DNA from: Amphiscolops sp. MND2022 | Taxonomy: Eukaryota | DNA: 64,000 nucleotides | Direction: 5' to 3' | Assembly (NCBI GenBank): GCA_964187785.1 | Contig: OZ076409.1 | Span: forward strand, 52,888,001-52,952,000 | Shown here: positions 1 to 64,000 of the stretch, piece by piece | Numbering within the stretch: the stretch's first letter is position 1 | Layout: each line of letters begins with the position of its first letter | Position numbers and translations under genes: made by a program | The notes under the pieces: generated by a model | Database searches by the model: none | The model's input: the letters and a program-made list of their open reading frames with translations, nothing else | What the model was told of the DNA's origin: nothing

Positions 1-20
1 AGTTCTACATAACAACGAAT

Positions 21-2544
21 TTGGTTGAAGAATTCACAAGCCTCAGTAAACACCTCGAAAACTCATGTCAATTAGCTCTGAGGCAACCCCTCAAAGACAA
101 GCAACTCAGAGTTATGTCAGATGCAAGTTTCACAGCAGCAGGATATGCTATAATAGAAGAAGACGATCCAAACCAAAAGCTACAATCCAAACGCAAAACG
201 TATGCGCCTATAGCGTTTGGATCCAAAACTTTCAACCCAACACAAACAAAAATGTCAAAATATGCGAAAGAATTCCTTTCCATATATTTCACCTTTGTCG
301 AATTTGGACACCTCATGTGGGGTAGTACATTCCCCGTCATAGTGTTTACAGATAACAGATCAGTGACACGATTTTTTCAAGCAAAACTTATCCCTCCATT
401 ACTCTGGAATGCATGCGATTATGTTTTGCAAAACAGTTTCGTAATTGCCCATGTTGCTGGATCTATGAACACCGCAGCGGACTTCCTCTCACGAACGGAA
501 GTCAACCCCATCGAAAAACTTGAAATGAACATTCGCAACGATATACAAACTAAAGCGATCGAAGTCAACATACAATCGACAGGCATCGTCGAAGAAAAAC
601 AAATCTACATTCTTCCCGATGATGAAATTGAAGAAAACCAAATCTGGCAAGAAAAACTTAATGTACGCAATCAAGCTCAAAACGAAACACACAATGAACC
701 AAAAAACAGTGTAACAGAACTCCAAATTTTCCATAAACCAACATCTGGCTCAAATACCTGCTCAGAAGGCCACTTCAAAGACTATGCCAGAATCAGACTT
801 GAACAAAACAATGACATAATCCTCAGAAACCTTAGAGCTAAACTGGAAGGCAATCCCTTCGATGAAAATGACCTAGCATCCGACTACAGATATCAACACT
901 ACCTGCAAAATATCACCCGAATTGAAATCAAACAAGAAGTCCTAACACGACGATATCACACTAACACAGGAACAACATCACACTACCAAATTTTACTACC
1001 AGTACAGCTTTTGGAGGAACTCCTCCAAGCGTTACATGGACATAACTCAAACCACCCTGGTATCACTAAAATGATTCAGGAAGTTCGGCAAAAACATTAC
1101 TACCCATGTATTGCCAAATACATCAAAAAATGGGTTAGTAACTGCCAAATCTGCATCCAGACGAAAAAAATAAACAACGACCTCCTCCTCAAGACCGAAT
1201 TGCTGAATTGCACTGAATGGGACCTAGGTCCTGAAGACATCCTACAAATGGACATCCTCCCTAACCTCCCTAGTGGAGGGTACGATCACATTATCACGGC
1301 AATAGATGTTTTTTCACGATACTTGTTTGCCTATCCAGTAACACGCATTACTGCCACTGCAGTAGCACTAGTCATAATGGACATTCTCTGCAAGCACACA
1401 TACTTGCCAACAACCCTAATCACCGATTTGGGCACTCAATTCAACGCCCAAGTAACTCACGAAGTAGCCGCAATTTTGGAAATTGAACTCAAACACGCGA
1501 CAATGAAACACGCCAAAACAATTGGAATCCTAGAAAGGACACATGCTTCCGTAAAAACACAACTCAAAGCGGCAACGGGAGATTTCCGACACAACTGGCA
1601 CAAATTTCTCCCATTAGCAGTACTAAATCATAACACAACCTACCACGCATCATTAGGTTGTGAATCTTTACGAGTTTTTCATGGGAGAATACCCCATAAT
1701 ATACTCGATTACAAACTCGAATACAACCCTAACCCAAAATATCTACCACAAACAGATGTAGCAGAAGAGGTACAGCGACGCATGAAGGTACTTCTTGACC
1801 AAACGAAAAAGAATATAATGCAATTCTATCTCAAATACAAAGCCTATTACGATAGGAAAGCAAAAGCTTCCCCACTCGAAACGACGGACTACTGCTACAT
1901 ATTGAACCCGAAAGCAGATACTCAAGCAACAAAAATACCCTTTCGCGAATTCAGATGGCAAGGGCCATACAAAGTCGAAAAAGTGCTTCCAAACAATAAC
2001 TACATAGTTAGAAGGCTTGGAACCAATAGAACCCAATTGTTACACCGAATTCGTCTACGAAAATTTTCGTCCGAGAAACAGACTGGCAAAACGATGATCA
2101 GATGCCCATAGAGCATGATGACCTATACGCACAATCTTGGAATACAAACTTTGGTCCCAACCCGTTTGAAGACAACCCCCCAGAGTATTCACAAGATGTA
2201 GAAGATATTGAATACTTACCAACTACAGAACCCGAACATAACCACCCCCCCCCTCCCGCGAATTTGCACAAAATAGTGGGGGGAGCCCAGTGGAACAGAC
2301 CACTGAACCAGATCAAAATCACGAAATTCATACAGATGAAAACCCACAACAAACTAGTGAAGATGACCAAAATACCCAAAAATTGCAAAAAGAACCAAAT
2401 AATCCATCAGATAACAATACCCAAAAAACCCCAGAAAACTCCCAAAATACCCCATTGCAAGAAGAACCCATAAATACCCGTGGTGAAAAATATAACTTAC
2501 GTCCTAACCCCAACCCAAACTACTCTGATACAAATAGATATTAA
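21..2544 (+). pseudogene. pol: Gypsy pol C-terminal part (RNase H, HHCC zinc-binding, DDE integrase, GPY/F), tail frameshifted
   Basis: Motifs SDASF, FTDNRS and NTAADFLSR (RNase H); H..HPGITKM..CQIC; MDILP/TDLGTQF/ERTH; WQGPYKV. The tail continues in ORFs 2102..2473 and 2290..2544 and ends KYNLRPNPNPNY, like the end of B pol. Confidence 0.93.
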
Positions 2545-2773
2545 AAACCACTTAAAGACTCTGACTCCTACAGATACTAAGAAAACAAGTACAGAGGAAG
2601 TTTTCTTCTCCGCTGACTTCCTAAGCCCGCGCAATGCGCGATTAAGTATCCTTTTTATTTTCTGCTATGGAATAACTGTAGTACACCCAAATAAATACAC
2701 GGTGTCTACATAAAACAAATAACAAGATACCAAAACAAGCGTAAAAACGCAGTTTACAAAAAAAAGACTACAA

Positions 2774-5700
2774 TCAGTTTTTCTTGCACTTTAATGATGT
2801 GGAACTGTTTTTCTTCAACCCTCTTTCTTGATCGGTACTCGAACATCGATTGAGTGCAACATTGATACGGCCCAAAGAAAGATCTGGCGACGGAGAGCTG
2901 TTCACGCTACTCGTACGGCTTACACTGGGTGTGGTAGTAGTGGAAGATACTACGGGTCTCTCAAGTCGTAACACAGCTTTACGGTACCCCATCTCCATCT
3001 TGCCCTGCAATGAAACACGACGGGAATTGCTCCCTTTCAAAAGGTTCCAGATTGAGAACTTTTTATCAGAGAGTAATTCATCTCCTCGTCACAAAAGACG
3101 AAAGACATGACTTATGACTTTTGGGTCACGAAACAAGCTGGAAACGTGTGGTACAGTCTGAAAGGAGACCTGAAGGCTAACCACACATGACTGAAACAGG
3201 CTTTTATCTGAATTGAGATCTGGAACGGGTACATCAAATCAGGGAGGCACGTCCACTACTGGTGCAAGAGTTAGACACGAAAGCCTGAAGAGCCGCAATC
3301 ATTCAGGACGACACTGAATTTAATAGTGGGTTACCACAAATTGTAACCAGTCATCGTACTCCGGAGCAGGATCTGAACGTAATTTTGTCACAAATGATCG
3401 GTACTGGCTAACCACCCGCACCTTGTCATTGGAAGAAAACAACACAGCAGAGAAAAAAATGAGATGATAATTTTTAAAGGCTGTTGTATACACATCTTCA
3501 TGACTCTCGAGAACCACTGGGGAGTCGAAAGCAGACAACCCTCTGAGCAAATTGGATCTGACAACGTCGTAATTCATCAAAGTTTTACAAAATGCTTTGC
3601 AAAAATTAATAGACTGGTCGACAAACTTGCCGGGTCTGGGCAGTTTACTGGCTAAAACCAATTGATGAAAGTTTTCATTGAGAACAAAGTCATCACTGCT
3701 TTTGAATGGAATGGTGGATGAATCTAGGTCGAGATTGAGAAAAACATCCCAATCGGAACTGCTTCCCAGGATATGATCTGGCAGGATGTGTTGCAGTTGA
3801 GAATAAGTAAAGACTGCAAATTGATTGAAGAAACGAAATCCTCCATCGAGCCGCCTTTGAGTTTCAGAAAAGGCTGAATTGTCTGAAACAAATTAAAACG
3901 GTCAAAAGCAGCAAGCTAACATGTATTAGAGAACAACTTCAACTATGAATGCAACAAACTGTGAACATCCAATTCGGATCGTGAATGAAATTGCAATCCA
4001 AATCCACGTTTATACACCATTATGCGGAATTTAATTAGGCACACATCATAATTCATCATTTTAAAATGGGCATTATGCGGCACTGTGCGGATCGAGGTGT
4101 GACGACTATACGTCACTATGCGGATTGAGGTGTGACGATTATACGTCACTATGCGGACCTGAGTTTGATGACTATGCGTCATCATGCGGATTGAAGTGTG
4201 ATGATCATGCGTCACTATGCGGAACAAGCATGATGAACAATACCCCTCCATGCGAACTACGAAGAACAATCTAGACGACAGTATGCGTTTTGAGAACAGA
4301 CGATTATGCAGTATAATACGGAAAAGTGTACATTGTTACAGGGAAGAGTTTATTGCATTAACGAATGATAAGTTACGCTTTCCTTTAACAGGAAAAGGGA
4401 AATACCCGAGAATAAAGGACGGTTGTCCTAGTAGTGAGTCTAAGGAACCGACGTAGATTTTACAAAGAACAAAATCACAAGAAGAATTTGACGCTGTGCG
4501 AAACTGTTGGAATACAAAACATAGAAGTGAAAATAGAAGACACTAACAGTGATCAAGGTCGCACCGAATAATGAAAAGCCTGGCCAAGTAGGCTGTGTCA
4601 AGACGAAAGGACTCGTCGAGGGTATTTGGCTAAAAGAAACATAATAATAAGCAAGTGAAAGTTAGTTATGCCGGAAATAACAAAAGGAAGACTTACTTCT
4701 CTCATATGGAAACGGTATACGGGCAGCCTGGCGACGTGATTCAGGTGATCTCGTACTTGTTCCCAGTTGTTGGACAAAGTCTCGATGAGGCTTGAAGCTT
4801 CATCAAGGGTGTACTCCAATCGAAGGACGCACTAGAAAAAAAGGAAAATCTAGATGACGAATGGGCTAGCATAGAAAATATGGGAAAATACAAAACCTGG
4901 TGTAACAAGGTCAAATTCTGTAGCCAGTCCCGATCTAAGGCAGTTCTGAGTTTCATCAGCAAAAAGTCCAGGATAGTCCTGAAGTCGTGTCTTTCAATAA
5001 TTTGGACTGTGGGGGTGGCTAAACTGCGCTCAAATTCAGCAGGTCCATAGGAAGTTACAACTGAAGGAGGTTTGGCCCCGGGCAAAGTAGAAGTAAGACA
5101 TTCGTTGAGTTTATCTCCAAAGCCAATGAGAGACACACAGGTTGGAGCTGTCTCGAACAAACTCAAGAACGAAGCTACAAGAGAGAGAATTTTTCGTGGT
5201 AAGAGCATGCCACGAGGAGCCCCACCAATACAGTCCCGGTGTAGAACGTTCTCTGACCAGAAACAAAGGATCACGAAAGTAAAGGTAGTTGAATGCTGTA
5301 TGGCCAATGAATAGTGTCCTGAGGAAGATATGGCTCTGACGCAATATTCCATTAACTCTCGGAACATGTAGACTAGAAGGCCCTCAAATTAGAGAACCTA
5401 TTAACACCCCTGCATTTAAATGTGAAGTTGGGGATAGAAAGATGAGTTATGAAACTTACAAAAAGACGTTGCTGATTACAATTCTGAACAGACAAGTGGT
5501 CACTTGAGGTCAATCGTGTCAGTTCATCATACATTCCGGTTAAACTTGACACACTTCCTCCATATCTGAGTCCGAACTCCAAAATACTGATCTGAGACAG
5601 TATTTTCTCAGTGGGACTAGTTGCGGCACTGAAATCCGGGACTGATTCTTGCTCAACAAGTGGGCGGTATGAGTCAAGTTGTGGGGGGATCGGGTAAGTA

Positions 5701-7153
5701 TCTTTTGCCTTCTTCTTGGCATTCTGGAGAGCCGCACTTAGCAATTCCTTCTCGTCTTTGTCAGAGTCGCATTCCGGGTACCTCCATGCGGACACGTTGT
5801 TCTCTGACTAGATGTGAGTCGGAGCGATAATGAGAAATGAGCTCCAGACTACCGCGGCTCATAAGAGAAAGCTCAAACCGACACACACGACACCACCACT
5901 TGTAGGGCGATTTCTCCTTGTTCAATGGTCACGTGGCAGAGAACTTTAGAACTGGGTGTCGCTTGAACATGCTCCCGGTAAGGGAGTATTTGGGCCTACG
6001 ACGTTTGCCTCGAGAAGATGTGGCATGTTGGTCATTTCCTTCTAAAATGACTTCTGCACCCATGCTTCCTCCTACATCCTCCTGACTAGAGGTAGTAACC
6101 ATAGCTGTAGGAGTGAGGTCGTCTACCATGGTGAGACTCAGAGGTTGATTGATATCGATGCCTTCCCCACTAATGAGAGTTTGAGGAATTCGACCAAGTA
6201 CACTTGGCAAAACAAGAACTTCCTGTCGAGTGATGCTAAGATTAGGAAGAGTATTGGTCATCAAAGCATCTTCATTTGAGGCAATATTGAAAGAGTCAGG
6301 TCCTCCGTTTTCACCATGCCCAGAAGTTGCACCAGAAGCAATGGACGTTGGAATTGCAGAAGCCACTGTCTCATCTGGGTCCTGCTGAATAAAATGGCTA
6401 AATCCTGGAAGAGAGTTGTGTGGTACGCCGGAATAATCCTGGCTAGCGAAGACTTCCTGTGCAAATTCACTGAATGGTCGGTCCATGGTAGGTGAGTCAG
6501 ACACAACTCCAGGTGTGTCTTTTTTAGAAGAAGATTGAAGGTTTTCTTTTTGTCGAACCGTTTTGTCGCTTCCTTTCTCGAGCTTTTGGGAAACTGTGGG
6601 GTACTCGGGCTATCGCAGCCCTCCGCCTCATCAATTTGGAGAGGGCGACTGCTGGGGGTCTCTACAGCACTAGAATGTCCTAATGTCCGTGGGGTAGCGA
6701 CTTGCAATGGAGCTTAAACTTTATCTGGTGAGCTAGACGGCGTCACTTGGGCAGATTCTCGTTCGACTGAAAACAATAAAATATTTCCTTAAGAGAAGTA
6801 GAACATATTCCAGCAAGCGGAAATCGTTTTGTTATTTCCCGAAACCGGACGCGGGGACAGGAAATGACGAAGACAGCGGAAGCCGCTTAGAAATCAGAAT
6901 CAGAAACGTTTCGAAAAAGTTGAATTTGGTATTGGAAATTGTTTCTAGCCATATTCACCCTTTTTGCGGGCCAGGCCAGCCTTTGCAAAAAACCCCAAAA
7001 TTCAAACAAATCAAATCCAGAAGGAAATAAGTTGGACTTACGGGAAGGCTCAACTGGCAAGTCAGTGTTCCAGAAGTCATCCTGGTAAAGGGGGCCTCGT
7101 TCTTTTCGAGATCTCCGTTTGCTGAAGATATCTGACCCAGAGTTCGGTTTCAT
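2774..7153 (-). pseudogene. Element A antisense spliced accessory gene: C2H2 zinc finger plus hAT-transposase-like body, disrupted by stops and frameshifts
   Basis: Inferred exons ~6810-7153 (donor uncertain), 5460-6766, 4697-5397, 4548-4629 and 2774-3882, with GT-AG introns 5398-5459, 4630-4696 and 3883-4547. WWCRVC...HYRSDSH finger at about 5812-5892. Collinear with the B gene at 36319-40351. Confidence 0.8.
4081..4230. repeat. About 4.5 copies of a 33-bp tandem unit (CACTATGCGGATTGAGGTGTGACGATTATACGT-like) inside an intron of the antisense gene
   Basis: Units start at 4081, 4114, 4147, 4180 and 4213. Confidence 0.9.
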
Positions 7154-7570
7154 ATCGGGGTACAGAAGAAAACGACAAAGAGTTTTGACAGAGCGAAGGG
7201 GGACAAATGAGAATCAGAACAAGGAAGTGAGTCACAACAAAATGCTAAGTAAATGGATAGCTGGGCTCGGGTGAAGAAGTTACGACGAAAATTGAATCTG
7301 TAAAGACTGAAGACTGTACTATAAATGCTGATTTGACTGAATTTTAAAGAGGTTAACACGATGATACAACAAGGCGTGGCGTAAAAGGAAGGTAGAAAGC
7401 AAATGAAACAAATTGCGCTAATGTGTGAAAGAAATACTGGAATCTGATTGGATGATTAAATGTCAATTACGTCTGCCAGCGTGATTGATTGACTCGCCAT
7501 CACTCTGGATGCGAGAATATACACGAATACAGTACAGCGGAGTGAATTGGAACGATTTACTACGCGAAAG

Positions 7571-7720
7571 TATGCGGCATTATGCGGATAGTCTAGCGAT
7601 GAACATGCGGCAGTATGCCGAAGTGCAGAGACGAGTATGCGGCAGTATGCGGAATTACTAACTGAAGACTATGCGGCAGTATGCGGAACGAGTAGTGACG
7701 TATACGCGGCATCCTGCGGT
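7571..7720. repeat. Array of TATGCGGCAGTATGCGG dimers with about 33-bp period, between the divergent accessory genes of A
   Basis: Five paired TATGCGG-like motifs read directly. Confidence 0.85.
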
Positions 7721-8557
7721 TTTCGCTGTATGTGTTCGCAGAAATGGACCAATGCTAATATTGAGTGAATGAATCATTATTACATAACAAACTAAAGAAA
7801 CTAGGTGTTATTTGTCACAAATGGACGTCTGATGTTATTATTATGCATTGAATGTATGCATTTGTTGCTCTTTCGAACAAGATTTAATGTGTCATTGGGA
7901 TATCAATATGATACCTCAGTTAGAAACTCTTTTTATGTAATTCTATCCTTGATTTCATTCGTTTCATTAAAATTATTTGAAAAAACAACCATACGCACTT
8001 TTCAAGTGCGGGACTAAAACAAAACAAAATGCTTCTTGCAGTTGAAGTCTGTTTAAAACAGGATTCAACTAATGTGAACCCTCTTTTAATGATTTACATT
8101 TCTCTTTGCATCCAGTCATGCAAATTCGGATAAATATATTTTAGTTTCAGTAAATTGGCAAATCTTGTAAACCACATTTTCATTTCTTTTACTTTGATGT
8201 TAGGTTAAATTTGTTTATGTATCATTTGAAACTCCAATGAAACAGTGTGAAGAACGCTGAAGTGAGGAAATAAGGTGATGAAGAAAGGTGGAACACCTAA
8301 TATGGAATTTGTTTATGGCTTGATGCCGTTAAACCTCGTGATCAGAAACCCCGCAAAACCCTTATAAGGGAATGAAGAAGATCAGAGCATGACGAGCGAT
8401 GTTTTTCGCGGGTTTTTTACCCCTAAATAAGGGAGATTTCAAAAATCCCTCATCATATGGTCTTTGTAAAACTACAATACAGTCGCTTGAAAAACAAAAC
8501 TTCTTTTCCTTCAGCAGAACAAAACTTTGTCTAATATTTTCTCAACATTCTAAAGAA

Positions 8558-9625
8558 ATGAGCAACCTGCAATTTGTCCTGGAGGAAGACTCCCTCTATT
8601 CTCCAATATCCCTGGATGTGATAGACATTTCCAGCAACTCTGGAGACGAATTCTTGGTTGAACGCGGAAATGTGACACAGCTAGATGAACGATTTAGGGT
8701 CAATCAAATAACCCAAGATGCTATGACCACTTTCATGGGGGCAGCAACAGCGATGTTTTTCCCGTCAAGCAACGACCCCATCTTACAAGGCAACGTCATA
8801 GACACTACTGGAACTGGCATTGAGCAGGAACTAATGGAACTAATTGAGGAGAGCAGGATTGTTAGCCCTGTTTCGCTCACGTCCTTTGTTGACAGTGAGT
8901 TTGAGGAGGCCAACGAATCACCAGAGGAGCTTAGAGGAGACGGCCCCGACATTATGATAGTGAACAGTTACGGCCGCCCAACTGCAGCAATCCTTCCTAC
9001 TCCTCGTACGAACATTGTATAACCAGGAGGTGTTAAAGTGGTACCACCCACTTACCCACAAAACTACAATCCAGAAGCGTCAGCATTTCGCCCACAACAT
9101 AGAAATGCACATAATGACCAGGATTCCTCAGTAGGTCAAGTGTACAATATGGAGACCGCAGACACGCATGTTATGCCAACATTTGGAGGGGTGTCTGACA
9201 ATCTCGCAACTGCCAACATGACCCCTCTGATAATCCATTTGCCACCCAGAGGAGGACCTGACACCCTACAGGAACATAACCTCCCAATCTACCCAGGTGT
9301 GCAAGGGGGCTTTCCTTTTCACGTGGTACATAGTCCGAATGTGCTGTTCATCCCAATCGACGTTAGACGAAACTTCAGGCTTTTTCCAACAGTGATGCCG
9401 AATGTAGCTGGACACTGCGACCAATGTGGAAAGACTTATGATCAAGTTGCCCTCGAGACTTTGGGAAATTATCTAGCAACCACCACCTATGAAGGAGAGA
9501 CAGTAAGAGATCGTGGTGTCCGGTCACGAGCCTTCATTGACGGGTTCGAAGCTATCCTGTTCATCTTCAAAAGAGCGGGACTGTCTCAGCCTGTCAGCTG
9601 TGCTGGGTCCGAAGTGCAGCAGTGA
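8558..9625 (+). pseudogene. Element A sense accessory ORF (about 355 codons, one TAA at 9020-9022); acidic N-terminus with VIDISS, and a CxxC (HCDQC); ends inside the 3' LTR
   Basis: ORFs 8399..9022 and 9038..9625 are in the same frame, with an ATG at 8558. Confidence 0.7.
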
Positions 9626-11113
9626 ATGAAGAAGAACAGAAAGAGCTCTCACCCCGATGATTAAAACTGACACTAACCACCCAATTCCTTCTTGAAAACT
9701 TGCATAAACATTTTAATTGGGGGTTATTTATTTGATTTGTCATTTTGAAAGATGCTAAACAAATATCTTGAACAACCCTTTTTGTAATAAGTTTGCTCTA
9801 TGCATCAAAGGAGAGATAAAATGCATTAAAATTTGAGACAATTTACCTAGAAAGATCATTGCATGACTAATAGATTACGTAATGATATCGTTTTTTGAAC
9901 TCAACACCATTAAATGAACATTTGTGCTGATGACTATGCGTCATTATACGTTTTGAGCTTTGTTGAATAATCACAAACATGCCTTTTTTATAATTGAACT
10001 ATGCGGCATCCTACAGCCCGATGCCTGATGATTACTCGTCACTATGCGGACTACCACTATGCGGTACCCCGCGGTTTGATAAGTAACGTATACTCGTCAG
10101 TATGCGTTTTTAGCATGATAACCATTCAAAATGAGATATAACGTTATACATTTCAATTATTTTTCCGAGTACGCGCTTGACAGTCTCCAACGCAGTTTTC
10201 CAGGGTTTTTTTGGACCTATTCATCAGTTTTGAATGTGATATAAATATTCTGACGTAATGATGATGCTATCCTATTTTTGCCTCCCAGGCCAGCGTGATT
10301 CCTCTAAAAAGGAGTGTCATGCTCCCAATTTTTTTAAGTAAATTAACTTTAGCATAGATATTCATACCAATTTTGACCCTCACTGTGATCAGTTGCTATA
10401 ATCATCACTCTAACTAAACTGTAAAAGCAGTTTTTTCCAACATTAGCACCGTTTCTTTGAAATACCTTTTGGTATTTGGAATACTTCAAGACAATTCAAA
10501 TTCTTCCCCAACAACCAAAATACACCTTTTCGCTTGAGCAAGATGGGAAATAAGAGAAACAGAAGGTCCAGGAGACTGGCAACACCATCTCCTGACAGGG
10601 AATTGAGCGTAACACAAGTAGAAACACCTAATCCAGGTAATGTGACTTTAACTAATTCTAATGTTAATGTTCAAGAAGGTTTAGGTGAAAACAGCTCTTT
10701 AAATCAATTAACTGAACCCAGTTTACTCAACAGTGAAGTTCAAGTATGGACCCAAATAATGGAACAGAAGAATGATAGCAAAATCGAGAAAATGAGAGAA
10801 GAAATGGATAGTGAACTTGAGGCGATTTTGAGAGAAGTTAAATCAAATAAAACTGCATCAACAATGACAAACCCAAGGTCAGATTTCAACGAAATGCAAG
10901 ATTCACAACCTTTGGGATCCAAAACAGCCAAGTCTATAGGAGTTCACGCATCTAATAACGAAAACTCAGATTCTGAAAAAGACGATTTTCCTCTCAGAGC
11001 TTCTAAAATGAAAGACCTAAAGCATCCTGCGAAACCGCTATTCCGGAGCGAATCTGATGTAGATGCAACTATACATTCAGACGAAGAGTCTGATATAGAA
11101 GAGGATTATCACA
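9582..11113 (+). repeat. 3' LTR of element A (about 1.5 kb), containing TATGCG repeats and the gag N-terminal ORF from ATG 10543
   Basis: A PPT-like AAAAGAGCGGGAC precedes TGTCTCAG at 9582, and the LTR ends TTATCACA. The start is inferred by analogy to B because no 5' LTR is available. Confidence 0.65.
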
Positions 11114-12251
11114 TCAACATTTTACTATGCGGCATCCTACAGCCCGATGCCTGATGATTACTCGTCACTATGCGGACTACCACTATGCGGTACCCCGCGG
11201 TTTGATAAGTAACGTATACTCGTCAGTATGCGTTTTTAGCATGATAACCATTCAAAATGAGATATAACGTTATACATTTCAATTATTTTTCCGAGTACGC
11301 GCTTGACAGTCTCCAACGCAGTTTTCCAGGGTTTTATTGGACCTATTCATCAGTTTTGAATGTGATATAAATATTCTGACGTAATGATGATGCTATCCTA
11401 TTTTTGCCTCACAGGCCAGCGTGATTCCTCTAAAAAGGAGTGTCATGCTCCCAATTTTTTTAAGTAAATTAACTTTAGCATAGATATTCATACCAATTTT
11501 GACCCTCACTGTGATCAGTTGCTATAATCATCACTCTAACTAAACTGTAAAAGCAGTTTTTTCCAACATTAGCACCGTTTCTTTGAAATACCTTTTGGTA
11601 TTTGGAATACTTCAAGACAATTCAAATTCTTCCCCAACAACCAAAATACACCTTTTCGCTTGAGCAAGATGGGAAATAAGAGAAACAGAAGGTCCAGGAG
11701 ACTGGCAACACCATCTCCTGACAGGGAATTGAGCGTAACACAAGTAGAAACACCTAATCCAGGTAATGAGACTTTAACTAATTCTAATGTTAATGTTCAA
11801 GAAGGTTTAGGTGAAAACAGCTCTTTAAATCAATTAACTGAACCCAGTTTACTCAACAGTGATGTTCAAGTATGGACCCAAATAATGGAACAGAAGAATG
11901 ATAGCAAAATCGAGAAAATGAGAGAAGAAATGGATAGTGAACTTGAGGCGATTTTGAGAGAAGTTAAATCAAATAAAACTGCATCAACAATGACAAACCC
12001 AAGGTCAGATTTTAACGAAATGCAAGATTCACAACCTTTGGGATCCAAAACAGCCAAGTCTATAGGAGTTCACGCATCTAATAACGAAAACTCAGATTCT
12101 GAAAATGACGATTTTCCTCTCAGAGCTTCTAAAATGAAAGACCTAAAGCATCCTGCGAAACCGCTATTCCGGAGCGAATCTGATGTAGATGCAACTATAC
12201 ATTCAGACGAAGAGTCTGATATAGAAGAGGATTATCACATCAACATTTTAC
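10000..12251. repeat. Tandem duplication, 1126-bp unit (10000-11125 / 11126-12251)
   Basis: ORFs 10534 and 11660 are near-identical. The junction ...CATTTTAC|TATGCGGCATCC has 2-bp AC microhomology. Confidence 0.95.
10543..11113 (+). CDS. gag: gag N-terminal segment encoded in the LTR (MGNKRNRRSRR...EEDYH), truncated at the LTR end; copies at 11669-12239 and 14095-14665
   Basis: Basic N-terminus and a coiled segment. The frame meets the LTR end as codon+A, exactly as in B, where gag continues into the PBS. Confidence 0.6.
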
Positions 12252-12559
12252 GTTGGGCCATACGGGAACAGCATACGTTTGGGCCCTGCTCAAGTCTCAA
12301 AAATAGCAAGAGTATTTTGAAGCGTCATAGATTCTCTTTCGAATAAATTCTCAATTTCAAAGTACCAAAATAAGCCAAAGACCTTTTTGAAGGGGAGGGT
12401 GCATTATTTCCAATCATCCGCCTCCTCTTCGGTAATACACAATTTAATTCGGATATAATGTCAAAATTCGGATATAGTGCAATATTTTTGAGCCTCTGCT
12501 TCTTCTTTAGCAAAACACAATTTATTTTCATATATACCGTCAAAAGTATAAAAGTTTGA

Positions 12560-14963
12560 ACGAACATTGTATAACCAGGAGGTGTTAAAGTGGTACCACC
12601 CACTTACCCACAAAACTACAATCCAGAAGCGTCAGCATTTCGCCCACAACATAGAAATGCACATAATGACCAGGATTCCTCAGTAGGTCAAGTGTACAAT
12701 ATGGAGACCGCAGACACGCATGTTATGCCAACATTTGGAGGGGTGTCTGACAATCTCGCAACTGCCAACATGACCCCTCTGATAATCCATTTGCCACCCA
12801 GAGGAGGACCTGACACCCTACAGGAACATAACCTCCCAATCTACCCAGGTGTGCAAGGGGGCTTTCCTTTTCACGTGGTACATAGTCCGAATGTGCTGTT
12901 CATCCCAATCGACGTTAGACGAAACTTCAGGCTTTTTCCAACAGTGATGCCGAATGTAGCTGGACACTGCGACCAATGTGGAAAGACTTATGATCAAGTT
13001 GCCCTCGAGACTTTGGGAAATTATCTAGCAACCACCGCCTATGAAGGAGAGACAGTAAGAGATCGTGGTGTCCGGTCACGAGCCTTCATTGACGGGTTCG
13101 AAGCTATCCTGTTCATCTTCAAAAGAGCGGGACTGTCTCAGCCTGTCAGCTGTGCTGGGTCCGAAGTGCAGCAGTGAATGAAGAAGAACAGAAAGAGCTC
13201 TCACCCCGATGATTAAAACTGACACTAACCACCCAATTCCTTCTTGAAAACTTGCATAAACATTTTAATTGGGGGTTATTTATTTGATTTGTCATTTTGA
13301 AAGATGCTAAACAAATATCTTGAACAACCCTTTTTGTAATAAGTTTGCTCTAAGCATCAAAGGAGAGCTAAAATGCATTAAAATTTGAGACAATTTACCT
13401 AGAAAGATCATTGCATGACTAATAGATTACGTAATGATATCGTTTTTTGAACTCAACACCATTAAATGAACATTTGTGCTGATGACTATGCGTCATTATA
13501 CGTTTTGAGCTTTGTTGAATAATCACAATCATGCCTTTTTTATAATTGAACTATGCGGCATCCTACAGCCCGATGCCTGATGATTACTCGTCACTATGCG
13601 GACTACCACTATGCGGTACCCCGCGGTTTGATAAGTAACGTATACTCGTCAGTATGCGTTTTTAGCATGATAACCATTCAAAATGAGATATAACGTTATA
13701 CATTTCAATTATTTTTCCGAGTACGCGCTTGACAGTCTCCAACGCAGTTTTCCAGGGTTTTATTGGACCTATTCATCAGTTTTGAATGTGATATAAATAT
13801 TCTGACGTAATGATGATGCTATCCTAATTTTGCCTCCCAGGCCAGCGTGATTCCTCTAAAAAGGAGTGTCATGCTCCCAATTTTTTTAAGTAAATTAACT
13901 TTAGCATAGATATTCATACCAATTTTGACCCTCACTGTGATCAGTTGCTATAATCATCACTCTAACTAAACTGTAAAAGCAGTTTTTTCCAACATTAGCA
14001 CCGTTTCTTTGAAATACCTTTCGGTATTTGGAATACTTCAAGACAATTCAAATTCTTCCCCAACAACCAAAATACACCTTTTCGCTTGAGCAAGATGGGA
14101 AATAAGAGAAACAGAAGGTCCAGGAGACTGGCAACACCATCTCCTGACAGGGAGTTGAGCGTAACACAAGTAGAAACACCTAATCCAGGTAATGAGACTT
14201 TAACTAATTCTAATGTTAATGTTCAAGAAGGTTTAGGTGAAAACAGCTCTTTAAATCAATTAACTGAACCCAGTTTACTCAACAGTGAAGTTCAAGTATG
14301 GACCCAAATAATGGAACAGAAGAATGATAGCAAAATCGAGAAAATGAGAGAAGAAATGGATAGTGAACTTGAGGCGATTTTGAGAGAAGTTAAATCAAAT
14401 AAAACTGCATCAACAATGACAAACCCAAGGTCAGATTTCAACGAAATGCAAGATTCACAACCTTTGGGATCCAAAACAGCCAAGTCTATAGGAGTTCACG
14501 CATCTAATAACGAAAACTCAGATTCTGAAAATGACGATTTTCCTCTCAGAGCTTCTAAAATGAAAGACCTAAAGCATCCTGCGAAACCGCTATTCCGGAG
14601 CGAATCTGATGTAGATGCAACTATACATTCAGACGAAGAGTCTGATATAGAAGAGGATTATCACATCAACATTTTACGTTGGGGCATACGGGAACAGCAT
14701 ACGTTTGGGCCCTGCTCAAGTCTCAAAAATAGCAAGAGTATTTTGAAGCGTCATAGATTCTCTTTCGAATAAATTCTCAATTTCAAAGTACCAAAATAAG
14801 CCAAAGACCTTTTTGAAGGGGAGGGTGCATTATTTCCAAACATCCGCCTCCTCTTCGGTAATACACAATTTAATTCGGATATAGTGCAATATTTTTGAGC
14901 CTCTGCTTCTTCTTTAGCAAAACACAATTTATTTTCATATATACCGTCAAAAGTATAAAAGTT
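12560..14963. repeat. Second duplication: copy of the end of the sense ORF, the 3' LTR (13134-14665) and about 300 bp of flank
   Basis: 12560 onward matches 9008 onward (offset 3552). 14666-14963 matches 12240-12556 with a small deletion. Confidence 0.95.
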
Positions 14964-17752
14964 CGGACATAGCGTGCTGCGACAAATGGGAGCCAGCCTT
15001 CTTTCAAACTTCCGTCTCCTCAGTAAAGCGCAAATTACTTCGGATATGACGTCTTAATTCTGATATAGCGCAAAACTTTGTTCATATCAGAAAAATCGAG
15101 TTAATATATTTAAAAATATAGTTTAGTATATAGTCTATTGGAGTTGATATAGTTCAGTTCGGTACATCTCAAGATTTCGTAGAATTTTTAAACTATTTTG
15201 GCCAGTCCGCGTAGATTGAAGATTTTTTTTTATTTTCAATAAAGCGCCGATTAAAAGTGATTTTCGGGTTTTCTCAACAAGTTGCAAAAAACTTCCGCGT
15301 TGCAAGACATGAGACGGGTGTTCGTCTTGAACCAGTGTGGAACTCTTGTTCAAGTTGATATTGAATCATAAGTTGATATTGAATAATCATTTTGAATATT
15401 ATATTGATAAAGAATTATAATTAAAACGTCTTCAGATGGAAAATAAGCTAGTTGAAATTCAAACAGTTCGATCAGATTCCGACGAAAATCGTTTCTAGCC
15501 AGTGTCGAATTTTCGCAATTTTTCAGATTGAACTATGATAACGTTTTCAGAAAAAAACATAGACGGATGAAACGTGATTTTTTCTCATTGATTAAAATGA
15601 GTGATTAAAAATAATTAAGCCATACAGTACTTCTTCTACCACTAGGCGTCGTTCCATTTTAAAAATCGTAAAATTTTGTGGCATAATTTTAACCTCTGGC
15701 ATTTGCATGAATCATTTTCCCGATCATTCTTAAATATCTACAAAGGCTTGTAATACGGTTGATCCAGTATGAACCTTACCGAGTTTCGGTGCATACTTAG
15801 CAAGTTGTTTACCAACAAACTTAATTTAAAAAGACATTTGTATTGCCATTATATTTTGAATATAGATACACTATAGTTTGTGATAAACTTAGTACAAATC
15901 ATACGTACAAATTTCAGAGTACTTTTAAACTGTGTTTTTTATTGGAAAACTCTTAGAATACAACATGGCGCAGTCAGCCAATTTTTAAATCAATTACCGA
16001 ACTTACTATCACAAAATCCTATCTATGGCTGAACGAAACATTGTACCGAACCTAGAAGCAAAGGCCACCGACGGAAATCCGGTATTCACACCGAAACAAT
16101 GGCTGGAAAGATTCGGACAATTCTCCAAACGGGAACACAAAATTGACATTGCACCATTGATAAAAGGAGAAGAAATAACTCAGAACGGTTGGAACGGAAA
16201 AGAACAAGCAATACAAGAAGATTTTATTTGGGGAGCTGGACTGGAAGCCCTCTTAACCAAATAACACGAGCCGAATATAAAACGGAATCGGACACAATCA
16301 AAATCAAAGATCTAATCCGGTTGTTAACCGAATACTATATGCGGAAAAGAAACACCACAACCGGAGAGATTTCTTCTGGGCGAAACAGACGGAAGAAGAA
16401 ACACCAGAATAATTTTAAAGACGGATAATTGAAATCGAAAAAGAATGTCATTTCAACACAGTCTCGGCGGAAGAACTATTGATATCGAAGTACATGACTG
16501 CGATTGCCGATAAAAAGTTATGGGATAAAATAATGAAAGAAAAGACACTAATTGAAGCAAATAATGGAACTAATAAAACAGGACACATACGAGAAGAACA
16601 AAAAGAACACGATTCCAGAAGCACTGATATCATCAAAAGAAAAACAAGCTATTAAAGAAGAACCGATACAAAGAATGGAACGATTCGGAACAAGACGGAA
16701 AAACAAAAATTTCAATAGCTGGCCATGCAGATATTGCGGTGTTTCAAACTGGTCACCTCTGCACAAATGCCCCGCATTAGAAGTAAACTGTAACAAATGC
16801 GGTAAGAAAGGACACTACGCAGAAGCACGCAGACAGAAATTCAACAACAACGAACAGTAAAGAGATTAACCAAGGAAGAAACAATTGAACGGAATGAATC
16901 ATACGATGAATCGAATGAAAGCATAAACCACATAAAAGAAATTAAGAAGATCGAAGAAACAAACAAACATTACACAGCAACAATCAAATAAAATGGAGTG
17001 AGAAAAGACTTCATAAATGATACTGGATCCCCAATAACAATAATGCTTTCTGGACAAAAGAAGTTAAACCAACCGAGATACAAAAAGTCACAAATCGATA
17101 TCAAGACTTCAATAAAAGTTCCGGGGAAAAAGTTCAAAGTGAAGTTCCGGGGAAAAATTTCGGTAGACGTTGAGTACGAAAACAACAAACAAAAAATGGA
17201 AATACTGATAACCGAAAGAACGGATGTCACACCTCTGCTGTGAATGGACTGGATCAAACTATTCAAATTGACAATCGGAAAAATACAATTGGCCGAAAGC
17301 AAGCAATCAGAACGCGAGAAAGTATCAAACCGATTTCCGGATCTGTTTGAGAATAATGAAAGAAAAACAGACACCGAGATAAACATTCAACTGAAGCCGG
17401 GACATTACCCAATCAAAAAAGCAAGACCGGTACCACTAAATCTACAAGAAGATGTCGGACGGGAATTAGAAAAACTAATTCGAACCGAACACTTTGAGAA
17501 AATAAACGAATAAACGATGTAGATGACAACTGTTTTGTATACCCGGTCGTGATAACAGTGAAAACCGATAAATCAGTGAAATTTGCGCTAGAGTCACAGA
17601 AATTAAATGAAAACTGTATCAAAATGCGACCACACATGCTGAATATGGAGGAATTGTTGAACCTAATTTCGATGAAAAAATAACTTGTGACCGTACATTA
17701 CAACTATTTATATCAAAAATAGACCTGGACTACGCATAAGGACAAATGGAAT

Positions 17753-20700
17753 TATCAGACGAAACGAGCAGTCAATGCGTATTTGCAAAAACCGGAGGAA
17801 AAATCAGCAGGTACTACATATTCAAAAAAGGATTCTGTGGACTCGCAGATATACCGACGATATTCCAGGAAAAAATTGACCGGACATTAGAGTATTGTAC
17901 ATCGGCATGGTCGAACGATATAATAGTAGTAACCCGGGGAGACAAAAAAAGAACACGAGAAAAAACTTCGACGTACTAATCAAGCTGGGAAAAATTGGAT
18001 ACCGAGCGAGTAAAAAGAAATCCGAACTCTTCATGAATAAAACAAAATGGCTTTGACACGAAATAGACGGAGACAAAATAAAACCGAACGAAGAGAAATT
18101 GGAAGAAATAATATAATTAAAACCACTGAAAAACACGAAGAAATTAAAGTCATTTCTCGGTGCAACACAGTACATGGCTAAATTCTTACCAAAATATTCG
18201 GAATAGACAGACCCACTGAGAAAATTACTCAAAAAGAACAAACCCTGGAAATTGGGACCGAAGCAAGAAGTAGATTTGAACCGGACGAAACAAAACATAC
18301 ATCCGGGCAGTCGGATATCAGCGCTTCAAATTCAAGTCGTCAAGCGAACCTGAATTCAAAAGTTATTGAAAAAGAGAATTCATTCAAATCAAATTCGAAA
18401 GTTACTGAAATGGACCGAGAAAACTGTTATCACTGGGGTGCGACATAGGAGATCATGGAGATAATACGGAAGAGAAACAAAAGCCCGGAGACAAGAACAC
18501 TCGTAGACCAAAGAAATGCGTTATCAAGACCAGTAACTCTACAACGACGATACGACCATCACTCCCAAAGGACGATATTCGCACCTTAACCTCCAAACAA
18601 ACACACTCGAGAGCCAATAGCCGAGATAGACGCCGAACTGCTACAAAGAGCAAATCGACTGGGGTGTGGTTACCAAACGTACGAAAATGAAATAGAAAAG
18701 ACCGAAAATCCGGAAGAAGGAGAGATTGAACCCGAGCAAGTATAAACGGAGTAAGATAGCGTAATTCTCCGAGGAGACAATCTGCCAATAGTGGAGTGGA
18801 GCAAATTCAACACGTTGGGCAAGGAAGCCCACTACTTTCATATTAACCTCATCGTGAAAAAAATTATCCGGTAACAAAAAACAAACCGAAGACACAGTCA
18901 AAAAAGCTGATATTGAATTTATGCTGGACCTGTAGAGCCTGATATCCAGAACTGCAGTTGATCCCGAACTAACGATAGTGGGAGCAAGCATGAGACGGTA
19001 AAACAGAGAAACAACCCGCAACGAATACAGGTCGGTATTCGACAAACACTCAATAAGATGGGGTTTCGTATTTACGAACGACCAAATTGTAGTTCCGGTG
19101 GATCACCGAAGAAGGCTACTAGACATCCTTTATTTCGGTCATGCCGGGACCACGAAGATGCTGGCCGAAACAAAAATTTTCTAGTGGCCGGAAATTAACC
19201 GGGACACATAAAACAAAATCAAGGAATTGTCGCATCAGGTAAAAGTTTAAAATATCAATTACCGAGTAATCACTACGGGAAATTGAAAAAGTTATCCGAA
19301 CCGGGCCAAGAAATACAAATTGATTTTACCGAAAAATTACATAATAAGATAAAAGACTATATACAAATTTTGATAGCGGTAGACCGATTTAGCAAATGGC
19401 CAACGGTAAAACCGTGTAAAACCGCAGAAACAAAAAAGTTATAAATTTCTTAACAACAAAATTTGAATTTACTCGGAATACCCGATAAGAAAATCCGATA
19501 ACGGAGGAGCTTTTGCATTGGAAGAATACAAAAAATTCTGCAAAAACCGAAATATAAAAATTGAATACTGCACACCCCGGTGACATACGGGAAACGGGAC
19601 GGTAGAAAGAGCGATACAAACTATCAGACGAAACGAGCAGTCAATGCGTATTTGCAAAAACCGGAGGAAAAATCAGCAGGTACTACATATTCAAAAAAGG
19701 ATTCTGTGGACTCGCAGATATACCGACGATATTCCAGGAAAAAATTGACCGGACATTAGAGTATTGTACATCGGCATGGTCGAACGATATAATAGTAGTA
19801 ACCCGGGGAGACAAAAAAAGAACACGAGAAAAAACTTCGACGTACTAATCAAGCTGGGAAAAATTGGATACCGAGCGAGTAAAAAGAAATCCGAACTCTT
19901 CATGAATAAAACAAAATGGCTTTGACACGAAATAGACGGAGACAAAATAAAACCGAACGAAGAGAAATTGGAAGAAATAATATAATTAAAACCACTGAAA
20001 AACACGAAGAAATTAAAGTCATTTCTCGGTGCAACACAGTACATGGCTAAATTCTTACCAAAATATTCGGAATAGACAGACCCACTGAGAAAATTACTCA
20101 AAAAGAACAAACCCTGGAAATTGGGACCGAAGCAAGAAGTAGATTTGAACCGGACGAAACAAAACATACATCCGGGCAGTCGGATATCAGCGCTTCAAAT
20201 TCAAGTCGTCAAGCGAACCTGAATTCAAAAGTTATTGAAAAAGAGAATTCATTCAAATCAAATTCGAAAGTTACTGAAATGGACCGAGAAAACTGTTATC
20301 ACTGGGGTGCGACATAGGAGATCATGGAGATAATACGGAAGAGAAACAAAAGCCCGGAGACAAGAACACTCGTAGACCAAAGAAATGCGTTATCAAGACC
20401 AGTAACTCTACAACGACGATACGACCATCACTCCCAAAGGACGATATTCGCACCTTAACCTCCAAACAAACACACTCGAGAGCCAATAGCCGAGATAGAC
20501 GCCGAACTGCTACAAAGAGCAAATCGACTGGGGTGTGGTTACCAAACGTACGAAAATGAAATAGAAAAGACCGAAAATCCGGAAGAAGGAGAGATTGAAC
20601 CCGAGCAAGTATAAACGGAGTAAGATAGCGTAATTCTCCGAGGAGACAATCTGCCAATAGTGGAGTGGAGCAAATTCAACACGTTGGGCAAGGAAGCCCA

Positions 20701-21490
20701 CTACTTTCATATTAACCTCATCGTGAAAAAAATTATCCGGTAACAAAAAACAAACCGAAGACACAGTCAAAAAAGCTGATATTGAATTTATGCTGGACCT
20801 GTAGAGCCTGATATCCAGAACTGCAGTTGATCCCGAACTAACGATAGTGGGAGCAAGCATGAGACGGTAAAACAGAGAAACAACCCGCAACGAATACAGG
20901 TCGGTATTCGACAAACACTCAATAAGATGGGGTTTCGTATTTACGAACGACCAAATTGTAGTTCCGGTGGATCACCGAAGAAGGCTACTAGACATCCTTT
21001 ATTTCGGTCATGCCGGGACCACGAAGATGCTGGCCGAAACAAAAATTTTCTAGTGGCCGGAAATTAACCGGGACACATAAAACAAAATCAAGGAATTGTC
21101 GCATCAGGTAAAAGTTTAAAATATCAATTACCGAGTAATCACTACGGGAAATTGAAAAAGTTATCCGAACCGGGCCAAGAAATACAAATTGATTTTACCG
21201 AAAAATTACATAATAAGATAAAAGACTATATACAAATTTTGATAGCGGTAGACCGATTTAGCAAATGGCCAACGGTAAAACCGTGTAAAACCGCAGAAAC
21301 AAAAAAGTTATAAATTTCTTAACAACAAAATTTGAATTTACTCGGAATACCCGATAAGAAAATCCGATAACGGAGGAGCTTTTGCATTGGAAGAATACAA
21401 AAAATTCTGCAAAAACCGAAATATAAAAATTGAATACTGCACACCCCGGTGACATACGGGAAACGGGACGGTAGAAAGAGCGATACAAAC
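17753..21490. repeat. Internal tandem duplication in C, 1869-bp unit (17753-19621 / 19622-21490)
   Basis: Identical ORF translations at offset 1869, including the lesions. Confidence 0.95.
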
Positions 21491-22589
21491 TTCAAAAGCC
21501 TTTACCGGAAACGATTTAACGGAAAATATAAACCGAGCGCTTCCGGTGATGAGTTTCACAAAGCACACAGGTTTGAGAAGAACGCCATTTGAACTACACC
21601 ACGGTAGAAAACCGAGGACCGAATTAACTAATACAGTTGAAGACGGAAAAGCATATCATTCGGAGTGGTCAAAAATAACTAATTCAGCACCAAAGAAACC
21701 AAAAATCCCATTCTATGTGGGCCGTGATGCGGATGGGGAAATAACCAACCATATGGTCATGGCCAAAACAAAGACGGAAGAGAAGCAAGCAAACGAAGGC
21801 CAAAAGTCTCCGAGGAAGAAAGCTTCGGTTGGATATCTTTCTAAATTTGTAGAGACAAATCACTACAAAAAATCACTATAAGGAAAGTTTCAAAAAAAAA
21901 TACAAACCGCAATTGACGGAACAGAAAATACCGGGAAAACGGACACAGGAAAACTAATACACCAAAAATTTATTTCGGGACCACTGTTTCAGACCGAGAA
22001 AAGAAGCCGGAAGGAGACGGCAATAACGGGCGGTGAAATACCAACGAAAAACCGACATCACCTGAGAGGGCTAGACGGAAAATAGGACCGATGGTATAAG
22101 ATACTGCACGACATCCTAAGCAGCAAACTAAAGATCGTGCAAAATAGAAAAAGAGCGGAATCAGATACCAAAAACGATGATGACGATGATGAAGAAGAAA
22201 TGCCGGAAGATACCGGAGACCAAGTATACGACACCTCAGAACGAGACGGCCGCTATGAGCCAATACGGACCAACCTGGAGGAAGACGTAATCCAAATCCA
22301 CATTGACGGCGAAATCCCAGAGTGTGAGAAAATTGAAAATACAATACGGCGATCTAGCCGGAATATAAATAGAGTGAGTAGATACGGCAGTGTACCTTAT
22401 ACTGGAAATTTTTGGGGATAACAAAATCATAAATGTTTGTAATATTACAGGTTCAAACTGGATTGTAAGGAAGGGAACGCCACTACCACAAAGCACTCGC
22501 AAGCCAGCTGTTTTCATGCCCGGAGAGATAACCTCTCCTGGAACATCTACCTTCCTGTAAAGAAGAAGCCCCGAGAAAGAGACGTAAAT

Positions 22590-22931
22590 GTTGTTAACCG
22601 AATACTATATGCGGAAAAGAAACACCACAACCGGAGAGATTTCTTCTGGGCGAAACAGGCGGAAGAAGAAACACCAGAATAATTTTGAAGACGGATAATT
22701 GAAATCGAAAAAGAATGTCATTTCAACATAGTCTCGGCGGAAGAACTATTGATATCGAAGTACATGACTGCGATCGCCGATAAAAAGTTATGGGATAAAA
22801 TAATGAAAGAAAAGACACTAATTGAAGCAAATAATGGAACTAATAAAACAGGACACATACGAGAAGAACAAAAAGAACACGATTCCACAAGCACTGATAT
22901 CATCAAAGGAAAAACAAGCTATTAAAGAAGA
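22590..22931 (+). repeat. Copy of C gag segment 16320-16661 placed at the PPT/3' LTR junction
   Basis: Near-identical sequence at offset 6270, replacing the first ~20 bp of the 3' LTR. Confidence 0.9.
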
Positions 22932-24021
22932 TAATCCCGAATGAACCTTACCGAGTTTCGGTGCATACTTAGCAAATTGTTTACCAACTAACTTAAATTA
23001 AAAAGACATTTGTATTGCCATTATATTTTGAATATAGATATACTAAAGTTGTGATAAACTTAGTACAAATCATACGTACAAAATTCAGAGTACTTTTAAA
23101 CTGGGTTTTTTAATAGAAAACTCTAAGAATACAACAAGGTGCACTTTTATCTCGGAATTTTCTCAGCTCTAATCTATCTAAACAAGGGTTCAAAGCTTGC
23201 AAAAAAGTTTAACTTCAACAGTGATTTCGTCCTCAAATGAGGACAGCGATTTGTTTCACAATCAATAAAATTACGAAACGCAAAAAACGTATAGGAAAAC
23301 GAAACTTTGTCGTTCTCATCAACAATCAATTGGACGTCCTGGGGTGATATGTTAGTGTCAGTATAGTTTGTTTTCCGAACCACCGGCAAAACAATTAACT
23401 GGAAAGAAATGAAACTTTGCAAAAAGACTTTTCAGAAAATTACCATATTCTCAATAACGCAACACCAGTTTGCTAAGTTACTGTCAGACTCTAGTAACAC
23501 AGTTTGCCACCATTGAAATGGCATATTGAAGTTTTTCAATGATGCTTCTGTTAAGAGGTCGACCGGCATTTGAAAGGCCCGGCGAAGCGGAGCCCGCGCA
23601 GCCGGGGTGGCGCTCTCATTCTAAAATGTGGCGTCAACTCCCGGTTTAACTAGTGTGTATTTGAAAGTTTTTTGTAAAGGGCTTTCAGGAGCAGAAAACC
23701 GATTTGAGCTGTGGCTATTAGTCGTGGAGAAAATAGGCTTGCCAATTTTTTGTCAATTTTTGTACTTCTCGGTGTACTGTCGAGGTTGACAAACTTCTCC
23801 AACATTTTTTGGCATTTTCAATTTTTCCATACTTCGCCGAAATTTGACACTTTTGCGACTAGTTGTTTCTTTGGCTCACTCTTAAATGTCTACTTGTAAT
23901 GATTTTTTGTGTATAGATTTACGACAAATGACCTGCCACTTGAGTCACGAGCTGGTCTGAAGAAGTCTTGTTTACGTTTGCGGAACTAGAAAGGATCTAA
24001 GATTTTTCAGCACTGCCACGT

Positions 24022-24522
24022 TTTTAGTCGGCGCTTTTCTTAAGAAAAGAGCCCGACTATTACAGTCACTCGTTTTTTTTCTTTTTTTTTTTATTTAAGA
24101 CAGACTCGAAGCGACGAACGTTAAAATTAACGTTCAACTACTAAATACAGTACTACTAAAATACTGGCAGCGCATTTGAGATAGTGCAAAGGGTCCCCCC
24201 TTTCAAAAAGTCCATTTTTATTGTAAGATACAAAACAGGACGAGACTATAGGGTCCCCCCTTTGATTTTTTTTCGGCACTGTGCGACTTTTTTTTCGAAA
24301 ATTTTTTTTGTCCCCAAAGGGTCCCCGCTTCAAGTTTTTTGATATTTTGCAACGGAATGTATGTTAATAAATCCAGAAGGATCCCGCTTCTACATTTTTC
24401 GGCACTATGCGACTTTTTTTGAAAGAAAAAAATTTTTCGAAAATTTCAATTTTTTTCCAAAATTTTTTTTGCGCTTTTTGAGCCTTAGATATGGCGCCGA
24501 CTTTAGACGTTCCCGTCTTGTT
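24022..24522 (+). mobile_element. DINE-1/Helentron-associated (HINE)-like non-autonomous repeat
   Basis: 5' TTTTAGTCGGCGC with a nearby inverted GCCCGACT, 3' GGCGCCGACTT plus a GACGTTCCCGTC hairpin, T-rich flanks. Same family as 61670-62032. Confidence 0.6.
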
Positions 24523-26679
24523 TCAAAGATAGTTTTCATTCTACCGAAGTTTTCACTTTCAGTTAGGGAACGGTTTTCTTTCAACCGTGAAGGGGTGACC
24601 CTCTTCCTATTTGAATATGTGGAATTTTTAGATTTTTGGCGTTTTTATAAAAATCCTATTGTTTTTGCGCGAAGCCCCAGAATATAGACAGAACTAAGTT
24701 TATCACATTCCTAGACTCGCCGATTTAGTACAAGCAGCTGCAAAGCTGACTATAGCATGTTTTGTTAAGGCTCAATTGGCTAACCCGGCGTTTACTTATT
24801 AATAGCTACTTCTCGTCATTCAAATATAAAGTAGAATTGACGTCAACGATGTAATTCATCGAATCGCTAAGAAAGAATTGATCTTTCAGGGCGAATTTCT
24901 TTCACTACGTTTTTCGTTTGTACGAAAAGCTGCCGTATGTCAAAAAACACCACCCTCCCTTTTTTGAGAAACTTTTTCCGATCAGGCTCAAAATTGGCAT
25001 GCATATACTAGATGTGGGAACTCAACTTTCGATTCGGAGCACCCGACCTCGTACCTCCCCCAAATCCAAGCTATTGGCTTCGAAGGTGCACTAGGTCGAC
25101 CCCTACAGGCGCGTCGGCGAAACTTGGAAAAGGTCATATGATAAATGGAATTGATAGCCCATAGGATATTAGGCCGTTTAAATGCTTTCGGAACACCTAA
25201 TACACGCGTAGGGGAAGCACGGACCCTATGTAGACAAATTCCGAATGTTATGTAAAACGTCACCAGTCGACCCGAGGATCATGAAGCTTACCTAAGATGT
25301 TCATCTACCAACATTTAGTAAAATAGGTGAAAGACACATTAAGCGGCCCATGGTGAGCAAAGCATTGTTTCTTCAAGACACGCTGGAGCGGACGCGCGGA
25401 CCTGATAGAAAAAAAGACATTTGATCTCAGCGTGTAAAACCTCGAACGAACCACAATAACGAGTGTAGTCGATTACTAACGTTAATGAAACTGTCTTTGT
25501 AACCCATTCGGAAATAATCGCATGTAATTGAAGGTCTTGGGCAACTCTGTCGACATTTGAATAATCTTGAATTTCCTTAGAATGTGAACTTCGAACAAGA
25601 TGTTAAATTATTTGTTGTTGGCGGCAAAAGAATGTTCAGTCGAAGTATAATTAGTGGCGTTCGCCATGGCATACAAGGAATAGGTAAACATGAAGGTAAA
25701 AGCATGCAAACTTAAGGTGCCGACGCCTTATAATGAAAATGCCAAGTACGATAGAAATTGAAGTTGTACCACCAGAAACACGTGCAAGGAACAAACATAA
25801 TCGAGGCGCAATTGAAATATACTGGAATAGATACAACTAAGGTAGAAACGTAGAAGTAAGTTGAGTTTCGATGAGACAAGATACTTTTCTGGAAGTTGTG
25901 TTGTCGCTATCTCAGAGTAGATTTGGTAACAAGTCCGGGACTTGTGATTTTGTTGAAGTCGGAGCTTCAACAGGATTCTACCGTGCCTAACGTACCCGGC
26001 TGAATTGCGGATTCGGTTGCGGTCGTTTCCGTTTAGTGGGAATTGAAGATAGTATTTCGTGAACATATTCGACTGTATTTTATAGCTATCATCTTCATAT
26101 TCAATTAGAATATTACAAGCTAGTCTCTCATGAGTTTATAGCCGTGAGCCGATAAAACAACAACTGGAGAGAAATTGACAGGAACTACAAAAGAATCGGC
26201 TAACTCACCAAAACAACTTTGTTTCTGTTAAGCTTCCAATTGGAGGTAAAACTCTCTCCAAGCCCCCGAGTTTGATTTTCTTACAGGATAATTGGATGCT
26301 AAAAGTTGGACCTTACTTTGATTCAACAAAAAACTTCGTGTTGCCTACTTAGAGATAATGATATCGTAAGAAGGTACAATTTGCAGTCGACCACTTTCGT
26401 TTTCCGATGCAGAGTAAGTACCGTTTTTATCATATAACCCCAATAACATTTCATAAGTAAAACAATCCAATTTAGATTGTTCTTGAATTTGATTGGTTCT
26501 CAGCAGCTGTTTGAATTTTTGATCAGAAAAGCAGTTCGTTCAAGACCACAGTTGTTTTGCTTCGTCTAGATTAACAGATTCAATTATCAATAATTAGTCT
26601 AATTAAAGGCAGCCCTCTGTTTCAGCTTTTGAATATGAGTTTTGAGATTCGTCCAGCTGAAGTTGAAGTCTTGGTTACT

Positions 26680-29600
26680 TCATGATTCGTCTTCAGGCTC
26701 GCGAGTTGGTGTCGTGATCTTAGGTCTGTCCGTCGTGCCCGGAGGTTTTGGGCTAGAAGGTGACTCACCCTCACCGGATACGGGGTGCTGATTTGGTCGA
26801 TGGTAAGAATCTACCAATCGCTTGAGTCGAGACAATTGTTCTCGCAATTCTGTTAGCTGCTCTGTTCTCTGAAGTCAAGGAATATTGTTTGGAACTGTCT
26901 ACAAATTAATAACATTTCAAAAATGCTAGAGTTCGTTGATGAAAGTCAAAGTGAAGTATTTCAAGTTCTATCAATTTCATCTCAAACTCGAAAATTTCGC
27001 TAATTCAGTAAAAATTCAGTTCATTGTTATAATATACAGTACTGTGATTAAGAAAACGTCCCCTGGGGCGACATTGGCTCAATTTTTTTTTCGAAATCTG
27101 TTGAGAACTTTGAAAAACATCAGAAATAAAAAGTTCTTAGAATTTCATCTAGTTTATGTTAGTGTTTTTTAAATTTTTCTGGGACAAAAATTGAGAAAGT
27201 TACAAATAGCTGATTTTGAGCAAATTTGGGACTTTTTTCCGTTTTTCCAATTTTTGACCGTTTTATCCACAGTTTTTTCGGCAAGTTTTATGCTCAAATA
27301 ACTCGCACAAATCTACTGAATCTATGGATATTTTTCGATTTCGAAAATTATCAACCGTTTTCGAAATATCATCCTCGAAAGGTAAAATTTCGTCGATTTA
27401 CATGTATTAAGATAGGAAATGAAAAGCTGCGATTATGTTTTCATTTAGAATGTTTTTGAAACAAAAAATATATCATTGCTTTCTATACAATCTGCAGGAT
27501 TCGATGAATTTAAAATGCTCAGAAATTTTTTTCAAAAACCTGCCCAAAACTGGGAAAATAGCAGAAGTGTTCTTTCTGCGCCGGAGATTTCACTTGATGC
27601 GCCAATCAGAATTAAAATAGAGATCAAATACGCAATTCTAATTGGTTGATAACGACACTCAGCGTATAAAGGGACAATTTCTTAATCACAGTACTGTATG
27701 TACTTGTTAGGAAACGCAGTAATCTAATATTTGCCATGAGCAAATTTCAAGAGCTGTAGTAAAGCTTTTCATGCTCCAAAAGAAATAAGTTGAAACAAAA
27801 AATTGCTTTAAAAATTTTTAGGCTTATTTAAACGGGTGACTTTAGAAAATTCTAGAAAATCTCACACTGCGGTACTTGTCCGAAAAGGGCCTTTATGCTC
27901 GATAAATGCGTTGTCTTACTCTGAAATATATAAAAAAGAACGTCTAAAGTCGGCGCTATACCTAAGGCTGAAAAAGCGCAAAGTTTTTAAAATATGCTCA
28001 AGACGTTTCTCATTAAAAATATGACAAAAAAGTTTCGAATTTTGAACCAGTCTCATGGTACCGAAAAACGCTAAAGAGGGGATCTTTGGGTTTTTTAATT
28101 ATCCATTGGTTGCAGAGAATCAAAATAAAAGGGGATTCTTCGGCGATATCGAAAATTTCGGAAAAAAGTCTCACAATGCCAAAAAAACAGTAAATCAAAC
28201 TTTCTGAGTTGTCTAGTAACGAAAAAAAGCTTTAAAAACTATGGCACATTTTGGAAGCACAAGCGATTGCTTTCTAGTAAAGTAGGCAGGCCTATAGAAA
28301 TTCTGTAAAAAGTGACCTTTAAGGTCTGTGGTCTGGAGAAAGAAAAGGTCACTGTAAAAGTTGGGCATTTTTTGCTTCACAAAAAGCGCCGACTAAAAGC
28401 ACAAAATAATGAAAAAAATGAAAATCAATTTCTAGAAACAAAAACCACCCAGTGCCAAAAAACTTAGCAAGCGTTTTAAAATTTCTAGAACAGGGCTAGT
28501 CACTGTAATACTCGCGTCATTTTTTTTCGGAAAGCGTCGACTAAAAAAGTATCATACTCACAGTTTTGGTTTCGTCTGTAAGACGGGTATCGCTAGATGT
28601 TTCCAGGGCTGTGAATGCGTCTCCTATTCTCTTGCACTCAGCAAGCGCCAAGTCCAGGTCATCTCTCTGGTGGTTCAAGTTTTCTTCTAGTTGGTCCACT
28701 GAAAACCTACTCGCCATGTTTCTCATTTTCTCATTCACGTCGTTTCGAAGATTTTCGATCTCGTTTATGCTGAAATCGAATCACTTATGATACAAACTGG
28801 TGCTCTTTGATTTCAAAAGTAGGTTTCGGACGTCATGCCATTCCATGATAGATAAAATCAAAATGAGTCTATGAAACTGAAATGATTATTTGAGGCTATA
28901 GAGGCCATATAATCTTGCCTACCACTGAAAGTACTATGTCGTGACTACTTATTAATTTGATTGATTTCTCATCAATGCTAACAAGTGATTCTCAACCGAA
29001 AGAATTGAAGAATCGCGAAAATAATTTTTTTTTGGCGAGAAAACGTTTTTGCAAAACAGTTCGAAAAAAGTGAAAAAATGACACTTTCTAGCTCATCTTA
29101 TCCTTTTTGAAAAATTTCACGGAACACGAGTATGCTAAAAACTAATTAATTTGTAGTTGAACAAAGTGGAACTTATACCCACCAAAACGTCCAAAAATGT
29201 AAACCAATTGCAAAAAACTGTCAATAGAAGACGAAAGTTCAATTCCATTACCATTATTATGCGGGGTTGAAGCCGAATGAGCAGTTCTTTTATAAAAACA
29301 GCTCCAAGCAATGATTTCGAAGTTACTTATTCGCAACTCCTCACCGTTGCTGCTGTTTCCATTTTCATTTTCTCTGTTAAATGCATTTTTTCTCATGGCA
29401 ATACCACTCAGTTATGAGTGAAAAACTTTCTCGAAACCCCGGTAATTGTGAGTTGAGGGAGATTTGACAGTATCCTACAGCGCTAATCACTACACAATGC
29501 CCAAAATCTAGAAGGTTGTACACTTTTTGTTTTAAAAAAAATTTCGATATGCTTGACAGTCCAAGTCTTTTCAACTATTTGGATTCTACCGACGAAAAAC

Positions 29601-32600
29601 AACCAAATTTCGTACAAAAACTGCAAAAACGTTCGAAACTGCAAAAATGATCAATTCTTTAAAGCTTTTTCGAAAAATTTCTATTTCATTTTCAAAGAGT
29701 ATGCGTTACCTTCTGGTGCACCCATTTCTTTGATTTAAAAACACTGTTTCTCCATAACAGTATGCTTAGTAGCCAAACTTTCGTTGAACACTGTCAACAT
29801 TCAAAGGTGCAAATACTTCCATAATTTGGGTGTAAAACTGGAATATGGCAAACTTTGGAGAAACAAGCCGGAAACGGCATAAGTCGGCGCCCCGTTTGAA
29901 GCTCAAAAAGATCAAAAGTACTTCAAAGCGCCAGGGACTCTCTTTCGAATAAATTCTCAATTTCACAGTACCGAAATAACCCAAAGGGAGACCTTTTCGA
30001 AGGGGAGGGCACGTTATTTTCGAGCATCCGCCTCTAGAGCTTCCTTAGCAAAACGCAATTTACTTCTCACATAACAAAAATTTGGATATTATAGCGTGCT
30101 GTCCCAAATGGGAGAGCTTTTTTCGAACCCCGCCGCCACCGTTGTAAAACTTTTGTAGAAATAGCTCGGTGAGAACGTGTGGAGTGAAAAAATAACGTCT
30201 AAAAGCCACTATAATAAATGTTTTGTATCATCAGGCACCGCCCTAGTTGAGACTGCAGGAACTTTTTACATGCTGCAGGCCTGCATGCAGGGTAATTGTT
30301 TACAAAACCTAGAAAATTCAGGGTAATTCAGGTGGTAAATCTTGTAGAATTACACTGCATTTTCCACTACTGCAATTAAATTTGAAAATAGATACAACAT
30401 CATCACCGACACGACCTTATTGTATTTACAATTTGCTTTCTCAACTACTCATCTGATGTGATCACCGCGTCTCAAATAGGACGCTAAACATGACGGTATA
30501 TTGCAGTTTATTAGGTGACTGAAGTAATTTTGCATTAAAATGGCTGTTAAACTGAGAGCAATTTATTTGCTTTTAAAATAGAACTGCTTCTTAATGAAAC
30601 CTGCAAAACTTCAAGGCGTAAAATTGCCGCCAAAACTTTGATGAATCTTTCAAGCAGCTTGATAAAAGTCGAATACAATAGGTAAATATTTTCTCATTAA
30701 AGTTTCCGTAAGAGTTTTAGAAAATCATAATAAAAGTTGCTGGCAACATTAAAGTACATGCAAAAAGTTCAAGAAGTTTCAACAAGGGCGACTACAAAAC
30801 GCGGCTCAGTTTGTAAATTTTTCCCATATAGAATTATGCGCGGAAAATTACAATTGGATGATTTCCTAAAGTTGCTTGAATTATACATCCGATGAAATAT
30901 TCTATAGTTTTTCTGGAAATTTGACAAAGAATAACTGAAACCAAATCTCAAACCCGGGTCGAAATAACATCATATTCAATCTACAGCTAGTAAACGTTTT
31001 ACGTTGTTCAATATATCTGCTTTGTCATGTATTCAGAAAAAATACAGGAAAATGGACACCAGAAACTAGTCAAGCGCAGCACTCCAATCGAAGAGGGGAT
31101 ACATAATAGGGATTTCACAACCATGCATAATTGGGAAAAGTGGTTCAAAATGAAGCATGACGAAATATATGCAACATGCATGTAATTTAAAATATGTAAA
31201 TTTACAAAAAAGATGCTGTAAATTTACAAATGAGATGCTGTAAAATGAACCGGAAATACTTCTTACTTGTTTATAATGACTGGTGCAGGGCTAAACATGA
31301 GAAAGATTACGGAATTGAAAGTGAAGCTTTTGATTAATCGCCAGGCACATAAAGTGTCCAAACATTTTGAGAACACTAACCGAGTTTCCTGTTCCTTGTC
31401 ATGTCTTGAATTGGACTCCAATCTGTGATTGCCAACTTGCGCTTGCAGTTCGGTGACCTGAAGCAGGGAAAGCAGGGATTTTTACCACTTGCCCGTTATA
31501 TCCATCAAAATTTATCGTCAGAGCTCGGGCAAAAACACGGTCTTTAAGTAAACAAACTACTACTAAGACTCTCAAAATATTGGGAAAATAACTGTCCTTA
31601 TGCTTTTTTTAAAATAGAAAACCAACCTCAGTTTAAAATCCTATTGCAGGATCTAAGTTTTAAGCAAGTATAACTTTGAAATTATTCTCCTCTGGTAAAA
31701 TATGCAAGTGAGGTTTCTCCAATGTGACTTCTTTCTCCAAATAATCCGAGACAATTTTACCTGGCTATTGATTTTTCTGTAACCGTGTCAGGTTACGTAT
31801 GTTATACGGTTCATCCGTCAATCATCAAGAAACTGGTAAAGTAACCTTTACCGAACTCCGGTCGTAGACATACCTACCTAATGTTTACAAACAGTAGATA
31901 TATACTGAAACATTTCATTTATGTTATTTGGTACGAAAAGTACACTTGAGTACAGTAAAGAGATACTTTTAGAAAACTGTGTTCTTTTCCTAGTAACAAC
32001 CAGAGATACAGCTTGGCGCAGTAAGCAAGATTTAAAAAAAACAAACCGAAAATTTTTTACCGGAACCATGGCAGAAAAGAACACCGTACCGAACCTAGAA
32101 GCAAAGGCATCGGACGGAAACCAAATATTTACCCCAAGACAATGGCTGGAGAGATTCCGGCAGTTTACTAAACGAGAACACAAAATCGATATCACTCCGC
32201 TGATAAAGGGAGAAGATACCACAGAGGCCGGATGGACCGCCGAAAAAGAAACAAACATCCAAGAAGACTTCATCTGGGGAGTGGGACCGGAAGCACTATA
32301 TCAAATAACCCGGGTCGAGTATAAAACGGAACCGGACAGTATCAAAATCAAAGATCTAATCCGGTTGTACACCGAACATTACCTCCCGAAACGCAATACA
32401 TACCATAATAGAGGGGACTTCTTTTGGGCAAAACAATCGGAAAACGAGACACCTGAAGAATTTTGGAGAAGACTTATCGAGATAGAAAAAGAATGCAACT
32501 TCGGCAGTATATCAGCCGAAGAATTGCTAATATCCAAATACATGACGGCAATAACAGACAAGAAACTACGGGACAAACTAATGAAAGAGAAAACATTAGA

Positions 32601-35600
32601 GATGAAGAAAACGATCGAAATGATCAAACAAAATACCTACGAAAAGAAAAACAAGAAAAACACAATACCAGAAGCCTTGATTACAGCAAAAGAAAAACAA
32701 ATAATCAAAGAGGAACCGATACAAAGGATGGAAAAATACGGTACCAGGCCGAAAACAAGAATAACAGGAACCCGACTGTTACGACTATTTACCGGTGTTG
32801 TTTTAGATTTAGTCGCAGTGTGAATTTTGACGGGGGTAGACGTTCTTGCTACGGAGACATTCTCTGGTTCAGAGTCCGAGTCTTGAGCATTCATGTAGAC
32901 AGTCTGTTTTTTGTTTAAGGGCGCTATCAGTTTTAACATTTCCTTCTGGTTTTCCGCAAGTATTTTGGTGAGATCAGACATAATCTCTTTTCTTAATGAT
33001 GTTTTTATCTCAGCCAAGTTTTCTGGTTCTATCCTAGGGATCTTGCTAGAACTAGCTACAAGAGTTTCAGGCGGAAAGTTTTCGGTTATGGAGGTTTCAA
33101 AATCGCCAGAGACCAATTCTGCTACAGCCTTCCTTTTCTGACTTCTAGTTGTCATTTTGATTCAGAGGGAGGGAGAGAGTATCTTTGGAAAGGTTAAATT
33201 CTTCAAAGATTCGTTTTCGTTATAATAACGGAACTGAACTGATTGTTATAAGTCAAGTTGGAAAATTAACTGATTCACATGTATGTATTACATATTTATA
33301 CCTTCTCAGCATCATTTGTTCCTCACCTAAAAATTCCTAGGTATCACAAAAATCGGGTTTGTTCAACAAAAAGCGCTAATGATTCATATTATTTCAGTCC
33401 TGCGTCATAATATCAGGCATCAAAATTCCTAGTTACGTCAGCGTTCCGTAAAATTTGTTGAAGTCATTTTTGTTCAGGCGGTTCATTTCCTGTTTGTGCT
33501 TCAAAATTGCGGTAAAATAGAAGTCTAGTTTTCATTTTCATCGACGCAAGCACGCCGGCGTGATCAATTAGTCAGATTCCTAACTTGGAAGTTGAAATTC
33601 GAAGTAAAAGAATGACACTCAAAAAAATAGCAACGGAACTGTGACGGAATGTGAATATTTTATGGCCAAAGATACTTGGAAAACCAAAATGAAGAACAAA
33701 GTGATGCTGAGAAGTCTTTAGGAAACGAATAGCTTGTGTAAACGCAAATTGTTACGAACTTTACATGTATTGGGAACTCAAAACAGAACATTTGATTTTA
33801 GCATCAAGTAAATGCCACGGAAACAGTCCTTTTATCAAGACTTGTTTAGCAACTAACACACTGAGTATTCAGACTTACTGGTCTAAGAAGGCGTATAAAA
33901 ATACATCATAGCACTCAGAAGCAGATTGAGCAAAGGTAGAAAAGGAATAGGAGAGGTTATTGGAATGATTATCACTGCATCATATCAAAATTGGTACAAA
34001 TTTCAAAACAACACGAACATTACGTTCATTTCATAATCCTATCTTACAGTACAACTATTCTTTACGTAAGCTTAATCTTAAGATTCCCTAAGGTGTATAA
34101 ATTCAGAAAAGTTCTTCCAAAAGATTCATTCATTACGAAGTTTCCTAGTTGCAATTTCTTAAGTTGCTCCGTAAATGCTCCGTACGTGTTATGGTTACTT
34201 ATGGTAGAGCGGTGGAATACAATTTTAAAATCCGCTCCGTAAGTGCTCCGTACGTATTAAGATTGCTTATAGCTGAGCAGCAGTAGCAAGCGGAGTGGAA
34301 ACGGAGAGCGTAGGCGAATTCATTCTCTTCGCTTAGCTAGCAAGCGTTGCTAGGGGCAACCAAGCTTAATTCTACTGGTACCGGCTCGGATAATTCTGCC
34401 AACAAGCGACGCTATTGGTCCGTAAAAAAAGAAACGCCCGTCACCAGCTTAGTTGAGTGACGCTGTCATAACGTTGTAAACATTTACTTAAGATCACTTG
34501 ACTGCGGTATTAAGTAGATATTTAACAACTACTTTAATATTGGAATACATTTCCACTCTATTTTTGTATGTTCTTCCATTTTAGATCTCATGGGCTCCGT
34601 TGGGATCTCGGAGTTGAATGTTGTTTCTGTGTTTCATTTTAGTGTGGGGCGCCAAAATGATCCCGTTTGCAAAATTATTTAGTATTTAGATTGGAATGGA
34701 AAACTCAGAAGATAAAACCGGAAATAAAACGGCGTTGCGTGTGAAAACATTAGGCCGGAAGTTTTAGCTAGTTTAAAATCATTTCTGAAAATCTTCCGTA
34801 ACGTTTACGTTGAATTCCGTATTTGGAGAATTATTCGCGCTTATTTAATTGTACTGTAAGTAGAATTTTGATTTGATTAGTTTAATAAAGTTTAAAAGTA
34901 TTTACTGTGCCCTTGTCCATGTCCTCTGCCGAATCCCGGTATTCAATAGCAGCAAGTAAAATTACGACCGGGAGCGGGTCGTGACAGGGCCCCTCTTGAT
35001 GAGAGTGACAGGGGTAGAGCGTGGCAGTGCGGGATTTCTTTATTGTCACGGGGGGACGACCATTGTACCTTCTTGATTGGAGGGGGCCACGACCTCTTCC
35101 CGCCTTCATGTCTCTAATTTTCCTCTCTTCTTCGTCTAGTTCACGGGCTTCCTTCTCCAATCGTTCCACTTCCTCCGGACAGCATTCGGGGGGTCTAATT
35201 ATGATATTAGGGCGCAGATTTTCTTTTGCGTGTAGCCCGCGTCCACGGCCTAAGGATGCGAGGTAATTTCTGTCCTCCAAATCTAGGCTGTACAGGGCTT
35301 CCAATTCCGCTAGAGAAGGCTCATCAGGTCATTTAATTTTCCCGAGTTCGGCATTCTTTCATTCCCCATAACAGGGATATTTTCCGTTCTTTTTAGAGCA
35401 GGGGTACGCTTTATTGGGGGGGGGGTAAGCGCTGCGGTGAGTCTGGCTCTTCATAATAGTCCGTGTCAGAGTCGGCTGGCGGCAGATCGAACGTGACTTT
35501 TCCGGTTCTCCTTTTCTTTTTGGGTGTCGGTGCCGTTTCGGGCGACTCGGAGGTGGAAACCATTTGTGCATCGCTTCCGCGATAAACTTCGACGGAAGAA

Positions 35601-38600
35601 TCGCTCAAGTATCCTACCATATTGAGAGGCAGCGTTTTTATCGGTGTACTGGTCTTATTGGCTTCTTCATCTGACGAGATGTCGATAACTAGCGAATAGT
35701 TATTCATTTTAGTAGGAGAGAATACTGAGTACTATTTCGGAAAGGTTGCAGGTAGTTTGTTAGTGAGGATTTCTTGTAACGCTTCAGAAAATTGAGAAAA
35801 TTTTAAGCTGGTCAAGCTTCTGCTGAAATTGGACGACAAGTGAACGTTTTAAATTATTTCCTTTCGGAAATTTCATCGAACTTCTATTGGTCGATTTTCC
35901 GTTTTCGTTCCGGTTCGTCACGAGTTAAAGGAAACGAGTTCTTTCTTGCTGCGTTATGATTGGTCGAAATACTTGAGGGAAACTTCTAATTTTAGTTTCC
36001 GTCCTCTTTTCGGTTAATGGCGTAATGACGTCACAGAATTACATCTGTAGTCCGTGATCTTTTAATAATTTCCCAAGTTCTTCTTGACATTTCTTGGTGG
36101 ATTTTTATCCACTGTAAGGTCTTTGGAAACGTTTTGTTCCGTCTATGCCATAATAGGCTTTTATTGGAGTTGAAGATAGGGTGATTTTCATTTATGTAGG
36201 AATGATGTTATTAATTTCCTCCCAATTAGTTGCGTTTACGTAACGTAATTCTTCTTCTTTGTGATTTTCGTTCTTTTTTTTTAAATTGCTGTGGGCATCT
36301 TTGCTGTCGTTTCTTTCTATGGATGACGAAACTGCTCCGCTCCAAGGCACCGTCACCGGATTTGTCAGTGGCAATGAAACCAATTTTTGTTATACTGACG
36401 ATGACGTGATCTTTTCGGAGGTGGAGGCAGTGGTTACTTCTTCAGGTTGGTAAAATCTTTCTGACTTTCATGGGTAATTGGACTGTTGTTTTGGTGATCA
36501 GCCTTTTCAGTCTTACCCGAATACCTGACGCGTCAAACCAGATCTTGATTTTCAGTAACTCAACCTGGCGCTTCAACTGCGGTTGTTTCCGTAGCCACTG
36601 CGGGAGTTCTTTCGACAGAGGCTACTGTTCTGCCATCAGTTTCTACTATCTTGTCTTCTAAGCCTTCTAGTGCTGTTAACGAAATGTTAACCACTGTATT
36701 GACTAGCGCTGAGCCCGACGATTCATTTCCAGTCGACTCTTCTCCTGTCATTGTTGGTCCGAGTACGCGAGTTGTTGCTGCAAGTAGCGATAGTGAGTCT
36801 CAAGAAGGTGAGACAGATCCCCCGCCAATAGAAAAACCCGTTGATAGATTCGTTTTTGATGGTATATTTCTGGTATGTGGGCGGGGTGTACGAAAATTAT
36901 TTTTGTTGTTGTAGATATGAGGGATGCTGAGACGTATGGACCTTCCAACATTTGTGTGACGCCATCGAAACGGGCAAAGAAGGTTGTTATCGCTCCGCCA
37001 TCGCCTCCTCCCTTGGTGCATGCTTCTACTGGTTGGCAAAGTTAGTTCTAATATTGTTTTTATCTTTCGTTTCATTCTTTGAATTGGGGAGAGTGTTAGT
37101 TGCCCATTGGTTTGGTTTGTTTGGGGATGTCCTATTTTTTGGTACTCGTTTTCATTGGGTGTTGATGTTGTGTAGGTCACGATGATGATCAGTTGTATGG
37201 TGTCGGCGGTGTGACGTTGAGTCCCCAGGATGTGATGCGATTGGGTCAGCAACTTGTGGAAGAGGTGACGGAAAGTGCTACGCTGGTTATTCAAAACGGT
37301 TAGCGTTTGCGTTTTCCCTGTAATTCGGGTATTACTTTGTTGTTTGGTGAGGGTTTTCGTTCATTTTCAGTGTAGTGTGTATAATCTTTATCCCCTTCGT
37401 GTCTTGTTTGTAGAGTTGTAACAGTTCAGTGGGAAGGTAGAAAAACGTCTGGCCAAGCGGACAGTGAAGACATACGGGAATCGCAACACGTTGCATCGTC
37501 GTATGTTGAGTCGACATCCTGCTTTTCCTGATTTCGTGACAGGCTCCACGACTGGTGAGGGAACTCACTTCCACTGTCGGGTATGCAAGCGTGATGTGGC
37601 CATGAAAGCTCAGGGCTCTGGAGAGTTTAGCAGACATTTCCGTTCTGATGCTCACTGGTTTAAGGACGTTACTTATCGCGTCCATATGGGTCTTCAGGTG
37701 CTCAACAGGTTGATGGAGCCGATGGAACTGTCAGCAAGTCAACTGGCAGACTATAAGTCTCGACCATTTTGTGATCTGAGCGGGGAGTATCCGTTCCCTG
37801 AAGATCTATTGCCCAAGCATTCAAAAGCGGAGTCAAACGTGCCCTACATGACCTTGGTTTCTTGTTTTTGCAAATTCTTGCGGAATGGTTGTGATCTTGA
37901 TTATCTTCGTCGTCTGTGGGGCCACTTCCGAGCAACATTGGGCGACCGAGAACCTTGCTTTCCTTTACGATGGAGCCGTTCGGAGACCGTGGTGAGTTGG
38001 TTTGGGTATTGTTATTGTTTATTTCCGTCATGTATCCGGGTGAGAGAAAACAGAAAGGGATGGGGGAATGTCTGTTGTAGTTGTTTTGAAAGTAGGGTCT
38101 CGTTTGTGTTTTAGTCATTCCTTTGTCGGGGGCTGGCTCCGCGAGTTCTTCGTCTGATGTTGAGTGACGTCAAATCTTTTAAAGAGTACGGGATGCAGTT
38201 TGAGAAGTCTGGGTGCATAGAACGTTGCTATGTTCTTTGTTAGGATGGATTGAATTTAAAGAAGATTTGTGTGGGAGATCAGTCCTTGGATCAAAAAATG
38301 CCCGAACCCGAGTTGCTCCCATTGGCACGTGTAGCGAGCTGCCTAGAGGGACAGCAATTACCGGTGTCAGTTCTTGGCGCTAGCCCTTCCCTCATTCGCA
38401 TGTTAGACGCGAACAGGACGGATGATCGGCGGTTTCTGTCATGGCAGTCGTTTGATGAGGAGGTGTTTCTCCATTGTTTCCGTCAGTCTCATCAGGACAT
38501 TTTTGGAATGATTGAAGTGACGACTGCATTGGAGTATGTGATTCATCGATTGAAAGGGGCTTTGTATGAGGATTGGACAGAAGACAGGCCTCTTCTTCGA

Positions 38601-41600
38601 TCGTGTATACGGGACGGCTCCGTTGCATTCTGCAATCTTCGAGAGGTCCTGGGCGATTTAATCGAACTGTGGCCTTCCATACGTCCTTACATTCGCTACA
38701 CAGGACATCCTCATTTTAAGAGTGTTGCTGATAGGGTGAGTACCGTCGTATTATTTGTTTATTTCGGTCTTGTGTCATTCCTTTGTTCTCTCCTGTGCTC
38801 TGCTGTGGTATATATGATCTTGGAATGATGGTATAATTTATCCATTTTAGCTGCGCGGCACAGACTTCGAGTTAATCTCCGATAGTCTCATTGTCTATCG
38901 TTTCGGCTTCCTTCGACTGCTTTTAGACTCCTGTAAGTATGGTGATCTTTCGTTATAATTGTTCTCTTTCGACTGTTTCTGATTGTGGTAGTGTATTGGC
39001 TGATGTTTCTTGTCGTTGTGGATATGCTATTGTATCTGGTTTCTATTGGCTGTTTCGTTTTGATCAAGGATTCTGCTTCTTTTCATTAGTTCATGTGTTT
39101 AGATTACTTCAATTTTGAGAGATTGCGTCAGTGCCGGAGAGATTACGGGTTTCATGGTTACGGTGAGGTCTGCAACTTCGTTTACTGTCTGCTGATGCGA
39201 ACCCGTAAGCTGTCTGATTTGCCTGGTATCCATGAGTGGGAAAGTTATATGGATATTTCGAAACTTTCTTATTTCAACGCTATTTCCATGGAGGAATTCC
39301 TGATGGACAGTGATTTTGGTCGCGAGCTGGTCACTGTCAAGACGGGTGAGATGCGGGAATTCCGCGTTAAATGTCGTGAGTGTATTGATCGGCTCGTGTC
39401 TTTGATCCTGACTAGTACAGCTGTGACTTCTGGCGTTTCGCGAGGACTTTATGCTTTCTGTCCGGAGATTATGTTGGGCGGCGACGATCACCACATTTTC
39501 GAGTTGTTTGGCTCTCTTTGTGATTTGTTCAGATCCTGCCACGTGATGTCTTCGGACGGCTTGAATGCTGCTGTTGCTGAGTTCAAGAGCTATGTGATAG
39601 AGAAACGCAGGCATTACGAGGATGCGACATGTGCTGCGAGTGAGATTCCTGACGTGGTTCAGTTTCTGTTGCGGGATTTTGCCTTCCAGTCTCGGACTCA
39701 TGTATTTCGATTGTTAAAAATATGTTGTCTGGTGGTTGGAGTGCCAAAAAGTAACCTTCCTGCAGTTACTATTGATTTGGGTGGTAGCGCGCTGAGTCCG
39801 GCAGTGGTTCAGGATTGTGTATTGATAGTGCAGTCTCACATCGTCAGTCCGAGTTTCAATCCTCGATTGTTCTTTTCAGCTTCGTTGCTTGTTGCAGTCC
39901 GGGAAGCTATTGCAGAGTCAGGCATTTTCTTCAGAGTTGCCGATTTGATGTTTGGAAAGATTTTTGCTCTGGCGATATGGAGTCTTTTGTTGGGCGTTAT
40001 CGATCTTTGTATAAGAAGTATTTAATGGGGCGACAAAGGGAGTACGACACTTTCTATGTGGAAAGCAACAAGGCGAATCGGCGTTCTCGCGAGAGTCAGT
40101 GTTCAAGTTCAACCGAGGCCGGAAGTGCTACAAATTCTGTTGTCGGTTCCAAGAAGGCATCGTCAAAGTCTGGGAAAGTAAATGCGTCTACTACTCGTTC
40201 ATCAGCAAAAGTTGTGAGTAAGGAAGATAGAACTGTTGCGAAAAAGAGTGGTGGTGGCAGTGTGTCTAGAAGGTCAAAGAAAGATAAGGGCAGTGCTTCT
40301 GATGATTCCGATGCAGTCCACAAGTTGAAGAAGACATCTTCTAAGAATTAGTGGATAACTGATGCTGATTTGATTTCTTGATGAATTATATCTTTTGTTA
40401 TACTTGGTATTTGTATTCTTTGTTTTATGATTTGATTGATTTCTACAAGTCACATCAGTCATTCGTTATAGTTACGTAGTTTTAGTAGATTGCAAAAATT
40501 GACGTAGTCATTCCGGTTCGGTTTGATATGCTGATTTTTGTCTAGTCTTGAGCTGATCGTAGTTCTCCCGTAGTGACTGAGTCGAGGATTCTGAAGTCAG
40601 GATTTACGTTAGGTCGTGGATTAGGTCTCAAATTATATCGCCCTACTTTCCTAGGATTATATCCAATGACTATAGGCGGTAGTTCGGGTGTTTTGGGAGG
40701 GCTTTCTATAGGTGGCGGTGTAAAAATATAGGGGTTGTCGCTGACGTCCAAGTTAAATGACGTTATGTTGTCGGAGGGTGTTTTCCCTTCTGCAGAGTTT
40801 TCATTTGTGGCTGTTTGAGCCACGTCATTTTCCGTTATATCTTCGCTTGTGGTTGTTTTAACCACGTCATTTTCCGCTGTAATTTCATTTGTGATTGTTT
40901 TAACCACATCATTTTCCGCTGTAATTTCGTCGTTTTCTGTTGTGTCTGTGATTTCTGCAACTGTGGCTTCTTCGGTGGTGTTTTCCGTATTGTTTCCGAA
41001 CAGAACTCCTCCGAATTCGGTTTCCCAAGCTTGCGCGTACCAATCATTGTGGGTTGTTTTAACCTCTGGATCTGGAAGGTAATCTTCCCTTCTGACTGTT
41101 ACGTCAGGTACTCGCTGATTGGGAGCATATAGCCTTAGGCGAATTCTATGGAGGGTTTGAGTGTACCTAGTTCCTGTGCGACGTACGACGTAGTTATTGT
41201 TCGAAAGTACTTTGATTACTATGTAGGGTCCAGTCCAAATACAATCTTTAAAGGCAAATTTCATTGACTGGTTGTCTGCCTTTGGATTGAGGACGTAGCA
41301 GTAGTCGTTGACCTTGAGCGGTGTAGTTGTTGCTTTCTTGTCATAGTACTGTTTGTGTTTGAGGTAAGACTGCATTAGGTTCTCTTTGGCAGCTTGGTGT
41401 ATTTCGGCTATTTGTTTCTGTAATTGGTCCGTTAATTCTTCGTTGCTATCTTTTTCCCAGTTAGGTTTCAATCCAAGTTTTATGTCCAAAATGTTGTACG
41501 GGATGCGTCCGTGAAACACTGTTGTAGGTTCACAACCTAGGCTTTCATGGTAGCTTGTATTGTAATTCATGACTGCAATCTGGACGTATTTGTGCCACAT

Positions 41601-44600
41601 GGAACGTCGTTCTCCCGTTGATATCTTTAAAGAGGTTTCCAAAGAGGCATGGGTCCTTTCTAGGATGCCAATTGTTTGGGCGTGTTTCGTCGATGCGTGG
41701 TTTATCCGTATATCCAGTGTTTGTGCTATTTGGTTGACGACTTCTGACCTGAATTGTGATCCTTTGTCCGTTAGAATGACGGTCGGTAGGTAGCAGTGTC
41801 GTGTCATGACGTCTATTATGCATCGTGCGACTGTTTTTGCTGTCATATCCTGAGTCGGATAAGCGAAAAGGTAACGCGAAAAAACATCCATCATCGTTAT
41901 GATGTGTTGGTATCCATTTGAGGAAGGTAAGTTTGGTAGGATGTCCACTTCTAGGCAATCTTCTGGTCCCATTGTGAATTCAGTGTTGCTTAGCATTTTG
42001 GGACGTATCTGTCTCGTGTCTATTCTTTTATTGGCGATGCAATCCTGACAACTGGTTACCCAAGCTCTGATTTTTCGTGCAAGACCCGGGAAGTAGTATT
42101 TCGCTCTGCATTCTTGTATCATTTTGGTGATTCCTGGGTGTTTATTTGTTTTCCCATGTAGAGTGGACAGGAGTTCTGGGACTAGGTGTTTTGGAATTAT
42201 AATTTGGTTATGTGTGACTGTTCCGTCTTCTCCATAATACTTTCGCATCAGAACTCCATCTTTCATTATGATTCTTTCTTCGTGGCGTAGTAGGTTTCGT
42301 CCTCGTGGTTCAGTTTTGAGAAGGTGCTTGTCATATTCTTCGTGTGAGATCCGTTGTTTCAGTGCTTTGAGGAGGGGATCTGCATCTTGTTCGTTTCTGA
42401 TCCGTGCATTTTCCTTAATTGCACAAAAAGAGTAGACTGCGGAGTTGAGTGGTATCTTGATGACTTCGGTTACCTTTGTTGATAGTTCTCTTTCATGTTC
42501 ATCTAGGGCACGTCGTTTGCTGAATGCCTTTCGGGCAAAAATTTCTTGTTCAGATTCATCTTCTTCATCTGGTAGGAAGAAAAGTTGTTCCTCGTCAGCT
42601 ACATCTGATGATTGTAGGTTAACTTCAATTGGGGACGTTAGGATGTCGTTCCGTAGTTTAAGTTGTACCTTTTCTTTCGGTGTAAGTTCAAGTCTTGAGA
42701 GAAAATCTGCTGCTGTGTTTTGGGAGCCTGCTACGTGCATGATCCGGAATTTGAACTGAAGTACGTAGTCGCAAGCATTCCACAGTGCAGGTGGTGTTGT
42801 TTTCGTCTGAAAGAATCTGGTTACTGAGCGGTTGTCCGTTAAGACCAGAGTCGGAATTGTTGTTTCCCATAGTATATGGCTGTATTCAAGGAAGGCGTGG
42901 TAGATTGCTAAGAATTCCTTGCAGTAAATGGACATTTTCAGTTGTGCAGGTGAAAAAACTCGTGATCCGAACGCTACTGGGGCGAAGGTTTTCCGTTTGG
43001 AGAGTATTTTGCGTTCGTCGTTCTCCTCGATCATGAGGGCGTAGCCTGATGCACGAAAGCTTGCATCCGTCATTAGAACGTACTGTTTTCCTGCTATGGG
43101 CTGTCTGAGTGCAAGTCCACAAGCTTCCGCTAAACTGACGTTAATTTCCTTAAAGTTATCGACAAGTTCTTCTGAAATTCTGATTTTGGTTTCTGCTTTG
43201 AGAAGTTCGTACATGCCGATGAGTTTTTCTGACAAGCGCGGTATGTAGTTGCGGTAGTAGTTAACAAAGCCAATGTATTTTTGAACTTGTTTTTTGGATT
43301 TGGGGAAACGGACTTTGGTGAAGAAATTTTTGACTTTTTGATCTTGCGGGGCTACGCCGTCGGGGGTGATGGTTCGGCCAAGGAATTCGATTTGGGTTAC
43401 TCCAAAATGGCATTTTTCGATGGTTAGTTTTAATCCTGCTTTTCTAATGCATTTGAAGACTGCTCTGATGTTCTGTATGAGCTGTTCCGTTGTGTTTGCG
43501 GCAATGCCAATGTCATCTACGTTATGTGCACATTGGTCGGCTTTGATACCTGAGTCCAGATACTCTCGCATGAAGCTCGAAAAAGCTGATAGGGCTCTGC
43601 TTAGTCCTTGTGCCAGGCGACGGTAGGCGAACGTCCTACTAGCAAAATTAAAAGCAAGTAACTCTACTGACCTTTGATCTGCCATTTGAAGGCAGTGATA
43701 CGCCTGGGAGCCGTCAAGCTTGCAGAACAGTTTTTTCCCTGCTAGGTGTTGTGCCGCATCTGAGAGGGTGCTGACAGGGTGGTTGTTGTTGAAGTAGTCA
43801 TCTGCTATAAGTGCGTTGATTTTGCGCAGATCCACCAGTAGTCTCAGTTTGCCGTTGGGTTTCCGTTGTGCAAATATGGGACTGGCATACTTGGAGAAGG
43901 GGAGTGTCGTGATGATTCCGTATCGATGCATGAGGGCCAGTTCCACAGTCAGGTCTTCTTTGAGGTTGATTGGGACGGGTAGGCTCTGTGTGTAGACTGG
44001 TTTGTCATCTTGTGGTGTCAGGCTGACTTTGAATTGTGTGTTCATCCCTATGTCTAGCCGGTATCGAGCGAAGATGTCGTTGAATTCGACAATGGTGTCC
44101 TCGAGGTTTTCACGGTCTTTGTTCGCAATCTGTGAATCTGTCCATTTCAACATGGAAAGAAATTTGTTTCGAGACTCTTCGTTTTCGGTTGGGTCAAGTT
44201 TTTCTAGCTCGGCAAGGTCTCGCAATTCTTTCAAGATTCGCATTTGTATGGGCGAATGTTCCTGTTCGTTGCCGGGGTGTTCTGGGGTCGGAAACCAGAA
44301 TTTCTCTTCATTGTCGTCGGGCCGCTCTACTTGCATTAGTGCATTGATGTACGTGACCGCATCGACATGGTCAGTGAGGAGGTTTAGGGCGGCTATGTCA
44401 ACTGGGCGGCTCATCTTCGTTTCTTCGGGTTTCAGGATTTGCAGTTCTGCCATTTTGTTATTGGTGGCTATTGTGTATGGGAAATCCGTAGTGTTGGCGA
44501 TTTTTATTGGTATCTTTTTGTCTCTGGCTGTTGTAATTGCTGGAGCTACTATTACCTTCGCGCATTCGTCGAATTGTGGTAGGGGTTGTATAGTGCCCGT

Positions 44601-47600
44601 TATTGAGTGTTCGATACTCACAGGGATTGTTGCGTAGATGATTCGGGTAGAGTGCGCTGGGATTGTATGCTTGGCTTCGGTCTTTATCGTGATGGGTTTG
44701 GGATTGCACTTTTGTCTTTCGTCTGTGAGCGCCATCGTTATTTGGATCTTAGGAAAGTCAATGGTTCCCTGTGCCGTGTCAAGGATTGCGGCATGCTTAC
44801 GTAAGAACGCTAATCCAATTATAGGGAATGACGTTTGATTCATGATGATGAATGTTTCTTCAAAAGTGTAATCCCCTATTTTGAAACGTAGGGTGTACGT
44901 GGCAAGTGGTTGTTCTAATTCGGCGTTGGCATACTGCACTTTGAAAGGGGGTGGGGGTGCCTTATTGACGATGCACTGACTGGCATGCTGTCGGAGTTTT
45001 TCAGCGTCCCTTTCGCTAATAGCGTTAATGTACGCACCTGAGTCGACTAAAGCGTCGATTTTGACCGTGTTGAATTCGACTGGTAGGAAAAGCATTCGTT
45101 TTTTCTTCTTGAGCGCGATGGAAGACATTAACGGGAAGTAGTCGTCGTCTTTGTCATGTTGGATGAATTCCTTGATGGTGTCTAGATCTTCAGGCAATTT
45201 TGAGGGACATTCCGTGATTTCTACGTCGTCATTCATTAGTGTTGTGACGGGCGCGGTTTTTGGAGGGGTCACTGAAGGATCAGCATTTTCTCGTTTTCGT
45301 TTTTCTTGATGCGCCCATATGGTTTTGTCCTCGACGCAGATGATGTTCTCAGCGTCTATTGGTGTGGACGTGATGGTGACGGGTACTGTTGGGGATGGTG
45401 TTGTTCTCTTGAGAATTGGCGATGGTGGTGATGGTAGGTCCATGATTTCTGTGGATTGAGCCTGGGAGTTTGAGACTTGTATTTTGAAGGAGAGTTTGTT
45501 AGTATCATAAATGGTTGGTTCATCCCAGGGATCGCATCTGTAGTCTCTATCATAGATGTAGATACGTTCAGTTTTTGATTCTGGTAAGGGTCGCTTGAGT
45601 GTTGCGTAGTTATCTGGTGACTCTGTTATCCATTGAGGTAGCGGTGTTGGGTCGTCTGGATGTCTGGCATTGTGTCGGAGTATCATGCCTACGTTCCATC
45701 GGCGTTGCCAGTCCTGACTTGGTTCTTCGTTACACTCTGTGAAAAAATTTTCTTCGTACCTATTTGGGGGGTCTTCGATGGTGTACGCCCTCGCGTCTAC
45801 TTTGTCCCCGAAGCGTAGGCGCGGCGACTTCAGTTTTTTGCTTGGTACGACGTCGTAGGTACGGGTTGTTCGTCAATCTTGTTTGTTGGGATAGTGAACT
45901 CACGTTTGCGTTTCCTGGGGTCATTTGCCGCATTGGCTCCGTCCCAGCAATTTTCGGTTTTGTGCATTTTTCCACAAGTAACGCATTTGGGTTTAGCTGT
46001 ATCTGTTGGTTTGGTGTCTGTGGTACTTGTTTTTGTGGCGTAGTACCTGTCTTTGCGGAGGCGACGGCATTGTGCCTTGTAATGTCCGTATTTCCCACAG
46101 TGGAAACAGTAACCTCTCTGCTGTTTGTCTTTCTTATCGTCCGCCACTGCTGCGTCCACGGTGTTGAGGGGGACTAGGGTGGTTTCATCAGGTGCTCCTA
46201 GCCCGTTGAGTCGCATTTCACGTTCAATGTGTAAAACAATGTCGTTATAGGGCTTATCTTCTAGGTAGGCTCTGTTAAGGATCTTTTTGACGTGATCCGG
46301 CATTTTAGCGTATATGGCTTTGTCGATGAACTTCTGGGCTTCTGAGCCAAACGCTTCTTTTGCGGTTTTTTGTAACGCGTCAAGAAATTCGTGGAGTTTT
46401 TGTTTGGTGGGGTCGAAATGTAGCGCATCCCACTCACATCTCGCTTTGGCGGATGATTGGAAATCACCAAAGCGACGTTTGAATGCCGTTATGACTTCTT
46501 CTAGGTTGTCTTTTTTAGTGTCATCTAGATTACAATACGCTTGTAGCGCGTTTCCTCGTAGGAGTGAATGGAAGTAGTTGATCTTTTGTATCTCGGTTAA
46601 GTGAGGGTACATTTTGATGTTATTTCGGAATAGGTCCTCAAAAAGTTCAAACTTTTCGAACTTACCATCGAAGACTGGAAGTGAAGCAGTGAGTGCTTTC
46701 GGCATCGGGAGTAGATTGGTAGATGGAAATGTTTGCGGTTGTGGCGCGAACAGTATTTTAGAAGTGGAAGGACGATCTTTTGTTTGTTCGTTGGATGCGC
46801 GTTGTTGTTTCGATCTTTTCGTGGGTTGGTTGGTAGAGTCATTGAGGACTCCTGTCACCATGTTACGACTATTTACCGGTGTTGTTTTAGAGTTAGTCGC
46901 AGTGTGAATTTTGACGGGGGTAGACGTTCTTGCTACGGAGACATTCTCTGGTTCAGAGTCCGAGTCTTGAGCATTCATGTAGACAGTCTGTTTTTTGTTT
47001 AAGGGCGCTATCAGTTTTAACATTTCCTTCTGGTTTTCCGCAAGTATTTTGGTGAGATCAGACATAATATCTTTTCTTAATGATGTTTTTATCTCAGCCA
47101 AGTTTTCTGGTTCTATCATAGGGATCTTGCTAGAACTAGCTGCAAGAGTTTCAGGCGGAAAGTTTTCGGTTATGGAGGTTTCAAAATCGCCAGAGACCAA
47201 TTCTGCTACAGCCTTCCTTTTCTGACTTCTAGTTGTCATTTTGACTCAGAGGGAGAGAGAGAGTATCTTTGGAAAGGTTAAATTCTTCAAAGATTCGTTT
47301 TCGTTATAATAACGGAACTGAACTGATTGTTATAAGTCAAGTTGGAAAACTAACTGATTCACATGTATGTATTACATATTTATACCTTCTCAACATCATT
47401 TGTTCCTCACCTAAAAATTCCTAGGTATCACAAAAATCGGGTTTATTCAACAAAAAGCGCTAATGATTCATATTATTTCAGTCCTGCGTCATAATATCAG
47501 GCATCAAAATTCCTAGTTACGTCAGCGTTCCGTAAAATTTGTTGAAGTCATTTTTGTTCAGGCGGTTCATTACCTGTTTGTGCTTCAAAATTGCGGTAAA

Positions 47601-50600
47601 ATAGAAGTCTAGTTTTCATTTTCATCGACGCAAGCACGCCGGCGTGATCAATTAGTCAGATTCCTAACTTGGAAATTGAAATTCGAAGTAAAAGAATGAC
47701 ACTCGAAAAAATAGCAACGGAACTGTGACGGAATGTGAATATTTTATGGCCAAAGATACTTGGAAAACCAAAATGAAGAACAAAGTGATGCTGAGAAGTC
47801 TTTAGGAAACGAATAGCTTGTGTAAACGCAAATTGTTACGAACTTTACATGTATTGGGAACTCAAAACAGAACATTTGATTTTAGCATCAAGTAAATGCC
47901 ACGGAAACAGTCCTTTTATCAAGACTTGTTTAGCAACTAACACACTGAGTATTCAGACTTACTGGTCTAAGAAGGCGTATAAAAATACATCATAGCACTC
48001 AGAAGCAGATTGAGCAAAGGTAGAAAAGGAATAGGAGAGGTTATTGGAATGATTATCACTGCATCATATCAAAATTGGTACAAATTTCAAAACAACACGA
48101 ACATTACGTTCATTTCATAATCCTATCTTACAGTACAACTATTCTTTACGTAAGCTTAATCTTAAGATTCCCTAAGGTGTATAAATTCAGAAAAGTTCTT
48201 CCAAAAGATTCATTCATTACGAAGTTTCCTAGTTGCAATTTCTTAAGTTGCTCCGTAAATGCTCCGTACGCGTTATGGTTACTTATGGTTGAGCGGTGGA
48301 ATACAATTTTACAATCCGCTCCGTAAGTGCTCCGTACGTATTAAGATTGCTTATAGCTGAGCAGCAGTAGCAAGCGGAGTGGAAACGGAGAGCGTAGGCG
48401 AATTCATTCTCTTCTCTTAGCTAGCAAGCGTTGCTAGGGACAACCAAGCTTAATTCTACTGGTACCGGCTCGGATAATTCTGCCAACAAGCGACGCTATT
48501 GGTCCGTAAAAATAGAAACGCCCGTCACCAGCTTAGTTGAGTGACGCTGTCATAACGTTGTAAACATTTACTTAAGATCACTTGACTGCGGTATTAAGTA
48601 GATATTTAACAACTACTTTAATATTGGAATACATTTCCACTCTATTTTTGTATGTTCTTCCATTTTAGATCTCATGGGCTCCGTTGGGATCTCGGAGTTA
48701 AATGTTGTTTCTGTGTTTTCATTTTAGTGTGGGGCGCCAAAATGATCCCGTTTGCAAAATTATTTAGTATTTAGATTGGAATGGAAAACTCAGAAGATAA
48801 AACCGGAAATAAAACGGCGTTGCGTGTGAAAACATTAGGCCGGAAGTTTTAGCTAGTTTAAAATCATTTCTGAAAATCTTCCGTAACGTTTACGTTGAAT
48901 TCCGTATTTGGAGAATTATTCGCGCTTATTTAATTGTACTGTAAGTAGGATTTTGATTTGATTAGTTTAATAAAGTTTAAAAGTATTTACTGTGCCCTTG
49001 TCCATGTCCTCTGCCGAATCCCGGTATTCCATAGCAGCAAGTAAAATTACGACCGGGAGCGGGTCGTGACACCGACCATGCAGATTCTGCAACGCACCGA
49101 ACTGGAGCCCAATACACAAATGCCCCGCACAAGACTCAAATTGTAACAACTGCGGAAAGAAAGGACACTACGCACGAGTATGTAAACAAAGAATGAAGAA
49201 CAACCGAACAGTGAAAAAACTTACCGAAGAAGAAGAAATAGAACCGAATGAATCAATCATTGAATCGGATGAGAGTATATATCACATAGAAGAAATAAAG
49301 AAGATCGTAGAACAACAGAAACACTACACAGCAAAAATGAAAATAAATGGAACACCAAAAGAATTTATAATTGACACCGGATCCCCAATAACAATAATGC
49401 CACTAGACGAACAAATAATGAAGAAGACCGAATCCAGAAAATAACAAACCGATATCAAGACGTGAACAAAAACGAAGTAAAACTCCGGGGGAAGATACCG
49501 GTAGACATGGAGTACGACAATAACAAACAAAAGATGGAAATACTAATTACCGAAAGAACGGATATAACACCATTCTTGGGTATGGACTGGATGAAAAATT
49601 TCAAATTGACAATCGGAAGAATACAATTAACCGAACCCAATCAGTCGGAAAAAGAAAAAGTAATCAAAAAGTTTCCGGACCTATTCGAAAACAACCGAAC
49701 AAAAAAGATACCGAAATAAATATACAATTGAAACCCGGACACTACCCGGTAAAACAAAAAGCGAGATTCCACTACACCTACAAGAAGATGTAGGACGAGA
49801 ACTTGAAAAACTAATAAAAGCCGGACATCTAGAAAAAATAAACAACGTGGATGAAGACTGTTTTGTATCACCGGTAGTAATAACAGTAAAGAACGATAAA
49901 TCGGTAAAAATAGCATTGGACTCCCGAAAACTAAATGACAGTTGCATTAAACGGAGACCACACAGGCCGAACATGGAAGAATTATTAAACCAAATTTCGA
50001 TGGAAATTTCACGGGACCGAACACTACAACTATTCATGTCAAAAATTGACTTAGACTACGCATACGGACAAATGAAACTTTCCGAAGAAACAAGCCGACA
50101 ATGTGTATTCGTAATTACCGGAGAAAAATTTAGCGGATAATACAGATTCAAAAAAGAGTTTTACGGACTTGCCGATCTCCCCACAATCTTTCAAGGAAAA
50201 ATTGACCGAACATTAGAATACAGCACACCGGCATGGCTAGATGACATCATAGTAGTAACACGCGGAAATAAACAGGAACACGAGAAGAAACTATTTGATG
50301 TACTATCCAAACTCGAAAAAGCCGGATATCGGGCAAGTAGAAGAAAATCGGAATTCTTCCTAAAGCAGACCAAATGGCTGGGACATGAAATCGACGAGAA
50401 CGGAATAAAACCGAATGAAGAAAAAGTCGAAGCCATACAAAAGCTGAAGTCACCGAACAATACAAAAGAACTGAAATCATTTCTCGGCGCAATACATTCT
50501 TTAGCAAAATTCCTACCGAAACTTTCGGAAAAAATAGACAGACTGAGAAAATTGCTGAAAAAGAATGAACCATGGATATGGGAAGAAGAACAAGAAAAAG

Positions 50601-53600
50601 ATTTCAAACAAATAAAACAAATGTTGACCGATAAACCATGCTTAGCACACTACGCGAAAGACAAGTGTAACATGGTAACAACAGACGCGAGTAAAACCGG
50701 ACTCGGCATAACACTCTGGCAAAAACAAGTTGACGGAGAAATAAAACCGATCGCATTCGGTAGTGAATATTCAAACGACACCGAAAAAAATTACTCAATC
50801 GGTGAACTCGAATTACTAGCAGTAGTCTGGGGACTTGAAAAATTCCGATTTTACCTATACGGAAAGAAAGTATTTTTATATACAGACCACCAAGCACTGG
50901 AACCGTTAATAAAACGGAATCGGAGTAATCAACAATACAGCGCAAGATTAACGAGATGGCTAGACCGATTAGCACATTTTGACATCGCAGTTCAGCATAT
51001 TTCCGGTAAAAACTTAAAATTTACCGACTATCTCAGCAGAAATCCGATAGAGGGAGCAGCACCAACAGAAAACAAATACGACGAAGAATACGTCATTAAC
51101 ATATTAACCGAACACGCGAAATTGAACGCAAAATACGGTTCATTATTCGACAGCCAATCAGAACGCAGCAAACAAGACACCGAGATAAAACAAAATCAAT
51201 CCGAGAACAAAATTGAGCAAAGCAATGACCAATCACATCAAAATAGAACATTCCAGAATAAACACCACGTGAACAAAACCGACAACAGTGAGAAAACCAC
51301 ATCCGGGCAGTCCGAAATTAACACCGCAAAGACAAGTTCAAACACAATAAGTGAAACAAACGAAAAGATGAACCGAGAAAACCTGTACCACTGGGGAGCA
51401 ACCCGGGAAATTATGGATATAACTAGTAAACGGAATAAAAGCCCCGAAACACGACGTTTAGTCGAAAGAAGAGATGCCTTGGCAAAACACGAAACGATGC
51501 GGAGACGATACGACACGCAATCACAAAGGATGATATTCACACCGTCGCGACCGAATAAAAGAAGCCGCGAAGAAATTGCGGAGATTGACGCCGAAATCAC
51601 ACAAAGAGCCCACCAAATCGGTGGAGGATACCGGCCATTACAACCCGAAGAAGAAGAAGAAGAAGAACCGGAGGCACCAGACGAAGGAGAACTACAGACC
51701 GAACAAAATACGGTAGATACCGAGGAAGACAGTGTGATAATGCGGGGAGACAACTTGCCGATTGTCGACCTAAGCAAATACCACACGGATGGTAACGAAG
51801 CACACTACATCCAGATAAACCACATAGTGGGAAAAATCACCGAAAACAAAAAAATCAACTGAAGAGAACATAAAGAAAGCGAAATTCAACTTCATGCTTG
51901 ATCTAAAAACCCTCATCTCCAAAACGGCAATTGATCCGGAAATGACACGAGTCCGAGCTAGCATGAGGAGAGGAGAAAAAGATACCGCACCGGAAGGCCT
52001 CAGACCGGTTTTTGACAAACTATCAATTCGGTGGGATTTAGTCTCTGTAGACGACCAACTTGCCGTTCCAATCGCCTTACGAAGAAAACTGATCGAGATA
52101 CTACACTTCGGTCATTCCGGGACAACCAAAATGTTATCGGATGCAAAAATCTTCTGGTGGCCGGAGATGCGGAAAGATATTGAACAAAAAGTTAAAGACT
52201 GCACAGCCTGCCTAGCTACAGGTAAGAATCTTAAATACCAGATTCCAAAAAACCAATACGGAAAATTAGAAAAATTATCCGAACCGGGACAGGAATTACA
52301 AATAGACTTTACCGGAAAATTACATAACAAAAAACTTAACGGATGAACCGTATAACATTCCCCCTGGTTTACGAACCGTATAACGTACCCTGGTTTACGT
52401 TTTCGTATCAACTTCGTATCACGAAATATGATCGTGCTCAGCACCGACTTATGAACATCGGGACATTTTACGCATCGAAATGGTATACAAACATATTTGA
52501 CAATTTTTACTGCAACATATCCCCAAGACTTGAAAGATTAGAATTTTTGATTGAAACGAAAAACAAAAAATCGTCTTGGTGAAATTTGCGCTATACAATT
52601 TGCACTTCGATAGATTCCATAATTTTTTGAAAAAAAGGGTTAATTTTATATTCGTTGATCTAAGCTAGACTGGTGTAGTTGCATTCCACGAAATGAACAT
52701 TTTCTTCTGAGTCTCAATTTTTTCCTGTACAGTAGATTTTTGCGTGGAAAATTGAAATGATCTCATGTCAAACTCTTTAGAATCATTTTTTTATAAAAAT
52801 GAACTTACATTGGGCCTTAGTTGATTCAAAACTTCCTGCAACTCCGATATCCTCTGTGTTGATTGTTCATGCCAAATGGACAGTTGCTGGGTCTGTTTAG
52901 CCGATCTCTCGAGGAGCAGATTCTCGCTCTCCTGCAGTTTCATGTCGCAACTCAGGGTGTAGTCTTTGAACCGTGTCGACAAAGTCTCCAATCTCGCGTC
53001 TAAGTCTGCGATCGCTCTCGTCGAGCTCAGGTGCAACTCTGCTTTCAAATCTTCCACTTCTTTCCGGTACTGAAATGCAGGATCAGTAGAATGCAATATA
53101 TTTTATTAGATATTGAGGCTGATTAGAATCTCCATAGTGCAAGTCGAGACCTTTGGGAAAACTTGAGCTGTGAATTCTACAAAATTGAAATTGATTCTCC
53201 GAAAGAAAAAATTGCAATTTAACCTTCATCGTCAAGGCAACATTGTTAATCTATTTCCTAAAGTTTCTTCAAATGCAAAGCGTAAGTTTTTCCAAGTGCT
53301 GAGTTTGGTATTCAGACTCTGTATGAGTTTGATATGAAACAGTTTTCGGAATGCTTTCGCGTTAGCTGGAAAACTATGAAAAGTTTGAAGCTGTTGTTTT
53401 TATTATTTCTGCGATAGCAGGAATAATATTGAAATCTGAACTTTTTCAGTTTTTTATTATTTCTGCGATAGCAGGAATAATATTGAAATCTGCAACTGTT
53501 TTTCAGTTCAATTTTCGTCGTGCGTGATTACGAGTGCCTACTGAAAAATTCAGATATTTTGTTCGGCATTACGATACACATCCCGGTAACGAACTAGCAG

Positions 53601-56600
53601 GATCCTGCTAGTTCGATTTTTGTCCAATCAGAGCGCGAATATTTTGGAATGGTGTTGTATTTCATGTAAGAGGCTTTGGATGGGTTCAAAATCAAGTACT
53701 AAGTACTTATAGTAAAAAAGCACAAAAAGTGGACGATTCATTGTGAGGCTGACAAAAAAGCTAGTCACTGATTAAGTCGAGCTCTTTTTATTATTTCTGC
53801 TTTAGCAGGAATATTATTGAAATCTCAAAACGTCTACATCAGTACAAAATTTATCAGTACAATTCTTGGCACGATACTGAATAATTCAGATATTTTGTTC
53901 GGCAGTGACTATAAACGTAAGAATTAAATTTCTCAAGCTGTCGACAGCAATTCGTTTCTCGTGCGATGGAACGAGCGAGTAGTAATTATCCTCTCGTACG
54001 CCGAGTTATTGAGATGAAGCGAACGAGTGGTAATTATTCGTTTGCCGGGAGCTTCGCCTGCGTTCAAATGCGAATGCGAAACTTCATCTACGTTTAGTAG
54101 TTCTGTTTTTTTAGTCCGAGAAGAATTGAAGGCGATGTAAACTGGTTCAGTTATCAATTGTGCGCTATATAATGATTAAACAGTAGTGTTTAGCTATCCC
54201 AGATATGTTTCTATCAATGAACATGAGAACCTTAAAAGCAGAAATAATACTGTGCTCCGCAGGGGCCTATTTCGTTCACACAGAATTTTCTCAAAATTTT
54301 TTAGAACATTTCTCAGGACCATTTCAGCGACCAACTGTTAGTTACTTACTTGGCTGTCGTAACAGCTCATTGAGATTATCTGTTTGATATAACGCTTTTA
54401 TGACAGTCGCCGTTGATTAATGATTCTCTCACAGCTTTGACTACCAGTACAATGGTATTAAAACTATCGCAACTAAATTGCACCGATGACATTCATAAAC
54501 AGAAGAATTATGTCAATTAAATAGTTGCCAAATTTGCTAGTTTTAAGTTGGGAATAAAAATTGTCTTACCTGAGTGGCAGAAAAAAAACGCAAAATGCTT
54601 TATGGAAACGGTTTTTTCATCCATCTAACAACATGAAAACACTATTCCAAGTTAAGTGAAACTGTGAAAACTTTAACATTCCATTGCTAATTCTCATTAT
54701 TCTATTTCTAGCTCAAATTCACGGTAAAAGTACATTTTAGAGACTAGCTTTGTTTTTTCTCTCGCACGGCCACAAACCTCAAACTCCATGCTCCAATATT
54801 TTTGCACATTCTTAGCTGAAGATTTAAAATTCATAGAGAGCTTCCAAAGTGCTCTGTTGATTGCTTCACATTTTTGTTCAAAATTCAAAACGGAATGAGA
54901 CCGAACCAGGGCTGTTCACAATTAAAATGCAATCAATTTTTGAGCCTACAATTTTAGTTACATTTTTCAACATGTGTCTATGATTTATGGCTACCTGACA
55001 GAAACTACATGAGTTGTGACTACATCCGCATTCCAAAAGTCCCGGTTGTCTGCCAAGAAAGTTCGCAAGATGGTGTGATAGCATGTTCTGTAGTCTGTGA
55101 ATACAAGTCTCACTTGAATAGTAAAGCGTTCCGCAACATTGGATGTGTAAGGAACCAAATCAAGGCTCTCAAATTCGTTTGCGTCAATTTTGAGCTTTTT
55201 GGCTAAGACGCGTTCGGCAAATGACATTGTTATTTGTGGTTCTGATTCTGAAGCTGGCTGGGAACTTTTGGAGGAAGCGCTTGCTAGAATGTCCTCAAAA
55301 TTTCCACACTCGAAATTGCCCTTCCCTTTCTCAGTGCGATTTGAAAAACCGGCGAAAGAGTTATACCGCTTTCATTCAGATAATGGAATATCCAGGATGT
55401 TAAACGAGTAGCGCATCAGATAGTTTTCGGACCTCTCGTTTGGTACAGCTGACCTCCTGAAATTTTTTGCTAATTGATTGAAAATCTTTCAAAGCTGGGA
55501 TAAACGTTGATAACTGGATATCTTCGATTGCGGAAGGCTATAAAGTGGCAATATCTGTGTCATTTTCATCCAGAAAACGTTTCATCTTGAAGTAGCGCTT
55601 CAACATCTGATAGGTTGATGACCGCTTTGTTTCTTTTCAAAAAACCAGGCCCAATTTAGCTTTTTGACACCGTGCGGCAGATTTTTTGAGGTTTGTCAGC
55701 TTTTTCGTCATTATATGCACTTGCACTTTAGAATTTAGGTTTTTCTAGCTGTTCTTCGTTATTTAGGCGAAAAAGCCAATAAAACGAAAATTGCGTTGTC
55801 ATCTTTGTCCTCGTAACATGCGAAAATACACAATAATGAGTTGACGTACCACCGTTTTCTTCCAACCGTCAATAATGATACCAAACTTCTTCTGAAGCGC
55901 AGCGGAAATGTCTTTTTCAACACGTCGAGTCAACTGCTCCATATATTTGACACACGTGCTTCGACAAATCGTGTTTTTGAAATTGTGATTGCACATGTCG
56001 CCGAAATATAATTTTGATGCATATTTCTGAAATTTTGCATAAATTTTCCATACCCAGCTTTGATATTCTGCTTGACCGTTTTTTACAACGACATTCAAAA
56101 ATATTCTCCGCTTTTTGCATTCCACTATTTTTTTTGTAAACACCACTAAACACAGACGCGGACGACTTTGCTGTCAGAGAGTCCCCGGAGAGCAATCAAA
56201 TCTTAAATGAATTGATAGGCGTACTGTCTGCGTTTGTTTACTTAGCAATTCAAAACAAAGTACACAATGATGCAGGAACAAAATGTCATTTATTTACTAG
56301 TTACAGTTTTTCTTGCATTTCCTCCAATCGTCACATTTTCTAGCACCAGCAGAAAAAGTGACAATTACTGTTATGACAATTCATTTTTGAACAGCCCTGG
56401 ACCAAACGCCCCCGCCCCCCCAGCGATTGAAGACATGGTACGCTTGCCAAGAACTATGGTAAATCGCTAGCTAGCCTTGCCAAGATCTTACCATAATCTT
56501 ACCAAGATCTTGCCGAGGATACCATGATTATGCAAGATCGTGCCAAAAATACCATGTTTTACCAACACTTAGTGTTGTTTTTTGCACAGTGTAACTTTTT

Positions 56601-59600
56601 CTCGAATGTTTTTTTTACCAAAGGATTTTTCAGAGGTCCTGCGTAAATATGAAAGGATTAACGCTTGTTGAGTTTTAAGCGGTGAGAGGGCGCTCACTTC
56701 AAAAGCTCGTTTTTTGCATTTGTAACGGAAGACATTTGAATTTGAATTAATTTGAATAAAACACTATCATATTCTTTTCAAACCAAACCAATAACAAAAC
56801 CAATAGTACAACATTTATAATTGGATGCTTTCTAAGTTCTTCGGCGAAATTGGAAAGTTCTGTTAGAATCGAAAATTATGAAAAGAAACCTAATTTCATT
56901 TTTTGATAGATGTACAAAATTCATGTATTGTTTCAAATACTTTGGAAATCTTACCGTTGCGGAAATTCTGTTTTTTTTTCTCAAACATTCACATTTTGGT
57001 ATTGATATTGCTATTTTATAAACCTGAAAATACTAATGAGTGGAAAAGTTTTAATGAAAAACTAACGTCTGCTCTCAATTCTTTATATTTAGACTCCAGA
57101 GCAGAAATGGAAGTCTGCATGGTTTTGATTGCTATTCCCAGTCTATGATTCAGTTCATCTGTTTTTGAAGAGAGGGCTTTGTCCTGATTTTCTCGCGCAG
57201 AGATCTCCGCCTTGAGAGCTCGACTGATTTTGTCAAAATTCTCTCCGTGCCTTCGATCAATCAGCTCCGCACTTTTGTTAAGTTCAACGTAACTGTTATT
57301 GAATTTCGTTCTGTCTTCCTGGAAATTTCAAACGCTTTTATTCAGTTACTTCTAACTTGAATTAGGTTTTACTTTTTGAATAATTCAAATAACCTCGATT
57401 TTAGATGCCGTAGTTAAACCATCAGGCATTTTTTGCTAGAATCGTTCAAACTTTACGTGCATGATCTTGCAATGTTACGTGCGGCGATGCATTGTTCTGA
57501 CAAGAATCTCGCAAGATCTTGAAAGAAGATGCCTGGATTCGGAAAAGTTGCTGTCGGTGGTTTTCGTTTAGAGTTGTCAAGGAATGCAGGAATAAGAAAA
57601 CAAGCTTAACTTTCAAAGACTTGTCATCGTCAAAATTGAGGTTCGCTGAAACTTAAAATCGAAGAAACATTGTAACTGTAAAATCCGCTGTTGCTGTTGG
57701 GAAAACTTATAAGTGAAGTTACTGTAGTATCCAGTACTTTGAAAGGTTACCAGCCAAAAGCGCCCCAAGACACAGTCAAAAGCACCACAGTCAAAACACC
57801 AATTGAACGCGTCTCAAGAATTAATAACGGCTCTTTTCTGTTCCCCCCCACCACCAAAATTTTTGGAAGTAAATTTCCTTAAAAATATTATACTAGCCTA
57901 ATTAAAAGTAAAACCTTCTTTCATAACGGGAAGTTAAAGTCTGTTAGAACAGTTTTTTGCTTGAACAAAAGATTATTCACTCAGTTTGACTATACTTATG
58001 TTCGTATTAAATGTTTGTTGATGACTCAAAAGGAAGCTATTGATTTCTTCATCAAAAATGCGTGACTACATATTGAAAAAGTGTGAACAAAGTTTGTTTC
58101 TGAATTCCTAAACTGTCACACTAAAAATAAATTTAAATTTGAAGCTTTCTGGTTTGTATTTTTCACTAATTTTCCAAAAAAAATTAGTTGTGGGGGGACA
58201 GAAAAGAGCCTTAATAACTTCAATCCCGTCGTTATGAACTAAATGAGTCTTGGTTCAATGCTTCGTATTGAAATCTTGATTTCGTAATGAAATTGTTCGA
58301 ATCAAATGACTCATTTTATAAATCATTTCAAAACTCATGCTAATAAGACTGGATAGCTCAGTGGTAAAAACTTTAGTTTATGACTACTAGTCATCGAGTT
58401 CGATACTAACAACATGGAATTTTTTCAAGAAAAAAATCTCCGTCAATGCGATGACCCGGAAACGTCCCCCAAAAAGTCAAGCAAGTGAGCTTTTTAATCC
58501 TTTGCTTGAACTGCACGCTCGTACAATATTCTTGGGTCAGACTATGCTGCTGTACCTGGCGGTAAACCGATTGACCGAGATGAAAGAAGCAGTAATTACA
58601 ATTACTGCTTCTGATCAATATGATGAATGACGTTTTTGTTCATTCATTTGAATGCATTGCTAGCAGCATTTCAAAATCGAGACAAAAGATATTTTAGGTG
58701 TGAAATCCTTACAGTTATTAGCAAGACGTCTCTGGTTGGTGCGCTTTTGTCTGTGTAATTGTCTGTGTAAAATGGGAGCTTTTGACTGGGTCGCTTTTGT
58801 CTTGGGTGCTTTTACCTGTACACGCTTTAAAGCCCAAATGGAAGAGATTAATATAATAAAACAAACCTGAGTTTGTTTAGACACTACAAAAAGGATGAAC
58901 ACGAAACCACGCCAATCAAGGTGTTAATAGAAATGTATTTTTCTTACCACACTTCAATGGAAGCTCTCCTTCAAAGCTTTTGCGGAGACTTAACAACCCA
59001 GCGTTCGACATCTTGAATATCTTGCAAGTTCTGGAAAGATCTTCGAAGAAATCCAAGATAGAATCCAAGATCTTGTCAAGATATCCAAGATGAATTCCAA
59101 GATCTTGTCAAGATGTCCAATATGAAATCCAAGATCTTACCAAGAAATTCAAGATGTCAAGACAAAACCTAAGATCTTTCCAAGATATTCAAGAATTCAA
59201 GATTTTCCTAGGATCTTGGCAAGATATTCAAGATATTGAACGCTGGGAACCAGTCTATTTCAATAACTTGTTTTTGAAACACATGGTACCGACAGTCAAT
59301 TTTAGGGAACATGGTAAATTGCACTCCAACATTGAAAAATATTTATGTTTCTACGTTATTGCTAACCTTATTTTTTTTCTTCACTTCAGTCAACTCCGTT
59401 TCCCACTTCTTCTGCATCTCGTTCAAATTTGTCTGTGTTTCATCTCTGAGATTCTTCTCCGCTAGATGGCGCTGCTCCTTTTCAGCTTGGTATAACTGAA
59501 AAAAAAACGAGCGTTACAAGCTGATTTGAACGACGGACTAATGTCTGATCGAGAGCGGGTTCGAAATCTGACACGGGTCGGAGCAAAATTTGAATGCCTT

Positions 59601-62600
59601 TATCAAGAATTTGAGATTTTGACTAATTTCATTTGACAGCCAAATGGTACCTGACTCAGACCATCCGAAGTAAATTAACGAAAATCATATTCATATTCAG
59701 CACCTGGTGGATTATTAATTTGTAAAAATACTTCACATTTTTTAGAACTCAGTGATTAGAATCCTATGAAAAATCCTATATCACCCTATCCGAATCTGAC
59801 AGAATGATTTCAATGCATGCACGAATGGGCGGTAATTCGTCCCAGATTCCAAAAAGCGACAACTAGTCCCAAGCGGTTGGTCCCATTTATAAAAAGCGAC
59901 AACTCGTCCCAAATTGTTTAATTGGCAAGCTAATGAACAACTTTTTGAAGAATGAAATCAAATAATTGAACAAATAAACTACAAATGAATGATTACGTCC
60001 CTGGTTGAAAAAAAAATGCGTTCCTTGCAAGGATCTTGCAAGATTTTCTTTCAAGGTCTTGCAAGATAATGCATTTTTCTGCAAGACATCTTGCAAGAAT
60101 CTTGCAAGAAAAAAAATTTCCTTGCAAGATTCTTCCAAGGAGAAAAATTTCGTGGAAGGTTCTCGACAATTTTTTTTATTTTTTATATTCATTGTTTTTG
60201 ACTTCAAGTTGACTACTGCATCGTGACTATTAGATTCTGTCACAGAACGGGGTTTATTTACTAGAGGATTCAACCACAAAAAAGATGCAAACTCTAGAAA
60301 GTATCTCTAGAAGTGTGATCTCAGTGAAGTTATTTAAAAGTAGTAGTACATTTCAGTGACGCAACATTTAAAATACAGTTTCAGAGTATTCTGAAAATTT
60401 TTTCCAACCAATTGTGTTATGTACCAGTTATTGATTTGAAATTAGACTGTGCATAATATTTCGATTGAAATTATTTTTCAATTTGATAAATTACCCTTCT
60501 GAAATAATAGTTATTAATGTTTTTGACATTATTCTCAAATCACGACTACGTTAACATAATTTCTCAGTATGAAGTACATTGAACTCAAGATTCTTGCAAG
60601 GAAAGCATTTCCTTGCAAGATCCTTCAAGGAAAAAATTTCCTTGCAAGATCTTTCAAGGAAAACATTTCCTTGCAAGATCTTTCAAGGAAAACATTTCCT
60701 TGCAAGATCTTGCAAGGAACAAATTTCGTTGCAAGATCTTACAAGTAATTGCATTTTTACAAGGATCTTGCAAGATCCTTGCAAGGAACGCATTTTTTCT
60801 CGACCAGGGGTACCAAATAACATAAAAGGAAATAACATTAAAAATGAAATTAGTCCCATTTAACATAAAAATGAAATTGGTTTCATAAAACATAAAAATG
60901 AAACCGAATACCCAGTTAAACAATCGAACTCACGAAATTTTATCTGTTTCATACCTTTTTCAGTGAATCTTTTGAATTGTTTATGCTTTTGACTACTAAA
61001 ACATTCTCGTAAACAATTTTGTTTTTATGTTTAGTGAAAGTCATTTCATTTTTGTTATTTGAAACTAATTTAGTTTTCATGTTATTTGCTCTTATGTTAT
61101 TTAGGAATCCGCCAAATGAATACTTTTAACCCGGATGGATCCGTCCAAAAATCTGGTGCTTAAACTTTAAACCGCAATCAAGTCCAACAAACGATCTTTT
61201 CGAAAGAAGACAACCAGGGCGTCCAATTTAACTTTTGAACTGCTGGGCTGGAGGCACGCCGTACTGGCTCCGGACTTTGCGCCGAAACTTTGCACCCCTC
61301 GTGTCTATGACAGCATTTTAGCATGTTTCAAATCATGCTAGGGCCGCTTTGACCCAATCTGGTCCCCAGTGGGATGAAGTGGCCACACAAGAAAACAAGA
61401 AAAATAGAAATTTTGCGCTCAATGTTTTTTTGATTTTTTGGTACCGTTCTCTCGATTTTGGAGACATCACGTCAACAATCCGTGAAAATGCGTGCAATGC
61501 TGTGTAATATCGTCTGAAAATCTTATTCAAGAGTTTTTTTTTACCAAAAGGTCAGCTGGCGCCTTTACAAGTTTGCAGATCTTAGTTGGTGAAAAAACGT
61601 ACCACGTTGCTTTTTAGGGTTAACACGTGACAACAATTAGAAATTGAAGTTGCATGAAATTGCACGTTTTTTTAGTCGGCGCCTTTTCCCTTAAGGAAAA
61701 AAGCCCGACTCTTACAGTGAGTAGTTTTTTTTTTTTCAGTTGACAATCTCACTCTGAGTGGTCCACTTTTCTTACAATTTTTATTCATCTTTCATATTTG
61801 TTCATCTTTCATCTTCGACCCAGCCGGAGAGCGTGGGTTCGAATCCCGCACTAAACCATAAATTTTTTAATGAGTTTTTCGGCATTGTGCGACCTAAAAA
61901 ATACTTTTTTTCGAAAAAAAATCAAAATTTTTTTTTGAAAAATTTTTTTTTTCCAAATTTTTCCAATAGTTGTTCCTTGAATATTTTTGAGCCTAAGATA
62001 TGGCGCCGACTTGGGACGTTCCCGTCTTGTTATTAGTTTGTTTTGGTAATTCGCCAAACTTTCCATAAGGCGCTCGCTACTGGCCAAATGTGGCCCTATT
62101 AATTCGTGTTAATTGTTGGCTAGCTTTTAAAAAAATCATGGACCCAAGCAGTTTACACAATTGATATAAACACAAGGTAGGAATAAAACAGTGGCTTCAA
62201 GCGATCTTAAACCGCGCATCCTACAAATTTAACTTCCGATTAGAGGGTCTTTTTCATTGGAAATCATAATGAACGATCCGATAAAAACGTCTTTCCTTTT
62301 ATAATTATTATTTCTGCGATAGCAGGAATATTAGTGAAACCAAAGTCAGCACCCCGCTCAAAGTTCAAAAAAGTAATTTTTTTACATATGGTAAAAGTAC
62401 ACTTTTGTTAAAATGTCATCAATTTTACAGTGCCAAAATATACCTCAAAGGATACGTATAAGACTCGAAAACCACTTTTTCCCCAACTGGAGGCAACAAA
62501 ACCTCTCAAAAAACTGAAAATTGAAGTCTCTGTTAACTCGCATAGTGCCCAAGCCCTAAGGAGTCCTCAATGCTCGCAAAAAGTTTCGTTTTTAGTAAAA

Positions 62601-63545
62601 ACTGCGAGGGGTTTTGATGAAAATAAATGGGAAAAAGTCGCATGGAATAAACGCCGGTCTTGAAAAAAAAACAAAGTTCGGGCATAGCGTGCTGAGAAAA
62701 CCTAATTTTAGGACAAAAAAATCATTTAGAAAATTTCACTAAGTTAAAAATTGTAAAAGGGTGGCTTTGGGCTCCTTGAAAATCCAATCTGATGCGAAAT
62801 ATCAAAAAATTGAAGGGGCTTATAAAATCTATCACTTCGTCGGTCTTAAAAAAGCCACTACTATAGTCTGTTCTTTCTACGAACGCGCCGACTAAAAGTC
62901 TGCTTGCGAAACTGTGATTCCTTTCTACACCTGAGGCTCTCGTAGTGATGAACAAAAATATCACAGGTAAACGTGACATTCGATTGACACTGATTGTTTC
63001 ACGTTGCCTTGTCGAAACTGCTGGAGTTATCAATTGACAACCTTGAGCATGAACGTTTCGATATCTTTGAAGCCTGACCGAAGCCGTCAATTTTCGAGTT
63101 TATTAGTCAAGCATCAAACAGTTTAAAACTTTTATGCCTAATATTTCCATTTCACAATATTTTCATTTCACATAAAAGGGTCTCTCCAAAGTCTCATGCA
63201 TTTGACATTAAATTGGTATTGGTGGAACTCTCAATACTCCGTTTCAAAAGCAAACACTGGCATTTCCTGAAAGTTTAGCTATACATCGCTTTCAAGTTGA
63301 GCAATAAAAAGTGACAAACTTTTTCAAAGTCAGCTATTCGTTTCAGTAATTCGTTTTTCAGGTTCAGCTCCACTCCATGAATGTGTCGTTTCACAGCATC
63401 CTCGCTTCTAAGGATTCTCTCATTGTTTTCAATTCGTTCTCTCTCAAAAGCCTGATTGGTCGCCGACGACATTTTGGCCAACTCGTGTCGCAGGTCTTCG
63501 ATCATTCGTGCTTGCTCTGACACTTGAGCTTGGTGTTCTCCCATT
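26680..63545 (-). CDS. Host multi-exon coiled-coil protein gene, 3' part (7 exons, about 445 aa visible; 5' end beyond window)
   Basis: Exons 63320-63545, 59367-59495, 57067-57318, 52809-53069, 31381-31457, 28562-28769 and 26680-26868. All junctions are GT-AG with matching phases (0,0,0,0,2,0) and no internal stops. The protein is E/K/L/Q heptad-rich and ends ...PTREPEDES*. Confidence 0.88.
27935..28398 (-). mobile_element. HINE-like repeat copy in host intron
   Basis: AAGTCGGCGC at about 27947 and AAAGCGCCGACTAAAA at about 28383, the reverse arrangement of the 24022 copy. Confidence 0.5.
29862..30125 (-). repeat. HINE-like repeat fragment, also matching the flank of element A (12290-12556, 14716-15000)
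   Basis: Shared block CTCTTTCGAATAAATTCTCAATTTC...GAAGGGGAGGG and the AAGTCGGCGCC subterminal motif. Confidence 0.6.
32777..34986 (-). repeat. 3' LTR of B (2210 bp)
   Basis: Direct repeat of 46861-49071 with roughly 20 substitutions and one indel counted by eye. Preceded on the minus strand by PPT-like AAGAGGGGCCC. Confidence 0.97.
34882..35707 (-). pseudogene. Element B sense accessory ORF (frameshifted; VIDISSDEE, PKKKRR NLS-like, GRGRG motifs) running through the PPT into the 3' LTR
   Basis: ORFs 35411..35707 and 34882..35304 are separated by a G10 run and short shifts. Same position as the A ORF at 8558-9625. Confidence 0.65.
36319..40351 (+). pseudogene. Element B antisense 8-exon accessory gene, about 1070 aa: low-complexity N-terminus, C2H2 zinc finger, hAT-transposase-like body, K/S-rich tail
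   Basis: Exons 36319-36445, 36556-36861, 36915-37040, 37176-37298, 37414-37991, 38115-38735, 38851-38932 and 39103-40351, all GT-AG and in phase. Lesions are TAA 37419, TAG 38241 and one frameshift near 39930. Finger FHCRVC...HFRSDAH. Confidence 0.82.
40542..45839 (-). CDS. pol: Element B pol (protease, dUTPase-like spacer, RT, RNase H, integrase), entered by -1 frameshift
   Basis: 1714-aa ORF open upstream to the slip site. Motifs LVDSGA, LRLLVDLRKIN, NVDD, MTDASF, HPGITKM..CQDC, DDE and WTGPY. Confidence 0.97.
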   Translation of the reverse strand, partial: KKLKSPRLRFGDKVDARAYTIEDPPNRYEENFFTECNEEPSQDWQRRWNVGMILRHNARHPDDPTPLPQWITESPDNYATLKRPLPESKTERIYIYDRDYRCDPWDEPTIYDTNKLSFKIQVSNSQAQSTEIMDLPSPPSPILKRTTPSPTVPVTITSTPIDAENIICVEDKTIWAHQEKRKRENADPSVTPPKTAPVTTLMNDDVEITECPSKLPEDLDTIKEFIQHDKDDDYFPLMSSIALKKKKRMLFLPVEFNTVKIDALVDSGAYINAISERDAEKLRQHASQCIVNKAPPPPFKVQYANAELEQPLATYTLRFKIGDYTFEETFIIMNQTSFPIIGLAFLRKHAAILDTAQGTIDFPKIQITMALTDERQKCNPKPITIKTEAKHTIPAHSTRIIYATIPVSIEHSITGTIQPLPQFDECAKVIVAPAITTARDKKIPIKIANTTDFPYTIATNNKMAELQILKPEETKMSRPVDIAALNLLTDHVDAVTYINALMQVERPDDNEEKFWFPTPEHPGNEQEHSPIQMRILKELRDLAELEKLDPTENEESRNKFLSMLKWTDSQIANKDRENLEDTIVEFNDIFARYRLDIGMNTQFKVSLTPQDDKPVYTQSLPVPINLKEDLTVELALMHRYGIITTLPFSKYASPIFAQRKPNGKLRLLVDLRKINALIADDYFNNNHPVSTLSDAAQHLAGKKLFCKLDGSQAYHCLQMADQRSVELLAFNFASRTFAYRRLAQGLSRALSAFSSFMREYLDSGIKADQCAHNVDDIGIAANTTEQLIQNIRAVFKCIRKAGLKLTIEKCHFGVTQIEFLGRTITPDGVAPQDQKVKNFFTKVRFPKSKKQVQKYIGFVNYYRNYIPRLSEKLIGMYELLKAETKIRISEELVDNFKEINVSLAEACGLALRQPIAGKQYVLMTDASFRASGYALMIEENDERKILSKRKTFAPVAFGSRVFSPAQLKMSIYCKEFLAIYHAFLEYSHILWETTIPTLVLTDNRSVTRFFQTKTTPPALWNACDYVLQFKFRIMHVAGSQNTAADFLSRLELTPKEKVQLKLRNDILTSPIEVNLQSSDVADEEQLFFLPDEEDESEQEIFARKAFSKRRALDEHERELSTKVTEVIKIPLNSAVYSFCAIKENARIRNEQDADPLLKALKQRISHEEYDKHLLKTEPRGRNLLRHEERIIMKDGVLMRKYYGEDGTVTHNQIIIPKHLVPELLSTLHGKTNKHPGITKMIQECRAKYYFPGLARKIRAWVTSCQDCIANKRIDTRQIRPKMLSNTEFTMGPEDCLEVDILPNLPSSNGYQHIITMMDVFSRYLFAYPTQDMTAKTVARCIIDVMTRHCYLPTVILTDKGSQFRSEVVNQIAQTLDIRINHASTKHAQTIGILERTHASLETSLKISTGERRSMWHKYVQIAVMNYNTSYHESLGCEPTTVFHGRIPYNILDIKLGLKPNWEKDSNEELTDQLQKQIAEIHQAAKENLMQSYLKHKQYYDKKATTTPLKVNDYCYVLNPKADNQSMKFAFKDCIWTGPYIVIKVLSNNNYVVRRTGTRYTQTLHRIRLRLYAPNQRVPDVTVRREDYLPDPEVKTTHNDWYAQAWETEFGGVLFGNNTENTTEEATVAEITDTTENDEITAENDVVKTITNEITAENDVVKTTTSEDITENDVAQTATNENSAEGKTPSDNITSFNLDVSDNPYIFTPPPIESPPKTPELPPIVIGYNPRKVGRYNLRPNPRPNVNPDFRILDSVTTGELRSAQD
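45790..45839 (-). promoter_or_regulatory. -1 ribosomal frameshift signal A_AAA_AAC plus downstream stem-loop
   Basis: Heptamer 45833-45839 lies directly before the gag TGA. The -1 frame is open into pol, and CGCGCCTAC / GTAGACGCG can pair downstream. Confidence 0.8.
45830..47239 (-). CDS. gag: Element B gag (469 aa), starting inside the 5' LTR
   Basis: LPVFDGK capsid-like region and CFHCGKYGHYKAQC and CVTCGKMHKTENC knuckles. Confidence 0.95.
   Translation of the reverse strand: MTTRSQKRKAVAELVSGDFETSITENFPPETLAASSSKIPMIEPENLAEIKTSLRKDIMSDLTKILAENQKEMLKLIAPLNKKQTVYMNAQDSDSEPENVSVARTSTPVKIHTATNSKTTPVNSRNMVTGVLNDSTNQPTKRSKQQRASNEQTKDRPSTSKILFAPQPQTFPSTNLLPMPKALTASLPVFDGKFEKFELFEDLFRNNIKMYPHLTEIQKINYFHSLLRGNALQAYCNLDDTKKDNLEEVITAFKRRFGDFQSSAKARCEWDALHFDPTKQKLHEFLDALQKTAKEAFGSEAQKFIDKAIYAKMPDHVKKILNRAYLEDKPYNDIVLHIEREMRLNGLGAPDETTLVPLNTVDAAVADDKKDKQQRGYCFHCGKYGHYKAQCRRLRKDRYYATKTSTTDTKPTDTAKPKCVTCGKMHKTENCWDGANAANDPRKRKREFTIPTNKIDEQPVPTTSYQAKN
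46845..46860 (-). promoter_or_regulatory. Primer-binding site of B (TGGTGACAGGAG...)
   Basis: TGG directly follows the LTR-terminal CA. The cognate tRNA was not identified. Confidence 0.75.
46861..49071 (-). repeat. 5' LTR of B (2211 bp)
   Basis: Direct repeat of 32777-34986, followed by the PBS. Confidence 0.97.
54907..56399 (-). mobile_element. Degenerate hAT DNA transposon in host intron
   Basis: 12-bp TIR CAGGGCTGTTCA / TGAACAGCCCTG, 8-bp TSD GACCGAAC / GACCAAAC, and transposase relics KFGIIIDGW and VPYTSNVAERF (dimerisation motif). Confidence 0.88.
58348..58408 (+). pseudogene. tRNA-derived fragment (pseudogene or SINE head)
   Basis: A-box TAGCTCAGTGGT and B-box-like GAGTTCGATAC. The stems are degenerate. 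Confidence 0.45.
58997..59247. mobile_element. MITE with CCCAGCGTTC termini, 2-bp TSD AA, internal CAAGAT/ATCTTG repeats
   Basis: About 28-bp imperfect TIRs, with AA on both sides. Confidence 0.75.
59999..60809. mobile_element. MITE with CCCTGGT termini, long CTTGCAAG subterminal arrays, 2-bp TSD GT
   Basis: About 45-bp imperfect TIRs, with GT at 59997-59998 and 60810-60811. Confidence 0.8.
61670..62032 (+). mobile_element. HINE-like repeat copy carrying a tRNA B-box-like segment (GGTTCGAATCCC)
   Basis: Same termini as 24022-24522 with a different interior. Confidence 0.6.
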
Positions 63546-63661
63546 CTAAAGTTTAAAACCAAGTGAACTTTACACCAAGTGAAAATATAAACATATGGGA
63601 TTTTTAGTCAAAATGCAAAGGAATGCTCTGCACTCATTTGCCCATCAGAACATCTACCTCC

Positions 63662-64000
63662 TGTAAGGACTAATGTCCCTGTTGTCTCTTAGGTCAACTG
63701 CAGACCGTCAATCATTTTTTGCAATTCTAGATTTGAGCCCATTGTTCCCCTCAGTGTTCTCCTGACTATTAGGGGGCGAACTGACCTCAGTGTCTCGATT
63801 TCATGAAGATGACATTGAACTAACTATGTTCTGAATCTCTGGAATTACTCTTTCAGCTATGGCCGTGTTGGTCGCTATATTTATTTGATTATGCATCATA
63901 TACATCATTGAGTCTTTTTCCTGAAAGAGTTTCATGTTGAATTCACTAGTGAGAGTTTCCATTGTTTCTTGAAACCTATCTCGCCTGGGGATCATGTTTT
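63662..64000 (-). mobile_element. End of another large LTR (third family) containing a degenerate gag-N-like frame; continues off-window
   Basis: The frame of ORF 63801..63995 continues through two stops to ...CCT TAC A at a TGT/ACA-type end at 63662, in the same phase as A and B. Confidence 0.5.

Follow-up and report, generated by a model that had tools for sequence, protein, structure and literature searches.

Two antisense genes inside two Ty3/gypsy elements

The window, a stretch of 64,000 nt from Amphiscolops sp. MND2022, holds two related genes, here called A and B, each placed inside an LTR retrotransposon on the strand opposite to its pol. Element B is a whole Ty3/gypsy retrotransposon of 16.3 kb, with gene B in the interval from pol to the 3' LTR; in it, gag is followed by protease, RT, RNase H and integrase, the LTRs (TG...CA) are identical at 2189 of 2211 columns (99.0%), TGG follows the 5' LTR and a 5-bp duplication flanks the whole. 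Gene A is arranged likewise next to a broken pol, where the edge of the window truncates element A; the LTR and duplication evidence comes from element B, whose integrase matches positions 1491-2003 of element A at 65% in DNA. The parts of the two carriers are as follows.

40542-45872, minus strand: pol of element B, an open frame of 1776 aa (protease, RT, RNase H and integrase, the Ty3/gypsy order)
45830-47245, minus strand: gag of element B, starting within the 5' LTR
46861-49071, minus strand: 5' LTR of element B, with a primer-binding-site-like TGG next to it
32777-34986, minus strand: 3' LTR of element B, TG...CA in element sense, with the 5-bp target duplication outside
34885-35707, minus strand: sense ORF3 of element B, head-to-head with the antisense gene, frameshifted in the window copy
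1-2473, plus strand: 3' part of the broken Ty3/gypsy pol of element A (RNase H, integrase and C-terminal tail)
8393-9625, plus strand: sense reading frames of element A between the antisense gene and the 3' LTR, without a Pfam match
9998-11125, plus strand: candidate 3' LTR of element A, tandemly repeated, with candidate ends

The gag frame of both elements starts inside the LTR and crosses the primer-binding site (45830-47245; 10447-11154), and residues 399-478 of the element B pol, in the protease-RT interval (43.4-44.7 kb), give a weak dUTPase-like Pfam match (E 0.14, below the cut-off). Element B itself is inserted, with its 5-bp duplication, in the gag of a remoter gypsy element (31909-32776 and 49072-52346; RT 24% identical), a related broken copy of which occupies about 16000-22900 and carries a tandem duplication of 1869 nt. 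At 9008-14963 the LTR and 3' region of element A are tandemly duplicated at 98-99% identity, in units of 1126 and 2426 nt, and a 29-nt tandem repeat with strong internal palindromes is found at 60563-60777.

The antisense genes comprise about 1050 codons, with five introns in A and seven in B, and both window copies are dead, carrying stops and frameshifts. Gene A has the following layout.

7042-7153, minus strand: exon 1, with an ATG at 7153 and a phase-1 donor at 7041 (by eye, a like layout in the relative L044)
5460-6766, minus strand: exon 2, with a low-complexity N-terminus and then a C-x2-C-x16-H-x5-H finger at about 5892-5779; disrupted by stops and frameshifts in the window copy
5383-5459, minus strand: first shared intron, 77 nt, phase 0, acceptor corrected
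4897-5382, minus strand: exon 3, 486 nt, with predicted RNase H-like strands of a hAT fold
4832-4896, minus strand: A-only intron, 65 nt, phase 0
4697-4831, minus strand: exon 4, 135 nt
4630-4696, minus strand: second shared intron, 67 nt, phase 0
4548-4629, minus strand: 82-nt exon
3883-4547, minus strand: third shared intron, 665 nt, phase 1, containing a 33-nt tandem array
2774-3882, minus strand: last exon, with premature stops from 3322 on in the window copy

The donors of gene A are GTAAGT at 5459 and 4696 and GTTAGT at 4547, the acceptor at 3883 is TTTCAG, and its four 3' introns read CT...AC on the gag-pol strand. The layout of gene B is as follows.

36319-36445, 36556-36807, 36915-37040, 37176-37298 and 37414-37991, plus strand: exons 1-5 (span 36319-37991), separated by four phase-1 introns; zinc finger at about 37575-37688, and a stop at 37419 in the window copy
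36446-36555, plus strand: intron 1, with an unusually conserved block containing GACGCGTCA
37992-38114, plus strand: first shared intron, 123 nt, phase 0
38115-38735, plus strand: 621-nt exon, with a single stop at 38241 in the window copy
38736-38850, plus strand: second shared intron, 115 nt, phase 0
38851-38932, plus strand: 82-nt exon
38933-39102, plus strand: third shared intron, 170 nt, phase 1
39103-40351, plus strand: last exon, frameshifted near 39960 in the window copy

The four 5' phase-1 introns of B show GT and AG in most alignable B copies. A further intron around 38241 was considered and rejected, as relatives read through this position in frame.

Shared introns and common descent of A and B

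Searches of the 1.07-Gb genome with four queries returned 3,707 to 11,117 first-look candidates, with 51-150 scored, figures that are not copy numbers. From these searches, 75 stretches of ten kb were picked across the identity range: 20 of type A, 20 of type B, 15 of a third clade, C, and 20 further B-like ones (E). Pol stands tail-to-tail with the gene in all 75, across three RT lineages, a count over stretches found through the gene.

The initial annotation had proposed that the last three introns of A and B align, in phases 0, 0 and 1, around an exon of 82 nt, as a sign of ancient common descent and maintained splicing. Our results agree on the phases in both genes, on the 82-nt exon (4629-4548; 38851-38932) and on the Tyr codon split at the third shared intron of A (acceptor 3883). 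The three introns are indeed shared; they are not the last three of A, because an additional intron at 4896-4832 (GT in 19/20 and AG in 20/20 A copies) is missing from B. The first acceptor of A had been placed at 5398 (VLxFEGL), which brings in an in-frame stop; AG stands there in only 2 of 20 A copies, and the site has to be abandoned for one 15 nt downstream (exon start 5382, GLLVY), where AG is found in 19 of 20. With this correction, the two A exons add up to 486+135 = 621 nt, the length of the corresponding B exon, so the case for shared introns is strengthened. The 621-nt span is kept in 17/20 A, 16/21 B and 18/19 E copies.

Conservation of the splice sites was surveyed in 62 A, B and E stretches, including the two window copies, of which 60 could be projected (L043 and L153 are without upstream exons). 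The 82-nt exon projects in 60/60 and the two introns that flank it have GT or AG at 239 of 240 sites, while the first shared intron has GT in 54/60 and AG in 57/60. The boundaries in relatives were projected from tblastn matches of the exons, so equal exon length is partly built in, and the presence of GT and AG at the projected positions is the independent test. The last shared intron ranges from 66 to 774 nt across stretches, and in comparisons of subfamilies the intron interiors match the identity of shuffled controls or exceed it by at most about ten points. Splice dinucleotides kept across subfamilies with saturated synonymous sites strongly imply that the antisense gene is spliced and that splicing has been maintained.

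As initially annotated, the 82-nt exons have no visible DNA likeness (56% against 53% when shuffled), and blastn matches between A and B do not exceed 27 nt. In the pairwise profile-HMM comparison, which the same annotation had suggested, three separate exons match: the last (98.7%, 288 columns, 23% identity), the middle (94.2%, 146 gap-free columns) and the finger exon (96.6%, 147 columns), with E-values that apply to a single pair. HHalign also pairs NLLRGLSAFDS with GVSRGLYAFCP, as the initial annotation had done. The 27-aa peptides of the 82-nt exons match weakly when taken alone, with a score reached by 19 of 2000 shuffles; family-wide, their mean BLOSUM score is +0.29 at offset 0 and -0.62 to -1.25 at ten other offsets. 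The matches of three separate exons show that A and B are of common descent.

Selection, cassette exchange and candidate sites

The antisense gene is under purifying selection. Median dN/dS was 0.03-0.06 among 13 unsaturated A pairs (17 copies) and 0.08-0.27 among 188 B/E pairs (33 copies), calculated on gap-free exons one by one, after removal of copies that had changed in length or carried more than one stop. Synonymous sites are saturated in 123 of 136 A pairs and in 339 of 528 B/E pairs. A protein search served to collect the copies; this makes close pairs look better conserved but cannot produce saturated dS.

In the cassette tree (all trees here are quick trees), A stands about three changes per site from B/E, from C, and from a clade without a close copy in this genome, so the gene has relatives in other assemblies. 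Within each lineage RT hardly changes, while the cassette does. Stretches L064 and L073 are 94-97% identical on both sides of the gene and 59-72% across it; L050 and L056 show 95% on one side, 50-62% in the gene and 97-99% on the other; and the pol of L071 is 94-100% identical to those of L079 and L148 over most of its length, with genes at 46-65%. Such near-identical backbones with divergent genes indicate, from alignment, that old cassettes are exchanged whole between backbones.

Clade C is without the three 3' introns, and by eye its 5' introns are apparently kept. The RT trees disagree on their root, and an AU test (p 0.41) is compatible with monophyly of the lineages that bear introns; the midpoint root of the cassette tree together with the apparent 5' introns makes it likelier that C has lost the three 3' introns. 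Loss of the 3' introns with retention of the 5' ones is the pattern expected if a spliced copy recombined back. Three clade-C genes at G000:C10:2575926, 2589565 and 2603204 lie 13,639 nt apart, which suggests tandem arrays of whole elements.

Ahead of the 3' LTR, the B, C and E copies examined have a sense ORF of 210-280 aa facing the antisense gene head-to-head; the ORF3 of element B, frameshifted in the window, measures 270 aa in two close relatives. The gap separating sense ORF and antisense gene may serve as a bidirectional promoter. This second accessory frame (34885-35707; 8393-9625; L064, L071, L079, L122-L125, L134) is acidic and of low complexity in B, C and E, and its pieces in the window have no Pfam match. 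Several B/E copies contain TGACGTCA repeats in the gap.

Two kinds of sequence are candidate sites for the protein. One is the block with GACGCGTCA: intron 1 of gene B (36446-36555) is 86-100% conserved in 24 of 79 stretches, with diverging flanking exons, and C and E have GACGCGTCA in the corresponding intron as well. The block has no Rfam match and its folding z-scores (-1.1 to +1.0) show no excess over shuffles, so a structured RNA is not favoured and a DNA site is more likely. One cassette exchange (L064/L073) has its edge at this block. The other candidate is formed by 33-nt arrays with TATGCGG on one strand, located in the last intron of A (4021-4216), upstream of gene A (7571-7680) and at the start of the LTR-like repeat (10000-10058). 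Of 11 last introns of A scanned, 10 contain such arrays, which also occur upstream and are common to the A subfamilies; no tandem arrays of the A type were found in B or C.

A predicted hAT-like protein and its possible role

Structure prediction on a clade-C protein gave a well-folded model that has, over 400 residues, an RNase H-like core and a large helical insertion, the Hermes fold; the last exon of B, taken by itself, gave no clear match to that fold. The structural alignment of the clade-C model extends to Hermes residue 609, without a Pfam match to the C-terminal dimerisation domain PF05699. The four finger ligands are conserved in all clades, with no zf-BED Pfam match. In P0231 numbering, with DDE positions that are themselves inferred, no acidic column is kept in all clades at 233-245, 293-303 or 648-675, and the first site has Q in 15/16 A, E in 22/29 B/E and an acidic residue in 0/14 C proteins. 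Sequence searches add little: no exon, fragment or full-length relative (34 of the latter) passed a Pfam cut-off, a PDB sequence search gave no match, and profiles did not match the hAT frames of the host genome, which has many hATs with DDE motifs kept. The protein atlas returned TBC-domain matches only (0.76) for the last exon of B, and leads of 0.81-0.85, several of them hAT-related and under the 0.9 mark, for the clade-C protein. A DUF4371 search of the genome was silent everywhere, its controls equally so; a protein collection searched with longer spliced models yielded one read-through frame only, which is weak evidence; and none of 449 pattern matches in a metagenome scan was confirmed. 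The protein of this family would combine a zinc finger with a predicted hAT-transposase fold that lacks the DDE cutting residues.

Counting position, homology, exon-intron layout, purifying selection, finger ligands and cassette exchange as established, we favour, with some reserve, the view that A and B are distant members of a gene family with introns, placed in reverse orientation in the pol-3' LTR interval, that encodes a likely DNA-binding regulator of its own element. We propose that an ancestor of these elements would have taken in a hAT transposase gene in reverse, which then lost its DNA-transposon ends and catalytic residues, and that a promoter of its own, close to the 3' LTR, would drive the gene, with splicing of the transcript. 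Reverse transcription copies RNA of the gag-pol strand, where the antisense introns read CT...AC and cannot be spliced out, so they would survive retrotransposition. We hold these steps, taken jointly, to be highly probable. The protein could then bind cis sites of its own element type and aid transcription or escape from silencing, as VANC and TnpA do in plant DNA transposons; for this last step we put the chances at slightly below even. Regulators that bind DNA and derive from transposases are built in this way, with a finger on a dead transposase scaffold; we favour self-regulation of the element, most likely by an activator or an anti-silencer.

The same predicted finger and scaffold would also fit DNA tethering, so that the protein might instead act at integration, bringing the pre-integration complex to chosen chromatin, or as a repressor that limits copy number, and nuclear accessory roles are suggested for antisense ORFs in the part of PMC7264820 cited here. 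Activation and repression fit our data equally; integrase and RT, however, hardly change when cassettes are swapped for versions that differ by 30-50% in DNA, which argues against tight contact with integrase, and we regard this alternative as rather unlikely. It is less probable still that the protein targets other elements or the host, as a dominant-negative of active hATs or of rival retroelements or as a blocker of a host silencing factor, with conflict keeping the cassettes diverse: the many DDE-bearing hATs of the genome and the many old cassette lineages riding near-identical backbones would suit such a role, but no sequence likeness to the host hAT frames is left, which makes mixed oligomers doubtful, and cassette divergence is mostly synonymous, unlike rapid protein change. 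A nested hAT DNA transposon, active or recently dead, would explain the predicted fold, and nested insertions are common in the window; the same place and orientation in 75/75 stretches of three RT lineages, the lack of a DDE triad, the lack of terminal repeats with an 8-bp duplication around the gene in 10/10 copies (longest inverted match 9-13 nt, near shuffle level) and saturated dS with low dN make this most improbable. Function in the antisense RNA, through double-stranded or small RNAs, with an incidental reading frame, is a route named for antisense transcripts in the cited part of PMC7264820 and is hardly credible here: dN/dS is far under 1, exons keep their lengths and phases, the finger ligands are invariant and the protein model is well folded, all of which indicates selection on the protein.

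The layout itself is of a known kind: plants and Boty also have antisense genes in this position. The gene family is antisense to gag-pol, in the pol-3' LTR interval, and conserved under selection, as are the aORF-3R type, and the plant additional ORFs described in the portion of PMC7264820 available to us (maize Grande gene23, rice RIRE2, Silene Retand and PvRetro13) share with it place, orientation, presence in most copies and conservation. Unlike these, gene A/B has about 1050 codons, five to seven introns and a second, sense ORF. Within that portion the plant proteins are not reported as hAT-like, and their origin is stated to be unknown, without similarity to other elements; Retand ORF4 has a transposase_28 domain (PF04195), which had no match in the A/B family sequences scanned. 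The brtn gene of the Boty-like gypsy elements of Botrytis (Zhao et al. 2011, as cited in the relevant passages of PMC8365987 and PMC7264820) is likewise an extra antisense gene inside a Ty3/gypsy element, in a carrier that is likely of a different retroelement lineage.

With hAT transposases, the family shares the predicted fold over 400 residues (Hermes, PDB 8edg, 4d1q and 2bw3), an N-terminal C2H2 finger that may be BED-like, and the place of a conserved Trp (about the TRW motif); it differs in having no DDE triad, no terminal inverted repeats and no Pfam hAT family, and in being carried by a retrotransposon. Inactive hAT derivatives domesticated by hosts include ZBED, ZNF862 and FAM200. Our search of the openly accessible literature returned no earlier account of an antisense gene in an LTR retrotransposon that is hAT-derived, catalytically dead and swapped as a cassette, nor of any hAT-derived one.

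In the cited part of PMC7264820, it is stated to be an open question where the antisense accessory genes of LTR retrotransposons come from and what they do. In this very abundant family (thousands of first-look candidates per query) such a gene would be traceable to its source, with a class II transposase having become cargo of a class I element, and antisense position would naturally have preserved introns in a retroelement, one clade lacking the three 3' introns. The closest parallels to the proposed role are VANC of VANDAL and TnpA of Spm, accessory proteins encoded by the element in family-specific variants. VANC binds tandem repeats of its own family (PMC5735166, in the section cited), and transposases activate their own elements, TnpA having arisen from a transposase (Sasaki et al., bioRxiv 10.64898/2026.08.24.746577, in the text available), one that lost catalysis, as we propose for this family. 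Tandem repeats in non-coding parts are common to these systems and to A only. VANC and TnpA, as described there, belong to plant DNA transposons and their activity was tested, whereas here the carrier is an LTR retrotransposon known from sequence; the words 'retrotransposon' and 'LTR' are absent as whole words from the main text of the bioRxiv report. We tentatively suggest that a dead hAT, acting as the activator or anti-silencer of its own element, with dozens of ancient interchangeable cassettes on a shared gag-pol, may be the first VANC/TnpA-like system in an LTR retrotransposon, and the target of its finger offers a clear test of function.

What the first reader, a model, noticed from the sequence alone, without database searches (positions are those of the whole stretch)
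4081..10110. Three phased TATGCG(G/T) motif arrays within element A: candidate binding sites for its own zinc-finger protein
Seen: paired TATGCG motifs 10 bp apart, repeated at about 33 bp, occur in the last intron of the antisense gene (4081-4230), between the divergent genes (7571-7720) and in the LTR (about 9930-10110). The motifs are conserved while the spacers vary. I did not notice such arrays outside A and its duplicates. Inference: these are helically phased, CpG-containing operator arrays, like hAT subterminal repeats or VANC target repeats.
Basis: partly seen in the sequence, partly recalled or inferred. Interest (0 to 1): 0.75.

Follow-up and report, generated by a model that had tools for sequence, protein, structure and literature searches.

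The report
Retrotransposon motif arrays beside zinc-finger gene
A retrotransposon carries three clusters of a paired short DNA motif around its own backwards-facing zinc-finger gene, and a related element has a different finger and a different motif, which suggests, without yet showing, that each family makes a regulator for its own sequences.

Summary
The arrays are real. Element A is a Gypsy LTR retrotransposon with a spliced antisense zinc-finger gene. TATGCG occurs 18 times in its three non-coding blocks (0.7 expected; 0 of 300 shuffles), always on the pol strand. The sites form 14 degenerate pairs 10 bp apart, all with a CA-N linker. A pair profile trained on one array ranks every pair of the other two in the top 15 of about 127,000 positions; spacer profiles do not. 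A diverged A subfamily appears to keep the array (indirect evidence). Sister element B has no TATGCG but has its own oriented motif, TACGGA (8 in its LTR, 0.33 expected), and a clade-specific finger. Corrections: only 3 of 14 pairs are exact; array 3 is irregular and probably lies just upstream of the LTR; the period fits 11 bp, not 10.5; the window shows no CpG-methylation signature; this copy's finger gene is broken. Best reading (0.45): cis arrays bound in trans by the family's own finger protein. Host factors, RNA-level recognition and drift remain open. It works like VANC or TnpA, is built like Retand, and belongs to none of them. Binding is not shown.

The parts
3..2111 (+). Element A pol, 3' part (RNase H, integrase); Gypsy domain order
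   Evidence: Pfam RT_RNaseH, Integrase_H2C2, rve
2774..3882 (-). Last exon region of the antisense gene (helical domain); premature stop at 3320-3322
   Evidence: hhalign to B-clade alignment A1: probability 92.5, E 4.7e-7; ORF list
3883..4547 (-). Predicted last intron (about 665 bp; roughly 170 bp in B by eye) that holds array 1
   Evidence: Splice-like sites and equal 82-bp preceding exon in A and B; no transcript evidence; an extra small exon inside is not excluded
4074..4222 (+). Array 1: five pairs at 33-bp period; weaker outlying sites at 4011-4027 and 4249-4321
4548..4629 (-). Predicted 82-bp exon before the array intron
5812..5892 (-). C-x2-C-x16-H-x5-H zinc finger of the antisense gene; stop at 5929-5931 just upstream and a frameshift near 5765 in this copy
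5929..6713 (-). Poorly conserved N-terminal part of the finger exon, ending in a basic patch
7561..7719 (+). Array 2: five pairs spaced 33,32,34,33 bp with unrelated spacers, between the divergent genes
8558..9625 (+). Sense accessory reading frame(s) with an in-frame stop at 9020-9022 and one CxxC; no family found
9935..10107 (+). Array 3: four degenerate pairs spaced 65, 33, 58 bp, plus a single site at 10058
10306..11113 (+). Candidate polypurine tract (10306-10314) and 3' LTR (10315-11113) holding the start of a gag-type frame; no TATGCG in it
   Evidence: boundary inferred, no 5' LTR in the window
11124..11233 (+). Partial duplicate of array 3 in a tandem duplication (9998-11125 = 11124-12251, 99.5%); not independent
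13487..13659 (+). Full duplicate of array 3 (9008-11135 = 12560-14687, 99.4%); not independent
37422..38114 (+). Element B antisense finger exon (34% identical to A over the 38-residue finger); comparison case
47529..48906 (-). Element B LTR motif TACGGA, 8 copies on the pol strand, four of them as two 11-bp pairs (48252-48268, 48320-48336); repeated in the other LTR near 34168-34252

Best explanation
The arrays are cis-acting DNA binding sites for the zinc-finger protein of the A family's antisense gene, supplied in trans by intact copies. SHOWN: an oriented, constrained site of about 17-24 bp (two half-sites 10 bp apart) repeated at about 33 bp in three non-coding blocks around the finger gene and near the 3' LTR; a conserved clade-specific finger; a different motif with a different finger in B. 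INFERRED: each finger reads one half-site in the major groove; several protein copies load cooperatively on clustered pairs; clustering gives family specificity; the bound arrays control antisense, sense-accessory or LTR transcription, or keep the element's chromatin open against a silencing system other than CpG methylation. The arrays probably grew by local duplication of one ancestral unit, with selection on the pair and drift in the spacer.
For: Enrichment 18 against 0.69, strand 18:0. Held-out pairs all in the top 15 of about 127,000, spacers not. Array 2 keeps a 32-34 bp period with 37% spacer identity. A reading frame across array 1 finds P0193/P0194, whose 11-residue units fit the pair's codons at 39 of 42 tested positions in P0193; their contig lengths (227,588 and 469,202) equal those of P0174 and P0206, two of four members of one diverged A finger cluster; rough chance 2e-5. 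B: 0 TATGCG in 16.3 kb, TACGGA 8 against 0.33, 0 of 300 shuffles, same orientation, shared T-R-C-G-G core. Fingers: 48 of 55 A-clade and 52 of 78 B-clade proteins fit the spacing; all four zinc ligands are invariant by construction, a Glu four before the first His is shared (48/48, 51/52), and the residues 1, 5 and 8 before it are clade-fixed (Ser 47/48 vs Arg 51/52; Leu 45/48 vs Gly 42/52; Arg 47/48 vs Gln or His 48/52). Counting back from the first His these match Hermes BED base-contacting positions R70, S66 and R63, with N67 at the shared Glu (PMC10368747 passages; the mapping is my inference). Atlas look-alikes include zf-BED and zf-C2H2_12 at 0.86-0.87, a lead only. Precedent: VANC21 and TnpA bind clustered family-specific motifs.
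Against: No binding, expression or chromatin data. Only two families have DNA here, and different families often use different host factors (own knowledge). B's motif is in its LTR only; its last intron and internal intergenic block show no CGG motif, so the layouts differ. Structure matches are weak and the best are RNA-binding U1/matrin/JAZ-type fingers (Z 5.5, rmsd 3.0, 64 residues; ZBED2 Z 2.5); Foldseek gives nothing at E 0.001, with ZBED1 BED second at E 1.0. No Pfam family reaches its cut-off for the antisense proteins. The period fits 11 bp rather than 10.5. P0193 also keeps part of the spacer, and the search that found it favours such cases; P0190 could not be linked to any listed finger protein; 3 of the 5 hits are unrelated or doubtful repeats. 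This copy's gene is broken. The pair's central 12 bp also occurs singly in a non-A repeat.
Confidence: 0.45

Rival explanations
1. The arrays are enhancer clusters for a host transcription factor; the antisense gene is merely a neighbour they drive.
For: All conservation and clustering results fit any DNA-binding protein. Units contain CGTCA/TGACG half-CRE-like and ATGCGG GCM-like words (names recalled, not tested). A's 9950-10260 block and B's proximal LTR share exact words (a 12-mer, a 10-mer and a 9-mer with TGACGTAA), so host-type sites do seem shared between families. A non-A repeat holds the same 12-bp core three times.
Against: The top motif differs between A and B in step with clade-fixed finger residues. 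The finger is held nearly invariant across about 48 A-clade clusters while its N-terminal region falls to 34-40% identity in the subfamilies compared, as expected of a domain tied to a fixed target.
Confidence: 0.28
2. The motif is read as RNA, on the full-length genomic transcript or on sense-antisense duplex, by the element's finger protein or a host protein, for export, packaging or stability (Rev/CERV-like).
For: Strict pol-strand orientation in A (18:0) and in B's LTR (8 copies). All three arrays lie inside the genomic transcript. H-x5-H spacing, and the best structural matches are RNA-binding fingers. An 11-nt period is the A-form repeat (own knowledge). Four of five array-1 units can fold a TGAYG-N6-CGTCA hairpin. 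CERV is a spliced LTR-retrotransposon protein needed for genomic RNA export (PMC10309623 abstract).
Against: No structure is shared by the arrays: array 2 lacks the hairpin, and folding z-scores run from +1.6 to -3.2 over 12 folds. No Rfam match. Orientation is also explained by descent from one unit. B's sites lie far upstream of a TATA/initiator-like pair in its LTR, as enhancers do. The structural Z-scores are too low to decide.
Confidence: 0.13
3. The arrays are a drifting minisatellite spread within the element by slippage, gene conversion or template switching, with no function.
For: Array 1 is a conventional 33-bp tandem repeat. Upstream context (GA-N-GA) and some flanks are shared between arrays, which points to common descent. 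Retand elements often carry family-specific arrays of unknown function (PMC11963269 Discussion).
Against: Drift should not keep the pair while spacers fall to 35-44%, keep 32-34 bp spacing in array 2, keep the pair in a distant subfamily, or give B a parallel paired CGG motif.
Confidence: 0.12

Closest known systems
VANC anti-silencing proteins and their target repeats in Arabidopsis VANDAL transposons (PMC5735166, passages read)
   Same: Short family-specific motif accumulated as tandem repeats in introns, intergenic and terminal non-coding regions of an element that encodes an accessory protein; related families have different motifs.
   Different: VANDALs are plant DNA transposons and VANC removes DNA methylation; binding was shown there. 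Here the element is a Gypsy retrotransposon, the protein has a zinc finger, sites come as 10-bp pairs, there is no methylation signature and binding is not shown.
TnpA of Spm/CACTA and transposase-derived regulators (bioRxiv 10.64898/2026.08.24.746577, abstract and passages)
   Same: Element-encoded sequence-specific regulator acting in trans on clusters of a CG-containing motif; motif groups follow element phylogeny; clusters rather than single sites give specificity.
   Different: DNA transposons, helix-turn-helix domain, terminal location. The text has 0 occurrences of 'retrotransposon' or 'LTR'.
Retand/Grande/RIRE2 plant Gypsy elements and fungal Boty (PMC11963269 abstract and Discussion; PMC7264820 passages)
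   Same: Gypsy element with a long pol-to-3'LTR region holding an antisense gene and, in about half of Retand elements, family-specific tandem arrays; a DNA-binding regulatory role is proposed but unknown.
   Different: Retand antisense proteins carry TRP28. Here the gene is multi-exon with a C2H2-type finger, and the same motif pair recurs in three separate arrays with unrelated spacers. The parts read do not link arrays to the protein as binding sites.
hAT subterminal repeats bound by BED fingers, Hermes (PMC10368747, passages)
   Same: Possibly a BED-related finger; short sites whose exact spacing matters and cooperative binding of two fingers.
   Different: Hermes sites are 4 bp, next to terminal inverted repeats, and serve transpososome assembly; the key pair is palindromic. 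Here they are direct pairs, internal to a retrotransposon, and no transposase core was found.

Membership tests
Ty3/Gypsy LTR retrotransposon | RNase H before integrase in pol; LTRs with TG...CA ends | tested here: met
   Domain order in A. B is full length with 2,211-bp LTRs 99% identical and a 5-bp target duplication. A's LTR start is inferred only.
VANC/VANDAL system | Carrier is a VANDAL (Mutator-like) DNA transposon | tested here: not met
   Carrier has Gypsy pol
VANC/VANDAL system | Protein homologous to VANC | tested here: inconclusive
   No Pfam family at cut-off for window pieces or homologues; no direct comparison with a VANC sequence was made
VANC/VANDAL system | Short motif clustered as tandem repeats in intron, intergenic and terminal non-coding DNA | tested here: met
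VANC/VANDAL system | Motif differs between related families | tested here: met
   A TATGCG(G) against B TACGGA; two families only
VANC/VANDAL system | Element protein binds the motif and causes loss of DNA methylation | not testable with these tools
   No binding or methylome data. Indirect signs are against CpG methylation of repeats.
hAT subterminal repeats | Sites lie next to terminal inverted repeats of a DNA transposon | tested here: not met
   Arrays are internal to an LTR element
hAT subterminal repeats | Binder is a BED finger | tested here: inconclusive
   Atlas leads 0.86-0.87; Foldseek ZBED1 E 1.0; best VIA matches are U1/matrin-type, Z 5.5
hAT subterminal repeats | Finger is part of a DDE transposase | tested here: inconclusive
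   The last-exon helical domain matched nothing clear; middle exons were not modelled
Retand lineage | Antisense ORF and tandem arrays between pol and 3' LTR | tested here: met
Retand lineage | TRP28 domain in the antisense ORF | tested here: not met
   No such Pfam hit in 14 window frames, 36 aligned homologues or 13 further proteins; that TRP28 is a Pfam model is recalled
Retand lineage | Reverse transcriptase falls in the plant Retand clade | not tested
   A's reverse transcriptase lies outside the window; no tree was built for B

The most novel reading that the evidence does not exclude
A large clan of Gypsy retrotransposons in an animal-type genome encodes its own spliced, antisense zinc-finger regulator, and each clade has co-diversified finger residues and paired cis motifs (A: TATGCGG pairs at 10 bp; B: TACGGAG pairs at 11 bp). 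This would be a VANC/TnpA-like self-recognition system in a retrotransposon, working without CpG methylation, possibly through a finger taken from a hAT transposase.
Probability: 0.35. Interest if true: 0.82.

Novelty: new variant of a known kind. Interest (0 to 1): 0.6.

Why it matters
The role of antisense accessory genes and of the tandem arrays beside them in Gypsy elements is stated as unknown in the two reviews read. This case names a specific protein domain, a specific paired motif and a built-in swap control (A finger and motif against B finger and motif), so one binding experiment can test it. If true, element-encoded sequence-specific self-regulation, shown so far in the papers read for plant DNA transposons, would extend to LTR retrotransposons and to a genome with no sign of CpG silencing. 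With at least 133 finger-exon clusters in the protein searches (78 B-type and 55 A-type), it would also give a natural series for finger-motif co-evolution.

Tried and rejected
No whole genome is held. Related-locus scans found nothing: viral contigs, metagenome contigs, genome contigs. So genome-wide enrichment and copy-level substitution rates could not be measured. Structure of the last-exon domain: model pLDDT 61, no clear fold match; my hunch that it is a hAT C-terminal remnant is neither shown nor excluded. Homodimer prediction for that domain: no verdict. PDB sequence searches for the finger alignment and the sense frame: nothing. Rfam: nothing at E 1. tRNA scan: none. Coding repeat (33 bp = 11 codons; a 130-residue frame is open across array 1): rejected, because array 2 has 32- and 34-bp steps and the search of 1.84 billion representatives gave only 5 weak hits, the related ones matching in the repeat but not the flanks. 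Separate mobile minisatellite: not supported in this window, since the only other arrays are tandem duplicates of A. Shared RNA hairpin: rejected as a common feature. CpG-methylation target: not supported, though 51 substitutions is a small sample and A's own CpG o/e is 0.77-0.82. P0189 and P0192 were dropped as unrelated repeats and P0191 as failing the CGC codon position. Earlier-findings look-ups by place and by sequence were empty. Paper searches on acoel methylation gave nothing usable (listings only).


Full report
SETTING. The window is eukaryotic repeat-rich DNA of about 40% GC. Element A runs from before base 1 to about 11113. It has the 3' part of a Gypsy pol at 3-2111 (RNase H then integrase), a multi-exon gene on the opposite strand from about 6700 to 2774, sense frames at 8558-9625, and an LTR-type end at 11113. 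Element B (32777-49071, minus strand) is a full-length relative with 2,211-bp LTRs and its own antisense gene. No genome is held, no runs were listed, and five locus scans were empty, so DNA evidence is limited to this window. All homologous proteins found come from ENA assemblies and carry no names. The host is not identified; from recall the sequence style suggests an acoel-like animal, which no call confirms.

OBSERVATION. TATGCGK has 33 matches against 7.6 expected; 18 are in the three arrays, 9 in duplicates of array 3 and 6 are scattered. In A's three non-coding blocks TATGCG is the top 6-mer (18 against 0.69; 0 of 300 shuffles reach it with any word), and each block passes alone. All 18 are on the pol strand; B has none in 16.3 kb. 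Allowing degenerate halves there are 14 pairs 10 bp apart with a CA-N linker in 14 of 14, but both halves are exact in only 3. Spacing is 33 x4 in array 1, 33/32/34/33 in array 2 and 65/33/58 in array 3. Between arrays, half-sites are 71-81% identical and spacers 35-44%. Because I chose the pairs by hand, I cross-validated: a profile of the pair from one array ranks all held-out pairs in the top 15 of about 127,000 positions, while spacer profiles rank them 569 to 124,842. A GA-N-GA stretch just upstream is partly shared too, so the conserved unit is 17-24 bp.

CORRECTIONS TO THE FINDING. Array 1 is partly a plain minisatellite (81% matches). Array 3 is weak and probably outside the LTR: the best purine tract plus TG start is AAAAAGGAG|TGTCATG at 10306-10315, which resembles B's LTR start. 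Against this, A's 9950-10260 block shares short words with B's proximal LTR and has a TATA-like box at 10240, so the boundary is open. Half-sites fit an 11.0-bp period (R 0.96, 0.93) and not 10.5 (0.36, 0.34); B's two pairs are 6.5 turns apart. CpG is not depleted window-wide (o/e 1.02; A 0.77-0.82), and 6 of 24 transitions in four duplicate pairs fall at CpG-type sites against 4.6 expected. The intron placement of array 1 holds by prediction: donor 4547, acceptor 3883, after an 82-bp exon equal in length to B's. Single copies of the pair's central 12 bp occur in a non-A repeat.

THE GENE. The antisense gene belongs to a large family: 55 clusters for B's last exon, 78 for B's finger exon and 55 for A's finger. 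A's last exon is homologous to the B set (probability 92.5). The finger is C-x2-C-x16-H-x5-H; 48 of 55 A-type and 52 of 78 B-type proteins fit that pattern. Within each clade the loop and helix before the first His are nearly fixed, and they differ between clades except for a shared Gly, Ser and Glu. Counting back from the first His, the clade-specific positions line up with base-contacting residues of the Hermes BED finger (PMC10368747 passages); this mapping is inference. The fold is beta-beta-alpha with an extended helix, but matches are weak: RNA-binding U1/matrin/JAZ-type fingers lead (Z 5.5), BED fingers appear lower, and Atlas leads are zf-BED and zf-C2H2_12 below 0.9. In this copy the gene has a stop at 5929-5931, frameshifts near 5765 and 4830, and a stop at 3320, so it can only be a target.

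EVIDENCE FROM OTHER FAMILIES. First, B: its LTR upstream of the gag start has TACGGA 8 times against 0.33 expected (0 of 300 shuffles), on the pol strand, four as two 11-bp pairs. It shares a T-R-C-G-G core with A's motif. B's intron and internal intergenic block have no such motif. Second, a diverged A subfamily: I searched the open frame across array 1 against 1.84 billion proteins and got 5 weak hits. P0193 (and its cluster mate P0194) has six 11-residue units whose residues fit the pair's codons at 39 of 42 positions, the three misses being a variant also seen in the window. Their contig lengths equal those of P0174 and P0206, two of four members of one A-type finger cluster. That subfamily is 34-38% identical to this copy in the N-terminal region and 71-73% over the finger. 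This is indirect: it rests on back-translation and on contig length as a stand-in for position, and the search favours arrays with similar spacers. P0190 fits less well and is unlinked; the other three hits were dropped.

MECHANISM. The best reading (0.45) is that the arrays are DNA sites for the family's own finger protein, made by intact copies. One finger would read one half-site, pairs and 33-bp repeats would allow cooperative loading, and clustering would give specificity. The outcome would be control of the element's promoters or protection from silencing that does not rest on CpG methylation. Constraint on the pair and the A/B contrast are shown; binding, stoichiometry and outcome are inferred. 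Rivals: host transcription factor sites (0.28), RNA-level recognition (0.13; strict orientation, 11-nt period and matrin-like fold favour it, lack of a shared structure does not), and drift (0.12).

COMPARISON. It works like VANC and TnpA: PMC5735166 (passages) shows VANC21 bound to a short motif that accumulates as tandem repeats in introns, intergenic and terminal regions and differs between families; bioRxiv 10.64898/2026.08.24.746577 (abstract and passages) shows the same for TnpA. It is not a member of either, since the carrier is a retrotransposon. It is built like Retand and Boty: PMC11963269 (abstract and Discussion) and PMC7264820 (passages) describe antisense genes and family-specific arrays between pol and the 3' LTR with unknown function, but the TRP28 domain was not found here. 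The hAT subterminal analogy fails on position. CERV (PMC10309623, abstract and a term search) is the precedent for the RNA rival. Six paper searches (listings only unless named above) showed no description of this zinc-finger Gypsy clan or its motifs; the library lacks most subscription papers and no supplements were read.

VERDICT. A real, constrained, family-specific motif system beside an undescribed antisense zinc-finger gene; several details of the finding need correcting, and self-binding is plausible but unshown. New variant of a known kind; interest 0.6.

Noticed in passing
window 32777-49071 (-): Full-length Gypsy element B, 16.3 kb, LTRs 2,211 bp and 99% identical, 5-bp target duplication, inserted into a third Gypsy family; each LTR includes the start of the gag frame.
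   Followed up: partly
window 9008-14963, 17750-21491, 15762-16661 against 22590-23143: Several 1-2 kb near-identical tandem duplications (93-99.9%); one junction (9998/11124) falls at a motif of array 3 with 2-bp microhomology. Real duplications or assembly artefacts, not decided.
   Followed up: partly
window 24274, 24400, 61880, 28180: A non-A dispersed T-rich repeat holds single CGGCAYTRTG-type cores, identical over 12 bp to the centre of A's pair in three places.
   Followed up: partly
window 9959-10258 and B LTR offsets 1547-1629: A and B share exact words (TTTGTTGAATAA, GATGCCTGAT, CTGACGTAA) in different order near their TATA-like boxes; possible common host-factor sites; significance not tested.
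   Followed up: no
window 2653-2674: 22-bp match (91%, E 0.16) to the start of B's LTR just after A's pol, next to a CGCGCA-A-TGCGCG palindrome; unexplained, may be chance.
   Followed up: no
window 55799-56173 (-): Frame that looks by eye like a hAT transposase fragment (recalled pattern); no supporting Pfam hit.
   Followed up: partly
window 59046-59237 and 60024-60774: CAAGAT/CTTGCAAG-based satellite arrays with periods 9-87 bp, unrelated to the TATGCG arrays.
   Followed up: no
P0190: Protein-database frame with five 11-residue units largely compatible with A's pair but with a different spacer that may hold a third half-site; its element is unknown.
   Followed up: partly
window 40800-40928: 42-bp coding tandem repeat in the C-terminal tail of B pol.
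   Followed up: no

Follow-up and report, generated by a model that had tools for sequence, protein, structure and literature searches.

Plant Ty3/Gypsy elements can carry additional antisense ORFs (aORF-3R) that lie after pol and before the 3' LTR, according to the available text of two sources (PMC7264820; PMC11963269). The examples in that of the first are gene23 of maize Grande and the aORF-3R of rice RIRE2, Silene Retand and Phaseolus PvRetro13; gene23 was reported to have its own upstream promoter and nuclear localisation, and a regulatory role of plant aORF-3R is suspected and unproven (PMC7264820). The antisense gene analysed here resembled aORF-3R, likened to them by their description in the text available, in position, orientation, presence in most copies of the family and lack of similarity to known proteins, and differed from them in its animal host, its seven exons and approximately 1015 codons, and its divergent sense ORF partner. 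The word 'intron' was absent from the available text of the review of plant aORFs (PMC7264820). In Boty-like Ty3/Gypsy elements of Botrytis cinerea and Sclerotinia, brtn is a gene encoded antisense in the interval from pol to the 3' LTR (available text of PMC7264820 and PMC8365987) and has thus the same placement as the present gene; the latter differed in its protein of approximately 1000 residues with a CxxC...H...H finger and a putative RNase H-like core, and in the presence of a second gene, ORF3, and common descent of the two is unlikely. Retroviral antisense genes are described with an antisense promoter in the 3' LTR (PMC7264820, available text).

The antisense start codon was approximately 1.3 kb upstream of the 3' LTR and adjoined a gap with promoter-like motifs, which distinguishes the present gene from HBZ of HTLV-1, where the promoter is in the 3' LTR. 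Both genes encode a protein on the strand opposite to gag-pol, towards the 3' end of an element that replicates by reverse transcription, and HBZ is transcribed independently of the 5' LTR, as the present gene would be; the two have no known relation in sequence. The VANC proteins of Arabidopsis VANDAL DNA transposons are fast-diverging DNA-binding anti-silencing proteins which act on their own family. Their likeness to the present protein is only as a model of working: they belong to a different element class, the co-variation of protein and target site that typifies VANC was not observed when the finger gene was compared with the LTR start, and no relation in sequence is known. The initial annotation considered that this was not a described system, which was too strong, since plants (aORF-3R) and fungi (brtn) have the layout; literature searches did not find in print an animal case, a seven-exon antisense gene of approximately 1000 codons or the paired SIM-bearing ORF. 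The locus is an animal variant of that layout in which the gene is larger and has a second gene as partner, in a large retrotransposon family with two extra genes kept by selection, one an antisense seven-exon zinc-finger gene and the other a small forward SIM-like gene.

The window (the whole stretch of 64,000 nucleotides analysed) contained a complete Ty3/Gypsy element (element B; 16,295 bp, minus strand, 32777-49071), with the following features:

32777-34986, minus strand: 3' LTR, 2210 bp
46861-49071, minus strand: 5' LTR, which holds the gag start codon
32772-32776 and 49072-49076, no strand: target-site duplication CCGAC, 5 bp, on both flanks
46844-46860, minus strand: primer-binding-site-like sequence, immediately follows the 5' LTR and begins with TGG (assigned by position only, no tRNA matched)
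45830-47245, minus strand: gag frame, 471 codons, with DUF1759/Retrotrans_gag and CCHC knuckle signals (Pfam)
40542-45872, minus strand: pol frame, 1776 codons, with protease, RT, RNase H and integrase (Pfam)
34990-34997, minus strand: polypurine tract AAGAGGGG, adjoining the 3' LTR and within ORF3

Both LTRs (2.2 kb) had TG..CA ends and were 99.0% identical (2211 aligned columns, 21 mismatches, 1 gap). With LTRs at 32777-34986 and 46861-49071, the range initially given for the element, 34882-49071, omitted the 3' LTR. The gag and pol frames were both open and overlapped by 43 nt in different frames. The gag ATG was at 47239, 379 nt inside the 5' LTR from its inner end, and the primer-binding-site-like sequence was within the gag reading frame. 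Element B was inserted inside another, distantly related Gypsy-type element with RT_RNaseH and Integrase_H2C2 domains and a pol 25% identical to that of B. Between pol and the 3' LTR of B there were an antisense gene convergent on pol, a divergent gap and the sense ORF3. The antisense gene was predicted to have seven exons:

36319-36445, plus strand: exon 1, starts with ATG
36556-36807, plus strand: exon 2, Ser/Thr/Pro-rich
37176-37298, plus strand: exon 3
37414-37991, plus strand: exon 4, basic patch and CxxC-x16-H-x5-H zinc finger
38115-38735, plus strand: exon 5, three strands-helix-strand-helix core of possible RNase H-like topology
38851-38932, plus strand: exon 6, 82-nt mini-exon, restores phase between exons 5 and 7
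39103-40351, plus strand: exon 7 (last), all-helical domain and Lys/Ser-rich tail

The six predicted introns in B were all GT-AG with matching phases, and removal of the six GT-AG introns (110, 359, 118, 122, 116 and 170 nt) from an undamaged copy elsewhere in the genome (L002) resulted in a single stop-free frame of 1015 codons; the spliced frame of a copy 98.8% identical to B had 1010 codons. Only the mini-exon brought exons 5 and 7 into phase, and its peptide was kept in all B-type copies examined (6/6). Introns, transcription and promoter of the gene are predictions from sequence. Retrotransposition would leave the introns in place, since the genomic (sense) RNA does not present them as splice signals; this follows from the orientation of the gene. 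In the window copy of B, exon 4 had a private TAA at its third codon, and the last exon was frameshifted (311-codon frame, compared with approximately 425 codons in most other copies). The antisense stop was 190 nt from the pol stop in B and approximately 170 to 280 nt overall.

The antisense protein of approximately 1015 residues had, in order, a disordered N-terminus, a basic patch, one CxxC-x16-H-x5-H finger, a domain of putative RNase H-like topology, a helical domain of approximately 330 residues and a Lys/Ser-rich tail. No Pfam family matched the accessory exons at E up to 1, even at E up to 10 the 26 exon-5 homologues had none in common, and a sequence search against solved structures gave no match. 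The exon-5 model had a strand-strand-strand-helix-strand-helix core (moderate model confidence, mean pLDDT 63), and its best structural neighbours were all RNase H-like folds (Z 6.8-5.0 over approximately 80 residues, all under the Z of 8 below which the tool is not at its reliable level; a repeat run agreed), which weakly supports an RNase H-like fold for the modelled domain. The last-exon helical domain (mean pLDDT 68.6, likewise moderate) had no match among the solved structures searched. The Hermes hAT transposase ranked fourth for the exon-5 model in Foldseek (E 0.045, not significant) and was absent from the best 50 rows ranked by Z, so that a hAT origin of the antisense gene is a lead only. 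Language-model look-alikes of the finger exon included GTF2IRD2, SPIN-DOC-like and FAM200B clusters (scores 0.89-0.91). Domesticated hAT (Buster/Charlie-type) derivatives (GTF2IRD2, FAM200, ZBED5, SPIN-DOC-like), as language-model look-alikes only, are similar in the order of parts, with a single N-terminal zinc finger followed by an RNase H-like core and a long helical region; unlike them, the antisense protein matched none of the Pfam entries zf-C2H2_12, zf-BED, FAM200-ZBED5 RNase-like domain and hAT dimerisation domain, it lacked conserved catalytic acids, and its structural similarity to Hermes was not significant. Neither the exon-5 nor the last-exon alignments had an invariant acidic residue or a conserved acidic triad, and therefore the protein is not an active transposase.

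The sense ORF3 and the gap of element B were located as follows:

34882-35731, minus strand: ORF3, ATG at 35707, SIM-like VIDISSDEE at 35689-35663
35708-36318, no strand: divergent gap between the accessory start codons, 611 bp, candidate bidirectional promoter
36026-36033: palindromic TGACGTCA site in the gap
35959-35963 and 35886-35890, sense strand: CCAAT boxes in the gap

The ORF3 product was largely hydrophilic (240-350 residues), and the only feature common to the lineages was an N-terminal V-[IV]-D-I-S-S-acidic motif, which we take to fit the SUMO-interaction consensus. Exactly one SIM-like motif per element was present in 15/15 elements, and 47 of 72 database relatives of the A-type ORF3 had it; among the 25 relatives without it, 21 were judged to be gene calls starting downstream of the motif and 4 were one-residue variants. 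No transmembrane-like stretch was found in six ORF3 proteins (maximum 19-residue Kyte-Doolittle mean 1.14). ORF3 of B crossed the polypurine tract and ended approximately 100 nt inside the 3' LTR. In the window copy it was split over frames at a poly-C run and at two additional small deletions, and in the youngest subfamily it was interrupted in all copies (6/6), mostly at a poly-C run of 7-12 C. The gap between both accessory genes was about 400-600 bp across elements. In B-type copies TGACGTCA followed by two CCAAT boxes was present in the gap (8/8) and was kept between subfamilies whose gaps align poorly elsewhere; TGACGTCA was found in none of the A-type elements (0/7). The gap may be an internal bidirectional promoter, as its motifs suggest.

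A second, diverged element (element A) extended on the plus strand from position 1 to about 15000 of the window with the same order of parts:

3-2111, plus strand: 3' part of pol (RNase H, integrase), cut by the window start
2774-6713, minus strand: antisense gene, decayed; ORF pieces 6609-5929, 5807-5373, 5388-4741 and 3892-3320, zinc finger near 5892
8393-9625, plus strand: sense ORF3, SIM-like VIDISSNSGDE at 8618, one in-frame stop at 9020-9022
9998-14963, plus strand: rearranged 3' end, LTR pieces 9998-11124, 11124-12556 and 13550-14963

At the 3' end of A an internal piece was repeated (12560-13549, same as 9008-9997), and each LTR piece carried the gag N-terminus. ORF3 did not reach the LTR in this copy of A. 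Identity between A and B was 49.6% in pol (700 aa), 21% in the antisense last exon (182 aa, E 6e-6) and 34% in the zinc-finger stretch (38 aa, E 1e-6), and a multiple alignment of both antisense proteins, with invariant C-R-V-C...H..S..H columns, confirmed their relationship.

The lineage consisted of elements of approximately 16 kb at high copy number. Pol, antisense gene and SIM ORF had the same order in 13/13 further genome copies, which were chosen by matches to the antisense last exon and contain that exon by construction, and in 15/15 elements when A and B are included. The overall initial observation of a shared layout was thus sustained, and the module, present in both lineages and with 0 flanking inverted-repeat pairs in B, is not an independent insertion; A had short imperfect inverted-repeat pairs only, away from the module edges. 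With dN/dS calculated by Nei-Gojobori, the antisense last exon gave 0.139 for L001-L002 (dS 0.43) and 0.10-0.23 in 15 further computable pairs (16/17 in all), with synonymous sites saturated in most computable pairs, and 0.29 for the low-divergence pair L006-L007 (dS 0.08). For ORF3 dN/dS was 0.17 (L003-L007), 0.17 (L006-L007) and 0.27 (L004-L007), and for pol 0.06-0.30 in 19/20 computable pairs. No stop was present within 100/127 and 132/150 scored genomic last-exon matches (two tables, hand count). Both accessory genes are under purifying selection, with dN/dS in the range of pol, as had been proposed. Vertical inheritance, proposed as well, is only partly upheld: recombination has swapped the body of the antisense gene between elements that share 91-95% identity in pol and ORF3. 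For L001 and L004, the antisense gene body was 68.6% identical and the gap, ORF3 and LTR start were 91% identical, which is not what would be predicted if a regulator had simply co-evolved with sites in the LTR of its element.

That the two genes are a real, selected accessory pair of the element is highly probable. Since both were kept by selection, the element probably encodes nuclear helpers of its own. A Ty3/Gypsy lineage permanently carrying this two-gene module between pol and the 3' LTR, with products that would promote transcription or counter silencing, has about an even chance of being the correct account; a regulatory or anti-silencing function of the pair, taken by itself, is tentative and somewhat short of even, and no domain of known regulatory function was identified. 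A putative internal bidirectional promoter in the gap would drive both genes, whose products would act in the nucleus to the benefit of the element: the zinc-finger protein may bind nucleic acid as a regulator and possibly descends from an inactivated hAT-like transposase, ORF3 may serve as an adaptor that contacts SUMO-modified chromatin or silencing factors of the host, and together they would promote transcription of the element or shield it from silencing.

Both proteins could instead be cofactors of replication or integration, for example in import or tethering of the pre-integration complex, which has a small, appreciable probability. The SIM-like motif would then steer integration to SUMO-marked chromatin, with the finger protein as a nucleic-acid chaperone or tether. 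The evidence of selection and conservation applies equally to such cofactors; ORF3, which terminates within the LTR, is co-linear with the genomic RNA, integrase cores were among the RNase H-like topology neighbours (Z 5.0-5.5), and the lack of co-variation of the finger protein with the LTR fits a role independent of element sites. However, nothing links either protein to gag or pol, and the antisense gene needs its own promoter, outside the particle-forming polyprotein. Nothing in this analysis separates cofactors from regulators.

It is improbable that the antisense transcript, and not its protein, is what matters, by forming with the genomic RNA double-stranded RNA or small-RNA precursors that tune element activity. 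The antisense gene does converge on pol with both stops close to each other, and no canonical polyadenylation hexamer (AATAAA/ATTAAA) followed the antisense stop within approximately 500 nt in B or in 6/7 loci checked, so that transcription could conceivably continue into pol; for plant antisense aORFs, roles at the RNA level have been discussed (PMC7264820, available text). A role of the transcript leaves unexplained a 1015-codon frame which opens only once six introns are removed, the low dN/dS in 16/17 pairs, and the conservation of finger residues across lineages with 50% identical pol. A module copied without benefit as a passenger, from a hAT-like DNA transposon or host gene in the ancestral element, would agree with the weak hAT-like leads and with the decayed accessory genes of the window copy of B, and is very improbable given that drift (dN/dS near 1, frames lost) would be expected over the A-B divergence, that most last-exon matches were open, that accessory dN/dS was within the pol range, and that B had neither flanking inverted repeats nor an active transposase. 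In the window copy of B the antisense gene carried a nonsense codon and a frameshift, and ORF3 carried frameshifts as well, yet gag and pol were open, and therefore the module is not needed in cis for an element to persist in the genome.

The antisense zinc-finger gene, the gap and the sense ORF3 lying between pol and the 3' LTR form a two-gene module that is under selection, has a defined exon structure, has spread in the genome and is subject to recombination. Protein searches of the 1.07-Gb genome with the last antisense ORF of element B and of element A scored 127 of 7279 and 150 of 3728 first-look candidates, respectively, as matches, with identities ranging between 56% and 100%; 100/127 and 132/150 of those matches were free of stops (hand count), and the family is large. 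Thirteen further copies were chosen at graded identity from these matches. Element A, at the start of the window (1 to about 15000, + strand), had the same order of parts as B with a pol 49.6% identical to that of B, and the antisense proteins of A and B aligned over the finger exon, exon 5 and the last exon. The shared layout that the initial annotation had seen in these two diverged elements was thereby confirmed, and it extended to 13/13 fetched loci, where pol was followed by converging antisense ORFs and then by the ORF with the SUMO-interacting motif (SIM). An antisense gene was situated between pol and the 3' LTR in 15/15 elements, with the finger pattern intact in 13/15 and not found in the more fragmented copies L005 and L009. 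Independent insertion of the module with TIRs of its own, which had been proposed as a check, received no support in B, where no inverted repeats flanked the module; those of A were short, imperfect and located only away from the module edges. The 3' end of A was rearranged (window 9008-14963): a truncated piece of LTR and a complete LTR were followed by a 1-kb internal piece, which repeats the end of ORF3, and by a further LTR. The rearranged parts were 98-99.5% identical, and the structure looks like an LTR-internal-LTR tandem that may have arisen from unequal recombination.

Element B, 16,295 bp long, occupied window 32777-49071 on the minus strand as a complete LTR retrotransposon. The range first given to it, 34882-49071, left out its 3' LTR. 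The two LTRs of about 2210 bp were 99.0% identical (21 mismatches, 1 gap), had TG..CA ends, and were bordered by the target-site duplication CCGAC at either flank. Pfam domains of pol followed the order protease, RT, RNase H, integrase. The features of B are as follows:

Features of element B (window positions; pol domains in residues, from Pfam)
32777-34986, minus strand: 3' LTR
46861-49071, minus strand: 5' LTR
45830-47245, minus strand: gag, open frame
40542-45872, minus strand: pol, open frame
pol residues 259-365: Asp_protease
pol residues 670-835: RVT_1
pol residues 929-1035: RT_RNaseH
pol residues 1226-1282: Integrase_H2C2
pol residues 1303-1394: rve

A TGG-initial sequence immediately 3' of the 5' LTR was, by position, the candidate primer-binding site, and the polypurine tract AAGAGGGG preceded the 3' LTR. 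The LTR encoded the N-terminus of gag, as had been claimed: the gag start codon of B was 379 nt inside the 5' LTR (window 46844-47239, minus), and the frame was uninterrupted across the LTR end and the primer-binding-site-like sequence. Because the frame starts inside the LTR, approximately the first 126 gag codons are duplicated in both LTRs of B; each A-type LTR carried a gag N-terminus of about 230 codons. At the C-terminus of pol (window 40650-40900, minus), a tail rich in Glu, Asn and Thr was repetitive, with a 12-residue unit recurring in near-repeats, and a proline-rich stretch came after it; no family matched here.

The accessory region of B ran from window 40541 down to 34987 (5.5 kb). 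Exon borders were directly readable in L002, a well-preserved copy with an undamaged antisense gene, and gave a seven-exon model with six GT-AG introns (110-359 nt). The spliced model was a single open frame of 1015 codons in L002 and of 1010 codons in L014, which shares 98.8% identity with B. Exons of the window copy were located as follows:

Exons of the antisense gene, window copy
36319-36445, plus strand: exon 1
36556-36807, plus strand: exon 2
37176-37298, plus strand: exon 3
37414-37991, plus strand: exon 4
38115-38735, plus strand: exon 5
38851-38932, plus strand: 82-nt mini-exon
39103-40351, plus strand: last exon

Direct splicing of exon 5 to the last exon was rejected, with phases mismatched in every B-type copy compared; the mini-exon resolved the phase, and its peptide was kept in 6/6 B-type copies examined. 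In the window copy, exon 4 was damaged by a private TAA and the last exon by a frameshift. For the A lineage, single-intron solutions were found at every junction, several per junction. Database ORFs related to exon 5 started slightly upstream of the same acceptor and extended slightly beyond the same donor, as would be expected if the splice sites were shared. No full-length spliced relative was found among longer database proteins at E up to 0.001, which is weak evidence, and a metagenome scan with a narrower alignment (A3) returned 68 pattern matches and 0 confirmed relatives. A canonical polyadenylation hexamer downstream of the antisense stop was present in 1/7 loci and absent from B. Since the introns lie opposite to the genomic RNA strand, they are not removed during transcription and reverse transcription of the element, and it follows from this geometry how an intron-rich gene can be carried, and can persist, in a reverse-transcribed element.

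The zinc finger had the pattern CxxC-x16-H-x5-H, and its residues C-R-V-C...H..S..H were invariant in the alignment of the A and B proteins. The finger was recognized from this residue pattern, and no BED/C2H2_12-type profile matched it in Pfam at E up to 1; nor did the antisense-strand ORFs of B have any Pfam match at E up to 1. No NCBI-style name and no solved relative was found for the protein, with best E values of 0.16 (exon 5) and 0.44 (last exon) in profile searches against the sequences of solved structures. The last exon was modelled as an all-helical domain (mean pLDDT 68.6, about 90 over residues 20-210), and neither Foldseek (E 0.77 at best) nor a wide structural search (Z no higher than 5.0, mostly to a single long helix) gave it a structural match. 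A RabGAP-TBC likeness of the last exon (language model 0.85-0.87) was below the level of a lead and was unsupported by Pfam or fold. Exon 5 was modelled with a strand-strand-strand-helix-strand-helix core (mean pLDDT 63). Its best structural neighbours were without exception RNase H-like folds, and their Z scores of 5.0-6.8, for about 80 aligned residues, are at a commonly seen level. They included lobes of actin, Hsp70 and sugar kinases, RuvC domains, Pelota and integrase cores of retroviruses; the hAT transposase Hermes ranked 4 in the Foldseek list (E 0.045, TM 0.22). Language-model look-alikes of the finger exon included the GTF2IRD2, SPIN-DOC-like and FAM200B clusters (scores 0.89-0.91), which are hAT-derived host genes. 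Taken together, the RNase H-like topology of exon 5, the Hermes match and the finger look-alikes give only a lead that the antisense protein may be an inactivated hAT-like transposase. No hAT dimerisation domain was matched by Pfam at the C-terminus. Acidic residues were absent from the invariant or near-invariant columns of the exon 5 alignment (26 sequences) and of the last exon alignment (27 sequences), so the protein is not an active DDE enzyme.

ORF3 of B had the same orientation as the element and started at ATG 35707, with 611 bp separating it from the antisense start codon. The ORF3 of undamaged B-type copies had 244-278 codons, crossed the polypurine tract as the initial annotation had described, and stopped about 100 nt inside the LTR. 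A-type ORF3 had 340-350 codons, and its C-terminal 110 or so residues formed a conserved block. The only feature common to both types was an N-terminal V-[IV]-D-I-S-S followed by acidic residues. The SUMO-interaction consensus places Ser or acidic residues after a V/I-V/I-x-V/I-type hydrophobic core, and the ORF3 N-terminus fits it as a motif match. This SIM-like motif occurred exactly once per element in 15/15 elements, and in 47/72 database relatives of A-type ORF3. Among the remaining 25/72 relatives, 21 were judged to start downstream of the motif and 4 had one-residue variants. The database relatives of both accessory genes all had a single source; some of them were 97-98% identical to copies from this genome, and none need represent another species. 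Peak 19-residue hydropathy of ORF3 was 0.52-1.14 (six proteins), and the threshold for transmembrane segments is about 1.6. ORF3 begins with the acidic motif and has no membrane-spanning stretch, so it is not env-like, in agreement with the original reading of this position.

ORF3 was interrupted in 6/6 copies of the youngest B subfamily; most of the interruptions fell at a poly-C run (7-12 C), and they may be real or assembly errors. The run (window 35400-35430, minus; copies L014-L018) had 7, 10, 11, 12 and 12 C in five of the six copies. Its length set the frame of ORF3, and only the 11-C copy was in frame beyond it; the older copy L004 had a version of the run that was interrupted and in frame. 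The length variation could be an assembly error, slippage during reverse transcription or a frame switch.

The gap between the two start codons contained TGACGTCA in 8/8 B-type copies, with CCAAT boxes about 70 and 140 nt further on, and these sites were kept between subfamilies whose gaps otherwise aligned poorly. TGACGTCA was absent from the gap of A-type copies (0/7), most of which had CCAAT in the opposite orientation. From these motifs only, the gap is a candidate bidirectional promoter.

Identity along the elements was mosaic. Between L001 and L004 it was 94.8% in pol, 68.6% in the antisense gene body, and 91.4% in exons 1-2, the gap, ORF3 and the LTR start; between L003 and L006 the corresponding values were 92.4%, 65-70% and 95.2%. 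Synonymous divergence was saturated in the swapped part and 0.13-0.15 in pol, which identifies the mosaic as the product of recombination, between gene versions that had diverged deeply, and not of fast evolution in place. The vertical inheritance claimed by the initial annotation consequently applies to the entire module but fails for the antisense gene body, which was exchanged by recombination. Exchange of an accessory cassette between elements is much like that of env genes. The swap borders in both pairs were near the pol stop and within or near intron 2/exon 3, and exons 1-2, the gap and ORF3 were inherited together with pol.

Extra genes beyond gag and pol, and sometimes env, are not usually expected in LTR retrotransposons. 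To our knowledge, antisense ones have been reported in plants and in one fungal group, none with a known function. The sections of PMC7264820 consulted describe antisense ORFs between pol and the 3' LTR in the plant Ty3/Gypsy elements Grande (gene23), RIRE2, Retand and PvRetro13, and together with those of PMC8365987 also an antisense gene, brtn, at that position in the fungal element Boty. The same sections of PMC7264820 give the function of these ORFs as unknown and assign gene23 a promoter of its own. An opposite-strand coding gene between pol and the 3' LTR, as in plant aORF-3R and fungal brtn, was what the 15/15 elements had here, and the module is an animal form of this known arrangement. 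That the host is an animal follows from 43 matches to nuclear-receptor zinc fingers in its genome, where no match to a chlorophyll a/b-binding protein was found. The claim that the system had not been described thus did not stand for the arrangement; it stood for the animal case, which was not found in the literature searched. That literature, which comprised sources other than Repbase/Dfam records and most subscription journals, yielded neither an animal example nor a SIM protein encoded by a retrotransposon. By term search, two surveys of animal elements contained no antisense gene: "antisense" occurred once in PMC5408684, for small RNAs only, and was absent from PMC13524379.

Selection on both accessory genes was purifying, with dN/dS not near 1, as had been anticipated. 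For the antisense last exon, dN/dS was 0.139 between L001 and L002 (dS 0.43), 0.29 between the little-diverged L006 and L007 (dS 0.08), and 0.10-0.23 in 15 further computable pairs, in which synonymous sites were mostly near-saturated. In all six A-type and four B-type pairs, pS of this exon was beyond the correction limit and pN was 0.17-0.34. For ORF3, dN/dS was 0.17 (L003-L007), 0.17 (L006-L007) and 0.27 (L004-L007); other pairs had pN of 0.25-0.47 against saturated pS, and the nearly identical L003-L006 was uninformative. For pol, dN/dS was 0.06-0.30 in 19/20 computable pairs, the exception being the short pair L010-L013 (237 codons; 0.55). These values indicate that both accessory genes are constrained as proteins, and ORF3 evolves the faster of the two.

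A basic patch, the finger, a basic tail and the SIM-like motif suggest that both products would be nuclear and would act for the element. The finger protein would bind nucleic acids as a regulator, and ORF3 would be the adaptor that contacts SUMO-modified host factors; expression of both would start from the internal gap and would not depend on the 5' LTR. The module may tentatively be assigned a role in transcription or anti-silencing, somewhat short of an even chance. Against this regulatory reading are the lack of a canonical polyadenylation hexamer after the antisense stop, the lack of co-variation between the finger gene and the LTR start, the broken accessory genes of the window copy next to open gag and pol frames, and the ORF3 interruptions throughout the youngest subfamily. 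Participation of the two proteins in nuclear import or integration is unlikely. An RNA-only role and a passenger module are much less probable.

A more specific form of the regulatory reading, quite improbable as a whole, is that an inactivated DNA-transposase-like finger protein and a SUMO-binding adaptor would serve the element as a counter-defence pair under the control of a bidirectional promoter within it and would blunt SUMO-dependent heterochromatin or small-RNA-guided silencing, the deeply diverged finger genes being shuffled among near-identical elements through an arms race between host and element over this gene. If the products do interfere with SUMO-dependent silencing, they would represent element-encoded counter-defence in animals, of which we know few examples. 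The family is an unusually tractable case, an animal lineage that is present in high copy number, has many copies with open frames and carries two genes under clear purifying selection, and it offers as handles for testing an exact seven-exon model, a short motif-bearing candidate promoter and one short mutable SIM-like motif.

Element B was inserted into another, distant Gypsy-type element. A BEL/Pao identity for the interrupted element was dropped, with Pfam identifying Gypsy-type RT_RNaseH and Integrase_H2C2. A 1.87-kb tandem duplication (window 17750-21494; 99.9% identity) lay in a stretch with a strong AT skew (0.35-0.39), and the region around it was related (61-79% identity) to the interrupted element (49205-50375). 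The repeats at 16320-16661 and 22590-22931 were 98% identical.

Follow-up and report, generated by a model that had tools for sequence, protein, structure and literature searches.

How can a gene with seven introns persist inside a retrotransposon, and what might its product do there? We addressed this question at a locus in a 64,000-nucleotide stretch of contig OZ076409.1 from Amphiscolops sp. MND2022, called the window below. The carrier, element B, lies on the minus strand and is a Ty3/Gypsy LTR retrotransposon. Its 3′ LTR (32777..34986) and 5′ LTR (46861..49071) are 99.0% identical, have TG...CA ends and, by sequence comparison, are enclosed by a 5-bp target duplication; duplications of about 5 bp also mark most related copies having both LTRs. 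A primer-binding-site-like TGG occurs at 46860, and a purine-rich stretch adjoining the 3′ LTR (34987..35000, minus strand) would, from its position, be the polypurine tract. On the same strand, pol (40542..45872) has the Pfam domain order PR-RT-RNase H-IN, and gag (45830..47245), with a zinc knuckle, has its first ~128 codons within the 5′ LTR. None of the 120 listed matches to the reverse transcriptase carries a name. The gene under study (36319-40351, plus strand, eight exons) is located between pol and the 3′ LTR, inside both the LTR pair and the target duplication, as the original prediction had placed it.

The predicted architecture, in which seven GT-AG introns join eight plus-strand exons, was confirmed, and the junctions 37991/38115, 38735/38851 and 38932/39103 were all correct. 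Exon 1 (36319..36445, 127 nt) contains a conserved acidic motif. It is followed by intron 1 (36446..36555, 110 nt), whose predicted fold pairs both splice-site regions and which includes a palindrome at 36526-36535, and by the low-complexity exon 2 (36556..36839). Exon 3 occupies 36915..37040 (126 nt), and exon 4 (37176..37298, 123 nt) has a counterpart in clade 2. Exon 5 (37414..37991, 578 nt) encodes a C-x2-C-x16-H-x5-H zinc finger and then helices, exon 6 (38115..38735, 621 nt) encodes RNase H-like strands and the start of a helical insertion, and exon 7 (38851..38932) has the same 82-nt length in a distant relative, element A. Exon 8 (39103..40351) encodes a helical domain, what would by position be the C-terminal region of a hAT transposase, and a basic tail. 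Each intron, when read through, contains one to six stops. Of the predicted intron sizes, 53-170 nt, the upper end stood and the lower end became 75 nt, because intron 2 spans 36840-36914; its donor at 36840 is identical in 34/34 siblings. The 53-nt version with a donor at 36862 was rejected, as its exon length matches only in this copy and 3/34 siblings, 2 of them open, and an alternative donor at 36873 was rejected for the family because it left 0/34 siblings open.

Under the corrected model the predicted single frame of about 1070 codons is open in 6 of the 34 siblings, at 1060-1068 aa. The copy in the window carries five lesions, not the three first counted. The stops at 37419 and 38241 are private, occurring in 0/34 siblings when these were checked as had been proposed, and a frameshift near 39943 in exon 8 is also private. 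The additions are a frameshift at 36818-36822 in exon 2 and the loss of a splice acceptor shortly before the ATG (36283-36284), which is intact in 30/34 siblings.

This is almost certainly a real spliced gene under selection. Variants common to at least three copies affect 15.4% of third codon positions, against 5.8% of first and 3.6% of second positions (p 2e-23), while rare variants are much flatter (27.6% third, 23.8% first, 21.5% second; odds ratio 1.3, p 0.002). All but one of 15 shared indels are intronic, the sole exonic one being 15 nt long, and the splice dinucleotides follow the canonical pattern in 467 of 472 cases. Comparison with three subfamilies gave dN/dS of 0.05/0.38, 0.18/1.76 and 0.40/2.25, and the ratio between subfamilies is about 0.1-0.2. 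Private substitutions in this copy number 23 per 4033 sites, and its LTRs differ by 21 mismatches. Although 28/34 siblings are broken under the corrected model, most breaks are private, as expected of decay after insertion.

The genomic RNA of the element is the opposite strand, so the GT-AG introns of the gene are not splice sites there and pass through replication to new copies. Such preservation by antisense orientation had been proposed from this copy, and the wider family supports it. The gene was antisense to gag-pol in 30/30 sampled loci (10/10, 10/10 and 9/9 fetched loci, plus element A); since these were chosen from the top-scoring matches, a host copy outside LTRs may also exist. Intron positions and phases are retained across subfamilies down to ~38% protein identity, and exon lengths and phases are repeated in 5/8 divergent copies that could be modelled through; in these exon chains one junction was mis-called automatically, the conserved sites being visible in the alignment. 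The sense-strand accessory ORF of the same elements is intron-free, an internal control that agrees with protection by antisense orientation.

Element A, which neighbours element B in the window, carries a third and very divergent member of the gene family. Its gene (3000..6800, ends approximate, minus strand) is broken and was detected only via profile search (E 1e-12 to 4e-10), and its pol lies on the plus strand at 9-2227. To both other clades it is 70% identical in RT and ~52% in IN. By junction register, the introns of its gene are at 5459-5398, 4896-4832, 4696-4630 and 4547-3883, and this lineage, too, keeps family intron positions and phases. Introns 5-7 are absent from clade 2 and present in element A; loss in clade 2 is favoured, and only favoured, because the root among the three lineages has a support of 0.465. 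Exon chains tried at eight clade-2 loci gave four phase-1 introns in 4, mixed phases in 2 and none found in 2. In locus L119, intron 7 is missing exactly at the predicted junction with no gap, and the more distant L123 and L127 retain it; given this exact absence, antisense protection appears not to be absolute. Three long open frames resembled intron-5 loss, and the two that were checked were both introns read in frame.

The nature of the protein was approached through a homologue, P0214, about 25% identical to the window gene, on which the fold was predicted and from which it was extended by homology. Proteins of this type match the spliced gene with E 1e-64 to 1e-74 over 730-840 aa. The P0214 model (pLDDT 75) has the predicted fold of a hAT transposase, with an RNase H-like core and a large helical insertion as in Hermes. 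Foldseek matched it to Hermes (E 5e-5), which filled the ten top rows, and a structural alignment covering 401 residues at rmsd 5.2 gave Z 13.1, with the next match at Z 6.6. Exon 8 modelled alone, which leaves out the strand-bearing exons, gave coiled-coil matches only, and Hermes was not listed. The zinc-finger ligands are conserved in both clades, and the insertion region has a conserved tryptophan. Atlas returned hAT-type families (FAM200/ZBED5-like) at 0.79-0.82, a weak lead only; a TBC-domain identity for exon 8 (Atlas 0.90-0.91) was not accepted, as its recognition was under the tool threshold.

Searches at the level of sequence gave the hAT link no support. Pfam reported no hAT family at E 1 or better for exons and homologues, DDE_Tnp_4 appeared at E 0.15 in 1/28 members, and scans for TRP28 (PF04195) or an SMC-like domain gave none. 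The PF05699 dimerisation domain had no match in the gene but matched 150 loci elsewhere in the genome. HMM/profile comparison with 25 long frames taken from hAT loci of the genome gave no match, and profile-profile comparison with its canonical hATs gave no signal. Nothing relevant came from PDB sequence searches, no longer homologue from the exon-8 alignment, and no relative from a metagenome scan. With Hermes and domesticated hAT proteins (ZBED, FAM200) the gene product shares a predicted fold of ~400-500 residues, the N-terminal zinc finger and the insertion-region tryptophan; it differs in having no sequence-level match, an apparently lost catalytic triad, no terminal inverted repeats, and a retrotransposon rather than a host locus as carrier. 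We consider a hAT origin very probable. The likeness to hAT transposases had not been recognised earlier, and the second accessory gene had been overlooked.

Antisense accessory ORFs are already known. In plants, those of the aORF-3R type resemble the gene in position, orientation and presence in most copies (PMC7264820, PMC11963269, PMC4093653), and here, too, it occupies the interval between pol and the 3′ LTR, antisense, conserved and in most copies. In the accessible text of these sources, the Grande ORF has its own internal promoter and a nuclear protein, and plant antisense ORFs are proposed to be DNA-binding regulators. They are described there as ORFs with introns unmentioned, the word being absent from the accessible text of PMC11963269 and PMC4093653, and a review states that they lack similarity to other transposons (PMC7264820). 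The gene described here has instead four to eight conserved introns, ~1,065 codons, a predicted hAT fold and a head-to-head sense partner, and no match to the TRP28 domain of the Retand/Grande ORFs. HTLV-1 hbz and HTLV-2/3/4 aph are spliced antisense transcripts for nuclear regulators of their own transcription; as far as the consulted part of the source goes, they are driven by the 3′ LTR, encode small bZIP-type or related proteins and belong to exogenous retroviruses (PMC10186651), in contrast to the internal promoter candidate, many introns and predicted transposase fold of the present gene. Extra genes of animal LTR elements (Tor env, MDG1 sORFs, Burro domains, rotifer extra ORFs) are kept by selection, some with internal promoters. 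In the accessible portions they are envelope genes, small upstream ORFs or ORFs fused to the polyprotein, and no mention is made of an antisense, intron-rich or transposase-derived one (PMC4402516, 10.1101/2025.03.14.642691, PMC6431247). In the literature searched, mainly open-access papers, no LTR element turned up with an antisense gene that is rich in introns or derived from a hAT transposase.

On the basis of these features, we lean slightly towards a hAT transposase co-opted by the retrotransposon as a nuclear DNA-binding accessory regulator; a role in transcription or chromatin regulation in particular we judge evenly balanced. An internal, probably bidirectional promoter would produce a spliced mRNA for the ~1,065-aa protein and an unspliced one, read from the opposite strand, that encodes a small disordered protein, as conservation suggests. 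The larger protein would combine the predicted hAT core with the N-terminal zinc finger, and would no longer cut DNA if, as the motif register indicates, its DDE residues are lost. In the least certain steps, it may enter the nucleus, bind DNA and aid expression of the element or its escape from silencing, and intron 1 may serve as an autoregulatory site, either as a DNA palindrome or as a splicing switch. The BED finger of Hermes binds DNA repeats, according to the part of that report consulted (PMC10368747).

Several observations bear on this arrangement. The 0.6-kb gap between the head-to-head ATGs (35708..36318) is a candidate bidirectional promoter with conserved motifs: a CRE-like palindrome (~36025-36033) and one CCAAT-type box are invariant in 7/7 aligned clade-1 copies. 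The acceptor ahead of the plus-strand ATG is found in 6/7 clade-1 and 6/6 clade-2 aligned copies. An internal promoter for the plus-strand gene, as first proposed, is plausible from these motifs. The second accessory gene (34930..35707, lower end approximate, minus strand) is a sense ORF without introns that extends into the 3′ LTR and is broken in this copy. In relatives it encodes ~200-290 aa of low complexity, at least 199 aa in 15/19 related loci, and five of its proteins had no Pfam match below E 0.15. It has an N-terminal motif that we take to be SUMO-interaction-like. Intron 1 is unusually conserved: its 110 columns hold one shared variant, whereas the 733 columns of introns 2-7 hold 107 (p 2e-6). 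The predicted folding of intron 1 is weak for both strands (z -1.2 to -2.6; two-sided change at 1/35 pairs), its palindrome is absent from element A, and Rfam gave no match at E 1 over 32700-49200, intron 1 included. A bolder version, which we hold only tentatively and think rather unlikely, is a two-gene cassette under one bidirectional promoter, in which a catalytically dead, DNA-binding zinc-finger hAT protein and a disordered SUMO-binding protein would jointly counter host silencing, with structured intron 1 as an autoregulatory switch; the cassette would be swapped between lineages like an effector module, its introns being kept, lost exactly and gained in a reverse-transcribed genome.

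A protein of the same origin could instead be a replication cofactor that binds the cDNA or RNA of the element for nuclear import, integration targeting or packaging. The basic tail and the presence of the gene in all sampled lineages are compatible with this, and the established role of the hAT fold is to grip the ends of DNA. On the genomic strand, the palindromes conserved in intron 1 could act as an RNA signal, and import or export roles have been proposed for plant antisense ORFs (PMC7264820). However, RT and IN diverge much more slowly than the gene, which is exchanged between pol lineages that are nearly identical; a tight partner of integrase would not be expected to behave in this way. 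The window copy and L119 are 96% identical in RT and 44% in exon 8, in a comparison made without L046, L133 and L135 (one further comparison omitted L135). Against L042 the LTR is 95% and exon 8 66% identical; against L036 these values are ~70% and 73%. This uncoupling of gene similarity from the LTR also argues against lineage-specific binding of the protein to its own LTR. Co-variation of protein and LTR was rejected because LTR similarity does not follow gene similarity, and a candidate repeat, an 8-mer occurring four times in this LTR, is present only in two near relatives. We consider the cofactor role unlikely.

Less probable still is a gene acting on the host or on competing elements, in counter-defence or, together with the sense ORF, as a toxin-antidote or exclusion pair, its diversity being kept by conflict. 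Many deeply diverged gene variants do coexist on similar pol backbones, and the head-to-head partner bears the presumed SUMO-interaction-like motif, but in the core dN/dS lies far under 1. Between L048 and L119 the sense ORFs are nearly the same, with only 46% identity in exon 8, so the two accessory genes appear to have been swapped independently, unlike a cognate pair.

That the protein is a still-active transposase or nuclease, by which this element or others could move in a second way, is very improbable, although the entire predicted hAT fold is retained and the first catalytic position is Glu in 5/6 clade-1 sequences (5/24 overall). In 24 sequences aligned by eye to the register of the genome's own hATs, none of the three catalytic positions has a conserved acidic residue: the second is Glu in 2/18 clade-2 sequences (2/24), the third is not conserved, and the C-x2-H motif of hAT transposases is not kept. 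Target duplications are ~5 bp, as for integrase, versus the 8 bp of hAT. In three copies, the 25 longest inverted repeats listed per copy included no shared pair bracketing the gene, and no bracketing repeats of at least 40 nt were found. The protein is probably catalytically dead.

Only a slight chance can be given to the antisense transcript mattering mainly as RNA, through dsRNA or small-RNA self-limitation, with the protein secondary. LTR elements are known to have antisense transcripts that do not code for protein (PMC7264820), and the nucleotide sequence of intron 1 is conserved, but the protein is conserved despite saturated synonymous sites, and frame and splice sites are kept. A mere passenger, whether a nested DNA transposon or a captured host gene hitch-hiking and decaying, might be read from the five breaks in this copy and the many broken siblings, but is largely refuted by the private nature of most breaks, by the purifying selection on inherited changes and by the span of the gene across lineages with 70% RT identity.

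Reviews of LTR antisense ORFs leave their origin and function open and call for a search for spliced antisense transcripts (PMC7264820). This family supplies a traceable origin in hAT transposases, shows strong signs of selection and is present in many young copies within a single genome; it suggests that domestication of a class II protein is within reach of a class I element. How orientation governs intron survival can also be tested directly here, with no introns in the sense ORF, four to eight in the antisense gene, and exact losses that can be placed on a tree. The family has 692 profile matches, and the listed members of 10 clusters that were looked up had no name; for annotation, such genes show up as fragmentary unnamed ORFs.

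In element B, a Ty3/Gypsy LTR retrotransposon on the − strand of the window, we modelled a gene on the + strand with exons at 36319-36445, 36556-36839, 36915-37040, 37176-37298, 37414-37991, 38115-38735, 38851-38932 and 39103-40351, and intron phases of 1,1,1,1,0,0,1. A search of the genome DNA with the gene gave at least 37 matches at 89-100% identity, and 34 of the 36 other matches were aligned as siblings. This comparison confirmed the original prediction of an eight-exon antisense gene as real, but not its 53-nt intron 2. The intron 2 donor at 36840 is identical in 34/34 siblings, and the model with this donor yields six open sibling copies of 1060-1068 aa. The exon length required by the 53-nt intron fits only the window copy and three of the siblings, of which two are open. 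The stops at 37419 and 38241 and a frameshift near 39943 proved private to the window copy, both stops being present in 0/34 siblings, but the original count of three lesions was too low: two further breaks lie at 36818-36822 and at the acceptor directly before the ATG. The window copy has 23 private substitutions over 4033 sites, in line with the 21 mismatches by which the two LTRs of element B differ, and the damage thus looks like decay after insertion.

The LTRs of element B, detected by self-comparison at 32777-34986 and 46861-49071 (− strand), share 99.0% identity; they end in TG...CA and are flanked by a 5-bp target duplication. The − strand also encodes a gag protein of 471 aa and a pol protein of 1776 aa, in which the protease, RT, RNase H and integrase domains follow the Ty3/Gypsy order. 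Element B splits another Gypsy-like element into halves at 31909-32776 and 49072-52346, both of which match a paralogue at 16025-18277; matches to RT, RNase H and the integrase zinc domain lie on the right side. A relative at 16025-21494 is about 75% identical and contains a 1869-nt tandem duplication. Codons 1 to about 128 of gag fall within the LTR (46861-47245, − strand; also 32777-33161); these codons are conserved across subfamilies, and the gag frame crosses a primer-binding-site-like sequence at 46860. The LTR carries a 68-bp tandem unit at 34152-34278 and 48236-48362, with one 8-mer occurring four times, and related units are present in other clade-1 LTRs. Residues 399-478 of the pol protein P0001, between protease and RT, gave a weak dUTPase-like match (E 0.14), and PF00692 is carried by two related pol proteins.

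Variants common to at least three copies of the gene favour the third codon position: 15.4% of third positions are affected, compared with 5.8% of first positions and 3.6% of second ones (p 2e-23), while rare variants are much flatter over codon positions (odds ratio 1.3, p 0.002). Shared indels are intronic in 14 of 15 cases, the sole exonic one being 15 nt long, and 467 of the 472 dinucleotides at splice sites are the canonical ones. Between subfamilies, dN/dS values were 0.05/0.38, 0.18/1.76 and 0.40/2.25, the larger dS values being saturated. These substitution patterns indicate that purifying selection maintains an eight-exon antisense accessory gene of this Ty3/Gypsy lineage. Single-copy changes in near siblings included 62 transitions over 394 CpG sites versus 240 over 1466 other C/G sites; the lack of a strong CpG excess suggests that these elements carry little CpG methylation.

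Matches to exon 8 number at least 140 and fall into tiers between 97% and 58%. In all ten divergent loci fetched, the gene is in antisense orientation and located between pol and an LTR (pol being partial in one). Eight divergent loci were modelled, of which five can be read as eight exons in one open frame, the exons being nearly constant in length and the introns variable, and three gave no open solution; the automatic model of one locus, L042, mis-called one junction. Nine further loci of clade 1, which comprises relatives of the window gene, are also antisense, three of them partly deleted or interrupted. A profile search retrieved 692 proteins, and the members listed for the 10 clusters looked up were all unnamed. 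Among the hits was clade 2, the P0214-type homologues, at about 25% identity (E 1e-64 to 1e-74). Here a single frame spans exons 5-8, there are introns in the N-terminal part and an equivalent of exon 4, and the best exon chain has four phase-1 introns in 4/8 loci. Clade 2 is likewise antisense in LTR elements (10/10 loci). Since the sampled loci were the top-scoring matches, a host copy outside LTRs may exist. Two database lineages have no match in this genome above 53% and 36%, respectively, and the family is therefore probably present in other genomes as well.

A third lineage of the gene was found within the window, on the antisense strand of element A (9-6800, pol on the + strand). It is broken, and has introns in register with introns 5, 6 and 7 plus one extra intron. 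An 82-nt exon sits between the introns in register with 6 and 7; as there are 12 AG-82 nt-GT windows in this 4-kb stretch, the assignment is supported by the protein register and not by length alone. The last intron of this gene, 665 nt long, includes an array of 33-bp repeats (4072-4236).

The gene evolves at a much higher rate than RT. The window copy and the related locus L119 are 96% identical in RT and 44% in exon 8, and the corresponding values for another locus, L036, are 91% and 73%. Gene and RT trees are congruent at depth and discordant at the tips, which indicates exchange of the gene among lineages. In L119, exons 7 and 8 are fused gaplessly at the predicted junction, and two more distant loci (L123 and L127) retain introns 5-7. 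This is an exact loss of intron 7 in L119, and it lends indirect support to the predicted exon 7/8 junction. In database proteins of another lineage (P0182, P0186, P0188 and P0189) the intron-7 position is read through with a two-residue gap only, suggesting a further loss of intron 7. Introns 5-7 may have been lost in clade 2 or gained in the others, depending on the root, which the trees do not place clearly.

Sequence searches put no name on the protein. A structure model of P0214 (clade 2), built from 28 sequences (pLDDT 75), was compared with known structures. The ten best Foldseek rows were all Hermes transposase (best E 5e-5), and the model aligned to Hermes at 401 residues with an rmsd of 5.2 and a Z of 13.1, the next row having Z 6.6. 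Counting against a hAT assignment, exon 8 modelled alone gave no match to Hermes, and profile comparison linked the family to none of the genome's own hATs. Zinc-finger ligands are conserved in both clades. Three catalytic positions were located by eye, guided by the strands of the model and by motifs in the genome's own hATs. In this register the first is Glu in 5/6 clade-1 sequences and non-acidic in 18/18 clade-2 sequences, the second is non-acidic in 22/24, and the third region lacks a conserved acid in the 24 sequences. No shared terminal inverted repeats bracket the gene among the 25 longest pairs listed in each of three copies. With the catalytic positions apparently not kept and no such repeats seen, the protein, although its predicted fold is hAT-like, is not classed as an active hAT transposase; its most likely ancestor is a hAT DNA transposase, with catalysis since lost.

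A second accessory ORF lies head-to-head with the gene at 34930-35707 on the − (sense) strand. It is intron-free, starts at 35707 and extends into the 3' LTR. It is at least 199 aa long in 15 of 19 related loci, its position is conserved in both clades and crosses that of the polypurine tract, and it has been exchanged between lineages independently of the antisense gene. In clade 1 its N-terminus bears a motif which we take to be SUMO-interaction-like. The gap between the two ATGs contains a palindrome and a box, presumably CRE-like and CCAAT-type, that are invariant in 7/7 clade-1 copies. The conservation of intron 1 exceeds that of the exons: its 110 columns hold a single shared variant, a significant difference from the other introns (p 2e-6). 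Close to the 3' end of intron 1 lies a six-base palindrome, which occurs in 11/11 clade-1, 10/10 clade-2 and 7/9 further loci, and is absent from element A. The predicted fold of clade-1 intron 1, which is weak, pairs both splice-site regions; two-sided change was seen in only 1 of 35 pairs. Neither the sense ORF nor the conservation of intron 1 had been noted originally.

Because the genomic RNA is the opposite strand, introns of an antisense gene survive reverse transcription. The earlier proposal that antisense orientation preserves the introns fits this established logic, and the lack of introns in the sense ORF serves as a suitable control. We infer from sequence that the gene is expressed and functional: an internal promoter would produce a spliced mRNA, and the product would be a zinc-finger protein of hAT fold, as judged from the homologue model, without catalysis. 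Such a protein may act in transcription or anti-silencing, the most likely role, to which we give about an even chance. Gene similarity does not track LTR similarity, which weakens the case for binding to a lineage-specific LTR site; the remaining candidates are an invariant site and a target in the host. Alternatively, the product could be a replication cofactor, an effector in conflict or a live nuclease, or the gene could act at the RNA level. That the gene is a passenger is nearly excluded.

Antisense ORFs of which neither origin nor function is known occur at the same position as the element B gene in plant and fungal Gypsy elements (PMC7264820, PMC11963269, PMC4093653 and PMC8365987). 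HTLV has spliced antisense regulators (PMC10186651), animal LTR elements bear other accessory genes (PMC6431247, PMC4402516, 10.1101/2025.03.14.642691), and a brown algal DNA transposon has an accessory gene on the opposite strand (PMC12477816). In a literature search of partial coverage, no antisense gene that is rich in introns or of hAT origin turned up for any LTR element.

Elsewhere in the window, 9008-14963 consists of near-identical duplicated blocks (98-99% identity) at offsets of 1126, 2426 and 3552 nt, which include a gag-N-terminus-like frame at 11573-12346; they could be LTRs of element A that were rearranged, or result from misassembly. The segment 24468-27982 has 45-nt inverted repeats (93%) 3.4 kb apart, with no clear target duplication seen, and is possibly a non-autonomous DNA transposon. 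Repeat arrays are present at 60563-60777 (29-bp palindromic units) and 59046-59196 (32-bp units).
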